This document shows, in pieces, positions 1-64,000 of a stretch of DNA of 64,000 bases (position 1 is the first letter of the stretch; each line of letters begins with the position of its first letter). The translations under genes and the position numbers were made by a program. Origin of the DNA: Anaerolineales bacterium (lineage in GTDB: Bacteria; Chloroflexota; Anaerolineae; UBA1429). Under the pieces are notes generated by a model, which searched no databases, was not told the origin of the DNA, and worked only from the letters and a program-made list of their open reading frames with translations. The DNA is taken from positions 4,418 through 68,417 of the forward strand of contig JBKHJO010000003.1 of assembly GCA_046538105.1 (NCBI GenBank). Reading direction: 5' to 3'.

Positions 1-416
1 ATGTGATCCACCATGCCCTCTTCCCGAGCGCGCTTGGCCGCTGCCAGCGCCCCATCGGGCCGCGTGACCTGCTGCCACAGGTCCCAGTTCATCACGTTGT
101 GCAGTTGCCAGATATCAATCCTGTCGGTCTGCAGTTCCCGCAGGCTGGTCTCCAGGTCACGCATGGCCCCGTCGGCGTCGCGGGTGCCCGTCTTGGTGGC
201 GACGTAGCAGTCGTCCCGCCTCTCCTTCAGCACCAGGCCGATCTTTTGCTCGCTGTCGTTATAGTTTCGCGCCGTGTCGATAAAGTTGATTCCATGATCC
301 AGGGCATAGTTGAGGGTCTCGTAGGCCTGTTCCTCGCTCACATCCGGCAGTTTGATGGCCCCAAATCCGATATTCGATACTCTTAATCCCGTCTTTCCCA
401 AATCGCGGTATTGCAT
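1..416 (-). CDS. aldo/keto reductase (runs off window start)
   Basis: Not in the ORF track. My translation from ATG at 416 gives MQYRDLGKTGLRVSNIGFGA...GINFIDTARNY...SEQKIG...VATK...DIWQLH, the AKR D-Y-K-H pattern; SD GAAAGGAG upstream. Confidence 0.9.
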   Translation of the reverse strand, partial: MQYRDLGKTGLRVSNIGFGAIKLPDVSEEQAYETLNYALDHGINFIDTARNYNDSEQKIGLVLKERRDDCYVATKTGTRDADGAMRDLETSLRELQTDRIDIWQLHNVMNWDLWQQVTRPDGALAAAKRAREEGMVDH

Positions 417-464
417 AAGTGCTCCTTTCTCGTCTCCTGTTGGTTCTGAGGAATGGCGTGCTCG

Positions 465-1697
465 TTAGGCCAGGGCCCTCTCCATCTCTGGAAGTTGCTC
501 CTCCTCGGTCCCTTGCGTCTCGATATCGAACGAGGCATATTCCAGGAACCTGCTCAACCGGCGGGTCTCCTCAGCCACCAGAGCCACAATGTTGGGCGGC
601 AGCGGTTCGAACAGCCGCACCTGGATGTGTTCGTCCTGAGGTTGGGCATTCCAGATACCCACGATGTATCCATCCAACCACACCGTGCCCAGGGGCTCGC
701 CGACCCGATCAAAGACGCGCTCGCGGTATCGCCGGCTGAGGAAGCGGCTTGTGTCGCTGTAAGCCGTGGGATATGTGTCGTGTGGCGGCAGCAGCGCCAC
801 GTCGTGTTCCTCATACGTATAGGACTGGAGCGCTTCCACCTCTTCCACGTGCATAAAGTACACTCTCTGGGACTTGGCCATCTGCACGCGGGTCAATTCA
901 TCGCCCAGGGCCATCAGCGCCCCCACCACCTGGCGTCTGGCGTATCCCCCCAACCACAACGATATATCCCCCACGGTGGCGGGACCAAAAGCCTTTATAT
1001 AGCCACTTACAACGTACCGTAGGGCCTCTCTGGCCGAAAGGCCTTCCAGATCGAGCCCCGGCAACCAGGAGGACAGCGCCTCATAGGTATAGAGTTGGCT
1101 GCGCCATCCGCCGCGTGGCCTGGCGCGTACCAGTATGCCCTGGGCACATATGGCGGGAATGAGTTGGGTTCCCAACTTGCTGTAGCCCAGTTCGGGGTAA
1201 TCTGGGTCGTGATAGACTCGGGTTCCCAGGACGGGCAGGAGCTCTGTCAACTCGGCGATGGTATGCCCACCCTGAGAACTTATTACCTCCAGCACACGCT
1301 GGATCAGCGTCTCGTCGCATAGATCATAGTTGACCTCGCATTCTTTATCCGTCCTGGAGAAGAAACGGGTCAGATCCTCCAGCCCCTGCTGGAAAAAGGG
1401 TTTTGTCAACTGGTAATAGGCAGGATAGTCCTCCACGGGAACCAAGTATAGTTGTCCCCGCATGCAGGGAACGCGCAGCAGAGAGCGTTCCTCGTACAGA
1501 GCCTCGTCCAGATTCTCCCGTCTGAAATCCCTCATACGGGCCCAGAGGGAGAGATAGGGGACGGTGGGACGGGTGGCCCCGATGGGGCCTATGTCCCGTA
1601 CCAGGGAAGAGATGTGTCTATCGTCTGCTTTTACTGTCAGATGTTGCTTGTGAAATAGATAATGGTTAACTTTGGCTATGGGAAAACGTATAGGCAT
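465..1697 (-). CDS. winged-helix HTH_42 (AlkZ/YcaQ-like) family protein
   Basis: PYLSLWAR, CMRGQLY, YIKAFGPATVGDISLWLG, LLPPHD and GYIVGIW motifs typical of the family. Confidence 0.75.
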   Translation of the reverse strand: MPIRFPIAKVNHYLFHKQHLTVKADDRHISSLVRDIGPIGATRPTVPYLSLWARMRDFRRENLDEALYEERSLLRVPCMRGQLYLVPVEDYPAYYQLTKPFFQQGLEDLTRFFSRTDKECEVNYDLCDETLIQRVLEVISSQGGHTIAELTELLPVLGTRVYHDPDYPELGYSKLGTQLIPAICAQGILVRARPRGGWRSQLYTYEALSSWLPGLDLEGLSAREALRYVVSGYIKAFGPATVGDISLWLGGYARRQVVGALMALGDELTRVQMAKSQRVYFMHVEEVEALQSYTYEEHDVALLPPHDTYPTAYSDTSRFLSRRYRERVFDRVGEPLGTVWLDGYIVGIWNAQPQDEHIQVRLFEPLPPNIVALVAEETRRLSRFLEYASFDIETQGTEEEQLPEMERALA

Positions 1698-1757
1698 TTC
1701 TCTCCATTCGGATAGGATGCCGGTTGTATTCTCGATGTGCGCCCGACAGATGATGGG

Positions 1758-2279
1758 CTATCGCTTTGTCGCCTCTGTCTCATGAAAGCAAAAGATCATC
1801 TCTCCCGAGGAGGACGGTGTATAATGTGCATACAACGGTTCTTCCCCCTCGGAACGGGAAAGGAGACGTGGCAGGAGCATGGGGAGATCGGGCACCATCT
1901 CTGACCAGGGGAGGCGATCCAGAGGATACCATTCCAACTCTCCCTCGGCACCGGTGCCAAGGTCGGCCGAGGGAAGATTACCCACAAAGACAAATAGGAT
2001 TACCCCTGAATTGGAGGTACCGCACACGTGAACGATGCCCCGCAACGAGAGGTCGTTTGCCTCACGGCCCACCTCCTCGCGAGTTTCGCGGTGTGCACTG
2101 GACAGGATGTCCTCCCTCGCCTCCACATGTCCCCCCAGGCCATTTAGTTTCCCCGGCCAGGGCCGTTTCTCCGCGCCACGGCGTACAAGCAACAGATTCC
2201 TATCATGAGTGAGGAAACTCAGTGTGCGGGGGATGACACCGTAGCGAGTGTTCGTCGCGTGCTGATCTCGCCATCGCAT
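1758..2279 (-). CDS. NUDIX hydrolase
   Basis: Nudix box GGHVEAREDILSSAHRETREEVG. Confidence 0.85.
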   Translation of the reverse strand: MRWRDQHATNTRYGVIPRTLSFLTHDRNLLLVRRGAEKRPWPGKLNGLGGHVEAREDILSSAHRETREEVGREANDLSLRGIVHVCGTSNSGVILFVFVGNLPSADLGTGAEGELEWYPLDRLPWSEMVPDLPMLLPRLLSRSEGEEPLYAHYTPSSSGEMIFCFHETEATKR

Positions 2280-2482
2280 GCTACGGGCTCCTTTGCTCCA
2301 TGACCGCATCTCAAAGAGCCACTCTTTATTTTAGCACAGAGGACATGGGGGGGCAAACCCCCTTGGTGCTTTTTTGACGCCCTTTGTTGTGCGGGGTAAG
2401 ATAGCGAGGAATGTTATCATGTAATGGGAAGTTTTTGTCTCCTAAATTGGCGCATGGTCACGGCGGTGGAAAGGCCATCCCT

Positions 2483-4006
2483 ATGCGAGATCGCCTGTTC
2501 GCGATGTTGTCTCTGATCCTGATCTTGCTCCTCGTTTTCCCCGGCGTCGCCAGCGCCGATACGCTGGATCGGGCCGCACAGGCTCCCACGTTCACCTATG
2601 TTCTCCTCTCCTGGCTTATGCCTCTGGGCATTACCCTGGTAGCCATCGGCCTCAACGCGCCCTCCCGAACGCGCCGCGTCATCAACTCGCTGCCCCTGGC
2701 CCTGGCCGTCGCGCTGCTCGCTTATACTCTGTGCGGCTATGCCTTTCAGTTCGGTGGTGTGGGACTGATCGTCGATGATCCCGATGTGGCGGAACTCATC
2801 GCTGAATGGTCCCCACTGGATCGGCATCTGGGTCCCGGCTGGGGATTGGTGGGCCTGAGGGGTTTTCTTTTTTCACCGGATAACAGCACGACGATGGAGC
2901 GCATCCTCTTTACCTCTCAACTGGCTTTTCTCACCACTACGGTGCTCATTCCCCTCATCACCCTCTATGAGCGCGTCGGTGGTCTGGTACGCTTCTGCCT
3001 CGCCCTACTGGCCGCCTGCTTCTGCTATCCGCTGATGGGCAACTGGGTTTATGGTGGGGGCTGGCTTTCGCAGATGGGAGAGACGCTGGATTGGGGACAG
3101 GGATTCTTGGACCATGGGCTGGCCTCGGCGCACCTCATCGGTGCGGGGCTGGCCCTGGCGGGGCTTGTCGCCTTTCGGCCTCGTCCATCAGAGGCGAGGG
3201 ACGAGGATGCGCCCCAATTGCCCCCCGTCCATCTGCCGCTCGTGCTGCTCATCGGCGCTCTGCTGGCCCTCGTGGGATGGATAGCCGCTGTGCTCTCCTT
3301 TCCCCTAATCGCGTCGTCGGCCTCTCCCTGGACCCTGTTCCTGAATGTCCTGTGGGGCATAACAGGTTCGGTTTTCGCCTCCCTCCTTTACGGCTGGTTT
3401 GCCCGTGGAGAGGCGGACCCCGGGCTGACGGCGCGGGGGATGCTGGCGGGGCAGATCGCCGTCAGCGCCGGGATTTTGGTCTTTTCCCCATGGCAGGCCG
3501 CGCTCGTCGGTTTCGTGGGCGGGCTGCTGCTGGCACCCGTGATGTATCTCGTGGGGCATATCTGGAGATTGGAGGATCGGGGCGCTGCCGTAAGCGTTCA
3601 CGGTTTCTGCGCTCTTGTTGGCGTCCTGGCCGTGGGTTTATTCGCGCACCCCGGTGCAGAAAGAGCGGGGCAGATATATGCCCAATTCGTCGGCGCGGGC
3701 TCTCTTCTGTGTCTTTCACTCCTGTTGCCCGGCGCGCTGCTAGTGCTCATCGTGCGCCTGCAGACCCTGCCCAAGGATCTTGGTGAGCGTGCAAGGGAAC
3801 GCGCCCTGGCCCTTGAGCGAGAGCGCGCCGCCCGCGAACGGCTGCGGCAACGGGGCCTCTCCCTGACCCTTTGGCAGAGGGTACGCATGGGCTATCTGCA
3901 TACCATCGCCGCTTCCGCCAGGAGACTGGCCAGGAGATCGCGGTTGACCACGGAAAAAAGGGAGAGGCGCCACGTTTGCGGGGCAGGTACTGGACAGGAA
4001 GGCTAG
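2483..4006 (+). CDS. divergent ammonium transporter (Amt family) with Arg-rich C-terminal tail
   Basis: About 11 hydrophobic segments; GYAFQFG, YPLMGNWVYGGGWL, FLDHG...AH, GMLAGQIAVSAG, EDRGAAVSVHG. Confidence 0.75.
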   Translation: MRDRLFAMLSLILILLLVFPGVASADTLDRAAQAPTFTYVLLSWLMPLGITLVAIGLNAPSRTRRVINSLPLALAVALLAYTLCGYAFQFGGVGLIVDDPDVAELIAEWSPLDRHLGPGWGLVGLRGFLFSPDNSTTMERILFTSQLAFLTTTVLIPLITLYERVGGLVRFCLALLAACFCYPLMGNWVYGGGWLSQMGETLDWGQGFLDHGLASAHLIGAGLALAGLVAFRPRPSEARDEDAPQLPPVHLPLVLLIGALLALVGWIAAVLSFPLIASSASPWTLFLNVLWGITGSVFASLLYGWFARGEADPGLTARGMLAGQIAVSAGILVFSPWQAALVGFVGGLLLAPVMYLVGHIWRLEDRGAAVSVHGFCALVGVLAVGLFAHPGAERAGQIYAQFVGAGSLLCLSLLLPGALLVLIVRLQTLPKDLGERARERALALERERAARERLRQRGLSLTLWQRVRMGYLHTIAASARRLARRSRLTTEKRERRHVCGAGTGQEG

Positions 4007-4596
4007 CCTCGCCGTCCCTTTAAGGGGATGTGGCAGAGTTCCGTATAGACGGCTCCCGTCGGTTGCAGATCGCTCTTCATGACGCTCACGGCGTCCACCC
4101 GCATTCCCCCTATCTTCTCGGAAGGGGCCTCCTCTGCCATCTGGCCCAGGGCCCTGACGTCCTCAAAGCGCGCACCCCTTTGGATGCGGGCGAGGGTCAG
4201 GTGGGGGGTGAAGGCGTGCCGCTCCTCGGGGAATCCCAGGGCCACCATCTCGCGCTCCACCGCCTGCTGCAGGTTGCATAGCGCATCCACCTCTCCCTCC
4301 ACGCCGGCCCAGAGAACGCGAGGACGTCTGGTATCGGGAAAGCATCCCAAACCCGCTATGGTCACAGAAAAAGGCGAATATTTCTCGCATGCGCGGCGCA
4401 CTCTTTCACAGACCTGATCTATCCTTTCCTCCGGGATATCCCCCAGAAACTTGAGGGTCAGGTGGATGCTCCCTTTCCTTACCCAGCGTCCGGCCCTTTC
4501 TCCCCGGCTCTGCTTGAGGTGCCCCTGCAGTCTTGCCAGTGCGTCGAGGGCGTCCTCTGTGAGTTCGATGGCGATAAAGGTTCGAATAGAGGCCAT
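4003..4596 (-). CDS. thpR: RNA 2',3'-cyclic phosphodiesterase (2H family)
   Basis: RTFIAI start, two HLTL motifs, PRVLWAG. Confidence 0.9.
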   Translation of the reverse strand: MASIRTFIAIELTEDALDALARLQGHLKQSRGERAGRWVRKGSIHLTLKFLGDIPEERIDQVCERVRRACEKYSPFSVTIAGLGCFPDTRRPRVLWAGVEGEVDALCNLQQAVEREMVALGFPEERHAFTPHLTLARIQRGARFEDVRALGQMAEEAPSEKIGGMRVDAVSVMKSDLQPTGAVYTELCHIPLKGRRG

Positions 4597-4615
4597 GGAC
4601 GACTCCTTTTTCCCT

Positions 4616-5452
4616 TCAGGTTAACAGGTTGATAGCGTTCTCTCTCAACACCTTGCGCTTTGCTACGGGATCCAATCCCGCTCTTTCCATATAGCGCAAA
4701 AAGCGCCGCGGCCCGATAAGGGGATAATCAGTACCAAAGAGGATTTTACTCGGAATCCATCGCGTGACATGCCTGAAAATATCGGCCTCATAGAGGTAGG
4801 GCGAGGCAGCCGTGTCGTAGTAGACGTTCCGCAGCGCATCACGGACCTCGGGCATCATCTCGTAAAAGGGCAGTCCCCCTCCCCAATGGGCCAATATGAT
4901 GACATTATCCGGAAATCGCTTAGCCAGGGCAAAGGCTTCTCGCGGGCCCTGTTTGCCTTTGCCCGCATATATATGCCCCACCGGCTCCGCCACGTGGAAC
5001 AGTACCGGCACCTCAAACGTCTTTGCCAGGCGCATGAGGGGTGTCAGGAGGTCAAAATCCCTCAGATCGAATCCCTGCCCATCGGACAAGAGTTCCCCAA
5101 TGCCCCTGGCGCCCCGTTCCAGGCAGCGGCGCGCCTCCATTATAGCCTTCCTACCAACTCGAGGGGGCACCTGAACAAAGGGGATCAGGCGTTCTTTGTG
5201 TTCGGCCGCAGCATCCAGCACGTACGCGTTACAGTCCTGGCACAGGGCAAGATCTGCAAAGGCGAACCCAAAGGTGATGGCTTTTTCGACGCCCCCTTGA
5301 TCCATGCTCCTCAACAGGTCGTCGACGTCAGCCATGCGGGCTTGGGGAGTGGCATACAGTTGATTGAACCAGCGATCATATTTCCGATATCTATCACGCT
5401 CAGCGATGATGTCGGGAGGAAAGATGTGCGTATGACAATCTATTATTCGCAT
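4616..5452 (-). CDS. amidohydrolase_2 family protein
   Basis: IIDCHTH, GIGEL, ILAHWGGG, YYDTAA, LFGTDYP. Confidence 0.85.
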   Translation of the reverse strand: MRIIDCHTHIFPPDIIAERDRYRKYDRWFNQLYATPQARMADVDDLLRSMDQGGVEKAITFGFAFADLALCQDCNAYVLDAAAEHKERLIPFVQVPPRVGRKAIMEARRCLERGARGIGELLSDGQGFDLRDFDLLTPLMRLAKTFEVPVLFHVAEPVGHIYAGKGKQGPREAFALAKRFPDNVIILAHWGGGLPFYEMMPEVRDALRNVYYDTAASPYLYEADIFRHVTRWIPSKILFGTDYPLIGPRRFLRYMERAGLDPVAKRKVLRENAINLLT

Positions 5453-5527
5453 ACGTTCATTCTCCCCCGACTGCGTTACACTGTCAAGTTTCTGGACAGG
5501 TGATTGCATTCACGGTATAGTTATGGT

Positions 5528-6469
5528 ATGAATCTACGACTTGTATACAATCCGGTAGCCGGGCAACACGATGTGGAGGAACCGCTGCGGCAGGTTGTCA
5601 ATTTTCTCGAATCCCAGGGCTCAGAAGTTTCTGTGTCCCGCACGCGGGAGTCGGGAGACGCCGCGGCCTATGCCCGCGCGGCCGCGGATGAGGGTAGCGA
5701 TATAGTGGTGGCCGTCGGTGGGGATGGTACGCTGGGAGAGGTGGCCACGGGTCTTGCGAGATCCAACAGTGCACTTGGCGTTTTGCCGGTGGGCACGGGC
5801 AACGTCTGGGCACACATGTTGGGGATTCCCGTATGGACCCCCAACCATCGTTCGGCATTGTTGGAAGCGGCGCATATCTTGGTGGAGGGCAAGAGGGTTC
5901 CCATCGATCTGGGGCAGGTGGAAGATCGCTACTTTGTCCTGTGGACGGGCGTGGGATTCGATGCCCAGATCGCTCACGAAGTCGAACCACAACGGGAACT
6001 CCGCCGTCAACTTGGCAATCTGGCGTATTTCATATCCGCTCTGAGCCTCGGCCTGCAACTGCGCGGCACCCGGACGACAATTTCCGTGGATGGGGACACG
6101 GTGCAGCAGCGGGCCATTCTCGTTCTGGTGACCAACGTGCAGTTTTATGGAGGGACCTGGCGCGTTGCCCCCCAGGCAAAACTGGACGACGGCCTTTTAG
6201 AAGTGTATGTTTTCAAGGGGGGAAATGCTCTGGATGTGGCGCGCCACGTGATCTCTGTGCTGCAGGGCAAGCAGTTGGAGGACCCCGAGATCGACGTGTA
6301 CCGCGGAAAGCAGATAACGGTACAAGGCGAGGAGACCTTGCCCGTACACGTGGATGGCGATCCGTCGGGCTACACGCCGGTCACGATCTCGGTGGCAAGC
6401 AAGGCCTTGCAGGTTATCGTTCCTTCCCAGGGATGCGAGTCCCTGTTTGAGGGCTTGGCCGTCCAATAA
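5528..6469 (+). CDS. diacylglycerol kinase family lipid kinase (YegS/DagK-like)
   Basis: NPVAG, GGDGT, PVGTGN, GVGFDA, LDDGLLEV, VDGD. Confidence 0.9.
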   Translation: MNLRLVYNPVAGQHDVEEPLRQVVNFLESQGSEVSVSRTRESGDAAAYARAAADEGSDIVVAVGGDGTLGEVATGLARSNSALGVLPVGTGNVWAHMLGIPVWTPNHRSALLEAAHILVEGKRVPIDLGQVEDRYFVLWTGVGFDAQIAHEVEPQRELRRQLGNLAYFISALSLGLQLRGTRTTISVDGDTVQQRAILVLVTNVQFYGGTWRVAPQAKLDDGLLEVYVFKGGNALDVARHVISVLQGKQLEDPEIDVYRGKQITVQGEETLPVHVDGDPSGYTPVTISVASKALQVIVPSQGCESLFEGLAVQ

Positions 6470-6621
6470 CGAGAGCCTTTCCCTGGGAGAACGCATCCTG
6501 GACAATCTGCGTCAGGGGCGAGAACGTTTTCTGGGGATGGAGGAGAATTGAGGGCATCCCCTTTTTGCTGTACTGCGCGCGGCGGTGGCGACGTATATGG
6601 CATGGATGCGAAAAAGCCCGC

Positions 6622-6655
6622 TTGACAGGGAAATAGTCTGTGATATAATTCACAA
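6622..6655 (+). promoter_or_regulatory. sigma-70 promoter of the hydrogenase operon with overlapping Rex-like operator
   Basis: TTGACA (6622-6627), 16 nt, TGnTATAAT (-10 at 6644-6649); CTGTGATATAATTCACAA (6638-6655) matches TTGTGAA-N4-TTCACAA with 2 mismatches. Confidence 0.75.
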
Positions 6656-6723
6656 TGTCTGAGAGTTCATTTTGCATAATATTATATCGTTTATCCTAAG
6701 GTGTTATCGGGTTGATCTGACAC

Positions 6724-7116
6724 ATGCTTTTGGAAAAGGTGCTTTCCGTTCTTGACTGTAAATCCATTTCACATGAGGTGGACCCAACCCTTTATGTGGA
6801 GAGAGGGGCTGCGGCGGATCTCATGAGTGACGTGCTGGCCATCAGCCACAGGAATGCCTTATTGCTGACCGGGTTGACCAACCCACAAGTAGTGCGGACG
6901 GCAGAGATGGCAGATATAAGAGCCGTGGTCTTTGTGCGGGGCAAGTATCCCCCACCCGAGACAATTGCCCTGGCGGAAGAAAAAGGGATCACCCTGCTCT
7001 CCTCCGTCTACACCATGTATGAGAGTTGTGGGCGCCTTTATCAGGCAGGATTGAGAGGAGAGGCTATATCCAATCAGGCCGCCGAGAGATGGCGTCAAGC
7101 CTTTGATGGGGATTAG
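6724..7116 (+). CDS. DRTGG domain protein
   Basis: AADLMSDVLA, LLTGLTNPQVVRTAEMAD, VFVRGK, YESCGRLY. Confidence 0.85.
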   Translation: MLLEKVLSVLDCKSISHEVDPTLYVERGAAADLMSDVLAISHRNALLLTGLTNPQVVRTAEMADIRAVVFVRGKYPPPETIALAEEKGITLLSSVYTMYESCGRLYQAGLRGEAISNQAAERWRQAFDGD

Positions 7117-7193
7117 CCAGGACCGGGGTCATGATCTTTGATATTCGCCCGCCGCTCTGGCGATGGGACGCTTTTTGGGGCGGGAGTTGATCT

Positions 7194-8108
7194 GTGGATC
7201 GGGTGCCGACAGAGTTTAGCAAGGTCCAGGAACTGGTCTACGAGCTTAAAATTGACCAGATCATGACCAAAGATGTCATCACCGTGACTCCCTACGCTTC
7301 CATGCGGGAGTTGAGGCGCATTCTGCGTGAGCGAGGCATCTCTGGTGTACCGGTGATGGAAGACGACGATCTCGTGGGCATAGTCGATCTGGAGGATGTG
7401 GTCAAGGCCCTGGAAGAGGGAGCCTTTGCAGACCCTGTATCCGAGAGGATGACCACCAACGTGCAGACCGTACGTGCCGACGAGACGGTGGTAAAAGCGG
7501 TTAACCTGTTCAGCATGTTCGATGTCGGTCGCTTGCCCGTTGTCGACGAAAAGGGAGAACTCGTCGGCGTCCTGACCAAGAGCGATATCGTTCGTGGCCT
7601 GCTCTGGCAGATGGGCGTGCGCTGGCAGGCCGAGGAGATCGAGCAGTATCGGGCAAGCCATATCTTTGAGGATATAGACTCTGACGAGACGACGCTGATC
7701 CTCAAGTACCATGTAGAGCCCCACGACTTTGTCAGCGGCGGTGAGGCTTCCAGCAAGATCAAGCGCGCCCTGAAGCGCCTGGGGGCACAGCCCAAACTTG
7801 TGCGGCGCGTCGCCCTGGCCTCGTATGAGGCAGAGATGAACGTGATGATTCACAGCGAGGGGGGAGAGATCGTCGCCGAGATAGGGACCGATCGCATAGA
7901 GATCACAGCGGCTGATAAAGGCCCTGGCATTGACGATGTCGCAAAGGCGTTGGAGCCGGGGTTTTCTACGGCACCGGATTGGATTCGAGAGTTGGGATTC
8001 GGGGCGGGCATGGGCTTGAGTAATATCAAAGCGTGCTCGGATGAGATGCACCTGGAGTCTGAGGTGGGAGTTGGCACGCAGTTGAGGATAATCTTTGATC
8101 TGGAATAG
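7194..8108 (+). CDS. CBS-pair + RsbT/anti-sigma-like Ser/Thr kinase (HATPase_c) fusion
   Basis: Two N-terminal CBS repeats (MTKDVITV..SGVPV; MTTNVQTV..GRLPVVD), then ASYEAEMNVMIH, DKGPGI, GFSTA, GFGAGMGL. Confidence 0.85.
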   Translation: MDRVPTEFSKVQELVYELKIDQIMTKDVITVTPYASMRELRRILRERGISGVPVMEDDDLVGIVDLEDVVKALEEGAFADPVSERMTTNVQTVRADETVVKAVNLFSMFDVGRLPVVDEKGELVGVLTKSDIVRGLLWQMGVRWQAEEIEQYRASHIFEDIDSDETTLILKYHVEPHDFVSGGEASSKIKRALKRLGAQPKLVRRVALASYEAEMNVMIHSEGGEIVAEIGTDRIEITAADKGPGIDDVAKALEPGFSTAPDWIRELGFGAGMGLSNIKACSDEMHLESEVGVGTQLRIIFDLE

Positions 8109-8124
8109 CCGGTAAAGGAGCAAG

Positions 8125-8484
8125 GTGACAGTTCAAGAGATCGTTGAGGCACTAGAACTGGAAGTTATCGCTGGCACATCTGGCCTGCACAGGGAGGTTA
8201 CAGGGGGATATGCCTCGGACCTGTTGAGCTGTGTGATAGCGGGCGCCAGTAAGGGAAATATCTGGATCACTTTGCAGGCTCATCCTAACATCGTCGCCGT
8301 GGCCGATTTGCTGGAACTGTCGTGCATCGTCGTCAGCGAGGGCATGGAACCCGACGAGGAGACGTTGGGACGGGCGAACGAGAGCGATATGCCTATCCTG
8401 CTCTCCGAGAAGAGCACCTTTACTCTGGTCGGTGAGTTGTTTCAGATGGGCATTCGCGAGTCGGAGGATACAGATCAGGCATAG
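8125..8484 (+). CDS. DRTGG domain protein
   Basis: GGYASDLLSCV, WITLQAHPNIVAVA. Confidence 0.85.
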   Translation: MTVQEIVEALELEVIAGTSGLHREVTGGYASDLLSCVIAGASKGNIWITLQAHPNIVAVADLLELSCIVVSEGMEPDEETLGRANESDMPILLSEKSTFTLVGELFQMGIRESEDTDQA

Positions 8485-8487
8485 AGT

Positions 8488-9228
8488 ATGCAGATCCTGC
8501 TGGCGGATCTACACGTGCATACGGTTCTATCTCCCTGTGCGGAAATCGAGATGATCCCCCCCCTCATCATCAAGAGAGGGCAGGAACTGGGATTGCATAT
8601 GATGGCCATCACGGATCACAATGCAGCAGGGAATGTTATGGCCGTGGAGCGTGCAGCAAAAGGCAGCGGCATCACCATCATTCCCGGTATGGAACTGCAG
8701 ACGAAGGAAGAGGTACATCTGTTGTGCCTTTTTGACACCGCGGAACAGGCACTTGCCTGGCAGGAGATTGTATTCGCACATCTTTCAGCGCGAAAGAACG
8801 AACCAGAGTTTTTTGGCGTGCAACTCCTCGTCGACGAGACGGGCGATCTGCTGGGCAGAAACGAGCGGTTACTTTTAACGTCCGCGGATCTGTCCATTGA
8901 CGAGGCGGTCGAAAGAGTGCGCGAGATGGGAGGACTACCCATCGCCGCGCACGTGGATCGACGCGCCTACAGCCTGTTAGCCAATTTGGGCGTCGTACCA
9001 GAAGGGTTGAATGTGGCGGCTCTGGAGATTTCGAGACAGAGCGCTCCAGAGGATTTTCTGGGCGCACACGAGGAGTTGCGAGGGTGGCCCATGATCGTGT
9101 CAAGCGACGCACATCGCTTGAGCGAGTTGTCCGCCAATATGCGCTTTCGCCTGCGGGAGCCATCTGTCCACGAGATAGAGTTGGCTCTAGAGCAGAGAGA
9201 GGGACGCCGGGCCGAGGTGCTGGCCTGA
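8488..9228 (+). CDS. PHP domain phosphoesterase
   Basis: DLHVHTVLSPC, AITDHN, PGME, EEVH, AHVDR, SSDAH. Confidence 0.9.
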   Translation: MQILLADLHVHTVLSPCAEIEMIPPLIIKRGQELGLHMMAITDHNAAGNVMAVERAAKGSGITIIPGMELQTKEEVHLLCLFDTAEQALAWQEIVFAHLSARKNEPEFFGVQLLVDETGDLLGRNERLLLTSADLSIDEAVERVREMGGLPIAAHVDRRAYSLLANLGVVPEGLNVAALEISRQSAPEDFLGAHEELRGWPMIVSSDAHRLSELSANMRFRLREPSVHEIELALEQREGRRAEVLA

Positions 9229-9302
9229 TCTCAAAGGCCAAATTGCCCGTTGGCTTTTTGGATGAATGTAGGAATGATCATACATCTGTTGGAGGAATTG
9301 AC

Positions 9303-9797
9303 GTGGTAGCAGACGTTACAGAGACCGAGACCTACGAAGAAGAACTGGATTTGGCCCCGCTTGATGAGGCCCTGGATACATATGCAGAGGAGGAGGGGAC
9401 ACTGATCGCCGCGCTTCAGACAGCCCAGGAGTTATACGGCTATCTTCCGGAGCCTATTTTGCGACGGATAGCCCAGCGGCTCGATGCGTCCCTCAGTCAG
9501 GTCTACGAGGTGGCCACTTTTTATGCTCAGTTTTATCTGGAGCGAAGGGGACGACACACGGTGCGCGTCTGTGATGGCACGGCCTGTCACGTCCGTGGAG
9601 CACCCAAAATCATCAGGGCCCTGGAGCGAGAGTTGGGCATTGAGGCGGGCGAGACGACGCCCGATTATCGGGTGACGTTGGAAGTGGTGTACTGTCTGGG
9701 ATCCTGTGGGCTCTCGCCGGTCGCCGTTATCGACGGCGATGTGATCGGCCGGCTGATTCCCGAAAAGGCTGTGGAACTGGTGAACGAACTGGAATAA
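9303..9797 (+). CDS. NuoE/HydC/HoxE-like [2Fe-2S] subunit
   Basis: CDGTAC...CLGSC, VATFY; SD GGAGG before GTG at 9303. Confidence 0.9.
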   Translation: MVADVTETETYEEELDLAPLDEALDTYAEEEGTLIAALQTAQELYGYLPEPILRRIAQRLDASLSQVYEVATFYAQFYLERRGRHTVRVCDGTACHVRGAPKIIRALERELGIEAGETTPDYRVTLEVVYCLGSCGLSPVAVIDGDVIGRLIPEKAVELVNELE

Positions 9798-10363
9798 TGC
9801 GCGAACTCTCGCTTCATATCCTGGATCTTTTACAGAATGCCCTGGAAGCGGGAGCAAGTTATGTCGAACTTGAGATTGTAGAGGATATCGCTCAAAATCG
9901 CCTATCCATATCTGTAGAGGACAACGGACGGGGAATGAGTAAGGAAGCCCTAGCACGTATCGATGACCCTTTCTTCACCACGCGCAGGAGCAGGCGTGTG
10001 GGATTGGGGATCCCGTTGCTCAAAGCAGCCGCCAGACGTTGCAACGGCGATGTAAGCGTCACGTCGAAAATGGCCGTGGGAACCCGGGTGGAGGCGCACT
10101 TTGAGCGGGATCATATCGACAGGGCGCCCTTGGGCGATATGGTCAGCACCCTCTCGGGGTTTATTCTTACCTCTCCGGCAAAGGGGGAAGCGTGTGACAT
10201 GCGCTACACGCATCGCATCGATGGGCGTACCTTTACTTTCGACACGCGGGAGATACGTGAGACTCTGGGGGGCGTTCCGCTAACGCACCCCCGCGTTCGA
10301 CGGTGGATGGAAGATTTTCTGCAGCAGGGGTTCGCGGAGTTACATGGGAACCCCTCTTTTTGA
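9797..10363 (+). CDS. stand-alone HATPase_c (histidine-kinase-like ATPase)
   Basis: MRELSLHILDLLQNA, DNGRGM, DPFFTTR, VGLGIP, HIDRAPLGD. Confidence 0.85.
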   Translation: MRELSLHILDLLQNALEAGASYVELEIVEDIAQNRLSISVEDNGRGMSKEALARIDDPFFTTRRSRRVGLGIPLLKAAARRCNGDVSVTSKMAVGTRVEAHFERDHIDRAPLGDMVSTLSGFILTSPAKGEACDMRYTHRIDGRTFTFDTREIRETLGGVPLTHPRVRRWMEDFLQQGFAELHGNPSF

Positions 10364-10428
10364 CATTATTTTCAGAGTAAGTGAATCCACTTGGTCCTAT
10401 TTAGTGGCGTTTTGAGAGGAGATGAGAT

Positions 10429-10803
10429 ATGCCCAGATTGGAATCACTGGAAGATTTACGTGCCCTGCGCGCTGAGGTGCAGGAGGAGATGACGGTCCGC
10501 GGAGAGACAGAAGCAGTCATCACGGTGGGCATGGGCACATGTGGCATTGCGGCGGGCGCCCGGGAGACCATGCGCGCAATCCTCAGGGAACTGGAAGCCC
10601 GAGATATAGACGCCCACGTCAAGACGGTGGGATGTATCGGCATGTGTGCAAACGAACCGCTGGTGGATATCAAACAAGGCGACGAGCCGCGTATAACCTA
10701 CGGAAACCTGACGGCAGAAAAAGTTCCTCAGTTGATAGAAGAACACCTGATTCAGGGGAACGTCGTTGAGGACTGGGTATTGGGTAGATTGCGAGAAGCG
10801 TAA
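10429..10803 (+). CDS. thioredoxin-like (2Fe-2S) ferredoxin, HndB/HydD-like
   Basis: VGMGTCGIAAGA, VGCIGMCANEP. Confidence 0.85.
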   Translation: MPRLESLEDLRALRAEVQEEMTVRGETEAVITVGMGTCGIAAGARETMRAILRELEARDIDAHVKTVGCIGMCANEPLVDIKQGDEPRITYGNLTAEKVPQLIEEHLIQGNVVEDWVLGRLREA

Positions 10804-10846
10804 TATGACGGATATACGTGATAGAGAGAATGTTGGAGGACAAGTG

Positions 10847-13800
10847 ATGTCGGAACCCGTATATCGGGCAGATGTTCTGGTATGTAGTGGTACAAGTTGT
10901 ACGGCCTCGGGAGCACCCTCGGTGCTTATGGCCCTGAAAGAGGAGATCGGCCGCCGGGGTCTGGAGGAAGAGGTTCACGTGGTAGAGACGGGCTGTCGTG
11001 GCTTTTGCGCCATGGGTCCGGTGATGATCATCTATCCGGAGGGCATCTTCTATTGTCAGATAGAAGCCTCGGATGTCGAAGAAATCGTCGAGGAGACGCT
11101 GGTAAAGGGGCGCGTGGTAGAACGGCTCACCTACGAGGAGCCGAGCACCCATGAGAGCGTTCCTTTTTACGATGATATACCCTTCTATGGCAAACAGCGC
11201 CGTATTACGCTGCGCAACTGTGGCCTCATCGATCCCGAAAGCATCGAGGAGTATATCGCTCGGGGCGGATACGAGGCCCTGGGCAAAGTGTTGAGTTCCA
11301 TGACCCCTGAAGACGTGATCGACGAAGTCAAGAGTTCGGGTCTGCGAGGACGCGGTGGTGCCGGCTTTCTCACAGGACTCAAGTGGGAGTTCGCGCAAAA
11401 GGCTCCCGGCGATATCAAGTATGTCGTCTGCAACGCGGACGAGGGAGACCCGGGCGCTTTTATGGATCGCTCCGTATTGGAGGGAGATCCCCATTCGGTA
11501 CTTGAGGGCATGACCATCGCGGCCTATGCCATCGGCGCCCATGAGGGCTATATCTACTGCCGCGCCGAGTATCCTCTTGCTATCAGGCGCTTGAATATGG
11601 CCATCGCACAGGCCGAGGAGTATGGATTGCTGGGCGAGGGCATCCTGGGTACAGATTTCGACTTTACCATCCGCATCAAAGAGGGGGCTGGCGCCTTTGT
11701 CTGTGGTGAGGAGACGGCGCTCATCGCCTCCATTGAGGGCAAGCGAGGGGAGCCGCGTCCCAGACCGCCTTTCCCCGCCGTTTCGGGCCTGTGGGGCAAG
11801 CCGACGAACAATAACAATGTCAAGAGTTACGCCAACGTCCCCCAGATCATCGCCAATGGTGCAGAGTGGTTCTCCTCTATCGGCACCAAGAGGAGCCCTG
11901 GAACAGCCATCTTTGCCCTTACTGGCAAAGTGAGAAACACGGGCCTGGTAGAGGTTCCCATGGGCATCACCCTGGGAGAGATCATATTTGATATTGGCGG
12001 GGGCGTGCCCGACGGGAAACAATTCAAGGCTGTGCAAACCGGCGGCCCCCTGGGAGGCTGTCTGCCCGCCTCGGGATTGAATCTGAACGTGGACTTTGAT
12101 TCGCTCGAACAAGCCGGCGCGGTGATGGGTTCTGGCGGCATGATCGTCGTCGACGAGGACACCTGCATGGTCGAGTTGAGCAGGTTCTTTCTGACCTTTG
12201 CCGTCGCCGAGTCCTGTGGCAAGTGCGTGCCCTGCCGCGTGGGCGGGAGGCGCATGTTGGAGATATTGACCCGCATCACCGAGGGCAAGGGGAAGATGGA
12301 GGACCTTGACACCATCGAGGAGATCGCGGAGGGTATGGCTTCCAACTCTTTGTGTGCCCTGGGGCAACTCACGCCGGGACCTGTCGTGAGCGCCCTGCGC
12401 TACTTCCGCGACGAGTTCGAGGCCCACATCCTGGAGAAGCGTTGTCCGGCGGGGGTTTGCCCCGATCTGGTGCGCGCCCCCTGTGTGAACGCCTGTCCTG
12501 CGGGAGTCGACGTCTCCAGTTATGTCTCCCTGGTCTCGCAGGGTGAATATGCAGAGGCGTTGGAGATACACCGCAAGCGAAATCCCTTTGCCCTCATCTG
12601 TGGGCGTGTCTGTCCGGCATTTTGCGAGGATCGCTGCCGACGCGGCCAGTTGGACGAGCCAGTGGCCATCCGACATATCAAACGTTTTATGGCCGATCAT
12701 GAGATGGAGAACCCCTGGACGCCATCCCAGTTAGAGCCCGACAAGGACGAGAAGGTGGCCGTCATAGGGGCTGGACCAGCCGGGCTGACGGCTGCACTAC
12801 GCCTGGCTCAGTGGGGGTACGAGGTGACCGTGCATGAGGCGCTGCCCGTGGCCGGGGGGATGATGGCTGTGGGCATCCCAGAATATCGTCTGCCCCGGGA
12901 CATATTACAGATGGAGATCGAGAATATCAAGCGTGCCGGCGTGGAGATCGTCCTCAACAGCGCGTTAGGCAAAGATTTCACCATCGAAGACCTCCTTGAG
13001 GATCAGGGCTACAATGCCGTGATACTGGCAGTTGGCGCCCACGTCAGCCGCTCCCTGCATATTCCCGGCGAGGATCTGGAGGGGGTATGGGGCGGTACCG
13101 ATTTCCTCAAGGATGTAGCCCTGGGGAATTCCCCCGAACTTGTGGGGAAAAGTGTGGCCGTGGTGGGCGGAGGAAACTCGGCCATAGACGCGGCCCGTAC
13201 GGCGATTCGCCTTGGGGCTTTGGACGTGCACCTGGTCTATCGCCGCCGCCGTGAGGACATGCCCGCGGAGGATATAGAGATCAAAGAGGCCCAGGAAGAG
13301 GGCCTGAAACTGCATCTGCTGACCAACCCTACCCGCATCCTGGGCGATGAAAAGGTCGAGGGCATGGAAGTTGTAGAGCAGGAATTGGGCGAGTTCGATA
13401 ACAGCGCCCGCCGCAGCCCCCATCCAAAAGAGGGCAGCGAGTACGTCATGCCCGTGGACGTGGTCATCACCGCCATCGGGCAGGGTGTGGATATTGGCTG
13501 CGTGGATGAGGAATGCGGCATCGAGTTCGAGCGCAATGCCACGGTAAAGGTGAGCGATGTGGGCTCGCAACGAGGCCCATTGCGCACCACGCGAGATGAC
13601 GTGTTCGCCGCTGGCGATGCCGTCCTCGGGCCGGCGACCGTTGTGGAGGCCGTGGATCAGGGCAACAAGGTGGCTCTGGCCGTGGACAAGTACCTACAGA
13701 ATGGTCTGGCCCTTCCCAAAGATGACTGGCTGGCATATGACGAGATCCCCCTGACGTGGGAGATGGAAGAGTATGCGGAGGCGACCCGCCCCGAGATGCC

Positions 13801-13918
13801 CGTTCGAGAGGCGTCCGTCCGTCGCAACGACTGGAGGCAGATCGAACTGGGTTTTGCTGAGAGGGTCTGTCGCGAGGAGTGCAATCGTTGCCTGCGGTGC
13901 GATCTTGAGGAAGAGTAA
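10847..13918 (+). CDS. NuoF/HydB-like FMN-NADH subunit fused to GltD/NfnB-like FAD-NAD(P)H oxidoreductase domain
   Basis: N-terminal CSGTSC..CRGFC; GLRGRGGAGF, NADEGDPGAFMDR, CGEETAL, GGPLGG, CGKCVPC..CALG, H..CPAGVC; then PCVNACP, CGRVCPAFCEDRC, GAGPAG, GIPEYRL, GGGNSAIDAAR, YRR, AAGD, RCLRC. Confidence 0.9.
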   Translation: MSEPVYRADVLVCSGTSCTASGAPSVLMALKEEIGRRGLEEEVHVVETGCRGFCAMGPVMIIYPEGIFYCQIEASDVEEIVEETLVKGRVVERLTYEEPSTHESVPFYDDIPFYGKQRRITLRNCGLIDPESIEEYIARGGYEALGKVLSSMTPEDVIDEVKSSGLRGRGGAGFLTGLKWEFAQKAPGDIKYVVCNADEGDPGAFMDRSVLEGDPHSVLEGMTIAAYAIGAHEGYIYCRAEYPLAIRRLNMAIAQAEEYGLLGEGILGTDFDFTIRIKEGAGAFVCGEETALIASIEGKRGEPRPRPPFPAVSGLWGKPTNNNNVKSYANVPQIIANGAEWFSSIGTKRSPGTAIFALTGKVRNTGLVEVPMGITLGEIIFDIGGGVPDGKQFKAVQTGGPLGGCLPASGLNLNVDFDSLEQAGAVMGSGGMIVVDEDTCMVELSRFFLTFAVAESCGKCVPCRVGGRRMLEILTRITEGKGKMEDLDTIEEIAEGMASNSLCALGQLTPGPVVSALRYFRDEFEAHILEKRCPAGVCPDLVRAPCVNACPAGVDVSSYVSLVSQGEYAEALEIHRKRNPFALICGRVCPAFCEDRCRRGQLDEPVAIRHIKRFMADHEMENPWTPSQLEPDKDEKVAVIGAGPAGLTAALRLAQWGYEVTVHEALPVAGGMMAVGIPEYRLPRDILQMEIENIKRAGVEIVLNSALGKDFTIEDLLEDQGYNAVILAVGAHVSRSLHIPGEDLEGVWGGTDFLKDVALGNSPELVGKSVAVVGGGNSAIDAARTAIRLGALDVHLVYRRRREDMPAEDIEIKEAQEEGLKLHLLTNPTRILGDEKVEGMEVVEQELGEFDNSARRSPHPKEGSEYVMPVDVVITAIGQGVDIGCVDEECGIEFERNATVKVSDVGSQRGPLRTTRDDVFAAGDAVLGPATVVEAVDQGNKVALAVDKYLQNGLALPKDDWLAYDEIPLTWEMEEYAEATRPEMPVREASVRRNDWRQIELGFAERVCREECNRCLRCDLEEE

Positions 13919-13923
13919 CGGAG

Positions 13924-14514
13924 ATGTCGATGGCGCTTGAGATGGTGGAGCGGGATGTGCAGGGAGCATTTGCTCGTGGGAGATCCCTGGCGCTGAATAT
14001 ATCCTCCCTTCTTCTCGTCGGTTATGGCAACACCAGCCGCCGCGATGATGGGGTGGCCCTGCACATCCTCCGCTGCCTGAGGAGACGCCTCGGACTTTTG
14101 CTGGACGAGTGGGAGGCCGGCACCATACTGTGTCCCCATGACGGGGCGTACAAGCCGCTGGCCATGATCTGTGTGCATCAACTTGCTCCAGAGTTGGCCG
14201 AGTTGGCAGCCCAGTACGATGCCGTCATCTTTATCGATGCTCACGTGGCGGCTGCGGATTGGGAGCCTGTGGCCTGGCAGGAGATATCCCCCGCCTATCA
14301 GGCGGGGATCGTCAGTCATCACCTCAAACCCAGTGTCGTATTGGCATTGAGCCATTCCCTTTACGGGGGCCATCCAAAGGGCTATACGCTCTCCGTTTTG
14401 GGACACGATTTCGATTTTGGTGAGGAATTATCGTCGAATACTTTACCTTTGGCCCAGGAAGCGGTGTTTTTTCTACTGGGTTTGATACAGTCCGAAGGAT
14501 TGGCCCCGACGTGA
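13924..14514 (+). CDS. [NiFe]-hydrogenase maturation protease (start may lie ~60 nt downstream)
   Basis: LVGYGNTSRRDDGVA, HQLAPE, IFIDA, SHH. Confidence 0.85.
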   Translation: MSMALEMVERDVQGAFARGRSLALNISSLLLVGYGNTSRRDDGVALHILRCLRRRLGLLLDEWEAGTILCPHDGAYKPLAMICVHQLAPELAELAAQYDAVIFIDAHVAAADWEPVAWQEISPAYQAGIVSHHLKPSVVLALSHSLYGGHPKGYTLSVLGHDFDFGEELSSNTLPLAQEAVFFLLGLIQSEGLAPT

Positions 14515-14644
14515 GCATGCTATTTTAGATATTGCGAAATTCGAAAAAATCTTACTAATACTCTTTAAATTCGTAGATTTAGACGGTATAATGCGATAAT
14601 GATCGTATTTGCCCGGTGGCCCTTTTGTAGGAGGAACCAAGATT

Positions 14645-16366
14645 ATGCCAGATGTACGTATCACGATCGATGGTAAGGAGGTTTCGGTACCTGCGGGAAG
14701 CACCGTTCTCGAAGCGGCAGAGGCTGCGGGGATCGAGATCTCTACATTGTGTGATCATCCGGCGGTAGAACCCATCGGTGCCTGCCGCATGTGTCTCGTG
14801 GAAATAGAAAAGCAGCGTGTGTTGCAGCCCGCGTGTACCTTTCCCGTATCGGATGGTATGGTTGTCCACACGCACTCGGAAAAGGTGATCAAAGCGCGTC
14901 GTTTTGTGCTGCAGTTGCTTTTCTCGGAACGCAACCATTTCTGTATGTACTGCCAGATGAGTGGCAGTTGTGAACTCCAGGATCTCGCGTATGAGTACAA
15001 TCTGGATCACTGGACGTATGAGAGGCCCTTTCCCCAGCTTCCGGTCGATGCCTCGCGCGAATACTTTATCATGGATCACAACCGCTGCATTCTGTGTCGG
15101 CGGTGCATCCGTGTATGCGATGAACTTGTGGGCAACAAGACGTTGGGCATCAAGAACCGTGGAACCAACAGCATGATCATCGCCGATCTGGATATCCCCT
15201 TTGGTGAATCGAGCTGCATTTCGTGTGGTACCTGCCTTCAGGTATGTCCCACCGGGGCATTGGCCGACCGCGCCAGCGCCTATATGGGCGCCGAGGACGA
15301 GATAGACAGGATCAAGTCGCGGTGTGTGGCCTGCAGCATAGGCTGCGGCGTGGAACTCATCGTGCGCAACAATCGCGTCATTCGCATCGAGGGTGATTGG
15401 GATGCAAAGCCGAATGACGGTCTGCTCTGTGAGATAGGGCGATTCCATCCCCTGCATGAGCAACGTCGGCGGGTATACAAGCCCCTTGTCAACGGGGAAG
15501 ATGGCTTGCAAGAGACGAATTGGGAGGAGGCCGTGGTCCTGGCCGCCGAGAAGGTAAAGGGTGCGGGCGAGGATCTCGTTGCGGTCGTTTCGGATTTTGC
15601 CTCTATGGAGGCTGCTGAAGCCATAGTCGATCAGTTGCCAGGCCAGCAGGTGGCTATGGACGGCCCCGCGCCGCGCGTGGAGAGCGCACCACTGTCCACG
15701 CTGGATGAGGCCGATCTCTTTATCGTGGTCGATACCGATCTCACCGTCGATTATCAGGTGGCGGGTTTTGCCATAAAGCGGGGCTTTCGTCACAGGGGCG
15801 CCCGACTTGTCATCATAGACGACGAGGAGAATGGGCTGGATCCCTGGGCTTCTGAGAAACTCGCTTTGCAAGAGGCGAAAGAGGTTCTGGACAGGGCCGA
15901 GGACGCAGAGTATCCCGTCATCATCTGCGATATGGAGGGTGTCGAGTTGGCACAATCCCTATCGGCAGGTCTTTCCGATGCCGATCTGGTCGTTATGGCC
16001 CCTGGAGGAAACAGCCTTGGTCTGAAGGAAGCGGGCATAGAGAGAGCCTTTGAAGAAAGCGAAAAGGCATCTGTATACTATGTACTGGCTGCTGAGGCGC
16101 CAGAGATGGATGAGGCCCTGGCAGGTGCTCTGGACGAGGCCGATTTCGTGATCGTGCAGGCTTCTTTCCGGGAGCCCTGGGAAGAGGTGGCGGACGTGAT
16201 ACTGCCCTCTCCCATCACCTCGGAGAAGGATGGCACGATGATCAATACGGAAGGGACTGTCGGGCAAATAGTGGCCGGCGTGGACAGGTCGTTGCCCGGT
16301 GAGGAAAGAGTTATCGAGAGGATCAACAGGCACATTCGGGCGGCCGCTCCCTCTGCCGGGGAATAG
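14645..16366 (+). CDS. NuoG/HoxU/HydA-like Fe-S subunit with degenerate molybdopterin-oxidoreductase-like C-terminus
   Basis: TLC..GACRMC..PAC (2Fe-2S), HFCMYC..C, CILCRRC..C, CISCGTC..CP, CVACSIGC..LC; C-terminal ADVILPS..EKDGTMINTEG; no H-cluster motifs. Confidence 0.85.
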   Translation: MPDVRITIDGKEVSVPAGSTVLEAAEAAGIEISTLCDHPAVEPIGACRMCLVEIEKQRVLQPACTFPVSDGMVVHTHSEKVIKARRFVLQLLFSERNHFCMYCQMSGSCELQDLAYEYNLDHWTYERPFPQLPVDASREYFIMDHNRCILCRRCIRVCDELVGNKTLGIKNRGTNSMIIADLDIPFGESSCISCGTCLQVCPTGALADRASAYMGAEDEIDRIKSRCVACSIGCGVELIVRNNRVIRIEGDWDAKPNDGLLCEIGRFHPLHEQRRRVYKPLVNGEDGLQETNWEEAVVLAAEKVKGAGEDLVAVVSDFASMEAAEAIVDQLPGQQVAMDGPAPRVESAPLSTLDEADLFIVVDTDLTVDYQVAGFAIKRGFRHRGARLVIIDDEENGLDPWASEKLALQEAKEVLDRAEDAEYPVIICDMEGVELAQSLSAGLSDADLVVMAPGGNSLGLKEAGIERAFEESEKASVYYVLAAEAPEMDEALAGALDEADFVIVQASFREPWEEVADVILPSPITSEKDGTMINTEGTVGQIVAGVDRSLPGEERVIERINRHIRAAAPSAGE

Positions 16367-16445
16367 CCGTCGGATCTGTGGCCTTGAACATGAATATAAA
16401 TCCAGTATAAAGCAATCCGGCAGTGATCTTTGAGGAGGATACATA

Positions 16446-16991
16446 GTGGCAAAAGTAACAGTTTGCACAGATTGGTTGGACGTCTGCTCCGGCTGCCATA
16501 TGTCACTTTTGGACGTCGACGAACGCCTTGTGCAGCTATTGGAGCATATACAACTTCTCTCATCGCCCATCACGGACCTGAAACATCCCCCCAAAGAAGG
16601 ATGTGATATAGGTATTCTGACGGGAGCGGTGAGTAATGACCACCAATTGGCGGTGGCCGAAGAGATGCGCGAGCGATGCGATCTGCTCATCTCCCTGGGA
16701 GATTGTGCAGTGTTTGGCGGGATCTGTACCATGCGCAATTTCTTTGACGTGGAGGATGTGTTAAAGAGGGCCTACGTGGATACAGAAAGCACGGCCCCCG
16801 GGCAAGGGGTGCCTCGTTCGACCGAGATCGCTAAACTGTTCCCCCGCGTCAAGGCTGTAAACGATGTGGTGGAGGTCGATCTGCACGTTCCGGGTTGTCC
16901 CCCGCCGGCCGACGGGATTTGGTTCGTTCTCACCGAACTCTTGGAGGGCCGTATTCCCGTCATTCCAGAAGAGTTGTTGACCTATGATTGA
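16446..16991 (+). CDS. group 3 [NiFe]-hydrogenase small subunit (HoxY/HydS-like)
   Basis: CSGCHMS, GDCAVFGG, PGCPP; short single-cluster form. Confidence 0.9.
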   Translation: MAKVTVCTDWLDVCSGCHMSLLDVDERLVQLLEHIQLLSSPITDLKHPPKEGCDIGILTGAVSNDHQLAVAEEMRERCDLLISLGDCAVFGGICTMRNFFDVEDVLKRAYVDTESTAPGQGVPRSTEIAKLFPRVKAVNDVVEVDLHVPGCPPPADGIWFVLTELLEGRIPVIPEELLTYD

Positions 16992-17044
16992 TAGATGTGG
17001 AAGCCGCTTGCTTCACAGGCTTTTTTAAATAGGAGAGATAGATA

Positions 17045-18463
17045 ATGGGTCGAAAAATAGCAATTGAACCAGTAACGCGTATTGAGGGACACGCGCGCGT
17101 CACGGTACACCTCGATGACGACGGTCAGGTCGAACACGCCTACATGCACGTGGATCAGTTTCGGGGCTTTGAAAAGTTTTCCGAGGGGCGTATGTACTAT
17201 GAGATGCCCGTGATCACGCCACGGATCTGTGGTATCTGCCCCGTGAGTCATCATCTGACTTCGGCCAAGGCGTGCGATGAGCTGGTGGGGGCCGAACCTC
17301 CCAGACCAGCCACGTTAATGCGCAGACTGCTCCACAAGGGACAGTTGATACAGTCGCACTCCATGCACTTTTTCCATCTGGCCTCGCCCGATCTGCTCCT
17401 CGGCTTTGACGCCGATCCGGCCGTACGCAACGTGGCCGGTCTGTTGGAAGTGAATCCTGATTTGGCACTGAAAGCGGTCAAACTGCGCAAGTACGGTCAG
17501 GAGATCATCGAGCGCGTGGGCGGGCGCCGGATTCACATGCACTGGGCCGTGCCCGGCGGCGTGAGCGCTCCCCTCTCACAGGAGGATCGAGATTACATAC
17601 TCTCCCAGGTCGATGAGATGATCGGGTATACTCAGGAGGGGATCGCGATTGCCAAGGATTGGTTGGAGGCCAACCAGGACGTGGTGAAGAACTTTGCCAA
17701 TTTCTCCTCCAACTATTTGGGTATGGTGAACGACGGCGCCCTGGAAGTGTATGATGGTCCTGTGCGCCTGGTGGACAAGGATGGGGAATTACTGGAAGAG
17801 TTTGACGGGCGAAACTATTTGGACTATATCGAAGAGTGCGTCGAGGATTGGACCTATCTAAAGTTCCCCTACTATAGAGAGATGGGATGGCCGGAGGGGG
17901 CCTATCGCGTGGCGCCCCTGGGGCGCCTGAACGTCGCGGAGCGTATCTCGACGCCGCTGGCGAACGAGGAGTTCAAGGCGTTCAAGGCCCTGTCCGACGG
18001 ACCCGTGGAGCCTTCTCTCTACTATCATTATGCGCGTCTCATCGAGGCTCTCTATTGCATAGAGCGAGTACGCGAGTTGTGCGAGGACGAGGATATACTC
18101 TCCCAGGATATCCTCAACACGCGCGTCGATATGCAAGAGGAGGGTGTGGGGGTTATCGAGGCGCCCCGCGGCACCCTGTGGCATCACTATTGGGTGAACG
18201 ATGATGGCGTGATACAGAAGGCCAACCTCATTGTGGCCACAGGCAACAATAATTGGGCCATGTGCAAATCTGTGGATATGGTGGCCAAGGCCTTTGTGGA
18301 TGGCAACGATCTGACGGAGGGCATGCTCAACCGCGTCGAGGCCGCCATCCGCTGCTACGATCCCTGTCTCTCCTGTTCCACCCACGCCCTGGGCCAGATG
18401 CCCATAGTCATCGATGTCGTCAATGCGGAAGGCGAAAGCGTAAAGCAGTTCCACCGCGACTGA
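17045..18463 (+). CDS. group 3 [NiFe]-hydrogenase large subunit (HoxH/HydL-like)
   Basis: TRIEGH, RGFE, L1 RICGICPVSH, EAPRGTL, L2 DPCLSCSTH plus a cleavable C-terminal extension. Confidence 0.95.
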   Translation: MGRKIAIEPVTRIEGHARVTVHLDDDGQVEHAYMHVDQFRGFEKFSEGRMYYEMPVITPRICGICPVSHHLTSAKACDELVGAEPPRPATLMRRLLHKGQLIQSHSMHFFHLASPDLLLGFDADPAVRNVAGLLEVNPDLALKAVKLRKYGQEIIERVGGRRIHMHWAVPGGVSAPLSQEDRDYILSQVDEMIGYTQEGIAIAKDWLEANQDVVKNFANFSSNYLGMVNDGALEVYDGPVRLVDKDGELLEEFDGRNYLDYIEECVEDWTYLKFPYYREMGWPEGAYRVAPLGRLNVAERISTPLANEEFKAFKALSDGPVEPSLYYHYARLIEALYCIERVRELCEDEDILSQDILNTRVDMQEEGVGVIEAPRGTLWHHYWVNDDGVIQKANLIVATGNNNWAMCKSVDMVAKAFVDGNDLTEGMLNRVEAAIRCYDPCLSCSTHALGQMPIVIDVVNAEGESVKQFHRD

Positions 18464-18486
18464 TATCGGATACGTGCACATTGCCA

Positions 18487-18525
18487 AAAAGACACGGCCT
18501 TTTGACGTAAAGGGCCGTGTCTTTT
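18487..18525. terminator. intrinsic terminator after the hydrogenase large subunit
   Basis: Inverted repeat AAAAGACACGGCC...GGCCGTGTCTTTT. Confidence 0.75.
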
Positions 18526-18569
18526 ACACTCTGGAGAGATAGAGATTCCCACGAATGGGGGGAAAAGAT

Positions 18570-19352
18570 ATGTCGATGAAATCGCCGCAGGAGATTATCG
18601 CCGCGTCCTGCAATGCCGGATGCGGCAAGGCAGATCTATCCATCGTCGAGGAAGTGGTGTTAGGATTCTTGGCGGGAACCTTTGTTGCCCTGGGGGGTAT
18701 GCTGGCCATCATGGGCCAGGGAGATGTGAGGCTCACTCTGCCGGCGTTCGCCTTTGCCGGGCTTGGTCCCGTGGGCATCCTGCTGGTCGTCCTCACCGGG
18801 GCCGAACTTTTTACCATCAATTGCGTCGTCATGCCCCCCACCTGTTTGGTGGGGGCGGTTCCCTGGCAAAAGATGCTGCACAACTGGCTTTGGGTCTACC
18901 TGGGAAACTTGCTAGGCGCTCTGTTCTCGGCGCTGGCTCTGGCCTATGGGACGGGAATCATCAACGTGAATGCCGGCGGTCCAGGCGCAGAGGCGGGGGC
19001 CGCGGCGGCAGTGCTGGCAGAGAGCAAACTGACGCCTGGTTGGGGCGCGCTGCTCCTCCGTGGTGTGTGGTGCGGCTGGCTTCTTGGATTGGGCGTCTGG
19101 TTGGCTTTTGCTACCGATGACCTCCTGGCCAAGTTGGCAGGTCTGTGGCTTCCCATCGTCGCCTTTATGCTGTTAGGCTTTCAGCATGGGATTGCCAATA
19201 TCTTTTTTATCCCTCTGGGAATGATGAACGGCGCCGCAGTAGGGGTCCTGCAGTTTCTATTCGGTAACCTGCTGCCCGTGACCCTGGGCAACGTCATCGG
19301 GGGCAGTGGCCTCGTCGGTGTGCTCTACTGGTGGTTGTACGCCAAGGAGTAG
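18570..19352 (+). CDS. formate/nitrite transporter (FNT) family channel
   Basis: GFLAGTFVALG, GAELFT, VYLGNLLG, GFQHGIAN, VTLGNVIGG. Confidence 0.9.
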   Translation: MSMKSPQEIIAASCNAGCGKADLSIVEEVVLGFLAGTFVALGGMLAIMGQGDVRLTLPAFAFAGLGPVGILLVVLTGAELFTINCVVMPPTCLVGAVPWQKMLHNWLWVYLGNLLGALFSALALAYGTGIINVNAGGPGAEAGAAAAVLAESKLTPGWGALLLRGVWCGWLLGLGVWLAFATDDLLAKLAGLWLPIVAFMLLGFQHGIANIFFIPLGMMNGAAVGVLQFLFGNLLPVTLGNVIGGSGLVGVLYWWLYAKE

Positions 19353-19384
19353 CCTTCGCTTTCAGAGCAGAAGGAGTTTTGCAG

Positions 19385-20224
19385 ATGACAGAAGTAGCGT
19401 TCGCCCGTCCCTGGCGTGCCTGGTCGTTCGATGAGGATGGGGGTGAGGAAAAAGAGATCGAAATAGTGCGTGAGGAGCCCCTTTCCCTGCATATCAACGG
19501 AAGACAGGCGGCTCTTTTAATGCGCATGCCTGGCAGGGAAAGGGAGTTGGTGGCCGGCTTTTGCATCAGCGAGGGGCTGGTCAAAGATTTCTCCGATGTG
19601 CTGACCATTCAGCATTGTGATCGGACCTCGATCGTTGCTGAGGAGGGCTCGGAGGATGAAGCGGTCATATCGCGCAACCGCGCCCACGTCGTGGTGCGTC
19701 CGGAGGCCCTGCAAGAGGAGGCCCGCCTAGAAGTCGTGCGCCTGATCCGCGCGGGCTGTGGCGCCGTGGATGTGGATCGCTCCGAACTACCACTGCCCAC
19801 GGTGAGCGATGGTCCTGAAATCGACTATCAGATACTCTTTGGTCTTTCGAGGGACATGCGCGACGCCCAGCAAGTGCACAAACGCGTGGGCGGTGTCCAT
19901 GCCGCGGCTCTCTATGATGTCGCGGGGCAGCGAATGGTGCTTTGCGAGGACGTGGGGCGCCACAATGCGGTGGACAAGGTCATCGGTTACTGTCTCCTAC
20001 ACGAGATATCCCTCTCGGACAAACTGCTGCTCTGCTCCGGTCGCCTCAGTTACGAGATGGTCACCAAGGCCATCCGCATGGATATACCGGCGCTGGCTTC
20101 CATGTCCTCTCCCACCTCGTTAGCCGTGCAGATCGCCGACCAGTTCAACCTGACCATGATCGGCTACCTGGGCAGACGGCGCATGACAGTGTACACGCAT
20201 CCCGAGCGGCTGCGCGCTCAGTGA
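19385..20224 (+). CDS. fdhD: formate dehydrogenase accessory sulfurtransferase
   Basis: EEPL, GFCISEG, GCG, GGVHAAAL, EDVGRHNAVDK, SGRLSYEMVTK, SSPTSLA. Confidence 0.9.
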   Translation: MTEVAFARPWRAWSFDEDGGEEKEIEIVREEPLSLHINGRQAALLMRMPGRERELVAGFCISEGLVKDFSDVLTIQHCDRTSIVAEEGSEDEAVISRNRAHVVVRPEALQEEARLEVVRLIRAGCGAVDVDRSELPLPTVSDGPEIDYQILFGLSRDMRDAQQVHKRVGGVHAAALYDVAGQRMVLCEDVGRHNAVDKVIGYCLLHEISLSDKLLLCSGRLSYEMVTKAIRMDIPALASMSSPTSLAVQIADQFNLTMIGYLGRRRMTVYTHPERLRAQ

Positions 20225-22659
20225 TCGTTGGCGGCGATGGTAAGACGTGTTAGTCGATATTCCTCGCGACTCGTCCCGTCCTTGGGGTGCAGCATGAGAT
20301 CATAAGTGCCTGGCGCGATGTCGGGCACGGGAAAACGATGGATATCCCGCACCTTTTCTTCCTCCCGCCACTCCTCCGGGGGGAATCTTTCTCCCGTTAT
20401 CTGTAAGTCCCTTTCCCACAGGATCTGATCATCTTTCTTCAGATTCAGGATCATCTCGCCGGGGGCGGTATCTCCTTCTGCCTCTCGGGTCCAAAAGAAG
20501 ATCAGGGTGGCCGTCTCGTCTGGATGTAGGGCATCGGCTTCCCCCTCGTGCTCATGTCCCAGGCGATAGAGGCTGTATCCTAGAAGGCGTAACCGACCCC
20601 ATCGCGCTTCCGCCCGCATCGGTATATCATGCTGCATATCGAGGGCCGACGACGGTGGTGGGAGGGAGGGGGCCTGTACGGCGATCTCCTGCAGGTCAAT
20701 GGTGTCCCCTTTCTCATCCCCTCCTTTGACGGGCAGGCGAACTCCATCGGCAAGATTATACAGTCCCACGCGCAGTTGGTGCGCGCCGGGGGGCGTCCCC
20801 AGGGGGATGAGGATGCCGTGGTTGTCCGTGATCACCTCTCCCACCTCCCAATCGGTGGTCAGGCGTCTTCCCCCTACGGGCTCGGTGTCCCGTTGGGCCA
20901 CGATGTTGCCCCGTTCGTCCACCAGATGTAGGAATACCTTGTAACGCTCCGCCAGAGGCGCCAGTGCCTCCCAAAGGAGGGACAGTTGGACGATCTCTCC
21001 ACTCTCGGGCTGCGGCGTGAGCAGCGTGTAGCCTCGCAGACGCACCTTTTCCCCCAATATGTAATCAGTTCGCTCCCAGAGTTTCCCGCTCGCTTCTCGG
21101 GGTACGGCATAGACGAGCAAGCGCAAGTTGCCAAACCAACTGTCCATGGCTTTGTAACAGTGACCATCGAGCCAGCCCTCCACAAACCCCTGGGGATCAC
21201 TTTCCCGCGTGGCCCAAAAGATGCCATAGATGCGTCGGTGTTGCGCCACGATACCCTGCAGAGCCCGTTCTGTGCGCACCTCGTCCAGGGGACGCTCTTT
21301 GGGCAGGGGATACAGGGAAAGATCGCCGTGATAATAGTAATCGACGGTCTCGATCTGGGAGGGAGCGTTGATAACGATGGCATCCTGGGAGGACGCCGTG
21401 GCCTCGATATAGGCCACGGCCCCCCGATAGTCATCGCGGAAAAAGGTCTCGTCCGTGTACAGTCCGGCCAGAGAATGGGCCGATGCGACACAGACGGCAA
21501 GGCTGAGAAAGGCGGCCACTACTCCCTCCACCCAACGCCAGCCTGTGACCGCGCGCCGTACCAGTCGCCCCAAAGCCAAGATGCCCCGCGCCTGTAGGAT
21601 ATGATATACCGGAGCGACCAGGAGCAGGAATTTTTGTTTGTACATGGGGCGTCTCAGGGAGAGAATGAAGATCAGTCCCAAGGGAAGTAGCAGGTACAGA
21701 GCCATGTCTGTATGCAGGGGGGCAATATCCCGTCCTTTCTCGCCATGCGGACGGTGGAGGATGCCTGCCAGGACGAGGAGACATAGTCCTACGGCGTATA
21801 ATCGGGTACGGAGCCCCCCTTTGACTGTCACCCCCAGGGAAAGGACCCGGCACACGTCGGATGCAAAATAGTCCAGAGAAAAGGCCGCGCGCACGGCGGG
21901 CCAGCCGCATAGTGCCTGCCAGGACATAACCAGCCAGGGGAGATAGATGGCAATCACGATACACTGCACAGCACCCCAATAAAGGAGTGGAGGCCATCTC
22001 TTTCTTATTATAGTTTGTTCCCCTTTGCGGGTAGTGCCCCATAGCCAACGTACAGAAAAGGCCACATTCTGGGTAAAGAGTAGAGCGAACCCGAAATAGT
22101 GAGTGTAAACGAGGAGGGCGCTGATCAAGATATAGCCGATAGCCCGGAGGATAATCGCGCCCGTCTCCCCTTTTCCTTCACGGTCGCCAAGCAGCGCGTT
22201 AGCCAGGCCCTCGTAGGCTAGCATGGAGAGGACGCCAAAGAGGGCCAGGAATATGTACATGCGCGTCTCTTGGGAATAGTAGATGGCAAAGGGGGAGATG
22301 GCGGCCAAAAAGGCGGCCAGGAAGCCGGAAATCGTGCCAAAGGGGCGGGCCAGGAGATAGACGACGACCACCAGGGCCACCCCCCCCAGGGCGCTGAGCG
22401 CACGGACGCCCCGCTCGCTGGTGCCGGCGAGCCTTACCCAACAGTGCAGCATATAGTAGTAGAGGGGGGGGTGGATATCGTGGGAGGCGTTGCGCGTGAT
22501 GGTGGTCAGATCGCGCTGGGCCAGGGCCACACTCGTACCCTCGTCGTTCCACAGGCTCTGGGCTCCCAGCCTGTGAAAGCGCAGGGCAAGGGCCAGAAGG
22601 AGGATGACGAGCAGGATCAGAGCGTTGTGGCATCCCTTTTGTCCCCGAATGCGCATCAT
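20218..22659 (-). CDS. GT-C fold (GT39/PMT_2-like) membrane glycosyltransferase with extracytoplasmic domains
   Basis: QSLWNDE, DIHPPLYY, YYSQETRMY, YTHYF, many TM helices; C-terminal YKVFLHL..GLY domain. Confidence 0.8.
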   Translation of the reverse strand: MMRIRGQKGCHNALILLVILLLALALRFHRLGAQSLWNDEGTSVALAQRDLTTITRNASHDIHPPLYYYMLHCWVRLAGTSERGVRALSALGGVALVVVVYLLARPFGTISGFLAAFLAAISPFAIYYSQETRMYIFLALFGVLSMLAYEGLANALLGDREGKGETGAIILRAIGYILISALLVYTHYFGFALLFTQNVAFSVRWLWGTTRKGEQTIIRKRWPPLLYWGAVQCIVIAIYLPWLVMSWQALCGWPAVRAAFSLDYFASDVCRVLSLGVTVKGGLRTRLYAVGLCLLVLAGILHRPHGEKGRDIAPLHTDMALYLLLPLGLIFILSLRRPMYKQKFLLLVAPVYHILQARGILALGRLVRRAVTGWRWVEGVVAAFLSLAVCVASAHSLAGLYTDETFFRDDYRGAVAYIEATASSQDAIVINAPSQIETVDYYYHGDLSLYPLPKERPLDEVRTERALQGIVAQHRRIYGIFWATRESDPQGFVEGWLDGHCYKAMDSWFGNLRLLVYAVPREASGKLWERTDYILGEKVRLRGYTLLTPQPESGEIVQLSLLWEALAPLAERYKVFLHLVDERGNIVAQRDTEPVGGRRLTTDWEVGEVITDNHGILIPLGTPPGAHQLRVGLYNLADGVRLPVKGGDEKGDTIDLQEIAVQAPSLPPPSSALDMQHDIPMRAEARWGRLRLLGYSLYRLGHEHEGEADALHPDETATLIFFWTREAEGDTAPGEMILNLKKDDQILWERDLQITGERFPPEEWREEEKVRDIHRFPVPDIAPGTYDLMLHPKDGTSREEYRLTRLTIAANDH

Positions 22660-22663
22660 CTTT

Positions 22664-24484
22664 CTATGGCGTCCTTCCCGCCGGGTCACTGCGCGCAGGG
22701 GCATCTCCCCTGTGCAGGGGGCTGGCCACCATGAGAGCCGCGCCGCCGATGATGAGGGTACCCAGGATCATGCCCACGGTTTTCCCCAGACCCGCGTTAT
22801 TATTGCGCTGGACGATCAGACCGTCCAGCGCCAGGGTCCCTTCCTTTACACGAAGGTGGACATGGTGGCGCTCGTCGGCCAATCCCCGCGCGATGGGGAT
22901 GACCAGCGTCTTCTCGCCGTCGGCGTCGTGATCACGGATGCTTGCGAGAAGTTCAGAGGGAATACCATAGATCTTCTCTTTTTCCTCCCCGTCGATGAGG
23001 ATCTCCACCCCACCCAATATTTCGGACGGGGAACCAGCGTGCCGTACGGCCAGGCTCAGATCGGTGCCCTCAAAGTAGAAATCGAGAGCGGCGTCCTCGC
23101 CTCCCAGGGCATAGGCGCCGAGCACGGACTTTTTATTGGCGACCCGTTGCCAACCCTCCTCGCCCTCGCTACCATAGTCGAGGGCCCAGTGATTCTCTTG
23201 ATGGTAGCCCACGTTGAGGACGGGCGGGCGACTGGCGAGTTGGTACATGGCATCGTACACAGGAAGGGGGGTAAAGTCGGGTTCCATCATGCGGAAATAA
23301 TACCAGGCCTGATCCCTTTCGGCGTCGGAGGGGCGGCGGAAGAACCAGTAGTTCATCACGCCCATCCAGGGCCACTCTCGCTCGGCGCGGCGATAGGCCT
23401 CCAGGGCGTATATGGCCTGACGTTCCTCGGTCACCCGTCCGTAGGAGGGAAGGTCGGGGAACGATTCGGGAACACTGTTCCAGCCCACCTCGGTGGCCCA
23501 GATGGGTTTGCTCACGTCGCCGTGGCGCACCATGATCTCGCGGATCAGTTGGGCCCGCGAAAAGTTTGTATAACGTGGCGCGGCGCGACGGTCATAGGGA
23601 CCCGTCCACAGCCCATAGACCATGGCTCCCATGATGTCGAAATAGTCCTTGGCTCCCGCCCGATACATGCGCTCCAGGTAGAGCAGGTCGCTCATGTTGC
23701 GCCCTCCCCTTTCCGTCGTCTGGGCCAGCCCGGCGGCGAGGATCACACAGTTGGGATCGGCCTCTTTGGCGCGAAGGTAGGCTACTCTTAGCAGTTCCGT
23801 GTACGCTTCAGGGTCGACGTCCTGTTCTCCCCATTCGGGATGGATGTTGGGCTCGTTCCATATCTGGTAATAGCGCACGCGCCCCCTGTACCGGCTGACC
23901 ACGGCATAGACAAAGTCCCCAAAGTCGGCATAGTCGTCGGGGGGCGCCAGTTCCCAACCTGGGGCGTCGCCCATGCTGCGGCTCCATGCCGGCGGGTTGT
24001 CCAATCGCGCGATGATCTCCAGATCGTGTGCGTCCGCCGCATCGACGATATAATCATACTTTTCCCAGGCGCTCTTGTCCCAGCGATGGTCCCAAAAGTC
24101 GTCCTTGCCCGCGATCTCGATATCCTCCCATGGGAACTGCTGCCGTATCCAGCAAAAGCCTGCGTCGGAGATGGCCCGAAGCGAGCGATCAACCTTGGCG
24201 CGCTCCACCTCCTGTTCCAAAAAGGTGTTGATCCCGTAAGGTGAGACCCCCGTGTGGGGCATGGGCGTAAAGGGATCAGTTTTTGGCACTTTGCGGGTCA
24301 ACTTTAGATAGGCAAGGATCACCGTGCCCTTGATCTGTTCCCCGAGATCCTCCTCTCCCGTCCAATGTGAGAGGGTACGTCGAATGACCTGTGTATGCTG
24401 GGAGATGGCAAGCCCCGGCACGACGAGGGCGATCAACAGGAGGCCGACGACGAAAAAGACGCGGCGATGCTCATCGTGAAACAT
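22664..24484 (-). CDS. membrane-anchored clan GH-A glycoside hydrolase (GH5/GH39-like)
   Basis: WIRQQFPW, YQIWNEPN (acid/base), IWATEVGW (nucleophile); N- and C-terminal hydrophobic helices. Confidence 0.75.
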   Translation of the reverse strand: MFHDEHRRVFFVVGLLLIALVVPGLAISQHTQVIRRTLSHWTGEEDLGEQIKGTVILAYLKLTRKVPKTDPFTPMPHTGVSPYGINTFLEQEVERAKVDRSLRAISDAGFCWIRQQFPWEDIEIAGKDDFWDHRWDKSAWEKYDYIVDAADAHDLEIIARLDNPPAWSRSMGDAPGWELAPPDDYADFGDFVYAVVSRYRGRVRYYQIWNEPNIHPEWGEQDVDPEAYTELLRVAYLRAKEADPNCVILAAGLAQTTERGGRNMSDLLYLERMYRAGAKDYFDIMGAMVYGLWTGPYDRRAAPRYTNFSRAQLIREIMVRHGDVSKPIWATEVGWNSVPESFPDLPSYGRVTEERQAIYALEAYRRAEREWPWMGVMNYWFFRRPSDAERDQAWYYFRMMEPDFTPLPVYDAMYQLASRPPVLNVGYHQENHWALDYGSEGEEGWQRVANKKSVLGAYALGGEDAALDFYFEGTDLSLAVRHAGSPSEILGGVEILIDGEEKEKIYGIPSELLASIRDHDADGEKTLVIPIARGLADERHHVHLRVKEGTLALDGLIVQRNNNAGLGKTVGMILGTLIIGGAALMVASPLHRGDAPARSDPAGRTP

Positions 24485-24567
24485 ACCGTTTCCCTCGTGC
24501 AGCGTGTCGTGTGTGTTCTTGCTGGGGGCTTTATGGTCGACCATGGCCTATGGGGGCGAACCTACGG

Positions 24568-25902
24568 CTACTCGGGACGGCGCCGCGTGCTGCGCCGCGG
24601 TCGCTTTGGTTTCTCTTTCCCACGATACGTGGGAACTTTTAGATCCAGGATGGTGCAGACGGAGGTATCCAACAGGCGACTCTTGAGGCGGTCGTCCAGT
24701 TTCCCCCAGGCCTTGTTGGAGACGGTGAGTACGGTAGGCAACCCGCCCACGTAGCGGTGGTTGAGGATCTGAAAGAGTTTCGCCTGGGCCCAGGAGGTGG
24801 CATTCTGGACTCCCAGATCGTCCAGAACCAACAGCCAGGCCTGCCGTACCTCGTTAAAGCGCTGGTCGTAGGAGACAGGGCTTCCCGGGCGAAAGGTCGC
24901 CCGCAGATGATCCAGCAGATCGGGCACCACGACAAAGAGGACCGTCATCCCGCTCTGTTTGACGCGGTTGGCCACCGCTGCAGCCAGATGGGTCTTGCCC
25001 ACGCCGTAATCGCCCCGAAGGAGTATCCAATTCTGCGGATGTTGAGCATACTCTTGTATGGTGCGGATACCCCTTTGCAGGTGTGCCGATTGCTGGGGCT
25101 CGATCTCCCCCCGACGCGCCGAAAAGGTCTCAAAGGTCATCCCCCCATAGAGGCTCAGGCTGCCAAAGGTCTCGTCCTTGCCCTTGACGCGAAAGTCGGA
25201 GGCATAGACGGGCAGGCGATTGACCAGCGATTGATCCCGCAGCCGGGAGGCCAGGCGGGGGTCCATGTCGTTGAGCAACTGATTGGTGGTGATCACGGTA
25301 GGCAGTTCGGCGTTATAGCGGTGATTGAGAATCTGGTACAGTTTTTCCGCGGCCCAGGGCGTCGCGTTGTGGGTGCCCAGATCGTCGAGAATGAGCACCG
25401 GCACATTCCGCACCTGTTCAAAACGTTCATCATACGTGACAGGGCTGTTAGGAGCGTAGGTGGAACGCAGATGATCGAGGAGATCGGGTACCACGACAAA
25501 GAGAACGGGCCGTCCCTTTTTCACACGGTCGGTGGCGATGGCCGCCGCCAGATGCGTCTTGCCGCAGCCATAGGGCCCAGTCAAGAGAAGCCATCCCAAA
25601 GGATTCTCAGCGAACTCTCGGGACGTTTCCAGCGCGTCTCTTAGGCTAAAGGCCACCTCTGGAGAGGCATCCTCGTTTATCTCAAAGGTATCAAAGGTCA
25701 TACCCTCCAACTGTTCGAGGTTGCTCGTCTTGCGCAGTTCTTTCAACCGCTTGTTCTCGATCTCCCGGCGTTTACAGACGCAGGGCACGGCCTTGCCAAA
25801 CATGGGATGCCCCACGGGCACATCCAGGCGCACATAGCCCGCCCCTCCACAAAAGGGACAGTCCTCGTTTTTCCCGGTTCTTTCAGGCTCTTGAGAAGTC
25901 AT
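24568..25902 (-). CDS. DnaC/IstB-like helicase-loader ATPase with two tandem AAA+ domains
   Basis: CPFC..CVC Zn motif; GPYGCGKTHLA..ILDDLG..NHRY, repeated as GDYGVGKTHLA..VLDDLG..NHRY. Confidence 0.85.
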   Translation of the reverse strand: MTSQEPERTGKNEDCPFCGGAGYVRLDVPVGHPMFGKAVPCVCKRREIENKRLKELRKTSNLEQLEGMTFDTFEINEDASPEVAFSLRDALETSREFAENPLGWLLLTGPYGCGKTHLAAAIATDRVKKGRPVLFVVVPDLLDHLRSTYAPNSPVTYDERFEQVRNVPVLILDDLGTHNATPWAAEKLYQILNHRYNAELPTVITTNQLLNDMDPRLASRLRDQSLVNRLPVYASDFRVKGKDETFGSLSLYGGMTFETFSARRGEIEPQQSAHLQRGIRTIQEYAQHPQNWILLRGDYGVGKTHLAAAVANRVKQSGMTVLFVVVPDLLDHLRATFRPGSPVSYDQRFNEVRQAWLLVLDDLGVQNATSWAQAKLFQILNHRYVGGLPTVLTVSNKAWGKLDDRLKSRLLDTSVCTILDLKVPTYRGKEKPKRPRRSTRRRPE

Positions 25903-25978
25903 TCGTGAAGATGATCCTCATGGAAAGAGTGAGAGAAACTGGCTGGCGCTTGCCATCGTCTCTGACTCGGGCACCGTG

Positions 25979-26623
25979 TCACGTCTTGCCCTCCCGATCC
26001 CAGCGCTCCAAGATGGCCTCGATGTAACGCCAGTTCCGCGCGTTGCGTTCCACCGCGATCTGAAAGGCCTCCTCGATCCAATCCTGAGGATAATCCCTTT
26101 CGGCCTCTTCCAACCTTTCGGCCAGCAGGGGTGTCAACAGCCCGATATTCTGTTCATAAAGTTCAAAGATGTTCGGTCGGGGGCGCTCTATATGGGGCTC
26201 ATCCACATAGCCCGCCTTTTCCAGGATTAATTCTCCCCGCTTGACCTCCTCGACGGCCTTGCGCCCCTGAGCTGTATTGACGAAAAAGTAGTGTGATGTG
26301 CCTTCCTCGTCAGAGATATCGAGTTGCAGCAGCGTGCCCCGCCTCACGGCACGTTCCAGAGCCTTTTCGAGCACCTTTTCCGGGTCTTGCTCCTTCTCCT
26401 CGTCGACACAGCGCAGCGCGGAAAGGAGCAGCCCCTCAGCCTTTAACTCCTTCAGGGTCAGATAGCGGGGGTATCCTTTCTGTCGATGCAGGAACCAGAA
26501 CATGAACAGGGTGAGTTTAAGTTCCGCCAGATTATCGATCTTGGGCAGGAGATCCGTATAAAAGAGATTGGGGATGGAGGTAAAGCGAACCTTGCCCACG
26601 GGAAAGCCGACGAACGATTTCAT
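25979..26623 (-). CDS. DnaD domain protein
   Basis: [37 protein letters not shown]. Confidence 0.85.
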
Positions 26624-27990
26624 AATGGACCAAAGTCGACGTCACTAAAGTACTCCTCCTCCACACTATGCAGTTCCAGATCCGAGAATTGTGTTCTGGA
26701 GGGATCGAATCGCAACGATACGGTATCGGTGGGACCGTTGCGGTGCTTGGCGATGATGATGTCGGCGATGTTCGCCCTGTCCGTATCCTCGTTGTACACC
26801 TCGTCACGATAGATGAACATGACCACATCGGCGTCCTGCTCTATGGAACCGCTTTCACGGAGATCCGAGAGGACCGGGCGTTTATCCTGGCGCGATTCCA
26901 CAGCGCGCGAGAGCTGTGAGAGAGCCACGACGGGGACCTTGAGCTCGCGGGCCAGGGCCTTGAGGGAGCGAGAGATATAGGATATCTCTTGCACCCTGTT
27001 CTGATTGTGTCGTCCTCCGCCCTGCATAAGCTGCAAATAGTCGATGATGATGAGGTCGAGGTCGTATTCGGCTGCCAGACGCCGCGCTTTGGTGCGCACC
27101 TCCATGGGGGAGGGTGCCGGGGTGTCATCGACGAACATAGCCGTCTCTGAGAGCGTGCCGCTCATGCGCGTGAATTTCTCCCACTCTATCTCATCTATAC
27201 GGCCCAAGCGCAGGCGCTGCGAGTCGATATCCGTATTGGAGGCAATCATGCGCTGTACGAGTTGCTCTCCAGCCATCTCCAGGGTGAACATGGCCACCAC
27301 CGAGTTGCTGTCCAGCGCGGCGTTACAGGCGATGTTCATGGCCAAACTCGTCTTACCCAGCCCGGGGCGCGCGGCGATGATGACCAGATCCGAGGGTTGC
27401 AGACCGCCCAACAGGCGGTCGAGGTCGGAAAAGCCGGTGGGCACGCCCAGCGACTCGTCGCCGTGTTCCACCAAGAACTCGACCTTGTCATAGTACTCTT
27501 TGATGATCTCGCTGATGGGGACCAGGGATCTGCTGATGCGCCGACGCGATACCTCAAAGAGTATGCGCTCCGCCTGATCGATGACCTCATCCGCGTCTTT
27601 GTGATCCCCGTAAGCCAGGGCGGCGATCTCACCCGCCGCGTCAATCAGACGACGCATGAGACTGGTGCGTTCGACGATATGTCCGTAATGTTCCACGTGG
27701 ACGGAGGTGGGGACCATATTGATCAGGGAACTCAGGTAAGCCGATCCCCCGATGAGATCGAGTTCATCGCGACGCTCAAGTTCGTCCACCACGGTGACAA
27801 AATCGGCAGGCAGGTGCCGCTCGTGCAGCGAGCGCATGGCACGATAGATGACCTGATGGGCCTCGCGATAAAAGTCCGAACTTCTGAGAAAACTGGAGAC
27901 CCTGACGATGGCGTCAGGATCGATGAGGAGGCTTCCCAATACGGACTGCTCTGCCTCGATATTTTGGGGCGGAAGACGGTCTGCAGACAT
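26620..27990 (-). CDS. dnaB: replicative DNA helicase
   Basis: [56 protein letters not shown]. Confidence 0.97.
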
Positions 27991-28491
27991 TTATTCCTCT
28001 TCTAGGTCGTCGAGATCCAAACCATCCACAAAGTCTCGGAAGACATCGAGATCCTCGCCCGTCATCCCTTCCATCTCCTCGCGGACGTCGGGAGAAGGCA
28101 CGATACCCGCCTTCTCCATAACGCCTTCTTCAGCATAGATGGGCACCTCGGTGCGCACGGCCAGGGCGATGGCATCGCTGGGGCGCGAATCCACCAGGTT
28201 CAGTCTATTTTCCTGCTCTATGGCGATCCTGGCATAGAAGGTATTGTTGCGCAGATCGTTGACGACGATATGTTGCACCTCTCCTCCAAGTTCCGAGATC
28301 ATGTTGGCCAGCAGATCGTGGGTGAGGGGGCGGGGAACAGTTCCCCCCTGCAAGCGCATGGCAATGGCCTCGGCCTCGTTGGAACCTATCCAGATGGGAA
28401 GATAGCGATCACCGTCGTTCTCTTTGAGAAGGACGATCCGATGTCGAGAGAGCAGGCTATAGAGCACAGCATGTACGCTCATCCCAATCAC
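27991..28491 (-). CDS. bifunctional nuclease family (DUF151)
   Basis: LPIWIG..EA, RPLTHDL, DSRPSDAIALA. Confidence 0.9.
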   Translation of the reverse strand: MIGMSVHAVLYSLLSRHRIVLLKENDGDRYLPIWIGSNEAEAIAMRLQGGTVPRPLTHDLLANMISELGGEVQHIVVNDLRNNTFYARIAIEQENRLNLVDSRPSDAIALAVRTEVPIYAEEGVMEKAGIVPSPDVREEMEGMTGEDLDVFRDFVDGLDLDDLEEE

Positions 28492-28593
28492 TCTGGAACG
28501 CCCCCTTTCTATCTATAGTGTCGTCTAAAAAAAGTATACCACAACCGCCGGGGCCATACAATCTGGAGAAAGGATTTTTGGTCTGGAATTTTA

Positions 28594-28622
28594 TTGATAA
28601 AACCGGGGATACATGCTATAAT
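28594..28622 (+). promoter_or_regulatory. sigma-70 promoter
   Basis: TTGATA, 17 nt, TATAAT with an extended -10 TG. Confidence 0.6.
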
Positions 28623-28675
28623 GATCAATAAAATATGGATGTCCTGCACATAGGAGCGGGAGGAGCCTTTACCTT

Positions 28676-28960
28676 ATGGAGTGTCCAAATTGCGGAACCT
28701 ATAATCCCAAGGACCGCGAGACATGTTGGCGATGCGACGAACCACTACCCAACCCCGAGCCCGAAAAGGAGCGGAATCCCCGCAAAAGGGCTCAGACGTG
28801 GCTCTATGTGGCCATCGCCGTATTCTTGTTGATAAGCCTTTTGCAGATGTGCGGTGTTGAGTTGCCCTTTGGCCCCCAGATACCGACTGAACAACCAAGC
28901 GGCCACCTCTTGCTCCCCCACTTTGTCGCCTGGTGGAGTTGTATCCTTTTGGCACTCTAG
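28676..28960 (+). CDS. small zinc-ribbon membrane protein
   Basis: CPNCG..CWRC followed by a hydrophobic helix; SD GGAG. Confidence 0.65.
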   Translation: MECPNCGTYNPKDRETCWRCDEPLPNPEPEKERNPRKRAQTWLYVAIAVFLLISLLQMCGVELPFGPQIPTEQPSGHLLLPHFVAWWSCILLAL

Positions 28961-28962
28961 CG

Positions 28963-29763
28963 TCAGCCCGATGGCGCTTGAAAATCCAAATCCCAGGTCC
29001 GTAGTTGAGCCAATCTGGAATAGTCGGTGAGATCGAGCAACAAAGGGGTGACAGAGATGTACCCTTGCGCGAGCGCGCCGATATCCGTCCCCTCTTTCGG
29101 TATTCCCGCTGGAGGATCACCCCCAATCCAGTAGTATTCTCTTCCTCGCGGATCGGTGCGCTTGACCAGCGCATCGCGGTAGAGGCGGTGCCCCAACGTT
29201 GTGACCTGCACGCCTTTGATCTCTTTTGCAGCGAGGCTGGGCACGTTGACGTTGAGAAGCAGCGGTTCATCCTCCTCGGCCTCCAGCACACGGGAGGCGA
29301 GGGAGGCCGTAAATTGTGCTGCCGAACCATAGTCCGGCTTTCCAAAGGTATCCAGCGACACGGCGATGGCAGGGATATCTCCTATGACGCTCTCCATGGC
29401 GGCGGCCACCGTCCCCGAGTAGGTGAGGTCGTGGCCTACGTTGGCACCCAGGTTGATTCCCGAGATGACGAGATCCGGCGTCTCCTCCAACAAGCCGAGT
29501 AGGGCCAGCGCCACACAATCTGAGGGAGAGCCGTTTGTGCAAAGCGCCTCCGTGCCATCGGCCAGGGTCGTGGCCCAGGCGCGCAGTGGTTTGTGCATCG
29601 TCTTGGAGTGTCCGGCGGCGGACCAATTATGCTCGGGGGCGATGATGGAGAGGTCGAGTTTATCCTTTAGAATCTGCACCAGGGTCAATAGTCCCCTGGC
29701 CTGGATGCCGTCGTCGTTGGTGAGCAGGATATGAGAGCATTCTTGATGCTTCTGCGGTCTCAC
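28963..29763 (-). CDS. surE: 5'/3'-nucleotidase
   Basis: ILLTNDDG, GSPSDCV, SGINLGAN, YSGTVAAA. Confidence 0.95.
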   Translation of the reverse strand: MRPQKHQECSHILLTNDDGIQARGLLTLVQILKDKLDLSIIAPEHNWSAAGHSKTMHKPLRAWATTLADGTEALCTNGSPSDCVALALLGLLEETPDLVISGINLGANVGHDLTYSGTVAAAMESVIGDIPAIAVSLDTFGKPDYGSAAQFTASLASRVLEAEEDEPLLLNVNVPSLAAKEIKGVQVTTLGHRLYRDALVKRTDPRGREYYWIGGDPPAGIPKEGTDIGALAQGYISVTPLLLDLTDYSRLAQLRTWDLDFQAPSG

Positions 29764-30425
29764 CTGTCATTCCCTTCATTATCCTGAACGGGTCGTGGAC
29801 CATTTTTCGGTGGTTCCTGGCTCTGAGATGCGAGGCGTTTTCGCAGCCGGCGAAGGAGCGCGTCCAGGTGCTTGCGGTACGCCCGCACCGAGTGGGATCG
29901 CGTACTCATGATATAGGCGTCCTCATCGTTGTCCGAATAGTAGCCCTCGTGGGTTTTGGTAATCTCAAGGCCGTACTTTTTGTACAGGTTCTGAGCCACA
30001 GTGTTGCTGGCACGCACCTCCAAGTTGATGATCCGCGCATCCCGCTGCAGGGCCTTTTCGCAGAGGGAAGCCAATAAAAGTTCGCCCAACCCTCGCCCTC
30101 GCCACGCTGGCCGCAGAGCCAGCGTGCTGATGTGGGCCCGGGCGGCGATCATCCAAAAGCCTCCGTATCCCAGAAGCGAGGGATCATCGCCGACACGCCC
30201 CAGGAGACGGGCGACGGGTTGTGGAAGAATACCCTCTCTGTGCTCGTCAATCCAGGGTTCGTAGCGCAGCACGAGGTATACCGAGTTTTCGTTGTACGTT
30301 ATCTCGTGTAAAAAAGCGTACGTCGACCAGGGCAGGGGAAACACCTGCCGTTCGATCTTGTGGACGGTGGGCACATCCTCCCGCTTCATGGGTTCGATCA
30401 CGTAGGGAAGCCCATCCAGGTTCAT
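29760..30425 (-). CDS. rimI: ribosomal protein N-acetyltransferase
   Basis: RGRGLG, LEVRASN..AQNLY, YYSDNDEDA; next to tsaB/tsaE. Confidence 0.85.
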   Translation of the reverse strand: MNLDGLPYVIEPMKREDVPTVHKIERQVFPLPWSTYAFLHEITYNENSVYLVLRYEPWIDEHREGILPQPVARLLGRVGDDPSLLGYGGFWMIAARAHISTLALRPAWRGRGLGELLLASLCEKALQRDARIINLEVRASNTVAQNLYKKYGLEITKTHEGYYSDNDEDAYIMSTRSHSVRAYRKHLDALLRRLRKRLASQSQEPPKNGPRPVQDNEGNDR

Positions 30426-30443
30426 GCAGCCTTTTCCAAATTT

Positions 30444-31109
30444 CTAGGTGAAGGGATTGTGAGCATAGATGGGACCGAGGGTGTCCAGATCGTCGACCTC
30501 GCTTTCCTGTAGCCTCTCCCAGGCCAGTTCTGCTAGGTACCCGGCACGCCGCAGCGAACTGGAGAGCGACGTGATATAGATCTCTGGCCCATTGGAGCGG
30601 CCCAGTAACCTTTCGGCCAGGGCGTCGTCCACTTCTCCGGCAACGAGGATCGGCTCTTCTTCTTCGATCTCCCATTGTGAGGCGCTGACGATCCGCACGG
30701 CGTCCAGTTGTACAGGAAGGCCCTCCTCAAAGCGATAGGGCGCTACACAGATACGCCCGCGGCCCGCCTGGAGCACGGCATATACCGGATACCCCGGGTC
30801 TCCTGCAGCATAGGTGACGACATGCAGCGTGGGGATGGCGATGATGGGAATATCCAGCGCCAGGCAGAGTCCCTTGCCGATGCTCATGCCGATGCGCAAC
30901 CCCGTAAAGGAGCCGGGACCCTTGGCCACGGCTATGGCAGTCAGGTCGTCGGGAATCATCCCCTGTTGCGACAAGGAGCACGCGATGGCCGACAGCACCT
31001 CCACAGAATGATTGTTTTCCGAACGCCAACTCTTTTCCACCACAACGCCCGACGTATCATAAAGTGCGATGCTGGCATAACGCGTGGCCGTGTCGATAGC
31101 TAGTAACAT
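30444..31109 (-). CDS. tsaB: tRNA threonylcarbamoyladenosine biosynthesis protein
   Basis: LAIDTAT, HS, GPGSFTGLRIG. Confidence 0.93.
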   Translation of the reverse strand: MLLAIDTATRYASIALYDTSGVVVEKSWRSENNHSVEVLSAIACSLSQQGMIPDDLTAIAVAKGPGSFTGLRIGMSIGKGLCLALDIPIIAIPTLHVVTYAAGDPGYPVYAVLQAGRGRICVAPYRFEEGLPVQLDAVRIVSASQWEIEEEEPILVAGEVDDALAERLLGRSNGPEIYITSLSSSLRRAGYLAELAWERLQESEVDDLDTLGPIYAHNPFT

Positions 31110-31651
31110 TACTCCTCAGCCTCTTTTATCTGTATCCGACTCTTTTCCTTGCCCCATAGTATCCCTTTGAGGGAAAGAAGGATCTGTATATATTCCTCGC
31201 CCGAGGCTTCGAATTGTATCCTGCGCTTGCTATCATAGTCCAGATAGGATATGGTGATCCAGAGACGTTCCTCGGGCATGATGTCCTGTGCGCGTTCGGC
31301 CCATTCGATGATAGTCACGCCGTTGCCGTATATATAGTCCTCTATTCCCAGAGCCAGGGCATCCATATAGTCCTGAATGCGATAGAGATCCACGTGGTAC
31401 AGATAGGGTCCCGATCCCCGGGGGGCATGCTCATTTATATACACAAAGGTGGGGCTGTGTATCACGCCCTTGACGCCCATCCCCGCGCCGATGCCCTGGG
31501 TGAGGCAAGTCTTGCCCGTCCCCAGCGCCCCCTGCAGGCAGACGACGCTACCAGGTTCAAGCAGGTAGCCCAATCTCTCGCCGATGAGACGCGTCTGCTT
31601 TGCACTGTGGGTGATAATGTCAAATGAGCGATCGGTCAGAATTGGACTCAC
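31109..31651 (-). CDS. tsaE: tRNA threonylcarbamoyladenosine biosynthesis ATPase
   Basis: GALGTGKT, SPTF, HVDLYR, IEWA. Confidence 0.93.
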   Translation of the reverse strand: MSPILTDRSFDIITHSAKQTRLIGERLGYLLEPGSVVCLQGALGTGKTCLTQGIGAGMGVKGVIHSPTFVYINEHAPRGSGPYLYHVDLYRIQDYMDALALGIEDYIYGNGVTIIEWAERAQDIMPEERLWITISYLDYDSKRRIQFEASGEEYIQILLSLKGILWGKEKSRIQIKEAEE

Positions 31652-31731
31652 GCTTGATCTCCATGTTCATTCTCGTTGGCAAAAGCGGACGGCCTAGTAT
31701 GGCTTGTATGCGTCTGTAGAACCAAATGGGA

Positions 31732-32283
31732 CTAGGGGAGGATGATTTTCTCTCCCATCAACGCAAAGGTCTTCCCCCCCAGATGTTGCAGCGGCAGCAA
31801 CTCCTCGTTGTCCGGTACGCGCCAGACGCCATCAAAGGCTTCCTCTTCCACCCACACGCTAACCACCTGGGCGAAAAAGAGGGAATGATCCCCGGGCGTG
31901 AAAAGATCCACGATGGCACATTCTATATGGGCCAGACATTCGTCGATCCAAGGAGTATCGATATCCTGTGACGATTCCGTCGTCAAGCCTGTGGACTCGA
32001 TTTTATCCACATCCTTCCCCGACATTGTACCACACGTCCAGACATGTTCCATGAGGGGCCGTCCTGGGATGTTAAGCACGCACTCTTCGCTGCGCTCAAG
32101 CATCCCATGAGTATAGCGTGAGGGGTGTATGGCCAGCATGACCAGGGGTGGCTCCTGGCTTACGGCAGACGACCAACCGAAGGACATGACGTTGACCTGA
32201 CCTTTGTAGCTTGTCGTCAGCAGGCAGACGGGACGCGGTGCGAGCAGGCGAAAGGCTCCGCTGACTGCAATCTCTTTTTTCAT
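31732..32283 (-). CDS. flavin reductase family protein
   Basis: PRPVCLLT, NVM, CGTMSG..DK, IEC, GDH. Confidence 0.85.
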   Translation of the reverse strand: MKKEIAVSGAFRLLAPRPVCLLTTSYKGQVNVMSFGWSSAVSQEPPLVMLAIHPSRYTHGMLERSEECVLNIPGRPLMEHVWTCGTMSGKDVDKIESTGLTTESSQDIDTPWIDECLAHIECAIVDLFTPGDHSLFFAQVVSVWVEEEAFDGVWRVPDNEELLPLQHLGGKTFALMGEKIILP

Positions 32284-32373
32284 TGGAGTCTTCTCAATTC
32301 TTTATTTGCCAAAAGTATGACATAAGGCGCCCATGCTGTCAAGCAATCGCATTTACCATAGAGACGAGGATGG

Positions 32374-33339
32374 TCACATCAGGCGCTCGGCCACTTTTGG
32401 CGCAAATCGTACGACATCCTCGCGCAATTTGAGGAGGGCGAGGTCCCGCGCCTTGCTCTCCAACATGACATCGAAGGATACAAACCCTTCGGTCAACGTC
32501 AAAAACCAGATGAACTCAAAGGGATTGACGAAATCGCTGTGCTCCGTCCACGTGGGCGCCTTGGTCCGCGACGTTCCCGGCAGGGAACGCATCTCGGTAC
32601 GCGGGCTGCTAAAGTGAATCTTGGGCCTGACATCGGCCGGCCACGTATCCAGGGCGCCACACACGGCCTCTTCCATGGGCATGCGTTCAGGGTTCAGGAC
32701 AAGGTGATGCAGGTTATCAAAGACCAGAGGAATACCACATGCCTTATAGATAGCCCAGATATCTGCAAAGGCGAAACGATGATCGTCGTTCTCCAAGACG
32801 AGGCGTCCCTTCACCGACGAGGGCAACGCCTCATAGCGACGCACAAAGCGTTCTCGCGATGTCTGTGGATCCTCGTACACACCGCCGACGTGCACGACGA
32901 TCACGGCCTCTGGTCCCAGTGCCATGGCGTCGAGGAGATCCGCCTGCATTTCCAGGTATTTCACCGCCCGATGGAGACGGTCCTCGTCCGGGGTGTTCAG
33001 GGCGATGCCATAGGGATGAAAGGAAAGACGGATATCCCACTCACGTGCCATATCTCCCAGGGCAGCCAGTTCAGTTCGAGAGGCGGCGATTTGCGTCCGT
33101 ATCTCGTCCTCCGAAAGCCGCAGCGCGCCGGGAAGCAGATCCCCATGCATGCGGTACATGTGTATATCGTTGACATGGAGATAATGAAGAATATCACGGA
33201 GATAGGCCAGGCTCATGCTCAGATTGGGCTCGCGATATGGAGGACGGCCATCATGGGAAGGGAGGTCGGGGGTTCCGTATACGCGCACCGAAAAACCAAG
33301 CCGTACAAGCCCTCGCCCAGACGAAAATTCTGATAACAT
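32374..33339 (-). CDS. uvsE: UV DNA damage endonuclease
   Basis: RLGF, RLSFHP, HVGG, LEND, FDNLHH, KIHFS, EHSD, MLESKARD. Confidence 0.88.
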   Translation of the reverse strand: MLSEFSSGRGLVRLGFSVRVYGTPDLPSHDGRPPYREPNLSMSLAYLRDILHYLHVNDIHMYRMHGDLLPGALRLSEDEIRTQIAASRTELAALGDMAREWDIRLSFHPYGIALNTPDEDRLHRAVKYLEMQADLLDAMALGPEAVIVVHVGGVYEDPQTSRERFVRRYEALPSSVKGRLVLENDDHRFAFADIWAIYKACGIPLVFDNLHHLVLNPERMPMEEAVCGALDTWPADVRPKIHFSSPRTEMRSLPGTSRTKAPTWTEHSDFVNPFEFIWFLTLTEGFVSFDVMLESKARDLALLKLREDVVRFAPKVAERLM

Positions 33340-33512
33340 ACACCCCTCTCATCTGTCCGTACGGGAGGTATCAGTGCCCGGCGGGACGATCTTTTTTTGC
33401 CGGCGGTCACGATTCAAGGCCAGCAAGAAAAAAAAGTCAGGGATAGCCACGCCTGTAGAATAGCCGAAACCATTCCACGGATCAAGCAAAAAGTTGACGA
33501 GCAAGACAACAA

Positions 33513-33549
33513 AAGAGTTGAGATATTCTGGAAGAATATCTCAACTCTT
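33513..33549 (-). terminator. terminator hairpin downstream of the sigma factor gene
   Basis: Perfect 17-bp inverted repeat AAGAGTTGAGATATTCT-GGA-AGAATATCTCAACTCTT. Confidence 0.7.
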
Positions 33550-33604
33550 GGTTCCTTATCGTATTGTATAGAAGGGCTGGAGACCCACGATGGGACGCGT
33601 GAGA

Positions 33605-34813
33605 TCAGGTCAAATAGTCGCGCAGTTGCCGACTGCGTCTGGGATGTCTGAGGCGATCCAGGGCCTCGTGTTCGATCTGGCGAATTCTCTCCCGCGTCAG
33701 GTCGAACTTTTCTCCCACTTCTTGCAACGTATAGTTGCGCCCATCGTGCAGGCCAAAGCGCAAGCGCAGAATGCGCGCCTGACGGGGCGTAAGGGTGCTC
33801 AGGACCTCTTCCATCTTGTCCTCAAGCAGATTCTGATACGCCGAATCGGAGGGAGAGGGTGCTTCCTCATCGGGGATAAAACTTCCCAACTCGCTATCTT
33901 CCTCCTCGCCAACGGGCTTTTCCAGGGACAGAGGCCGCTGGGAGACCTTGAGCATCCACTGCACTTTGTGGGGCGGAAGATCGATCTCGTCCGCGATCTC
34001 CTCTGCCGTGGGCTGTCGTCCCCAATCCTGCTCCAATTGCTGGGCGACCTTGTACACCTTGCGGATACGATCGCTCAGATGTACGGGCAAACGAATCACC
34101 CGACCCTGATCGGCCAGGGCGCGCGTGATCGCCTGGCGAATCCACCATGTGGCATATGTGCTGAAGCGATGGCCACGGTGGTAATCGAACTTTTCCACCG
34201 CCTTGATGAGCCCCAGGTTACCCTCCTGAATCAGATCCAGGAAGGGCACTCCCTGGCCTGTATATCGCTTGGCGATACTCACCACCAACCGCGTGTTCGC
34301 CTGGATCAGGTGAGAACGCGCCACCTCACCCTGATCGACGAGATCGTAGAGGCGCCGCCTCCCCTCTTCGGAGAGATCGCCATTCTCTTCCAGTTTTTTC
34401 TGCGCCTCGCGTCCCTCCTCGTACTGACGTGCAAGGGTCACCTCCTGCTCGGCAGTGAGCAGGGGAACGCGCGCCATCTCTTTCAGATAGAGGCTGATGC
34501 TGTCCTCTGTGGAAATCTCGCTGAGTTTGGCCGGCTTCTTGGGCTGGACACGTGCCCTGAACTCATCGTCTTTCTCGTCCTCTTCATCCTCATCTTCATC
34601 TTCAAAGGATGTCGAGTCCTCATCTCGCCCCTCGTCGTCATACAGGACATCGATGTCCTCTTCTTCAAGGCTAGCAAATATCTCCTCGATCTCGTCAAGA
34701 TTGTCTTCTGCATGTGGAAAGTGTTCCATGAGATCATCGAGGGTAAGATAACCCTGCTCTCTGGCCCTTTCCAAAAGCTCTTCGTACTCTTTGTCTACAA
34801 TCGTTTCCATCAT
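33605..34813 (-). CDS. RNA polymerase sigma-70 factor, RpoD/SigA family (primary or paralogue)
   Basis: [51 protein letters not shown]; acidic N-terminal region. Confidence 0.93.
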
Positions 34814-34871
34814 TATTTAACCACCCGGGGTAAACTATGAGTATACACTATATAATACGGCACTGCTTCCC

Positions 34872-34903
34872 AAACCAAACCGCCGACGCATAGCCATCGG
34901 CGG
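34872..34903 (-). terminator. terminator-like hairpin in the sigma gene leader
   Basis: Minus strand CCGCCGA..TCGGCGG followed by TTTGGTTT. Confidence 0.55.
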
Positions 34904-34992
34904 AGGCAAACGAATCTTCAATATATGCCGACAGGATTGTCTAATGCGCTGCCACAGAAACGCTCCCTATCAACGGTTTTTAATTCTTTACT

Positions 34993-35021
34993 ATTATACC
35001 ATATTTTTTGTGTTTCGTCAA
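34993..35021 (-). promoter_or_regulatory. sigma-70 promoter P1 upstream of the sigma gene
   Basis: Minus strand TTGACG, 17 nt, TATAAT with an extended TG. Confidence 0.7.
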
Positions 35022-35106
35022 GTACTTTACAGAACATAAAAAGTACTCTGCCAGCCGCGCAAAACTTTCCTCGGCACCATGAATGCAGCAAAGGCATCAG
35101 CCCTAT

Positions 35107-35135
35107 ATTATACGGGAGGATCCCTTTTTTGTCAA
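35107..35135 (-). promoter_or_regulatory. sigma-70 promoter P2 upstream of the sigma gene
   Basis: Minus strand perfect TTGACA, 17 nt, TATAAT. Confidence 0.7.
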
Positions 35136-35425
35136 ATCACCAAAAAGGGCCCTGGGGCGAAAATGATGTCACATGCGGTGTCCCGCTCAGGTAGAGCATG
35201 TGTGAATAGCCTACAAGACTGGTCTCATCATACCCAAATGATCGTTTCTGTGTTAAAATCGGGGTGGTCAAACATGTTGGTCGGAACTGAGACCCATCAT
35301 TCCACCGCATCGGTAAAGGATCTTGGCTGAGTAGCGGCTTTTGCAGGTGCTCGAAGTAGAGATGAGCCGGTTCAAAAATGCAACGTTGGTATCGCGTTAA
35401 AAGGATCCTGGGATAGGGGGGAATA

Positions 35426-36180
35426 TGGTGGGGAAAAGTCAGGGCACCCAGCAATAACCAAAGGGGCTGTCGTGGTTGCCTGCTAGTCCTCGTTATCATC
35501 ATCGTCGCAGTGGTCAGCCTGTGGTTTTTGGCCACGGTTGCCCTGCGGGTAGCCGGCCTGCTACCGCCAAGTGCGGAAGAATATCCTGGGGCACCGGACC
35601 CGGTCGCGAGTGAGGGCCTGGAAACGACCCTGATCGACGCCGGCATCGAGGGGGCACGTGTCGTGGCTTTTCCCATCAAGGGAAGCGATGTGCGTTTTCG
35701 GGTAGCGGGCTTTGGCGAACTGGCGCGAACCTTAGATATAAAGGAGAACGGGTTCGATGCCCTCCTCTGCCTGGGTAACTCGTTGCCCCACGTGTTGACG
35801 TCCGAGGATCTCACCGCGACCCTGGCGGGCTGCTTCTGATTCAGAATCGTAATTTTGATATGGTACTGGCGGATCGAAAACGCTGGATGGGACCGCGGTC
35901 CCGTGGCGAGGGGAATAAGGAATGGCTTTTTCTACGCTTCTATGACTTTGAACCCCGTGAACGGCTCCGCTTTAACCCGATAACCCTGTAAAGAGAGGGG
36001 GACGGGGACTGGAGCCAGCATGTGATCTCGACAGAGTTATGGGCACTGCGCCAGGCAAAAGTAGTGAGCGCGCTGACAGAGACGGCCTACGAAACCATCA
36101 CCTGCTACGGCGACATAAAGGGCTCGCCTTTCGATGCCGACAGCAGTCCCAACCTCATCGTCACCGCCCGCCGCCCGGCC
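35426..36180 (+). pseudogene. chimeric remnant: membrane-protein N-terminus joined to a broken class I SAM methyltransferase
   Basis: TM stretch, then FDALLCLGNSLPH, a frame change to PGGLLLIQNRNFD, then WLFLRFYDF, in-frame TAA at 35989, and YGD..SPFD..SSPNLIVTAR. Confidence 0.7.
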
Positions 36181-36351
36181 TACCGTCGTACACATATCGA
36201 CACTTGTTGGAGACGATACAGGACATCATCCATATCCGCACGCTGGAGGGGGAGCGCCGGCCGCTGGGCGACTAGAATTCCTATCCGCCGGAAGAGAGTC
36301 TTTCAGTGGATAGGAAAACCCTTCACATCTCTTTTTGGTCATCTAGCAGGG

Positions 36352-37086
36352 CTAGCCCTGCTCCCTCTGCTCCGCCCACCAGGCCTGAAAGCGCTCCTCC
36401 ATCTCGGGACCCATGGGATAGAGACCACGCTGGGAGTGGCCCCTGGCCAGCATGAGACGGATGAAATTCTCTCGCGCCTCGAACTCGAGGATCTCCTCCA
36501 CCACGTGATCCACCATGCCCTGGGGGATGACGACGAGACCATCGTCATCCCCGACCATGATATCCCCCGGGCAGACCAGGGCCCCGGCGCAGCCGATGGG
36601 CACGTTATAGTCCACGTTATACACCGTGCCCCCGGGGCTTGCCGCGCCGAGACAGAAGACGGGCAACTCGCGCTCCAGGATATGGGGCTTGTCGCGCACG
36701 GCCATGTCGCAGGCCAGCCCGGCCGCCCCCATCTCCTGGATACGCAACGTCAGCAGATCGCCAAAGAGCCCCTCATCAGTGGCCCCCCGTCCGTCGAGGA
36801 CGACCACGTCGCCCGGTTGCACGGCATCGATGGCGTCATCGGGATGGCCGGGGAAGGCCGTTCCCTCGGCGTAGGCGATATCGCGCCCGATATCACCGCG
36901 ATGGGGCACACTGCGGATGGTGAGGGCCGGGCCCACCATCTTGGACCCGCGCCGCAAGGGCTTGAGGGGCATCCAGATGTCGCGGATGCCCTGCCGTGAA
37001 AAGATAGTGGTGAGGGTCGCCGTGCTGGCTCGGCGCAGGACATCGATAGTCTCTGGGCTGGGGCGTTCAAAATCCGGTCCGCGCAT
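36352..37086 (-). CDS. RraA/HMG-CHA aldolase family protein
   Basis: MVGPALT, PGDVVVLD, GDLL, VRD, PGDIMVGDDDG. Confidence 0.85.
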   Translation of the reverse strand: MRGPDFERPSPETIDVLRRASTATLTTIFSRQGIRDIWMPLKPLRRGSKMVGPALTIRSVPHRGDIGRDIAYAEGTAFPGHPDDAIDAVQPGDVVVLDGRGATDEGLFGDLLTLRIQEMGAAGLACDMAVRDKPHILERELPVFCLGAASPGGTVYNVDYNVPIGCAGALVCPGDIMVGDDDGLVVIPQGMVDHVVEEILEFEARENFIRLMLARGHSQRGLYPMGPEMEERFQAWWAEQREQG

Positions 37087-37138
37087 ATGTCCTTCCTCCT
37101 AGAGATCATATCTTCTCATGTACGACCGGCGCCTTATG

Positions 37139-38632
37139 CTATGTCTCAGCGGGCTCTGCGTAGTTGACGCCGGGCAGGCTGCCGCCGGGCGGACGGTGGT
37201 CGCTGAGATAGTGCTCGCGAAAGGACTCGGTGCGCGCGCCGATGTAGGGACACTGGTTGTTCATAAAGCGATTGAGTAATCTCAGGCGCATCTCTGCCAC
37301 CTTGTCGGCATACTGCGCGTCATAGAACAGATTGTCCAGTTCGTGGGGATCGTTGGTCAGATCATACAGTTCGCCGATCCCCAGGTTGGGAAAGTGGACA
37401 TACTTCCAGTTCCTGGTGGTGATCATGGCCACATAATCCCGCGAATCTGGATCCCGGGGACCATGCATCTGCGGATTGATGCGCAGATCGATCTCGGAGA
37501 AAGCGTCGTCCCGCCAATCGTCGACCTCGCCCTCGGCGAGGCCCACCAGGCTGCGTCCCTGCATGCCAGGGGGTCTCTCCACCCCAGCCACGTCGAGGAA
37601 GGTGGCCGGCAGATCAATGGCCTCCACCAACTCCTCGCAGACCACCCCCTGGGGAAAGCGTTCGGGATAGCGGATCAGATAGGGCACGCGCACCGAACCC
37701 TCGTAAAAGGTCACGCCGCTTTTGTAGAGGAGCCTGTGATCGCCCAGATGATCGCCATGATCGCTTGCGAAGGCAATCATGGTGTCGTCGGTCAATCCTT
37801 TTCCCTCGAGGACGCGCAGGATCTCGCCCACCTGGTCGTCGATGAGGGAGATGAGCCCATAATAGTTGGCCACCATCTTGCGCATCAGGGGTTCTGTGGC
37901 CTCGTCATAGCCCCGCTCCTTTTGGAACTGAAGCTGGGTGGGCTTGTTCTCCAATTCCCCCTCTTTCCACACCGGCAGGGGCACCTCATCTGGATCGTAC
38001 ATGGTGTCGTAGGGTTCCGGGGGATCAAAGGGGAAATGGGGATTACAGAACGAAACCCAAAGGCAGAAAGGTTCATCGCCGTCCCACGCTTCCAACCATT
38101 CGACGGCCCGGCGACCGACAAAGGCGTCGATGTTCTCCTCGGCCGGCAGGGCCTGGGTATAGATGCCAAAGGGTAGTTCTTCTCCTTTGGCGTCGTGCTG
38201 CCTGCCGTCAAGCCCTTTAGCCCTGAGATAATCGGTGTACTGGTTATTACGGTCAGCCTGCCCCTCCACCAAATCCAGATAGCAGAAGCCAAAGGGGCCC
38301 CACTTGGGCATCATGTGCATCTTGCCGATGGCGGCCGTATAGTAGCCGGCACGGCGAAGGTACTCCATAAACGTCTGTTCCTGCTCATGGGGCGGAATGC
38401 CGGTGCAGTTGATGTTGCAGCCGTGCTCGGAACAGTAGCGTCCCGTCATGATGGACATGCGCGAGGGCATGCACATGGGGTTCTGTACATACCCGCGGTC
38501 AAAGCGCACCCCTTCCTCGGCGATGGAATCTATGTGTGGCGTGCGCAGCACGGGGTTGTCATAGCAGCCAAGACAATCGTAGCGCTGTTCGTCGGTGGCG
38601 AAGAACAGGATATTCGGTCCCTGCGCGGGCAT
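37139..38632 (-). CDS. sulfatase (Cys-type)
   Basis: PNILF..DEQR, CMPSR..TGRY, GKMH, PHFP, SDHGD. Confidence 0.92.
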   Translation of the reverse strand: MPAQGPNILFFATDEQRYDCLGCYDNPVLRTPHIDSIAEEGVRFDRGYVQNPMCMPSRMSIMTGRYCSEHGCNINCTGIPPHEQEQTFMEYLRRAGYYTAAIGKMHMMPKWGPFGFCYLDLVEGQADRNNQYTDYLRAKGLDGRQHDAKGEELPFGIYTQALPAEENIDAFVGRRAVEWLEAWDGDEPFCLWVSFCNPHFPFDPPEPYDTMYDPDEVPLPVWKEGELENKPTQLQFQKERGYDEATEPLMRKMVANYYGLISLIDDQVGEILRVLEGKGLTDDTMIAFASDHGDHLGDHRLLYKSGVTFYEGSVRVPYLIRYPERFPQGVVCEELVEAIDLPATFLDVAGVERPPGMQGRSLVGLAEGEVDDWRDDAFSEIDLRINPQMHGPRDPDSRDYVAMITTRNWKYVHFPNLGIGELYDLTNDPHELDNLFYDAQYADKVAEMRLRLLNRFMNNQCPYIGARTESFREHYLSDHRPPGGSLPGVNYAEPAET

Positions 38633-38790
38633 GAGAGCATCTCCTTTCGATAAAGATGACAGCAACTGACGGTGGGTATTATACAGCATGGTGTGTGGAA
38701 GGGATAACGCATTCTACATCCGATTGACAACACCGTACGGCCCTGAGAAAATGACCTGGGCATGTTTTGTGACGAGGGAGAAATGAGAAG

Positions 38791-39783
38791 ATGAGATACA
38801 GAGAACTGGGGAAAACGGGAATCCAGATCTCCGAGCTGGGTTTCGGCTGCGGGGCCGTAGGCGGGCTTCTGGTGCGAGGCGACGAGGAGGAGATGGTGCG
38901 CGTGGTGGCGCGGGCCATCGAGTTGGGCATCACCTACTTTGACACGGCTCAGGCCTACGGCGACGGCACCTCGGAGGCTAACCTGGGACGCGTGTTGGAG
39001 GAACTGGACGCCGACGTGGTGGTAGGAACCAAGGTACAGCTCACAGCGGAACAGATGGCGCAGATCGACGAGGCAGTGCCGGCTGCGGTGGAAACGAGCC
39101 TGCACAGATTGAGACGGGAACGTATAGACCTCATGCAGTTACACAACCGCATCGTCGCCCAGTGCCATCCCGAGCGCGGCTGGGTGAGCGTGGAGGACGT
39201 GGCCGCTGTCGTGGACGCCTTCCGTTCCCTGCAGGCCCAAAATAAGATTCGCGCCTGGGGCATCAACGGCCTGGGGGAAACCGAGGCCCTGCATCAAGCC
39301 ATCACCACCACAAAGACTTGCACTATCCAGACCTGCTATAACCTGCTGAATCCCACAGCGGGCAGGGAAGTGGCAGAGGGCTTTCCCTTTCAGGATTACG
39401 ACCAGCTCATCGACCGCGCTGTCGAAGGGGGTATAGGCCCCATCGCCATACGTATCCTGGCCGGCGGCGCCCTGACGGGAACCAGCACGCGGCATCCGGT
39501 GGGCGCCGAATCCGTCTCTCCCATCGCCACGGGGGAGGACTATGGAGAGGACGTACGCCTCGCTCAAGGATTCAATTTTCTCGTGGAGGAGGGTCACACC
39601 GAGAGCCTGGTCGAGGCCGCCATCCGCTTTGCCATGGGCAAGGAAGAACTCTCGACGGCCCTCGTGGGCTTTTCGAGTATGGAGCAGGTGGAGCAGGCCG
39701 TGCGGTATGTGGAAAAGGGGCCATTGCCGGAAAAAGCTCTCGCGCGCCTGCCCGAGATATGGGCGGAGATGGGGCAGGGGTGA
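38791..39783 (+). CDS. aldo/keto reductase
   Basis: YRELGKTG, YFDTAQAYG, GTK, DLMQLHN. Confidence 0.9.
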   Translation: MRYRELGKTGIQISELGFGCGAVGGLLVRGDEEEMVRVVARAIELGITYFDTAQAYGDGTSEANLGRVLEELDADVVVGTKVQLTAEQMAQIDEAVPAAVETSLHRLRRERIDLMQLHNRIVAQCHPERGWVSVEDVAAVVDAFRSLQAQNKIRAWGINGLGETEALHQAITTTKTCTIQTCYNLLNPTAGREVAEGFPFQDYDQLIDRAVEGGIGPIAIRILAGGALTGTSTRHPVGAESVSPIATGEDYGEDVRLAQGFNFLVEEGHTESLVEAAIRFAMGKEELSTALVGFSSMEQVEQAVRYVEKGPLPEKALARLPEIWAEMGQG

Positions 39784-39788
39784 GAGGG

Positions 39789-40937
39789 CTACAACGCTCG
39801 TTCATACAGACGGTGCACCTTGTAAAAGTCGACGCCCAGTTTTTGCAGCTCGCGCAGCATCTTGTCGTTGTCACCGCGAATCTGCACCAGTTCGGCGTGC
39901 TCGAAATCTCCCATCGTGACGCTCCTGGCCAGTTCGCTAAAGAGAATCGCCGTGCCTCCGCCGCCGCGATACTTCTCTGCGATTCCCATGCCATTGATGT
40001 TGATCCACTTGGTACGCCGCTTCTCCCGCCACAGATGCCACCAGCCCAGGGGCAAAAGCCGCCCCTGGCAGCGCTGCAGAGCCGCCGATACGTCGGGATA
40101 GGCCAGCAAAAAGCCCACCAATTCCTCCCCTTTGGCCACCGCCTTGATCAAGCGGGGATCGACAAAGGCCAAAAGGCGCCGGGCCAGCATGGTGATCTCC
40201 TTCTCTGTCAACGGGATACTGTCGTCGTTGCTACCCAAAGAGTCGTTAAACAGGCGGCGGAATTTGGGCGCCAGGGCGAGCAGATGACGCCGAGAACGGA
40301 AGGAGATCACCCGCAGGCCACGTCGCTCCTGCACGCGCTCCGAGAGGCGATGTATCTTTTCTGGAAAACGGACATCGCACGGCAGATATCCAGAGAGGAT
40401 GTCATCCACCTTGCGAAAGTCGACATCCTCGACCAAGTTCTGGTAATAGGGAAGGGCATAGGGAATGCCCAGAGCCGGCCGATGCGAGAATCCCTTGATC
40501 AGCAGCCCGAGGCCATCGAGATGGCTGAAACCACGCGGCCCCCTGATACTATGCAGCCCCCGCTGACGCGCCCAGTTGAACCCCGCCCCAAACAGGGGCC
40601 GCGACGCCTCGAGAGCGTCCCTACATTCGAACAGGGCAAAAAAGGCCGCTGCGTCCCCGTGGGCCTCGTTATAGCGTCGATTATCCAACACGGCCAGGCG
40701 TCCCACCGCCTGGCCCCGATCCCGCGCCAGGAAAAAGGCGGCCTCCGAATGCTCGTAAAAGGGATGGCGCACGCGGTCCAGGACAAGGCGCGCCTGGCGA
40801 GCAAAAGGGGGCACCCACTGGGGTACGTCTTCATAGAGGGTAAAGGGCAGGGACAGAAACGCCTGAACCTGCCGCCGATCTCTCGTGTCGACTCGCACAA
40901 TCTCCAAAGGGCACCTCTCAAGAACGACCCAATTCAT
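39789..40937 (-). CDS. tandem GNAT-fold protein (YghO-like)
   Basis: LYEDVPQWVPP, HPFY, VGR, FFALFE, RGP, GLLIKGF, PYY, YRGGG, HRLYE. Confidence 0.7.
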   Translation of the reverse strand: MNWVVLERCPLEIVRVDTRDRRQVQAFLSLPFTLYEDVPQWVPPFARQARLVLDRVRHPFYEHSEAAFFLARDRGQAVGRLAVLDNRRYNEAHGDAAAFFALFECRDALEASRPLFGAGFNWARQRGLHSIRGPRGFSHLDGLGLLIKGFSHRPALGIPYALPYYQNLVEDVDFRKVDDILSGYLPCDVRFPEKIHRLSERVQERRGLRVISFRSRRHLLALAPKFRRLFNDSLGSNDDSIPLTEKEITMLARRLLAFVDPRLIKAVAKGEELVGFLLAYPDVSAALQRCQGRLLPLGWWHLWREKRRTKWININGMGIAEKYRGGGGTAILFSELARSVTMGDFEHAELVQIRGDNDKMLRELQKLGVDFYKVHRLYERAL

Positions 40938-41036
40938 AACCTCTGGAGATTATACTGAGGCCCATGCCAAACCCCAAACGGATTTGCTGTATGCGATCTT
41001 ACTGTTACAATGGGCGAGACTGCAAAGCGACGATTT

Positions 41037-41113
41037 TTGACAAAGGGGCCACCAATTCCTATAATTAGGTTTCCTTTAGAATTTACCGGTAATATATTTA
41101 GGATGTACCTAAA
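41037..41113 (+). promoter_or_regulatory. sigma-70 promoter plus palindromic operator for the DtxR/MntR gene
   Basis: TTGACA (41037), 17 nt, TATAAT (41060); palindrome TTTAGG-ATGTA-CCTAAA (41097-41113) abutting the ATG. Confidence 0.65.
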
Positions 41114-41797
41114 ATGAGTGCGCAAATGTTGACCGAAAGTTCACAGATGTATCTGCTGGAAATCGTTCGCCTGCGAGATGGGGACGCGCCGGTTCCCCTG
41201 TCGCGTCTGGCCGAGGAACTCTCTGTATCCCCCGTCTCTGTGAACGAGATGTGTCGCAAACTCCAGGAACAGGGCCTGGTCATCTATCGTCCCTACAAGG
41301 GGGCCTCGTTGACACCAGAGGGAGAGCGCCAGGCCCATCGTGTTCTGCGGAAACATCGCCTATGGGAGGTCTTTTTGGTGGAGAAACTGGGCTATGCCTA
41401 CAACCAAGCCCACGAGGCGGCCTGTCAACTGGAACACGGCACGTCCGATCTCCTGGCCGACCGCCTCGACGAATATCTGGACCATCCCTCAACAAATCCC
41501 CTGGGGCAACCCATCCCCTGTCTGGAGGGCGAAATGCCCCTGCGCAAGACCCTCTCCCTCGCCGAGATGTCCGTGGGACGGGAGGGGCACGTGATACAGT
41601 ATGAGGATAAGTATGAGAATGGCCGTTCGATCCCACGCGACTTTTTACGCGATAGGGGACTTTATCTGGGCAGCCCTCTCAAAGTGCTGATTACAACCGG
41701 AGATAGTATGCTGATCGAAACACCCAAAGGCCAGATCTCCCTGGCCCGCGATCTGGCAAAGGCCATCTCCGTCGAGCCGCACAAAGCCGCGGGATAG
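41114..41797 (+). CDS. DtxR/MntR-family metal-dependent regulator with FeoA domain
   Basis: YLLEI, SPVSVNEM..KL, RKHRLWEVFL, EAACQLEH, NPLGQPIP. Confidence 0.9.
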   Translation: MSAQMLTESSQMYLLEIVRLRDGDAPVPLSRLAEELSVSPVSVNEMCRKLQEQGLVIYRPYKGASLTPEGERQAHRVLRKHRLWEVFLVEKLGYAYNQAHEAACQLEHGTSDLLADRLDEYLDHPSTNPLGQPIPCLEGEMPLRKTLSLAEMSVGREGHVIQYEDKYENGRSIPRDFLRDRGLYLGSPLKVLITTGDSMLIETPKGQISLARDLAKAISVEPHKAAG

Positions 41798-41810
41798 CAG
41801 GTGGAGGGTA

Positions 41811-42707
41811 TCAATCGACCCGGGCGAAGGTGAATCCCACACAGGGCTCGGCGGGCACCTCGTCACAGTTGCACATGGGTTTAAAGACGGCCGCCTGTAC
41901 CTCCTGATAGTATTGGTTATTCGTGGTGGCCTGCCAGCCTCCGCTGATCCAATCGTTCAACAGGGAACTCCACACCCGATCCTGTAAATAGATCTCGAGG
42001 CTCACACGCGGCTCGCCAGGGGAGACAGATGTCTGGTAGCAGACATCGCGATCTGAGGGGCAGTCGGTCCAGGCTTGCTCCGCTCGTACTTCGATGACCA
42101 TCTTCCAGTTTCCACCGCCACGCGCCGCATAACTCCAGAAATCCTGAATCCTGGCCACCGATTCTGGACGGGACAGAAAGCCCAGCCCCACGCGATATTG
42201 ATGCCCATCGCTGCCCTCGACCCACTTTTCCTCTGTGACGTTACAATAGATGTTATTCTCTCCCCACTCGCCGTTATCGATGGGTACGCTCTCCAGCACA
42301 GTGACGGGGGCAGGGGTCGCCGTGGGAGCTTGGGGCGTGGCCGTGGGTTGCACGGGGGTATCGGTCGCCGGCATCGGCGTATCGGTGGGTTCTGGCGTGT
42401 CGGTTGGTGGAACAGTTGTCTCTGTGGGGGTATTCGTCGCTGTAGGAGGGAGAGACGTGGCCGTGGGAGAGGGCGTGAGTGTCTCGGTCGGCGTGGGAGG
42501 AACCTCTGTCGGCGTAAAAGTGACCGTCGGCCGTGGACGCCTGGTAAGGGTGGGTACAGTCGCCACGCGACTTGCCCTCTGGGGCAGAAACAGGGACACG
42601 ACCTGAACGATGGCCACGACGATGGCCACCCCGACAAGCACATAAAGCAATTTCCTGTTCATACCATCGGAACCTCGCGACTCTCGATCATCACCATTAT
42701 CCGTCAA
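41811..42707 (-). CDS. hypothetical membrane-anchored protein with long Pro/Thr-rich linker
   Basis: N-terminal TM helix, ~70 aa of PT/ATxTP repeats, Cys-containing C-terminal domain; strong SD. Confidence 0.7.
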   Translation of the reverse strand: MTDNGDDRESRGSDGMNRKLLYVLVGVAIVVAIVQVVSLFLPQRASRVATVPTLTRRPRPTVTFTPTEVPPTPTETLTPSPTATSLPPTATNTPTETTVPPTDTPEPTDTPMPATDTPVQPTATPQAPTATPAPVTVLESVPIDNGEWGENNIYCNVTEEKWVEGSDGHQYRVGLGFLSRPESVARIQDFWSYAARGGGNWKMVIEVRAEQAWTDCPSDRDVCYQTSVSPGEPRVSLEIYLQDRVWSSLLNDWISGGWQATTNNQYYQEVQAAVFKPMCNCDEVPAEPCVGFTFARVD

Positions 42708-42795
42708 GGGTACCTCCTCCCCTATTCAAATGAGGGTATTGTACACAGCCCGAGGGACTATGGCAAAAGGAAGTGAGGTCCTGTTATAGTCCTCA

Positions 42796-43956
42796 TCAGT
42801 GTAAATCGGGCCAGGAACGCTTGGCCTGTTGCTGGTAAGGATAGGCCTCCATGGCCTCCTCGTTCAGGGTGATACCCAGGCCCGGTGCCGTGGGCACCTG
42901 TATAGTCCCATCCCGCACCCGAAGGGGTTCCACAGCCACCTCCGCACTCGTCTCCTCGAAATTCACAAAGTATTCGGTAATACAAAAGTTGGGGATACAC
43001 GCGGCGACCTGCAGCGTGGCCGCCAAACCCACGGCGGTGCTGTTATAGTTATGGGGCGCTACGGCCACATAGTAGGGCTCGGCCATGGCCGCGATCTCTT
43101 TGAGTTCCAGGATACCGCCACAGTTGCAGACGTCGGGATTGATAATGTCGGCAGCGCCCCGCTCGAACACCTCGCGGTAGGCCGCTTTGGTATAGAGCGT
43201 CTCCCCGGTGACGATGGGAATGTCCAGTTGGCGTCTTACCTCGGTCAGGGCGGGGATATTGTCAGCGGGCACGGGCTCCTCGTACCAAAAGGGGGTATAG
43301 GCTTCCAGGGCATGGCCTACCCGCAAGGCATGCATGGGTGCCAGCCGCCGATGCCCCTCGATGAGCAGGGCCACGTCGGGGCCTACCGCCTCTCTCACAG
43401 CACGCACGTTCTCAACAGCCCGCGCCTCCACTGCCCTGTCCACAAAGAGTCGCCAGGGCCCAGGAAAAGGATCAAATTTCAGGGCGTCAAAGCCCCTTTC
43501 GACCATGGCCAGGGCGCGCTCGGCATACTCCCCCGGCGTCCGGGCATGGCCGTACCAGCCGTTGGCGTAGACGTGTACCTCCTCGCGGCAGGTGCCACCC
43601 AGCAGTTGGTGTACGGGCACACCCAACGCCTTGCCCAGGATATCCCACAGGGCCTGCTCCAAAGCACTGAGGGCGCTGTAAAGGTCCATGGAGCCCCGGC
43701 GCCCGGCAAAGTCCTCATACGCCAGCCGTGTGAACTCCTTGATCCGCCCCGGGTCCCGTCCCACCAGATAGCGCGATAGATCTTGCACGTGTTGGGCGAT
43801 GTTGCGGTCGCGGTCGAGTTGGGTATAGGCCTCCCCCCAACCTGTTATGCCTTCATCGGTCTCCACCTTGACGTACAACCAGTTCTTGCCCCCCGTCATC
43901 CCCGCCCTGTGGCTGACGGGCGAGACGAGAAACGGCTTGACGTCGCTAACGCGCAT
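42796..43956 (-). CDS. mandelate racemase/galactonate dehydratase-like enolase-superfamily enzyme
   Basis: VETDEGITGWGE, ALWDILGK, YANGW, KFDP, EEP, TGE, APHN, PGLG. Confidence 0.88.
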   Translation of the reverse strand: MRVSDVKPFLVSPVSHRAGMTGGKNWLYVKVETDEGITGWGEAYTQLDRDRNIAQHVQDLSRYLVGRDPGRIKEFTRLAYEDFAGRRGSMDLYSALSALEQALWDILGKALGVPVHQLLGGTCREEVHVYANGWYGHARTPGEYAERALAMVERGFDALKFDPFPGPWRLFVDRAVEARAVENVRAVREAVGPDVALLIEGHRRLAPMHALRVGHALEAYTPFWYEEPVPADNIPALTEVRRQLDIPIVTGETLYTKAAYREVFERGAADIINPDVCNCGGILELKEIAAMAEPYYVAVAPHNYNSTAVGLAATLQVAACIPNFCITEYFVNFEETSAEVAVEPLRVRDGTIQVPTAPGLGITLNEEAMEAYPYQQQAKRSWPDLH

Positions 43957-44103
43957 ATTCCCTCCTCGTTGCCTCATTATCTGAGAGCATTCTATATCGA
44001 GGGCAACAAGTTGGCAATGTGGAGGAGGCGCGAAAAGCGAGAGAGCAAGTGAAGGCTCGCCAGCCCGATAACCTCACCGAATGGAAAAAAGAGTTTTTGT
44101 GAT

Positions 44104-44131
44104 TTGACATTCCCAGGCCATGGCCTATAAT
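44104..44131 (+). promoter_or_regulatory. tRNA promoter
   Basis: TTGACA, 16 nt, TATAAT ending 13 nt before the tRNA. Confidence 0.75.
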
Positions 44132-44144
44132 AGAGAATAGATAC

Positions 44145-44217
44145 GCGGGTGTAGCTCAGTTGGCAGAGCATCTGCTTCCCAAGCAGAGGGTCGTGAGTTC
44201 AAGTCTCATCACCCGCT
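44145..44217 (+). tRNA. tRNA-Gly (anticodon CCC), CCA not encoded
   Basis: Acceptor GCGGGTG/CACCCGC, D-arm GCTC..GAGC, anticodon stem TCTGC/GCAGA with loop TTCCCAA, T-loop TTCAAGT, discriminator T. Confidence 0.95.
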
Positions 44218-44234
44218 CTATCTATAGCCAAGCC

Positions 44235-44288
44235 TCCGAGGGAGGGCCCGCGACTGGGGGTGGGCCCTCCCTCGGAAGTTTGTTTTTT
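44235..44288 (+). terminator. intrinsic terminator after the tRNA
   Basis: TCCGAGGGAGGGCCC..GGGCCCTCCCTCGGA followed by a T-rich run. Confidence 0.75.
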
Positions 44289-44378
44289 GGGACTGTGGCG
44301 TGTTTATCCGCCAGATTAACAGTGAAGATCACGATCTCCAACGTTGCATGATCGTTATTCCCTGAAGGAGTTTTTACT

Positions 44379-44600
44379 GTGAGCATGGACCCCCGATTTG
44401 AGGAACTGCACGGCTACGAGGCCGCAAAGAAGCGATTGAGAAATGAACCAGATCTTCAACCCTATGAGGATATCCTCATGCCCGAATGGGTGGAGAGTAC
44501 GGAACAGTGGGGCTGGATCGTGGTAACCCCGGTGGCCGAATTGGTCGACTGGGCATCCGACTTTTCGTCCGACGGAACCGACACCGTCCAAGCAGAATAA
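44379..44600 (+). CDS. small acidic hypothetical protein
   Basis: 73 aa ORF with strong SD AAGGAG. Confidence 0.5.
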   Translation: MSMDPRFEELHGYEAAKKRLRNEPDLQPYEDILMPEWVESTEQWGWIVVTPVAELVDWASDFSSDGTDTVQAE

Positions 44601-44684
44601 AGGGCGTCAAGAACGTGTAGGCGTTTCGGAACGGGGGATGCCCGTGTCTTTCAACATGCGTCCATAGGTAGAGGGTAGATAAAG

Positions 44685-45371
44685 ATGGGAATCTCGGACG
44701 ATGCTCGGGAGATAACACGCGTCCGCCGGTCGAAAGAGAAAGCGCGCGAAACCTACGATAGGATCGCCCCTTACTACCAGGCCATTGCCGGGTTCTGGGA
44801 GAGACGGACGAGACGACGCGGTCTGGCAAGGCTGGACATCCAGGCGGGCGAGACGGTGCTGGAGATCGGTTCTGGACCGGGACACAGTATGGTCTCCCTG
44901 GCAAGTGATGTTGGGCAGAGAGGTAAAGTCTGGGGCATTGATCTCTCGTTCCGTATGTGTCGCATCGCTCAGGATCGGCTCCGCACACACGATCTCCTGG
45001 AGTGGGGACAGTTGATCTGCGGTGACGGCGCGCAGTTGCCCTTTCGGGCAGCCTCTTTCGACGCCCTGTTCACGAGCTTTACCCTGGAACTATTCGATAC
45101 CCCAGAGATTCCCCGCGTCCTTGCCGAATGCAAAAGAGTATTGAGAGGATCGGGGCGCATCTGCGTCGTCTCCCTGGCCAAACCAGAGGACTTTTATCCT
45201 CTGGTTCCACTATACGAGTGGGCCCACAAGCAATTCCCTCGCCTCCTCGACTGCCGGCCCATATACACACAGAGAAGCCTTGGCGAGGCCGGTTTTCAAA
45301 CACTTGATACAGAGCGGCTTTTGTTGTGGGGGCTGCCAGTTGATATCGTATTGGCTACAACTCCCACGTGA
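44685..45371 (+). CDS. class I SAM-dependent methyltransferase (UbiE-like)
   Basis: VLEIGSGPG, GIDLS, GDGAQLPF, FD, RVLRGSG. Confidence 0.85.
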   Translation: MGISDDAREITRVRRSKEKARETYDRIAPYYQAIAGFWERRTRRRGLARLDIQAGETVLEIGSGPGHSMVSLASDVGQRGKVWGIDLSFRMCRIAQDRLRTHDLLEWGQLICGDGAQLPFRAASFDALFTSFTLELFDTPEIPRVLAECKRVLRGSGRICVVSLAKPEDFYPLVPLYEWAHKQFPRLLDCRPIYTQRSLGEAGFQTLDTERLLLWGLPVDIVLATTPT

Positions 45372-45486
45372 CACATCGCTCCATGGAGCAAGCACACTTT
45401 GACGCCCCAAAAAGGATGGGGTAATATTCCCTTTGGTAGACAGTTCCATGCACGCTCATCATAGCAAACGATAGGGAGGTGCAGCC

Positions 45487-45864
45487 ATGCGCAAGATCAC
45501 CATCACCGCTGGCGATGTTTCGATCACAGCCAGCCTGAACGATACGCACACGGCAGACGAGATATGGGATGCGTTGCCCATAGAAGCGTCGGTCAGCACA
45601 TGGGGCGACGAGATCTATTTTGGTATTCCCGTGCACCTAAGCGAAGAGGACGGCCAGGCTGTCGTGGAGGAGGGCGATCTGGGATACTGGTCCCCTGGTC
45701 ACGCCTTTTGTATCTTTTTCGGCCAGACGCCTGCCAGCCGAGGTAGCGAGATCAGGCCGGCAAGTCCCGTGAACGTGTTCGGCAAGGTGGATGGGGACGC
45801 CACGATATTCGGCGAGGTCTCCTCTGGCGCAAGGATAACCATAGAGAAAGCGGAAGAGGAATAA
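45487..45864 (+). CDS. cyclophilin-like fold protein (TM1367-like)
   Basis: ALP..TWGDEIYF, GDLGYWSPG..FCIFFG.TP, PASPVNVFG. Confidence 0.85.
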   Translation: MRKITITAGDVSITASLNDTHTADEIWDALPIEASVSTWGDEIYFGIPVHLSEEDGQAVVEEGDLGYWSPGHAFCIFFGQTPASRGSEIRPASPVNVFGKVDGDATIFGEVSSGARITIEKAEEE

Positions 45865-45913
45865 AAAAAGCCCTACCCCGATCTCGCAGCAGGTATACGA
45901 ATATGCTGTTTTC

Positions 45914-45950
45914 CAGCAAGACCCTCAAGTAATTCTTGAGGGTCTTGCTG
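45914..45950. terminator. 16-bp perfect inverted repeat between convergent genes
   Basis: CAGCAAGACCCTCAAG-TAATT-CTTGAGGGTCTTGCTG. Confidence 0.6.
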
Positions 45951-45975
45951 TGATTGTCAGGTGATAGCACGGCCT

Positions 45976-46313
45976 TTACAGCCGCAGGCGGGGATCCAGG
46001 CCATCGCCCAGCAGGTTAAAGCCCAAGACGGTAAACATGATGGCCAGTCTGGGAAAGAGCACGATGTGGGGTGCGCTAAAGATGGCATATCGTCCCTGCC
46101 CCAGCATGGCTCCCCACTCTGGCGTGGGAGTTGTGCTCCCAGCCCCAGGAAATAGCGATCGCCATCTCCCAGCGGTCTGGATGCGATCTCGTACAACGTA
46201 TCTCCTGCTACGACGGTGTACGTATCCTGCGCTTCCTGTGCACCCACGGGGGCCACGACGAGCAGGGAGGTCGCCAGCAGAACACAAACCATTGCAATGC
46301 GATAGATCTTCAC
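45976..46313 (-). pseudogene. chimeric remnant: signal peptide + LysM start fused to the C-terminus of a DppC/OppC ABC permease
   Basis: YTVVAGDTLYEIA..LGDGDRY joined to FLGLGAQLP, frameshift, then PEWGAML..FNLLGDGLDPRL. Confidence 0.75.
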
Positions 46314-46582
46314 GATCTCTCTCCTTTCCTCAGAACATTCGGGCTCGCTAACCTACATTTGAGATTTCCCCCTCCTTTCTCGTCTGCATCTGAAGACTAG
46401 TCCTGGAAAGGAACTGGCGCTCCCGCGCCCGCAAAATACACAATGCCCCAAAGCCCCCTCCAGGGACAAGTTATAAATCGGCGCCGGTTTAATATAGAAT
46501 TCTCTGTGTCAAAGCCGTTTGCAGAATAGGGCGCAAAGCGTATAATATGTAGAGAATTTTCTTGAATACGAGGAAATGATTC

Positions 46583-47002
46583 ATGCGTCGATCCCTTTGT
46601 CTTTCGTTGTTCATCGTTGCTCTTTTATGCACCCATCGGGGCTGATGATGGCCAGTAGCCGTACGCCACAGCAGGAGGCAGCATCACAGGCATCTCAGGA
46701 AGAAGGACCGACTGCCGCCTTTTGCGTGGATCTGCCCGCCACTACAACACTCTCCCCGGAAGGAGAAGGGGATTCCTCCCAATCCACGAGCACATCTGGT
46801 CCAACCATTACGCCACGCCCCACCAAGACTCTGTGGCCCACACAGGCCCCTACCCCGGCGCCGGTGGACGATCCCGGCATGGTCCATGTACCGGGCGGGG
46901 AGTTTATCTTTGGCAGTGACGAGGGCAAAGAGGATGAATCGCCGCAACAGCGCCAAGCCAGAGTTCGCATTCAGCACCATCGGTTTCCGTTGTGTGAAAT
47001 AG
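46583..47002 (+). pseudogene. internally deleted FGE-sulfatase (SUMF1-domain) secreted protein
   Basis: Out-of-frame signal peptide MRRSLCLSLFIVALLC, PT linker, domain start MVHVPGGEFIFGS..DESPQ, then in another frame the domain end IGFRCVK-stop. Confidence 0.75.
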
Positions 47003-47108
47003 CGGCCAGATACGCCCTTTTATTTTTGACCATGTCCTTGGGCTGAACTATCATCGACAAAGAGTCCGATCAAGTGATCAAACCACACCACATAGAAGGA
47101 GAGTGAGA

Positions 47109-48983
47109 ATGCAGGCTGCAAAGGAGTGGCCCGAGAGGTATGCCGATAAGACCATGAGTGCACGGGAGGCCCTGCTCCAGATCCGTAGTGGCAGCAGGAT
47201 CTTTTTGAGTCCCGGCTGTGGGGAACCCCAGCATCTGCTCAACGAACTCGTGGATCTAGGGGGCACCGCAGGACGCCTCAACGACGTGGAGATCGTGCAT
47301 ATGCTCACCATCGGCTCTGCTCCCCACGCGCGCAAGCGCTATGACCGTCACTTTCGCCACAACTCCCTTTTCGTCGGTCCGGGCGTCCGTTCGGCCGTCG
47401 CCGAGGGCCTGGCGGACTATACGCCCATCTTTCTCTCCGAGATACCCAGATTGTTCAAGAGCGGTCGCATGCCTCTGGATACGGCGCTCATTCAGGTCAC
47501 GCCACCGGACAAATTTGGCTTCTGCTCCCTGGGCGTTTCCGTGGAAGCCGTAAAGGCCGCCGCCGAGGCCGCAGATCTCGTCATCGCCCAGGTGAATCCC
47601 CAGATGCCCCGCACCCTGGGCGACAGTTTCATGCACATGGAGGACATAGATATCCTTGTGGATTACGAGGAGCCGATCCTGGAAGTAGAGTCCTCCGCCC
47701 CTGACGATGTGGCTCTGGCCATCGCCCGCCACGCCACGCGTCTGGTCGAGAATGGCTCCACCATTCAGGTGGGAATCGGAAGTGTTCCAAATGCCATCCT
47801 GTACGGCTTGTCCGACAAAAAGGATCTGGGCGTACACACCGAGATGTTCTCCGACGGCCTCATCGACCTGATCGAAGAGGGTGTGGTGAACAACTCTCAA
47901 AAGACGTTCCATCCGGGCAAGATACTGGCAACCTTTTGCGTAGGAACGCGCCGGCTGTACGATTATATCGATAACAATCCCATGTTCGAGTTCCGTACGG
48001 TGGACTATAACTCATCCCCCATCAATATCGCCCGAAATCGCAAGATGGTAGCCATCAACACGGCGCTGCAAGTGGATATCACGGGCCAGGTTTGCGCCGA
48101 TTCGCTGGGCTATAATATATACAGCGGTATCGGGGGGCAGGCTGACTTTATCCGAGGGGCGGCGCTGGCGCCAGAAGGAAAACCCATCATCGCCCTTCCT
48201 TCCACGGCCAGGGACGGCACCGTATCGCGCATCGTCCCCCACCTAAGCGAGGGAGCGGGGGTGGTGACGACGCGCGGCGACGTGCACTATGTGGTGACAG
48301 AGTACGGCGTGGCCTACCTGCACGGAAAGAGCCTGCGCGAACGGGCCACAGCCCTGATCCAGATCGCACATCCCCGCTTCCGCGAGGAACTCTTGGCGGC
48401 CGCCAAAGAACGCAAATATCTCTTTGAGGATCAGATTATCCCCGAGGGGGGCGTCTATCCGGTCGAGTTGGAACATACGTTGGAGACGAACGGGCTAGAA
48501 CTATTCTGTCGGCCGGTCAAGGCCGCCGACGAGAGGCTATTCCAAGAGTATCTGTACGATCTATCGGAACGCTCCGTCTATCTCAGATTTCTCCAGGTGC
48601 GTAAAGCCTTCCCCCACGAGTTGGCGCAGCAGTTGGTGTCCGTGGATTACGAGCAGAACCTGGGCATGATATGCACAGAGGGCACGTCGGACACCGCGCC
48701 CATCGTCGCCGCGGGGCACTGGATGCTGGATTACGATGACAACATGGCCGAGGTGGCCTTTTCCGTGGCCGACGAGTACCAGCGCAAGGGCATCGGCACC
48801 CACCTGCTCCACTTTCTCATGCGCATCGCCAGGGAAAAGGGTATTCGAGGATTCAAGGCCACGGTCATGCTGGGTAACACGGCCATGATGCGCGTGTTTC
48901 AAAAGAGCGGCTGCGTGGTGCATACGGACGTGGAGCACAGCGAGGTCGAGGTATGGTTCCGGTTCGATGAGAAGGCGGAATAA
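47109..48983 (+). CDS. acetyl-CoA hydrolase/CoA-transferase fused to a C-terminal GNAT domain
   Basis: CGEP, CSLG, QVGIG, GVHTEMF, GIGGQADF, VVTEYG; then RPV, YLRF, VDY, AEVAFSVADEYQRKGIGT. Confidence 0.9.
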   Translation: MQAAKEWPERYADKTMSAREALLQIRSGSRIFLSPGCGEPQHLLNELVDLGGTAGRLNDVEIVHMLTIGSAPHARKRYDRHFRHNSLFVGPGVRSAVAEGLADYTPIFLSEIPRLFKSGRMPLDTALIQVTPPDKFGFCSLGVSVEAVKAAAEAADLVIAQVNPQMPRTLGDSFMHMEDIDILVDYEEPILEVESSAPDDVALAIARHATRLVENGSTIQVGIGSVPNAILYGLSDKKDLGVHTEMFSDGLIDLIEEGVVNNSQKTFHPGKILATFCVGTRRLYDYIDNNPMFEFRTVDYNSSPINIARNRKMVAINTALQVDITGQVCADSLGYNIYSGIGGQADFIRGAALAPEGKPIIALPSTARDGTVSRIVPHLSEGAGVVTTRGDVHYVVTEYGVAYLHGKSLRERATALIQIAHPRFREELLAAAKERKYLFEDQIIPEGGVYPVELEHTLETNGLELFCRPVKAADERLFQEYLYDLSERSVYLRFLQVRKAFPHELAQQLVSVDYEQNLGMICTEGTSDTAPIVAAGHWMLDYDDNMAEVAFSVADEYQRKGIGTHLLHFLMRIAREKGIRGFKATVMLGNTAMMRVFQKSGCVVHTDVEHSEVEVWFRFDEKAE

Positions 48984-49160
48984 ATAGAAACCGTACCCAT
49001 TTGTCAACGTGGGTCAGCCTGGGGAGGAATCATCGCAGATGCCCCGGAAAAGGGGAGAATGTCCGTCTCGTGAACTCGTTTTTTCCTCCATATCGCTACT
49101 TCTATCCCCAGGAGGCCGAGCAGTAATGCTCGAAGGCGACCCGGTTTCCATCGCTCACGA

Positions 49161-49192
49161 GTCCCTCGAACGTTGTCGAGGGGCTTTTTTTT
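49161..49192 (+). terminator. intrinsic terminator
   Basis: GTCCCTCGA..TCGAGGGGC followed by T8. Confidence 0.7.
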
Positions 49193-49310
49193 CTTGTGTC
49201 GCTGCCACCCGCTCGGCGGCCACGGAGGGACTCTAACCGGCCAGATTTCCAAATTTCATCGAAGCGATATAACATTACACGGATGAACCACTATCAAAGG
49301 AGATAATTGC

Positions 49311-52860
<3,550 letters not shown>

Positions 52861-52873
52861 CTCCAAAAATATC

Positions 52874-53467
52874 GTGAAACTGCTTATCGCCACCCACAAT
52901 CAGGGAAAAAGGGCAGAATACGCCGCCATATTGGGTGACCTACCTCTGAAACTGATCACCCTGACGGATCTGGACATCGACGTGGAGATCGAGGAGACGG
53001 GAACGACGTTCGAAGAGAACGCCCTGCGTAAGGCACGAGGGTACGCGGCTCTCACGGGACTGCTGACGCTGGCCGATGATTCGGGGCTGGAGGTCGATGC
53101 CCTGGATGGCGCGCCGGGTATCCGTTCGGCCCGCTATGCCGGCCCGGAGGCCAGCGATGAGGATCTCTACACACTCCTCCTGCACCACCTGCGCGATGTG
53201 CCCGATGCCGAGAGATCGGCCCGCTTTCGCTGCGTCATCGCCCTGGTGTGGCCCGAGGGGCGCGAGGAGGTAGTGGAAGGCGAGTGTGAGGGACATATCC
53301 TGCGAGAGCCCCGCGGGGAGCGAGGATTTGGCTACGATCCCATCTTCTATGTGCCCCAAAAAGGCAAAACGATGGCCCAGTTGCCCATGGAGGTCAAGAA
53401 CCGTATAAGCCATCGGGGACGCGCCGCTGTAAAGGCGAAAAAGGTGCTCAGGGCATTTCGGGAATAA
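52874..53467 (+). CDS. rdgB: non-canonical purine NTP pyrophosphatase (Ham1 family)
   Basis: ATHNQGK, ADDSGL, GFGYDPIF, KNRISHRG. Confidence 0.95.
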   Translation: MKLLIATHNQGKRAEYAAILGDLPLKLITLTDLDIDVEIEETGTTFEENALRKARGYAALTGLLTLADDSGLEVDALDGAPGIRSARYAGPEASDEDLYTLLLHHLRDVPDAERSARFRCVIALVWPEGREEVVEGECEGHILREPRGERGFGYDPIFYVPQKGKTMAQLPMEVKNRISHRGRAAVKAKKVLRAFRE

Positions 53468-53470
53468 GGC

Positions 53471-53510
53471 TCAAGGATGCTCAGAGAGTCTGGTCTCTGA
53501 GCATCCTTGA
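53471..53510. terminator. 17-bp perfect inverted repeat between convergent genes
   Basis: TCAAGGATGCTCAGAGA-GTCTGG-TCTCTGAGCATCCTTGA. Confidence 0.65.
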
Positions 53511-53522
53511 ATTTAAAAATCG

Positions 53523-54167
53523 CTACGTCTCGCGCAGATCTATCAGTTCGGCGTCGAGGTCCCGCAGGATATCCTCCATCTTGTCCCGCTCGATACCCTG
53601 CACCTTGAAAGCGATCTCCCGGTTGGTGGGATCGTCCCCCCAAAAGGTCCCCAAAGCGACGATATTCCCGCCGTGCGAGGCCACAGCTTCCGTCAGGCGG
53701 GCCAGAACGCCACGCCCCTCCTGAACCTTGATGGTAACCCGCAACCCCCACACCCGGGAGCCCAACAGTTCGGCAAAGATCTTGAAAAGATCACTTTCCG
53801 TGATGATGCCCACCAGGGTATCACCGCGCATCACGGGAAGTCCCCCTATATCATTGTCCACCATGATACGCGCCGCTTCTTCCAGGAGACAATCCTCCTC
53901 CACCACGATCACATTGCGGGTCATGAGTTTCTCTACCGTGATCTTGGAGATCAAATAGTTCATCTCATACACGCTGAGAGTGGTGGCCGGAGAAGGGGAT
54001 GCATAGAGCAGATCCTTTTCCAACACAATACCCACCAGTTCACCATCCTTGTCCAGGACGGGCAGGCGACGGACGCCTTCCTCACGCATGATTCTCAGGG
54101 CGTCGTGCAAAGATACATCGGGCCTGACAGTAATAGGATGTCTGGACATTCGTTCCTTTACCAGCAT
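53523..54167 (-). CDS. CBS-pair + ACT domain protein (AcuB-like)
   Basis: RRLPV, SPSPATTLSVYE, GIITESDLF, C-terminal GVLA..GGNI. Confidence 0.85.
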   Translation of the reverse strand: MLVKERMSRHPITVRPDVSLHDALRIMREEGVRRLPVLDKDGELVGIVLEKDLLYASPSPATTLSVYEMNYLISKITVEKLMTRNVIVVEEDCLLEEAARIMVDNDIGGLPVMRGDTLVGIITESDLFKIFAELLGSRVWGLRVTIKVQEGRGVLARLTEAVASHGGNIVALGTFWGDDPTNREIAFKVQGIERDKMEDILRDLDAELIDLRET

Positions 54168-54423
54168 CAACCCACCTCCTCAACATGGAACTCGATCCAC
54201 AACCCATGAACATCCCAACGGTGAGGGCATTATATATACTGACATCCTATTTGTCCAGAGGACGTGCCAGGTCAAAAGGGTGATGTTATCAGGAGCACAG
54301 GCAGGATGGTTTCCCCTGTTCGTTTCCCAAAAACCCGTGCTCTTGACCTCACCTTGTCTCCCCTTTAGAATCATGCTAGACTGATTATGAGGGTCATTTT
54401 ATATTCCTTTCTGTGAGGAAACC

Positions 54424-55203
54424 GTGCGTAAAGACCAGAGACGAAATTTCTTGGTCATAGTGCTTTTCCTTGTCATGGTGGTGGTTCTCGCCGCCATCTA
54501 CGTATACCGCGCGCCGGGAGGCCCCTCCAGACAGGCATCCCCCACTCTTACGCGTCCCCCCCTGACGCCCGGTCTCTATGAAGCGGAACGGGAGAGGATG
54601 GTCGAGCGTCAGATAGAAGCGCGGGGCGTGGAGGACGACGCCCTCCTCCGGGCCATGGAGACTGTTCCCAGGCATGCCTTTGTACCCCCCGAACAGGTGA
54701 AGGAGGCCTATGCCGACTATCCCCTACCCATCGGTTTCGGTCAAACCATCTCCCAACCCTACATCGTAGCCTATATGACCGAGATCGTGCATCTTGAAGA
54801 GGGAAAAAGGGTGCTGGAGATCGGCACTGGCTCTGGCTATCAAGCGGCCATATTGGCAGAGATCACGCCCCACGTGTATAGCGTGGAGATCATCGAGGAA
54901 CTGTACGAGCGGGCGCGCCGGACGCTAAGCGAGCGGGGATACGATAGGGTTCGCCTGAGACACGGCGACGGTTACTATGGTTGGGAAGCACACGCCCCCT
55001 ATGACGCAATCATCGTCACCGCCGCCCCCGACCATATCCCGCAGCCCCTGGTGGAACAACTCGCCGACGGCGGACGTATGGTGATACCCGTGGGCCCGCC
55101 AGGCGCCTACCAGGCCCTGTGGCTCGTGGAGAGAGAGGGAGAGGAGGTCAGGACGGAACGGCTCATGGGGGTACGATTTGTGCCCCTCACCGGCGAGCAC
55201 TGA
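54424..55203 (+). CDS. pcm: protein-L-isoaspartate O-methyltransferase with N-terminal TM helix
   Basis: VPRHAFV, GQTISQP, VLEIGTGSGYQAA, GDG, APYDAIIVTAA, FVPL. Confidence 0.92.
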   Translation: MRKDQRRNFLVIVLFLVMVVVLAAIYVYRAPGGPSRQASPTLTRPPLTPGLYEAERERMVERQIEARGVEDDALLRAMETVPRHAFVPPEQVKEAYADYPLPIGFGQTISQPYIVAYMTEIVHLEEGKRVLEIGTGSGYQAAILAEITPHVYSVEIIEELYERARRTLSERGYDRVRLRHGDGYYGWEAHAPYDAIIVTAAPDHIPQPLVEQLADGGRMVIPVGPPGAYQALWLVEREGEEVRTERLMGVRFVPLTGEH

Positions 55204-55207
55204 CCCC

Positions 55208-57607
55208 TCATTCGCTTTCCCCCCTCATCAAGGGCCAAAAGGCCCACGTGGCGCCCAGATAGCAAAGTCCTGCCGCTGCAAGGACGGCGTGATACCCCCA
55301 GGACAGAGCCAGGATGGCTGCCAACACGGAACTGATCACCGAGGCACTGCCATTGATGGCCCATATCCAGGGCGTGATGCCCGGAGTGCTCTGCTCCACA
55401 CGGCGCAGCCCGGCGGCAAAGGGAATTCCCATACACACGCCAAGAGGGAACAGCGACAGGATGGCGATCCCCGTGCGGGCCAGGTGGGGCAGCGATAGTG
55501 TGGTGCGAAAAAGCCACCGCAACCCAAAGGGGTAGACGACTATCAGGCCGATCAGGATGAGCAGGACGAATCGTAAGGACACGCGATGAGAGAGGAAACT
55601 TCCTACACCGGAGAAGAACAACAGCGCCGAGAGGACGAGGATAAAGGAAAAGGTGGCGTGTCCCAAGTAGAGGATGAATTGCTGCATGAGGGGCAGTTCG
55701 ATAAAGAGGTAGCCCAGGCCCAGAGCGGCAAAGTAAAGGATGATACGCCAGCGGAGCGGCCCCATGGGAGAGCGTTCCCCGCGCCAGGCCAGGGGCAGCA
55801 TGACGAGTATCACAGAGGCCACCACGGCAAGGGCCAGAAGCACGAGAATGACCAGAAAACCTGATCCCCCAAAGGGTTGCCACGTCCGGCCGATACGGGC
55901 CATAATGCGGGGTATCTGCCGCCAGCGAAAATAGTGCCCGAAAAAAGGGCGATCATCCGTGGGTGGTGTGACGTCGTAGAGATTGTCCGCGAATAAAGCC
56001 TCCCGCTCCGATGGCTGCAACAACTTCTGAAAGTCGTTGTAATAGACGGGCTCGGGGAGCACGTTATGGCGATTGGCCTCCGAGATGTCCATTCCCGGAT
56101 AGTGTACCAGGTCGTAGCCCAGATCCTCGCAGGCGGATATCAATTCCGCGATCTCCCCATCGCCAAAGGGAGAGGGGCTGGCCAGGATGGTCATGGTGGA
56201 CCAACTGCGAAAGGCCAGCAGATGGCTTGCGGCGTTTTCTATGCCCATCCTCTCCAGGGCCACAACCGTCAGGCCGCCCGCCCGCACCGATTCTGTCGGA
56301 GGATCCTGGAGCCAGCGGGTAACGACGAGAATCCCATCCGCATTGAGGCGCGCCAGAGCACGCTCAAAGGCCTCCACCGTATAGAGATAATTCTCGGACA
56401 GGCTGTAGGTGCCCGAGGTCAGGGGGTGGTAACTTTCGGCCAGGGAGAGTTGAATGACGTCAAAGGTCTCCTGCCCCCGCCAGAGAGCGGTTCTTCCCGC
56501 CTCGGTGCGCACAGCGACATCATCAAAAAGTCCCCCCACAAAATCCGCGTAGCGCTGCCCCACGATCTCGGTGATGAGGGGATTATCCTCCACCACCACG
56601 ATATCGTGAGCGCCATGTTCCAGGGCCACGGCCACATCCAACCCCCCACGGGGCCTGATGATCATGACATGGGCATCAGGCCTGATGGTATAGGGCAGAC
56701 TGGAGGGAAGATGGGAGAGAAAGGCCGTATCCTCGGCAGCGGTCCGCCGCGTGATGGGGCTGAGGTTGCCTCCATCCACCGTGAGTCCATGCTGAGGGGG
56801 CAGGCCGCCCCGGTAATCGAGGCTGAGGCCGGGGGCCGAGTGGATCCCCGTTCCCTCCACAACATCCAGGCGCGAATAGACGTTCCACGCCTGATAGGTC
56901 AGATGCGTATCCGGGGCGCGCAGGGTCTGGTTCAGGCTCTTGTAGGGTGATATCCTCAGGGTCATCCACGAGGGCTGCCCCCAGGCCAGTAAAAGGCTGC
57001 CGACGCACATCAGTAAGGCCACCCAAGTTGACCGTCTCAAAACGGCGTCCCGCGAACCCCTGGCCCAAAAAATGAGGGCCACACCCAGGGCTCCCACGCT
57101 GGCAGCCAGGGCCACAGCGCCCTCCCCGCCACAGAGGGGAAGTACCACAAGCAGGGCCAGACTCCCCAGGGCCGAGCCGGCCAGATTGGCGGCGTACACC
57201 ATACCACTCTGCTGGGGTAGGGCAGAGAGCCAGCGGGAGACGATCCAGCCACCAAAACCAAACGGAAGGATCAGGGCCAGATAATAGAGGATGAGGTAGA
57301 CGAACTGCACGGGTTCCATGGCCAGACGGTAGGAATCAAAGGGTAGATAATTGGCGAAAAGAAAAGAGGCCAGAATACTGAGGGGAAAGGCCAACCCCAC
57401 CACATCCAGCCCGTCGCGGCGCTCGGGAGGGATCAGGGAGAGGAGAGTCCCGCTGCTGGCATAACCCAGCAGGGCCACGCTGACGCTGAGAAAGGCGAAA
57501 TGGTACCACTGGGCCACGGCAAAGAGGCGGGTGAGGGTCAATTCGAACATCAGTATGGCGGCCGAGACAAGCGCTATGCCGCTGTGTAGATGGCCCCTTT
57601 GCTCCAT
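55208..57607 (-). CDS. multi-pass membrane protein with spermidine-synthase-like methyltransferase domain
   Basis: VYAANLAGS, WNVYSRLDV, GGLDV..VVEDNP, EAGR, ENYLYTVEAF, TDDRPFF, WAING. Confidence 0.8.
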   Translation of the reverse strand: MEQRGHLHSGIALVSAAILMFELTLTRLFAVAQWYHFAFLSVSVALLGYASSGTLLSLIPPERRDGLDVVGLAFPLSILASFLFANYLPFDSYRLAMEPVQFVYLILYYLALILPFGFGGWIVSRWLSALPQQSGMVYAANLAGSALGSLALLVVLPLCGGEGAVALAASVGALGVALIFWARGSRDAVLRRSTWVALLMCVGSLLLAWGQPSWMTLRISPYKSLNQTLRAPDTHLTYQAWNVYSRLDVVEGTGIHSAPGLSLDYRGGLPPQHGLTVDGGNLSPITRRTAAEDTAFLSHLPSSLPYTIRPDAHVMIIRPRGGLDVAVALEHGAHDIVVVEDNPLITEIVGQRYADFVGGLFDDVAVRTEAGRTALWRGQETFDVIQLSLAESYHPLTSGTYSLSENYLYTVEAFERALARLNADGILVVTRWLQDPPTESVRAGGLTVVALERMGIENAASHLLAFRSWSTMTILASPSPFGDGEIAELISACEDLGYDLVHYPGMDISEANRHNVLPEPVYYNDFQKLLQPSEREALFADNLYDVTPPTDDRPFFGHYFRWRQIPRIMARIGRTWQPFGGSGFLVILVLLALAVVASVILVMLPLAWRGERSPMGPLRWRIILYFAALGLGYLFIELPLMQQFILYLGHATFSFILVLSALLFFSGVGSFLSHRVSLRFVLLILIGLIVVYPFGLRWLFRTTLSLPHLARTGIAILSLFPLGVCMGIPFAAGLRRVEQSTPGITPWIWAINGSASVISSVLAAILALSWGYHAVLAAAGLCYLGATWAFWPLMRGESE

Positions 57608-57761
57608 CAAGGTCCCTCGCTGTCCAATGGACGTCCCGTATAGCTTACGTGAAGGGACGGAAAAGGTCAATGAGAAGAGAGGAGTCTCTTCCCAGGCGCG
57701 AACCCATCAGCGATCTGAGTATAACTTTTCATAGAGGTTCTCATGAGCGGAGCCCCCATCC

Positions 57762-58457
57762 CTACATGCCGCCCACTGCGCGCGTCAGGGTCAGGCAGAC
57801 GACCTGCCTGGCCCCGCCCTCCCTCAGCGCCAGGGAACAGGCTTTGAGGGTGGCCCCCGTGGTCATCACGTCGTCGACGAGGAGGATCCGTGCCCCCGCT
57901 GGCTCCCCAGAGACGGTTCGAAAGGCGCCGCATACATTGTCCCACCGCTCCCGGGGGGACAGCCCCACCTGGGAACGTGTGTCCCGCACCCGAATGAGGC
58001 TTTCGTGACACAGGAGCAGGTCCAGGCATCGGGCCACTTGCCGTGCCAGGAGGAGCGACTGGCTATATCCCCGCCGGCGCACGCGCTGGACGTGCAGGGG
58101 CACGGGGATGACAAGATCGACGGGGATCGTCCTGCCGCGCCAGGTGGCGGCCATGAGTTCTCCCAAGGGCTCGCTCAGCACGCGGGCCCCCTCGTATTTG
58201 AGGGCGTGCACGGCCTGACGCAGGGGAGGGACGTGGGGGCCCACCGAGTAGACGACACCCTCTCGGCCTTTCTCCTCGCTGCACCACGTATAACGGGCAG
58301 TATGCCCTTCAAATAGGGGAGCGCCTTCCAGGCATTCCTCGCACAGCCACGCGCCGGCCCGACCACAGGCCACACAGTGGGGCGGATACAGTAGATCGAG
58401 CACGGCGTCGAGCCATCTATGGGGATCGAAAAACGGTTTGGGGGTTGCAGAGTGCAT
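57762..58457 (-). CDS. comF: ComF family phosphoribosyltransferase-like protein
   Basis: CVAC..CEEC, ALKY, PVPLH..RRGYSQ, LLVDDVMTTGAT. Confidence 0.88.
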   Translation of the reverse strand: MHSATPKPFFDPHRWLDAVLDLLYPPHCVACGRAGAWLCEECLEGAPLFEGHTARYTWCSEEKGREGVVYSVGPHVPPLRQAVHALKYEGARVLSEPLGELMAATWRGRTIPVDLVIPVPLHVQRVRRRGYSQSLLLARQVARCLDLLLCHESLIRVRDTRSQVGLSPRERWDNVCGAFRTVSGEPAGARILLVDDVMTTGATLKACSLALREGGARQVVCLTLTRAVGGM

Positions 58458-58951
58458 CACAAACAATCTCCTGCTGAATGCTGAACAGCCACATGCTAAC
58501 ACATCTCCTTCACATCCACAAGGCGCGACGGGCGCAGGGGGGCACGGAAAAGTTGTGGATGATTCGCCATTCTTTGTCCGCGCAGACCGTTTTAGGGCTC
58601 CAGACTGCGTGGCCATTCTGCAAGGCCACCGAAGGTGGCCCATCTGGCCGATAGGCCTCACGAACTGGCTTCAGACGGCAAAGCCCGAAGAACGAACGTC
58701 CCTGCCGAACGTGCTCGGCCTAAAGGCCAGCGCAAAGGCACTTGGCGCCGGGCGTCGACCTGCGTCGACGCGTTTCGGCAGTATCCACGCCTACGCTTGC
58801 GTCACTTATGCCCCGCCAGACTCTCCTTTCTGACAGGTCTGACGATTCTGACGGACTTGATTCCTGCCTCTTGCGGATTCGGTTGACCGCGAACCTCAAG
58901 CGTGTTATCCTTCCAGGGAATCATCGTGTACCAAGATGTTGAGGAGGATAG

Positions 58952-59956
58952 ATGGCCGCATACAACGTGCTGGTCACCGTGCCGCGACCGCTGCGAGACT
59001 ATATCCTGAGCGAGGAAGCGGAGAGTAAACTGCGCGGCATGGCAAAGGTGACCATGAATGAGGAGGGGCGTGACTGGACGGAGGAGGAACTGGCCGAACG
59101 ACTGGCCGGCGTGGACGCCATCCTCGCCAGTTGGGGACTGGCCAGGATGACATCCCAGGTTCTGGATGGGGCGGACAGTCTGGGCATCGTGGCCTATGCC
59201 GCGGGCAGCGTCAGGGGGTTCGTGACCCCCGCCCTCTACGAGCGGGGCGTCGTGGTCTGTCACGCCGCCCACCGCATCGCCGACTCGGTGGCCGAGTTCT
59301 CTTTGCTGCTGGCCATGATCGGCCTGCGCCGCCCCCACGAATTCGATCGCCAGTTAAAGGCGGGGGCGGAATGGCCCAAGAGCCGCGACCTGGCCCTGTA
59401 CGAGATAGCGGGAAAAAAGGTGGGGCTCCTGGGCATGGGCTATGTGGGGCGGCGGGCGGCCAGGCTCTTTCAGGGCGTGGGTGCTCGGGTGTGGGCCTAC
59501 GATCCCTACCTTCCCGCCAATCAGGCGGAGACCCTTGGCGTGCACAGCGCGGAACTGGACAAACTCCTCAGCACATGTCAGATCGTCTCCGCGCACCTGC
59601 CCAGCACCGAGGAGACCCACCATATGCTGGGCGCGCGCGAGTTCGCTCAGATGCAAGACGGGGCCATTTTCATCAACACCGCCCGCTCCTGGATCCTGGA
59701 TCAGGAGGCGTTGGTGCGGGAACTGGGTAAGGGCCGCATCTGGGCTGCCCTGGACGTCTACGACGAGGAGCCCCTCCCCGTGGATCATCCCCTGCGCGAT
59801 ATGGATAATGTCTTTCTCACGCCCCACGTGGCGGGCCTGACCCGCGACTCCCATGGCAGCCTCATGGGGGAGATGGTCGACGAGATAGCCCGCTACCTGG
59901 CGGGAGAACCGTTGAAGCATCGGGTGACACAGGATATGTTAGAGATTATGGCATAG
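58952..59956 (+). CDS. D-2-hydroxyacid dehydrogenase
   Basis: SVAE, GMGYVG, YDPY, INTAR, ALDV..EP, LTPHVAG. Confidence 0.9.
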   Translation: MAAYNVLVTVPRPLRDYILSEEAESKLRGMAKVTMNEEGRDWTEEELAERLAGVDAILASWGLARMTSQVLDGADSLGIVAYAAGSVRGFVTPALYERGVVVCHAAHRIADSVAEFSLLLAMIGLRRPHEFDRQLKAGAEWPKSRDLALYEIAGKKVGLLGMGYVGRRAARLFQGVGARVWAYDPYLPANQAETLGVHSAELDKLLSTCQIVSAHLPSTEETHHMLGAREFAQMQDGAIFINTARSWILDQEALVRELGKGRIWAALDVYDEEPLPVDHPLRDMDNVFLTPHVAGLTRDSHGSLMGEMVDEIARYLAGEPLKHRVTQDMLEIMA

Positions 59957-59966
59957 GAGATAGTGA

Positions 59967-61055
59967 ATGGATAACTACGCTGTTGGCCTGCCCAAAAAAG
60001 AACTGGACACGCCAGCCCTCTGTCTGGATATCGAGGCACTGGAGAAAAATATCCAGGAGATGGCCGACTATTTTACACACAGGGACGCCACCCTGCGCCC
60101 CCACACCAAGACACATAAAACGCCCCTCATCGCGCGAATGCAGATCGAGGCGGGGGCCATCGGCGTCACCTGCGCCAAACTGGGGGAGGCGGAGGTCATG
60201 GCCTGCGCGGGCATCCGCGACATGCTCATCGCCAACCAGATCGTCGGCACACGCAAAATCACGCGCCTCGTCAATCTGGCCGCCCATACGGACGTCATGG
60301 TCGCCGTGGAGGACGAGCGCAACGCCCTCGCCCTCTCGGAGGCGGCCCAGATCAAGGGCGTGGAACTGCGCGTCCTGGTCGAGGTGGACGTGGGCATGGG
60401 CCGCTGCGGCACCGCGCCCGAGGAGCCCTCTTTTGAACTGGCCCAGCGCCTCGTGGAACTGCCCGGACTGCGTTTCGAGGGCATCATGGGCTACGAGGGA
60501 CACGCGGTCATGATCGAGGATTTCGAGGAGCGAGAGAAGGTGGCCCACGAAGCCATGGCGAAACTGGTCGCCACGCGAGATTTCATCCAGGAGCAGGGGA
60601 TCGAGGTCGAAATCGTCTCCGGCGGGGGCACCGGCACCTACCAGATCACGGGGAATTATCCGGGGGTCACCGAGATCCAGGCCGGGTCGTATGCCACCAT
60701 GGACGGGCGCTACCACCGGGTGGGAATGGAGTTCCGTCATGCCCTCACCGTGGTGGCCCAGGTCATCAGCACCCGGGGAGATCGGGCCATAACGGACGCC
60801 GGTATGAAAACCCTTACCCCCGAGTTCGGCATGCCCGGCGTTCTCGACCCCCAGGGCTGGAAGGCCACGAAACTCTCGGAGGAGCACGGCTTTCTCCAGC
60901 GAGAGGAGGGGGAACCACTACAGCCCGGGGACGTGGTGGAACTGATCCCCTCCCATGGCTGCACGACTATCAACCTGCACGACGCATATTACGTGACGCG
61001 CGACGGCGTCGTGGAGGCCGTGTGGCCCATCGCCGCCCGAGGCGCCATCCGCTGA
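59967..61055 (+). CDS. DSD1/D-threonine aldolase family PLP enzyme
   Basis: LDTPAL, RPHTKTHK, GRCG, GYEGH, SGGGTGT, SEEHG, PSHGCTTINL. Confidence 0.88.
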   Translation: MDNYAVGLPKKELDTPALCLDIEALEKNIQEMADYFTHRDATLRPHTKTHKTPLIARMQIEAGAIGVTCAKLGEAEVMACAGIRDMLIANQIVGTRKITRLVNLAAHTDVMVAVEDERNALALSEAAQIKGVELRVLVEVDVGMGRCGTAPEEPSFELAQRLVELPGLRFEGIMGYEGHAVMIEDFEEREKVAHEAMAKLVATRDFIQEQGIEVEIVSGGGTGTYQITGNYPGVTEIQAGSYATMDGRYHRVGMEFRHALTVVAQVISTRGDRAITDAGMKTLTPEFGMPGVLDPQGWKATKLSEEHGFLQREEGEPLQPGDVVELIPSHGCTTINLHDAYYVTRDGVVEAVWPIAARGAIR

Positions 61056-61209
61056 GCCGACCCCATCATCGCCCGGATTTGACGGGGGAGCCGAAAGCGC
61101 CCGGGCAATCGATGATAGAGGAAAGCAGTAATACGAGGAAAAAGTGAGGGCGCCGGCGCCGAGCGCGCCCTGTGGTTGATCTATATCCGCGTTGCATGGG
61201 AGGACGCTT

Positions 61210-62451
61210 ATGAAAACAAGAGAGCGCGCTGTCATCATATTTCTGGGGCTGGCCCTGACGCTGTTCCTCCTGGTGTCACAGGTTCGGGCGCCGGTCTCCA
61301 CCGCGACCACGCTGGCATCGGATATTCTACACCTGCCACTGGTGTACCAACCCGTTCCAACCCCCACGCCAACGGTCACCCCTACACCGATGCCAACCCC
61401 CACGCCCACCAGAATAGCGTCTAAAGACTTTGGCTATGGCATACAGGCCGCCATGGTCGCCGATGGCGACCACGAGCGCATCTTTGACCACGTGAACGAC
61501 ATGGGACTGGGATGGGTGAAGCAGCAGGTGGAATGGTTCCATTACAACCCCAAACAAGGGGTATATGAGAACTGGGATGCCCTGGACCGCATAGTGGACG
61601 CCGCCAAGGCCAACGATGTCAACGTGCTGTTCAGCGTGGTCAAGGCCCCCGCGTGGGCGCGGGCAGATACAGATTATGGGGTTGCCGGGCCGCCGGCGGA
61701 TCCGAACACCTATGGTACCTTTTTGAGCGACTTGGCCACGCATTACAGAGGCGATGTCAAGGCCTACGAGATATGGAACGAGCAGAACCTCTGGTATGAA
61801 TGGGGTGGAGAAGGTGAGATGGACGCCGGCGAATATGTGGATCTCTTACGGGTGGCCTATTATGCCATCAAGGACGCAGATCCGGAGGCCATCGTCGTCA
61901 GCGGCGGCCTCACGCCCACAGGCGACGTCGGAGACATCGCCATCGCCGATCGCCGTTACCTGGAGCAGATGTACTGGGCAGGCCTGACGCACTATTGCGA
62001 CGCCGTCGGCGCACACCCGAGTGGCTACAACAATCCTCCGGATGCCACCTACAGCGGCGATCCAACCACGCCGAATTTCAAGGGACATCCGAGTTTCTTT
62101 TTCCGCAACACCATGGAGGACTATCGCAACATCATGAATCGGTACGGCGATGGGCACAAGCGCATCTGGCCCACCGAGTTCGGCTGGGCCAGCGTCGATG
62201 GCCTGGGCGTGGAGCCCGTCCAGGGATACGGATACGCCGAAGATAATACGGAGGCCGAGCAGGCCCAGTACATCGTGCAGGCCTACGAGATGGGCAGGTC
62301 GTGGGACTGGCTGGTGGGCCCCATGTTCCTGTGGAACCTGAACTATGCCCCCGTGGACGGCGTCCACGACGAAAAGGCCGCCTTTGGCATCGTGTATGAG
62401 AACTGGGAGCCGCGTCCCGCGTTCTACGCCATTCGTGATATGCCAAAATAG
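61210..62451 (+). CDS. secreted clan GH-A glycoside hydrolase (GH5-like) with PT linker
   Basis: Signal/TM, HLPLV, PTPT repeat, WVKQQVEW, YEIWNEQN, IWPTEFGW. Confidence 0.8.
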   Translation: MKTRERAVIIFLGLALTLFLLVSQVRAPVSTATTLASDILHLPLVYQPVPTPTPTVTPTPMPTPTPTRIASKDFGYGIQAAMVADGDHERIFDHVNDMGLGWVKQQVEWFHYNPKQGVYENWDALDRIVDAAKANDVNVLFSVVKAPAWARADTDYGVAGPPADPNTYGTFLSDLATHYRGDVKAYEIWNEQNLWYEWGGEGEMDAGEYVDLLRVAYYAIKDADPEAIVVSGGLTPTGDVGDIAIADRRYLEQMYWAGLTHYCDAVGAHPSGYNNPPDATYSGDPTTPNFKGHPSFFFRNTMEDYRNIMNRYGDGHKRIWPTEFGWASVDGLGVEPVQGYGYAEDNTEAEQAQYIVQAYEMGRSWDWLVGPMFLWNLNYAPVDGVHDEKAAFGIVYENWEPRPAFYAIRDMPK

Positions 62452-62469
62452 ACGGGGCAGCTCTCACGC

Positions 62470-62840
62470 GCCTGGGAATCGAATTCCCAGGCTGCTAGGC
62501 CACCGGGAAAGCTATAAAGTGGCTTTCCTTAGTGGCCTCCAAACCTGCTAAAAGCAGGTTAGCAAGATGCGTAGCACCTTGCTTGGGTGCAAAGGTTCCG
62601 GCTACTCTCGTCGCGACGCTGGTACGTGTTATCTTGTTTCCAATAGACCGGCTCCTTGTAGTCTCAGGATTATGCGGCTTGAGAATTTGGTCAGGATATT
62701 CGCTTCGTCCTCAGCTGGGGACTGCGATCCGCGTCCGATAAACAAAATCTTTTGAAATGATTTCTGCCGGAAGAGGATATGTGGTTTAGTGCGCTTCTAG
62801 CGCACTTGATGAGACTAGACGTCGGGCTTTGAGCCGACGG
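62470..62840. repeat. inverted pair of REP-like double-hairpin units
   Basis: GCCTGGGAAT-CGA-ATTCCCAGGC plus AACCTGCT-AAA-AGCAGGTT; in the opposite orientation AGTGCGCT-TCT-AGCGCACT plus CGTCGG..CCGACG. Confidence 0.5.
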
Positions 62841-63014
62841 TGCACAAAACTCCTATTGCCTGATTGTTTTCCTAATCTACATCACACCTGCGCGAGGCGG
62901 CGCTTGCGCAAAGTGGTTCTGTCCACAACATTCTTGTGCACCCGCTTGGATTTTGACAGCAGCGCCAGTGTCCCATGATAGCATCCAAACTGTTGCACTG
63001 CAGACAGGAATGCT

Positions 63015-64000
63015 ATGAAAACCATCGAAAAAACCTGGAGCAACTTTAGGGAACGCTGGGGCACGTTGGGGGTGGTACTCCTCGTGCTGGTGCTCCTGTT
63101 ACTCTCCTGTTGTGTATCCACCCTCGCCTTTGGCATGGTCGTGCTGCGGACGGGATCGACCGCCACGCCCATCCCCACGGGTACGCCGGTTCCCATCGAC
63201 ACCCCCACTTTGACAGGCACGCCCATTCCCACAGACACTCCGACGCCAACCGTCGAGACGTTGGAAGGTCTTCAGGTACACGTGTTGGACGTGAGCCAGG
63301 GGGATGCGATCCTCATCCTGCCGCCCGATGATGGGGCGATTCTGATCGACGGGGGGAACGCGGGCTCCGAGGTCGTCGAGTACCTTCTGACCCAGGGTGT
63401 GGAGAGACTGGCCATGGTGGTGGCCACCCACCCCCACGCCGATCACATCGGCGGCCTCGTGGATGTCCTGGAGGCCATGCCCGTGGAGGAGGTGGTCACC
63501 AACGGCCACCCGCACACCACCCAGACCTACGAGCGGTTCCTGGACGCCATCGCTTCAGCCAGAGCGATCTATACAGAGGTCGGGCGAGGGGATACCCTGC
63601 AGGTAGGAAACCTGACCCTTGATGTCCTTCATCCACCCGGCGACTTTGCAGGGGAGGGGCTGAATAACAACTCTCTCGTGTTGCGTCTCGTCCACGGGGA
63701 CGTGGTCTTTCTGTTCCTCGGCGACGCCGAGCGCGAGGCCGAGGAAAGCATGATAGCCTCTGGGCGGGACCTCGGCGCAACGGTACTCAAGGTCGGACAC
63801 CACGGGAGCCGTACCTCGTCGAGTCCCATGTTCCTGGAGCGCGTGCAGCCCGAGGTCGCCATATATTGTTGCGGTCTGGACAACCGTTACGGCCATCCCC
63901 ATGCCGAGACGCTGGCCGCCCTGGCCGATGTGGGGGCAGAGGTTTACGGCACCGATGTCAATGGGACTGTGACGATCACGTCCGACGGCACCAACTATAT
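63015..64000 (+). CDS. ComEC/Rec2-like metallo-beta-lactamase fold protein (runs off window end)
   Basis: Not in the ORF track. My translation gives a TM helix, PT linker, LDVSQGDA, LIDGG, THPHADHIGG, NNNSLV, LGDAE, KVGHHGS, YGHP. Confidence 0.88.
   Translation, partial: MKTIEKTWSNFRERWGTLGVVLLVLVLLLLSCCVSTLAFGMVVLRTGSTATPIPTGTPVPIDTPTLTGTPIPTDTPTPTVETLEGLQVHVLDVSQGDAILILPPDDGAILIDGGNAGSEVVEYLLTQGVERLAMVVATHPHADHIGGLVDVLEAMPVEEVVTNGHPHTTQTYERFLDAIASARAIYTEVGRGDTLQVGNLTLDVLHPPGDFAGEGLNNNSLVLRLVHGDVVFLFLGDAEREAEESMIASGRDLGATVLKVGHHGSRTSSSPMFLERVQPEVAIYCCGLDNRYGHPHAETLAALADVGAEVYGTDVNGTVTITSDGTNY

Follow-up and report, generated by a model that had tools for sequence, protein, structure and literature searches.

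A HydABCSL-type [NiFe]-hydrogenase operon of an Anaerolineales bacterium with an NfnL/GltD-type FAD/NADPH module at the end of HydB

We analysed a 64,000-nucleotide stretch of DNA (the window) and observed that the operon at positions 9303–18463 almost certainly codes for a soluble [NiFe]-hydrogenase of the HydABCSL type (Bfu family), in which the ferredoxin domain of HydB has been exchanged for an NfnL/GltD-type FAD/NADPH module. Judged from the sequence, NADP(H) is a probable substrate of this complex. We also favour, tentatively and at somewhat less than even odds, the whole reading that couples H2 to two nucleotides, NAD(H) through FMN and NADP(H) through FAD, without a canonical ferredoxin site. 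If true, hydrogen would be tied directly to both the NADH and the NADPH pools.

Operon layout and the two halves of HydB

All the genes named in the first-pass annotation were recovered on the + strand by ORF, Pfam and NCBIfam analyses, and a GGAGG-like ribosome site precedes the start of each operon gene. Their order is as follows.

9303–9797, +, HydC, NuoE/HoxE-like, thioredoxin-like [2Fe-2S] (Pfam 2Fe-2S_thioredx, E 8.4e-48)
9797–10363, +, HisK-like HATPase_c protein, the HisK-like ATPase (Pfam)
10429–10803, +, small thioredoxin-like [2Fe-2S] protein, HydD-like (Pfam)
10847–13918, +, HydB, 1023 aa (ORF opens at 10766; the ATG at 10847 is the likely start)
10847–12478, +, HydB core, residues 1–544 (phmmer against 7t2r_B, Foldseek)
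12479–13918, +, GltD/NfnL-like module of HydB, residues 545–1023, 479 aa (Pfam Fer4_20, Pyr_redox_2)
13924–14514, +, [NiFe] maturation endopeptidase HydP (NCBIfam TIGR00072, E 5.4e-11; 42.7 bits, slightly below the cut-off of 47.45; no Pfam match)
14645–16366, +, HydA, NuoG-like, without H-cluster domain (Pfam; top PDB match 7t2r_A, E 1.6e-88)
16446–16991, +, HydS, [NiFe] small subunit (Pfam Oxidored_q6; NCBIfam VhuG-like, under cut-off)
17045–18463, +, HydL, group 3 [NiFe] large subunit, C-terminally extended for processing (PDB matches, motifs)

The top PDB matches of HydB, HydL and HydA are all chains of 7t2r, which bears out the proposal that the operon is a HydABCSL homologue. HydL has the motifs RICGICPVSH and DPCLSCSTH and matches 7t2r_D (E 3.5e-175), 5xf9_D (2.2e-130) and 5odc_F (1.4e-124). 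In HydA, Pfam detected [2Fe-2S], His-type [4Fe-4S], 2x[4Fe-4S] and Molybdop_Fe4S4 domains and a vestigial molybdopterin fold. HydC, which by homology would carry the C1 cluster, scores below or near the cut-offs of the NCBIfam HoxE and NuoE models.

A single HydB frame contains, in order, the Pfam domains 2Fe-2S_thioredx, Complex1_51K, SLBB, NADH_4Fe-4S, Fer4_20 and Pyr_redox_2. The core comprises an N-terminal [2Fe-2S] domain, the FMN/NAD(H) site, SLBB, the four-helix bundle of the B1 [4Fe-4S] cluster and the Zn/"B2" hinge. Residues 5–544 align to positions 3–542 of the 597 of 7t2r_B (phmmer, E 6.1e-261), with 70% identity over the core (Foldseek). Motifs of this half are EGDPGAFM (11441–11464), GGPLG (12041–12055) and HILEKRCPAGVC (12425–12460); those of the C-terminal half are the FAD fold GAGPAG (12767–12784) and the NADPH fold GGGNSA..YRR (GGGNSA 13166–13183, YRR 13238–13246).

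As the first-pass annotation had described, HydB lacks the 2x[4Fe-4S] end and has instead a GltD/NfnB-type module that contains folds for FAD and NADPH, the latter with YRR, and sites for two clusters. The C-x3-CP of its Fer4_20 begins 7–8 residues past the last Zn/B2 ligand, whereas unfused Anaerolineae relatives carry C-x2-C-x2-C-x3-CP twice past the hinge. Its cluster ligands are C546, C550, C585, C589, C593, C597 and K612, and the second cluster is completed by a C-terminal RCLRC (13886–13900) adjoining the HydB core. The GltD/NfnB type assigned earlier was upheld, but the nearest PDB matches are the non-bifurcating NADPH-input domains of NfnABC/Stn (9bov_A, 398 bits; 9n5u_A, 397; 8oh5_C, 361) rather than NfnB of NfnAB (4ylf_B, 307). 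The cluster ligands reported for C. saccharolyticus NfnA (C108, C147, C151 and K170; PMC11829005) line up with C550, C589, C593 and K612 of HydB. An AF2 model of HydB was confident, including the linker (pLDDT 89.1, pTM 0.86).

We compared these residues across 166 fused proteins from several phyla. The Zn/"B2" ligands (C440, H527, C533, C538), the "bifurcating" signature A204/M206 and the module cysteines C546, C550, C585, C589, C593, C597, C1015 and C1018 are present in all of them, as is R800; K612 and R799 are each kept in 165. Down to 35% identity, seven of these eight cysteines are invariant, the exception being C585 (∼90% conserved).

Phe in VDFDSL, earlier taken as diagnostic, failed as a marker: A. 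mobile HydB has Tyr, and the complex-I-type NuoF of the same genome also has Phe. At the AEWF and GAGAF sites HydB has Phe where the other NuoF of the genome has Tyr, and by offset from two other anchors the diagnostic Phe of Losey et al. 2020 appears to map near AEWF (F342). The departure of GGPLG from GGPSG, pointed out earlier, is real. However, GGPLG is a lineage trait: 164 of the 166 fused proteins have it, as do 11 of 13 unfused relatives retaining the ferredoxin-type end. Core residues 377 and 412 covary with fusion state over just 4–5 independent contrasts (p about 0.5).

Possible electron routes

By homology, the Ni-Fe site of HydL would split H2, and HydS and then the HydA clusters would pass electrons to the B1-FMN-C1 centre of HydBC, with FMN as the predicted site of NAD+ reduction. 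In known relatives, a second outlet leads from the mobile C1 of HydC through the C-terminal clusters to ferredoxin. Here the two GltD clusters and FAD would form the end of this outlet, and NADP(H) would take the place of ferredoxin. In Anaerolineae cells that ferment, this enzyme would work mostly in reverse and form H2 without free ferredoxin, by the joint re-oxidation of NADH (in vivo about -280 mV) and NADPH, the stronger reductant of the two (about -380 mV). NADPH could be supplied from reduced ferredoxin by NfnAB and the 2-oxoacid:ferredoxin oxidoreductases encoded elsewhere in the genome. NAD and NADP have equal standard potentials; therefore, the coupled reaction would pay only via in-vivo ratios, and it would bring a modest advantage compared with a plain NAD(P)H hydrogenase.

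The proposal that a second flavin site has replaced the ferredoxin arm is right as to architecture, because the lost C-terminal 2x[4Fe-4S] domain is the ferredoxin site identified by experiment in T. sibiricus NfnABC, as given in the available part of that report (PMC12018979); what it implies for NADP(H) turnover, coupling with NAD and the role of ferredoxin is a prediction. The same source has C1 swinging from 21.8 to 10.4 Å of B3/B4, and the Zn site is described as the hinge ahead of the C-terminal ferredoxin domain (PMC9499530, in part). GGPSG is present in all bifurcating beta subunits according to the portion of Losey et al. 2020 at hand, and the deviating GGPLG counts against the coupled reading. 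By the definition of Schut et al. 2022, as excerpted, bifurcation is not expected for BfuB without B3/B4.

A possible, though rather unlikely, alternative is an uncoupled dual-nucleotide hydrogenase, with the GltD clusters wired to B1, which also links HydA to FMN. H2 would then equilibrate at FMN with NAD(H) and, independently, at FAD with NADP(H); neither bifurcation nor confurcation would occur, and the complex could also serve as an NADPH:NAD+ transhydrogenase. Such wiring is favoured by a ∼650-aa family (NADH_4Fe-4S + Fer4_20 + Pyr_redox_2), in which the same GltD module is joined to the B1 bundle alone through a linker of the same length as in fused HydB, and which lacks the FMN domain, the Zn ligands and HydC. 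This family was located in Rex-beta-FdhA clusters in all three loci inspected, and its GltD clusters must exchange electrons with the clusters of B1 or FdhA, the only ones to which this chain can hand them. The GGPLG of HydB and the non-bifurcating S. wolfei and S. aciditrophicus enzymes without B3/B4, as far as the excerpted descriptions go, point the same way. Against it, the fused family, unlike the ∼650-aa one, retains the Zn ligands, and it keeps HydC, the [2Fe-2S] domain at the N-terminus and the bifurcating signatures A/M and Phe; in the model, helices 441–455 and 461–478 of HydB are predicted to bridge the Zn ligands and the B1 ligands.

The homologous subunit of NfnAB/NfnSL has two [4Fe-4S] clusters that connect it to ferredoxin. 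It is improbable, but conceivable, that ferredoxin or the small [2Fe-2S] protein of the operon docks likewise at the GltD clusters, making the complex a hydrogenase-Nfn hybrid for H2, NAD, NADP and ferredoxin. The PDB matches of the module to NfnB/NfnL, the small thioredoxin-like [2Fe-2S] gene beside fused hydB in 49 of 50 loci, and POR-like genes indicating that the genome makes reduced ferredoxin are consistent with this docking. However, the module is nearer to the NfnABC/Stn domains, for which a non-bifurcating FAD has been argued and in which the clusters pass electrons into an internal chain, and it shares their Lys-ligated cluster, where NfnL is reported to have Glu. It is HydB's own C-terminal tail, beside the core, that completes the distal cluster, and the purified A. 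mobile enzyme, in the available text of Feng 2022 (PMC8880783), does not include the HydD homologue.

A reading as an ordinary bidirectional hydrogenase linked to NAD (Hox/SH-like), with an extra domain that is inactive or serves another acceptor, or NADH rather than NADPH, is very improbable. NCBIfam HoxE and HoxU are indeed the top or near-top names for HydC and the HydA N-terminus, and in public records homologues go by the names NuoF, HndC or "FAD-dependent oxidoreductase"; but these scores fall short of the curated thresholds (157.8 where 224 is required, 258.9 where 333 is), and H. thermoluteolus SH subunits score far under HydABCSL subunits. A dead domain is argued against by the near-invariance of the cofactor residues of the module (clusters, FAD, NADPH fold) in the 166 proteins, and the YRR motif is common to the NADPH-specific Stn and NfnABC enzymes.

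Reality, spread and surroundings of the fusion

An assembly or gene-calling artefact, which a 130-contig metagenome-type source might suggest, is refuted for practical purposes by contigs of X1, X2, X3 and X4 that bridge the junction 12478/12479 with 0–1 differences (four runs of one study, of which X1 may be the source of the assembly) and by fused homologues in independent assemblies. These homologues form >120 protein clusters of 899–1054 aa (69–100% identity over 88–100% coverage); hydB is fused in 67 of 80 loci from several phyla, and of 301 sampled genomes of the same class, about 95 have an open frame running through the junction.

The first-pass annotation had suggested that the pairing of a NuoF-GltD fusion with a [NiFe] module might be uncharacterised, and our literature search found no paper describing fused HydB paired with [NiFe]. 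The pairing is nevertheless not rare. Inspection of neighbourhoods assigned a [NiFe] partner in 32 of 50 judged loci, formate dehydrogenase in 16 and [FeFe] in 1. The fused B subunit is widespread, and [NiFe] is one of its three kinds of partner. The design is common, yet apparently undescribed. A tree built from 77 HydB cores does not separate fused from unfused forms, which interleave with 5 changes. An unfused clade (98*) sits within the fused ones, and therefore the C-terminal ends of HydB have been swapped at one point.

The genes on either side of the operon are as follows.

6724–7116, +, DRTGG gene, accessory/regulatory (Pfam)
7194–8108, +, CBS+HATPase gene, accessory/regulatory (Pfam)
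8125–8484, +, second DRTGG gene, accessory/regulatory (Pfam)
8488–9228, +, PHP gene, accessory/regulatory (Pfam)
18555–19352, +, FocA-like formate/nitrite channel, directly downstream of the operon (Pfam)
19331–20224, +, FdhD, following the FocA-like gene (Pfam)

Homologues of the genes at 6724–9228 lie upstream of fused hydB in 30–31 of the 50 fused loci with at least 4.5 kb of sequence upstream of it. Across 50 fused loci, HydC is kept in 47 and the HisK-like gene in 32. The FocA-like and FdhD pair also comes after FdhA in fused FDH-type loci (e.g. L003, L009, L013), and downstream of this hydrogenase it is probably a remnant of the formate-dehydrogenase version of the operon. In its own genome (91% complete) there was no FdhA above the cut-off. 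Elsewhere it encodes a canonical NfnAB pair and POR-like proteins, but no [FeFe] hydrogenase, and no RnfC scored above the cut-off. This gene complement and the retention of HydC in most fused loci speak for the coupled reading.

Comparison with known systems

The NiFe-HydABCSL of A. mobile (7t2r/7t30; Feng et al. 2022, PMC8880783, in part) has the same subunit set and a near-identical operon content, including HisK-like, HydD-like and protease genes; in the part of that paper available, the HisK-like protein is not a subunit of the enzyme. Both share the ∼70% identical HydB core with its Zn/B2 ligands, N-terminal [2Fe-2S] domain and FMN site, a HydA without H cluster, and group 3 HydSL. They differ at the end of HydB, where A. 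mobile has a 55-residue 2x[4Fe-4S] domain (B3/B4) and the window the 479-residue module. A. mobile has GGPSG rather than GGPLG and a HydA of 692 rather than ∼573 aa, and the protease gene lies between hydB and hydA only in the window.

The closest relatives of the C-terminal half are the NfnABC/Stn enzymes of the Bfu family (S. ovata 8oh5, C. saccharolyticus 9bov, T. sibiricus 9n5u). Common to both are a Lys-ligated cluster (3Cys+Lys) beside FAD, the YRR NADPH fold, a second cluster completed by an RCLxC segment after the flavin domains, and the combination with a HydBC-type core. However, in NfnABC/Stn the module is inserted in the A subunit, feeding NADPH electrons into B1-FMN-C1 as a mid-potential donor, and the B subunit retains its ferredoxin domain; in the window the module stands at the C-terminus of HydB in place of that domain, and a hydrogenase takes the A-side input. 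NfnAB/NfnSL (T. maritima 4ylf, P. furiosus 5jca) has the same NfnB/NfnL fold with two [4Fe-4S], FAD and NADPH, but the similarity is weaker (307 against 398 bits) and the operon has no NfnA/S partner. In NfnSL, bifurcation takes place at the FAD itself.

The NADH-dependent HydAB(C) enzymes of Syntrophomonas wolfei and Syntrophus aciditrophicus (Losey et al. 2017, 2020), as far as the excerpts describe them, have a beta subunit without B3/B4, are ferredoxin-independent and non-bifurcating, and work at low H2 pressure. Their beta subunits have no extra flavin module, and the signatures in them are of the non-bifurcating kind (T/S and K/S/A, Tyr, no GGPSG), whereas the window has A/M, Phe and GGPLG, plus the added FAD and two clusters. 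Finally, the [FeFe] group A2 "glutamate synthase-linked" hydrogenases of HydDB (PMC5037454, in part) are genetically linked to a GltD-type protein, but have another catalytic metal centre; the HydDB A2 rule, as given there, calls for GltD without NuoF, while in the window GltD is fused to NuoF/HydB.

A group 3 [NiFe]-hydrogenase operon of the Acetomicrobium mobile type

A single gene array on the + strand fills positions 6724-20224 of the window, and its starts and GGAGG-type ribosome sites were confirmed. The genes are as follows.

6724-9228, +, DRTGG, CBS+HATPase, DRTGG and PHP genes, upstream of hydC
9303-9797, +, HydC (Pfam 2Fe-2S_thioredx, E 8.4e-48), a BfuC subunit with the C1 [2Fe-2S] cluster
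9797-10363, +, HATPase_c protein
10429-10803, +, small [2Fe-2S] protein, thioredoxin-like and resembling HydD, immediately before the fused hydB
10847-13918, +, HydB, 1023 aa
13924-14514, +, maturation protease
14645-16366, +, HydA, NuoG-like (Pfam Fer2_4, NADH-G_4Fe-4S_3, Fer4, Molybdop_Fe4S4)
16446-16991, +, HydS, small subunit (Pfam Oxidored_q6)
17045-18463, +, HydL, large subunit (RICGIC and DPCLSC motifs)
18555-19352, +, FocA-like channel
19331-20224, +, FdhD

Two long ORFs of 828 and 626 aa lie at 20221-24544 on the - strand; neither matched a Pfam family at E 1e-10, and the first has the look of a multi-pass membrane protein. The remainder of the window encodes ordinary housekeeping and fermentative metabolism, and no hyp genes were found there.

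We compared the structural subunits with all PDB sequences. The best matches were the chains of the A. mobile NiFe-HydABCSL structure (7t2r/7t30; E values of 6.1e-261 for HydB, 3.5e-175 for HydL and 1.6e-88 for HydA), and the H. thermoluteolus soluble hydrogenase (5xf9 chains) and Mvh scored well behind. HydA, whose top chain is 7t2r_A, is a NuoG-like Fe-S subunit of the BfuA type without an H cluster, and the H-cluster domain Fe_hyd_lg_C was absent from it by Pfam. HydL (best chain 7t2r_D) has both Ni-Fe cysteine pairs and the C-terminal extension for the protease. With these four Ni-Fe cysteines, the large and small subunits are of the group 3 [NiFe] type; HydL was placed by PDB similarity (A. 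mobile HydL comes first, followed by one 3d and one 3c structure) and to the level of group 3 only. The enzyme does not fit the Hox/SH type of group 3d (HoxEFUYH-type diaphorase), which would have a short HoxU and a HoxF without Zn hinge or extra domains: the NCBIfam scores fall below the cut-offs for both HoxE (157.8 bits, cut-off 224) and HoxU (258.9 bits, cut-off 333), and the HoxU match is confined to residues 1-230 of HydA.

The HydB core and the GltD module behind its Zn hinge

Residues 5-544 of HydB align with chain B of the A. mobile structure (7t2r_B), and the alignment ends at position 542 of the 597 in that chain. Within this core we observed the FMN/NAD site, the B1 [4Fe-4S] cluster, the Zn or 'B2' site (3 Cys and His) and the N-terminal [2Fe-2S] cluster (B5) of a BfuB subunit; the N-terminal domain is Pfam 2Fe-2S_thioredx. 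According to the accessible text of Feng et al. 2022 (PMC8880783), the B2 ligands of A. mobile HydB are C438, H525, C531 and C536, and position 476 is Cys or Thr. Their counterparts in the window are C440, H527, C533 and C538, which are conserved in 166/166 fused proteins (those in which HydB carries a GltD module), and T478 stands at the C476 position. Later work, in the parts available to us, reinterprets the B2 site as a Zn hinge preceding a mobile C-terminal domain (PMC9499530, PMC12018979).

We examined the core for the beta-subunit criteria of bifurcating enzymes in the available portion of Losey et al. 2020, namely Ala/Glu and Met at T. maritima positions 232/234, Phe (not Tyr) at 367, and GGPSG in the SLBB domain. 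The first-pass annotation had read the Ala and Met of EGDPGAFM as a bifurcating signature, and this holds: they fit the first element of the pattern and are present, as A204 and M206, in all 166 fused proteins. The complex-I NuoF of the same genome reads EGEPGTFK, with the non-bifurcating T and K. Phe is found in the window HydB at AEWF (F342) and at GAGAF, where the NuoF has Tyr at both; T. maritima position 367 was tentatively equated with F342, by offset from the two other anchors. The Phe of VDFDSL, also proposed earlier as a bifurcation marker, proved not to be diagnostic on comparison with A. mobile HydB and the same NuoF. The SLBB loop reads GGPLG. The departure from GGPSG, which had been taken as a reason for doubt, is real, but it is a lineage trait and not a mark of the fusion, because unfused relatives, which end in the ferredoxin domain with two [4Fe-4S] clusters, have GGPLG too (Leu in 164/166 fused proteins and 11/13 unfused relatives).

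Two further positions of the core, residues 377 and 412 (nt 11975-11977 and 12080-12082), are mostly Gly and Asn in the fused proteins, and Arg and Asp in unfused relatives, A. mobile HydB and A. woodii HydB (7q4v_B). Covariation of R377G and D412N with the fusion was dropped as evidence: the raw frequencies are 95% and 92% versus 8%, yet they represent only 4-5 independent contrasts and are not significant (p ~0.5). Gly377/Asn412 may form a remodelled docking surface.

Unfused HydB proteins of related Anaerolineae have two CxxCxxCxxxCP motifs after the hinge, for the B3 and B4 [4Fe-4S] clusters of the ferredoxin-like domain. Both motifs are absent from the window HydB, in which Fer4_20 follows the core instead, and PCVNACP marks the beginning of a Fer4_20/Pyr_redox_2 module. 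This module scores 398 bits with C. saccharolyticus NfnA (9bov_A), 397 bits with T. sibiricus NfnA (9n5u_A), 361 bits with S. ovata StnC (8oh5_C) and 307 bits with T. maritima NfnB (4ylf_B). In the accessible part of PMC11829005, the FAD-adjacent cluster of C. saccharolyticus NfnA is ligated by C108, C147, C151 and K170, which align with C550, C589, C593 and K612 of HydB. Together with this 3 Cys + Lys cluster, the GAGPAG, GGGNSA and YRR motifs identify a module of the NfnABC/Stn type. A RCLRC segment five residues before the HydB C-terminus aligns with RCLEC of NfnA/StnC. From this alignment we infer that RCLRC contributes the two remaining ligands to the second cluster, which would be held by C546, C597, C1015 and C1018. 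All eight cysteines of the module are invariant in the 166 fused proteins, 165 of which also have K612; when 29 sequences with identities down to 35% are aligned, seven of the eight cysteines remain invariant and C585 is ~90% conserved. The AF2 model of HydB is confident (pLDDT 89.1, pTM 0.86), and by Foldseek one half superposes on BfuB chains and the other on NfnL-like domains.

Distribution and partners of the fused HydB

Misassembly, raised earlier as a possible source of the fusion, does not account for it, given contigs that bridge the junction, homologues in independent loci and conserved ligands. The bridging contigs came from four runs, all of one study, one of them perhaps the source. 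The best 120 protein clusters are 899-1054 aa long (69-100% identity, 88-100% coverage), and the named ones are from Chloroflexota. A 151-residue junction query matched 107/301 genomes of the same class; by hand count, 95 of these have a HydB-like frame that runs across the junction, whereas the other 12 have only unfused or short forms. Among the best 80 genome contig loci, 67 are fused, and their hosts are Anaerolineae, Desulfobacterota, Acidobacteriota, Planctomycetota, Armatimonadota, Poribacteria and a Nealsonbacteria bin. The fused HydB is not rare and is common in nature.

HydS and HydL lie downstream in 29 of the 67 fused loci. The others show HydS followed by the contig end (3), an A subunit of at least 850 aa (16) or another arrangement (2), or are too short to judge (17). 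Pfam identifies four of these A subunits of at least 850 aa as formate-dehydrogenase alpha subunits, each read with one in-frame TGA, and shows an [FeFe] HydA at one locus (L064). In a tree built from 77 HydB cores, neither the fused and unfused forms nor the three partner types separate from one another: they interleave, the fused/unfused label needs 5 changes, and an unfused clade (98*) lies within the 18-row clade (97*) that also holds the window. Therefore, the two kinds of C-terminus were exchanged repeatedly at one point. The tree comes from a quick search under LG+G4, in which several long branches were flagged, and it indicates interleaving, not the direction of change.

The DRTGG, CBS+HATPase, DRTGG and PHP set upstream of hydC, presumably regulatory, is kept in 30-31/50 fused loci. 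The HydD-like gene immediately precedes the fused hydB in 49/50 loci having enough upstream sequence; according to the available text of Feng et al. 2022 (PMC8880783), the A. mobile enzyme as purified does not include this protein as a subunit. In some Anaerolineales genomes two fused B subunits occur in tandem, where a second set of hydC, hydD-like gene and fused hydB follows the [NiFe]-type operon (loci L027 19216-23905, L053 21253-23553 and L060 21082-23340).

The FocA-like channel and FdhD (18555-20224) adjoin the [NiFe] operon of the window downstream. In the genome of the window (91% complete) no FdhA was found over cut-off, the sole TIGR01591 matches being to the vestigial fold in HydA. 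Because the fused sibling operons of the formate-dehydrogenase type end in FdhA-FocA-FdhD, the window operon may descend from an older one for formate dehydrogenase, in which the hydrogenase module took the place of FdhA.

Proposed electron transfer in the fused enzyme and comparison with known systems

The absent C-terminal domain is, in the accessible part of PMC12018979, the ferredoxin binding site and the point to which low-potential electrons are delivered from C1. The simplest and most likely reading of the sequence is that NADP(H) replaces ferredoxin: it would react at the new FAD in ferredoxin's place, and NAD(H) would still react at FMN. The available text of Schut et al. 2022 (Table 1) gives in-vivo potentials of ~-280 mV for NADH and ~-380 mV for NADPH. 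The pair averages ~-330 mV, which by our own Nernst estimate could support H2 formation to roughly 100 Pa, compared with a few Pa when NADH is the sole donor. POR-like genes and a canonical NfnAB pair of the genome would plausibly feed the enzyme. The NfnAB pair and three further [NiFe] large-subunit-like genes are located at C121 (L085 1807-4134), C119, C43 and C14 of the genome (G000). Neither an [FeFe] hydrogenase nor an RnfC over cut-off was found at its 91% completeness.

The main alternative is that the GltD chain is wired to B1, where H2, NAD(H) and NADP(H) would meet without energetic coupling. A family of ~650-aa proteins, lacking the FMN domain and the Zn ligands, consists only of the B1 four-helix bundle and the same GltD module with the same linker length (L082 8271-13110, L083 7449-12291, L084 3792-8729). 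These proteins stand in conserved Rex - beta - FdhA clusters in the 3/3 loci inspected, with FdhA split at an in-frame stop, and look like the unusual beta subunit of a two-subunit NADP-type formate dehydrogenase. Their GltD chain must exchange with B1 or the FdhA clusters, and if this wiring holds for the window HydB too, the uncoupled meeting at B1 follows. By secondary-structure geometry, however, the Zn hinge lies at the bundle end far from B1, which slightly favours the replacement of ferredoxin by NADP(H).

A wider proposal, which we consider possible though rather doubtful, is that the window belongs to a large, unrecognised Bfu branch that occurs in Chloroflexota, Desulfobacterota, Acidobacteriota, Planctomycetota and others and has [NiFe], [FeFe] or formate-dehydrogenase modules as partners. 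Its C1-gated low-potential arm would end in NADP(H) and allow ferredoxin-independent confurcation, NADPH + NADH to H2 or formate, with the in-vivo gap between the two pools as the lever.

The fused HydB is a common yet uncharacterised variant, and it is directly relevant to how Bfu-type bifurcation works. To our knowledge, the low-potential branch ends in a ferredoxin-binding domain in all structurally studied Bfu enzymes. A natural and abundant swap of exactly this domain for an NADPH flavin module provides an existing test case for the role of the C1-gated branch, and can show whether bifurcation works between the NADH and NADPH pools. The variant bears on the disposal of NAD(P)H as H2 or formate by Anaerolineae and their sulfate-reducer relatives, which are dominant in digesters, sediments and mats. 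Genome annotation is also affected, as the fused genes are at present named NuoF, HndC, 'FAD-dependent oxidoreductase' or Hox in public records.

No description of the HydB/BfuB-GltD fusion was found in the main texts of the open-access literature searched, nor does it appear in the accessible portions of PMC9304861, PMC11406978, PMC6405883, PMC8097209, PMC5736913 and bioRxiv 10.1101/2021.07.06.451242. Nor did these texts describe the pairing of a NuoF-GltD fusion with a [NiFe] module, in agreement with the first-pass annotation. In its available text, Schut et al. 2022 describes the cofactors of the B and C subunits as conserved throughout the Bfu enzymes and gives NiFe-Bfu only for Synergistetes and Halorhabdus. 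The HydB module shares the YRR NADPH motif with the NADPH-specific Stn and NfnABC enzymes. In those enzymes, however, the module is part of the A subunit, where the N-terminal [2Fe-2S] domain precedes it and the NuoG/Fdh-like domains follow, whereas in the window it forms the C-terminus of the B subunit.
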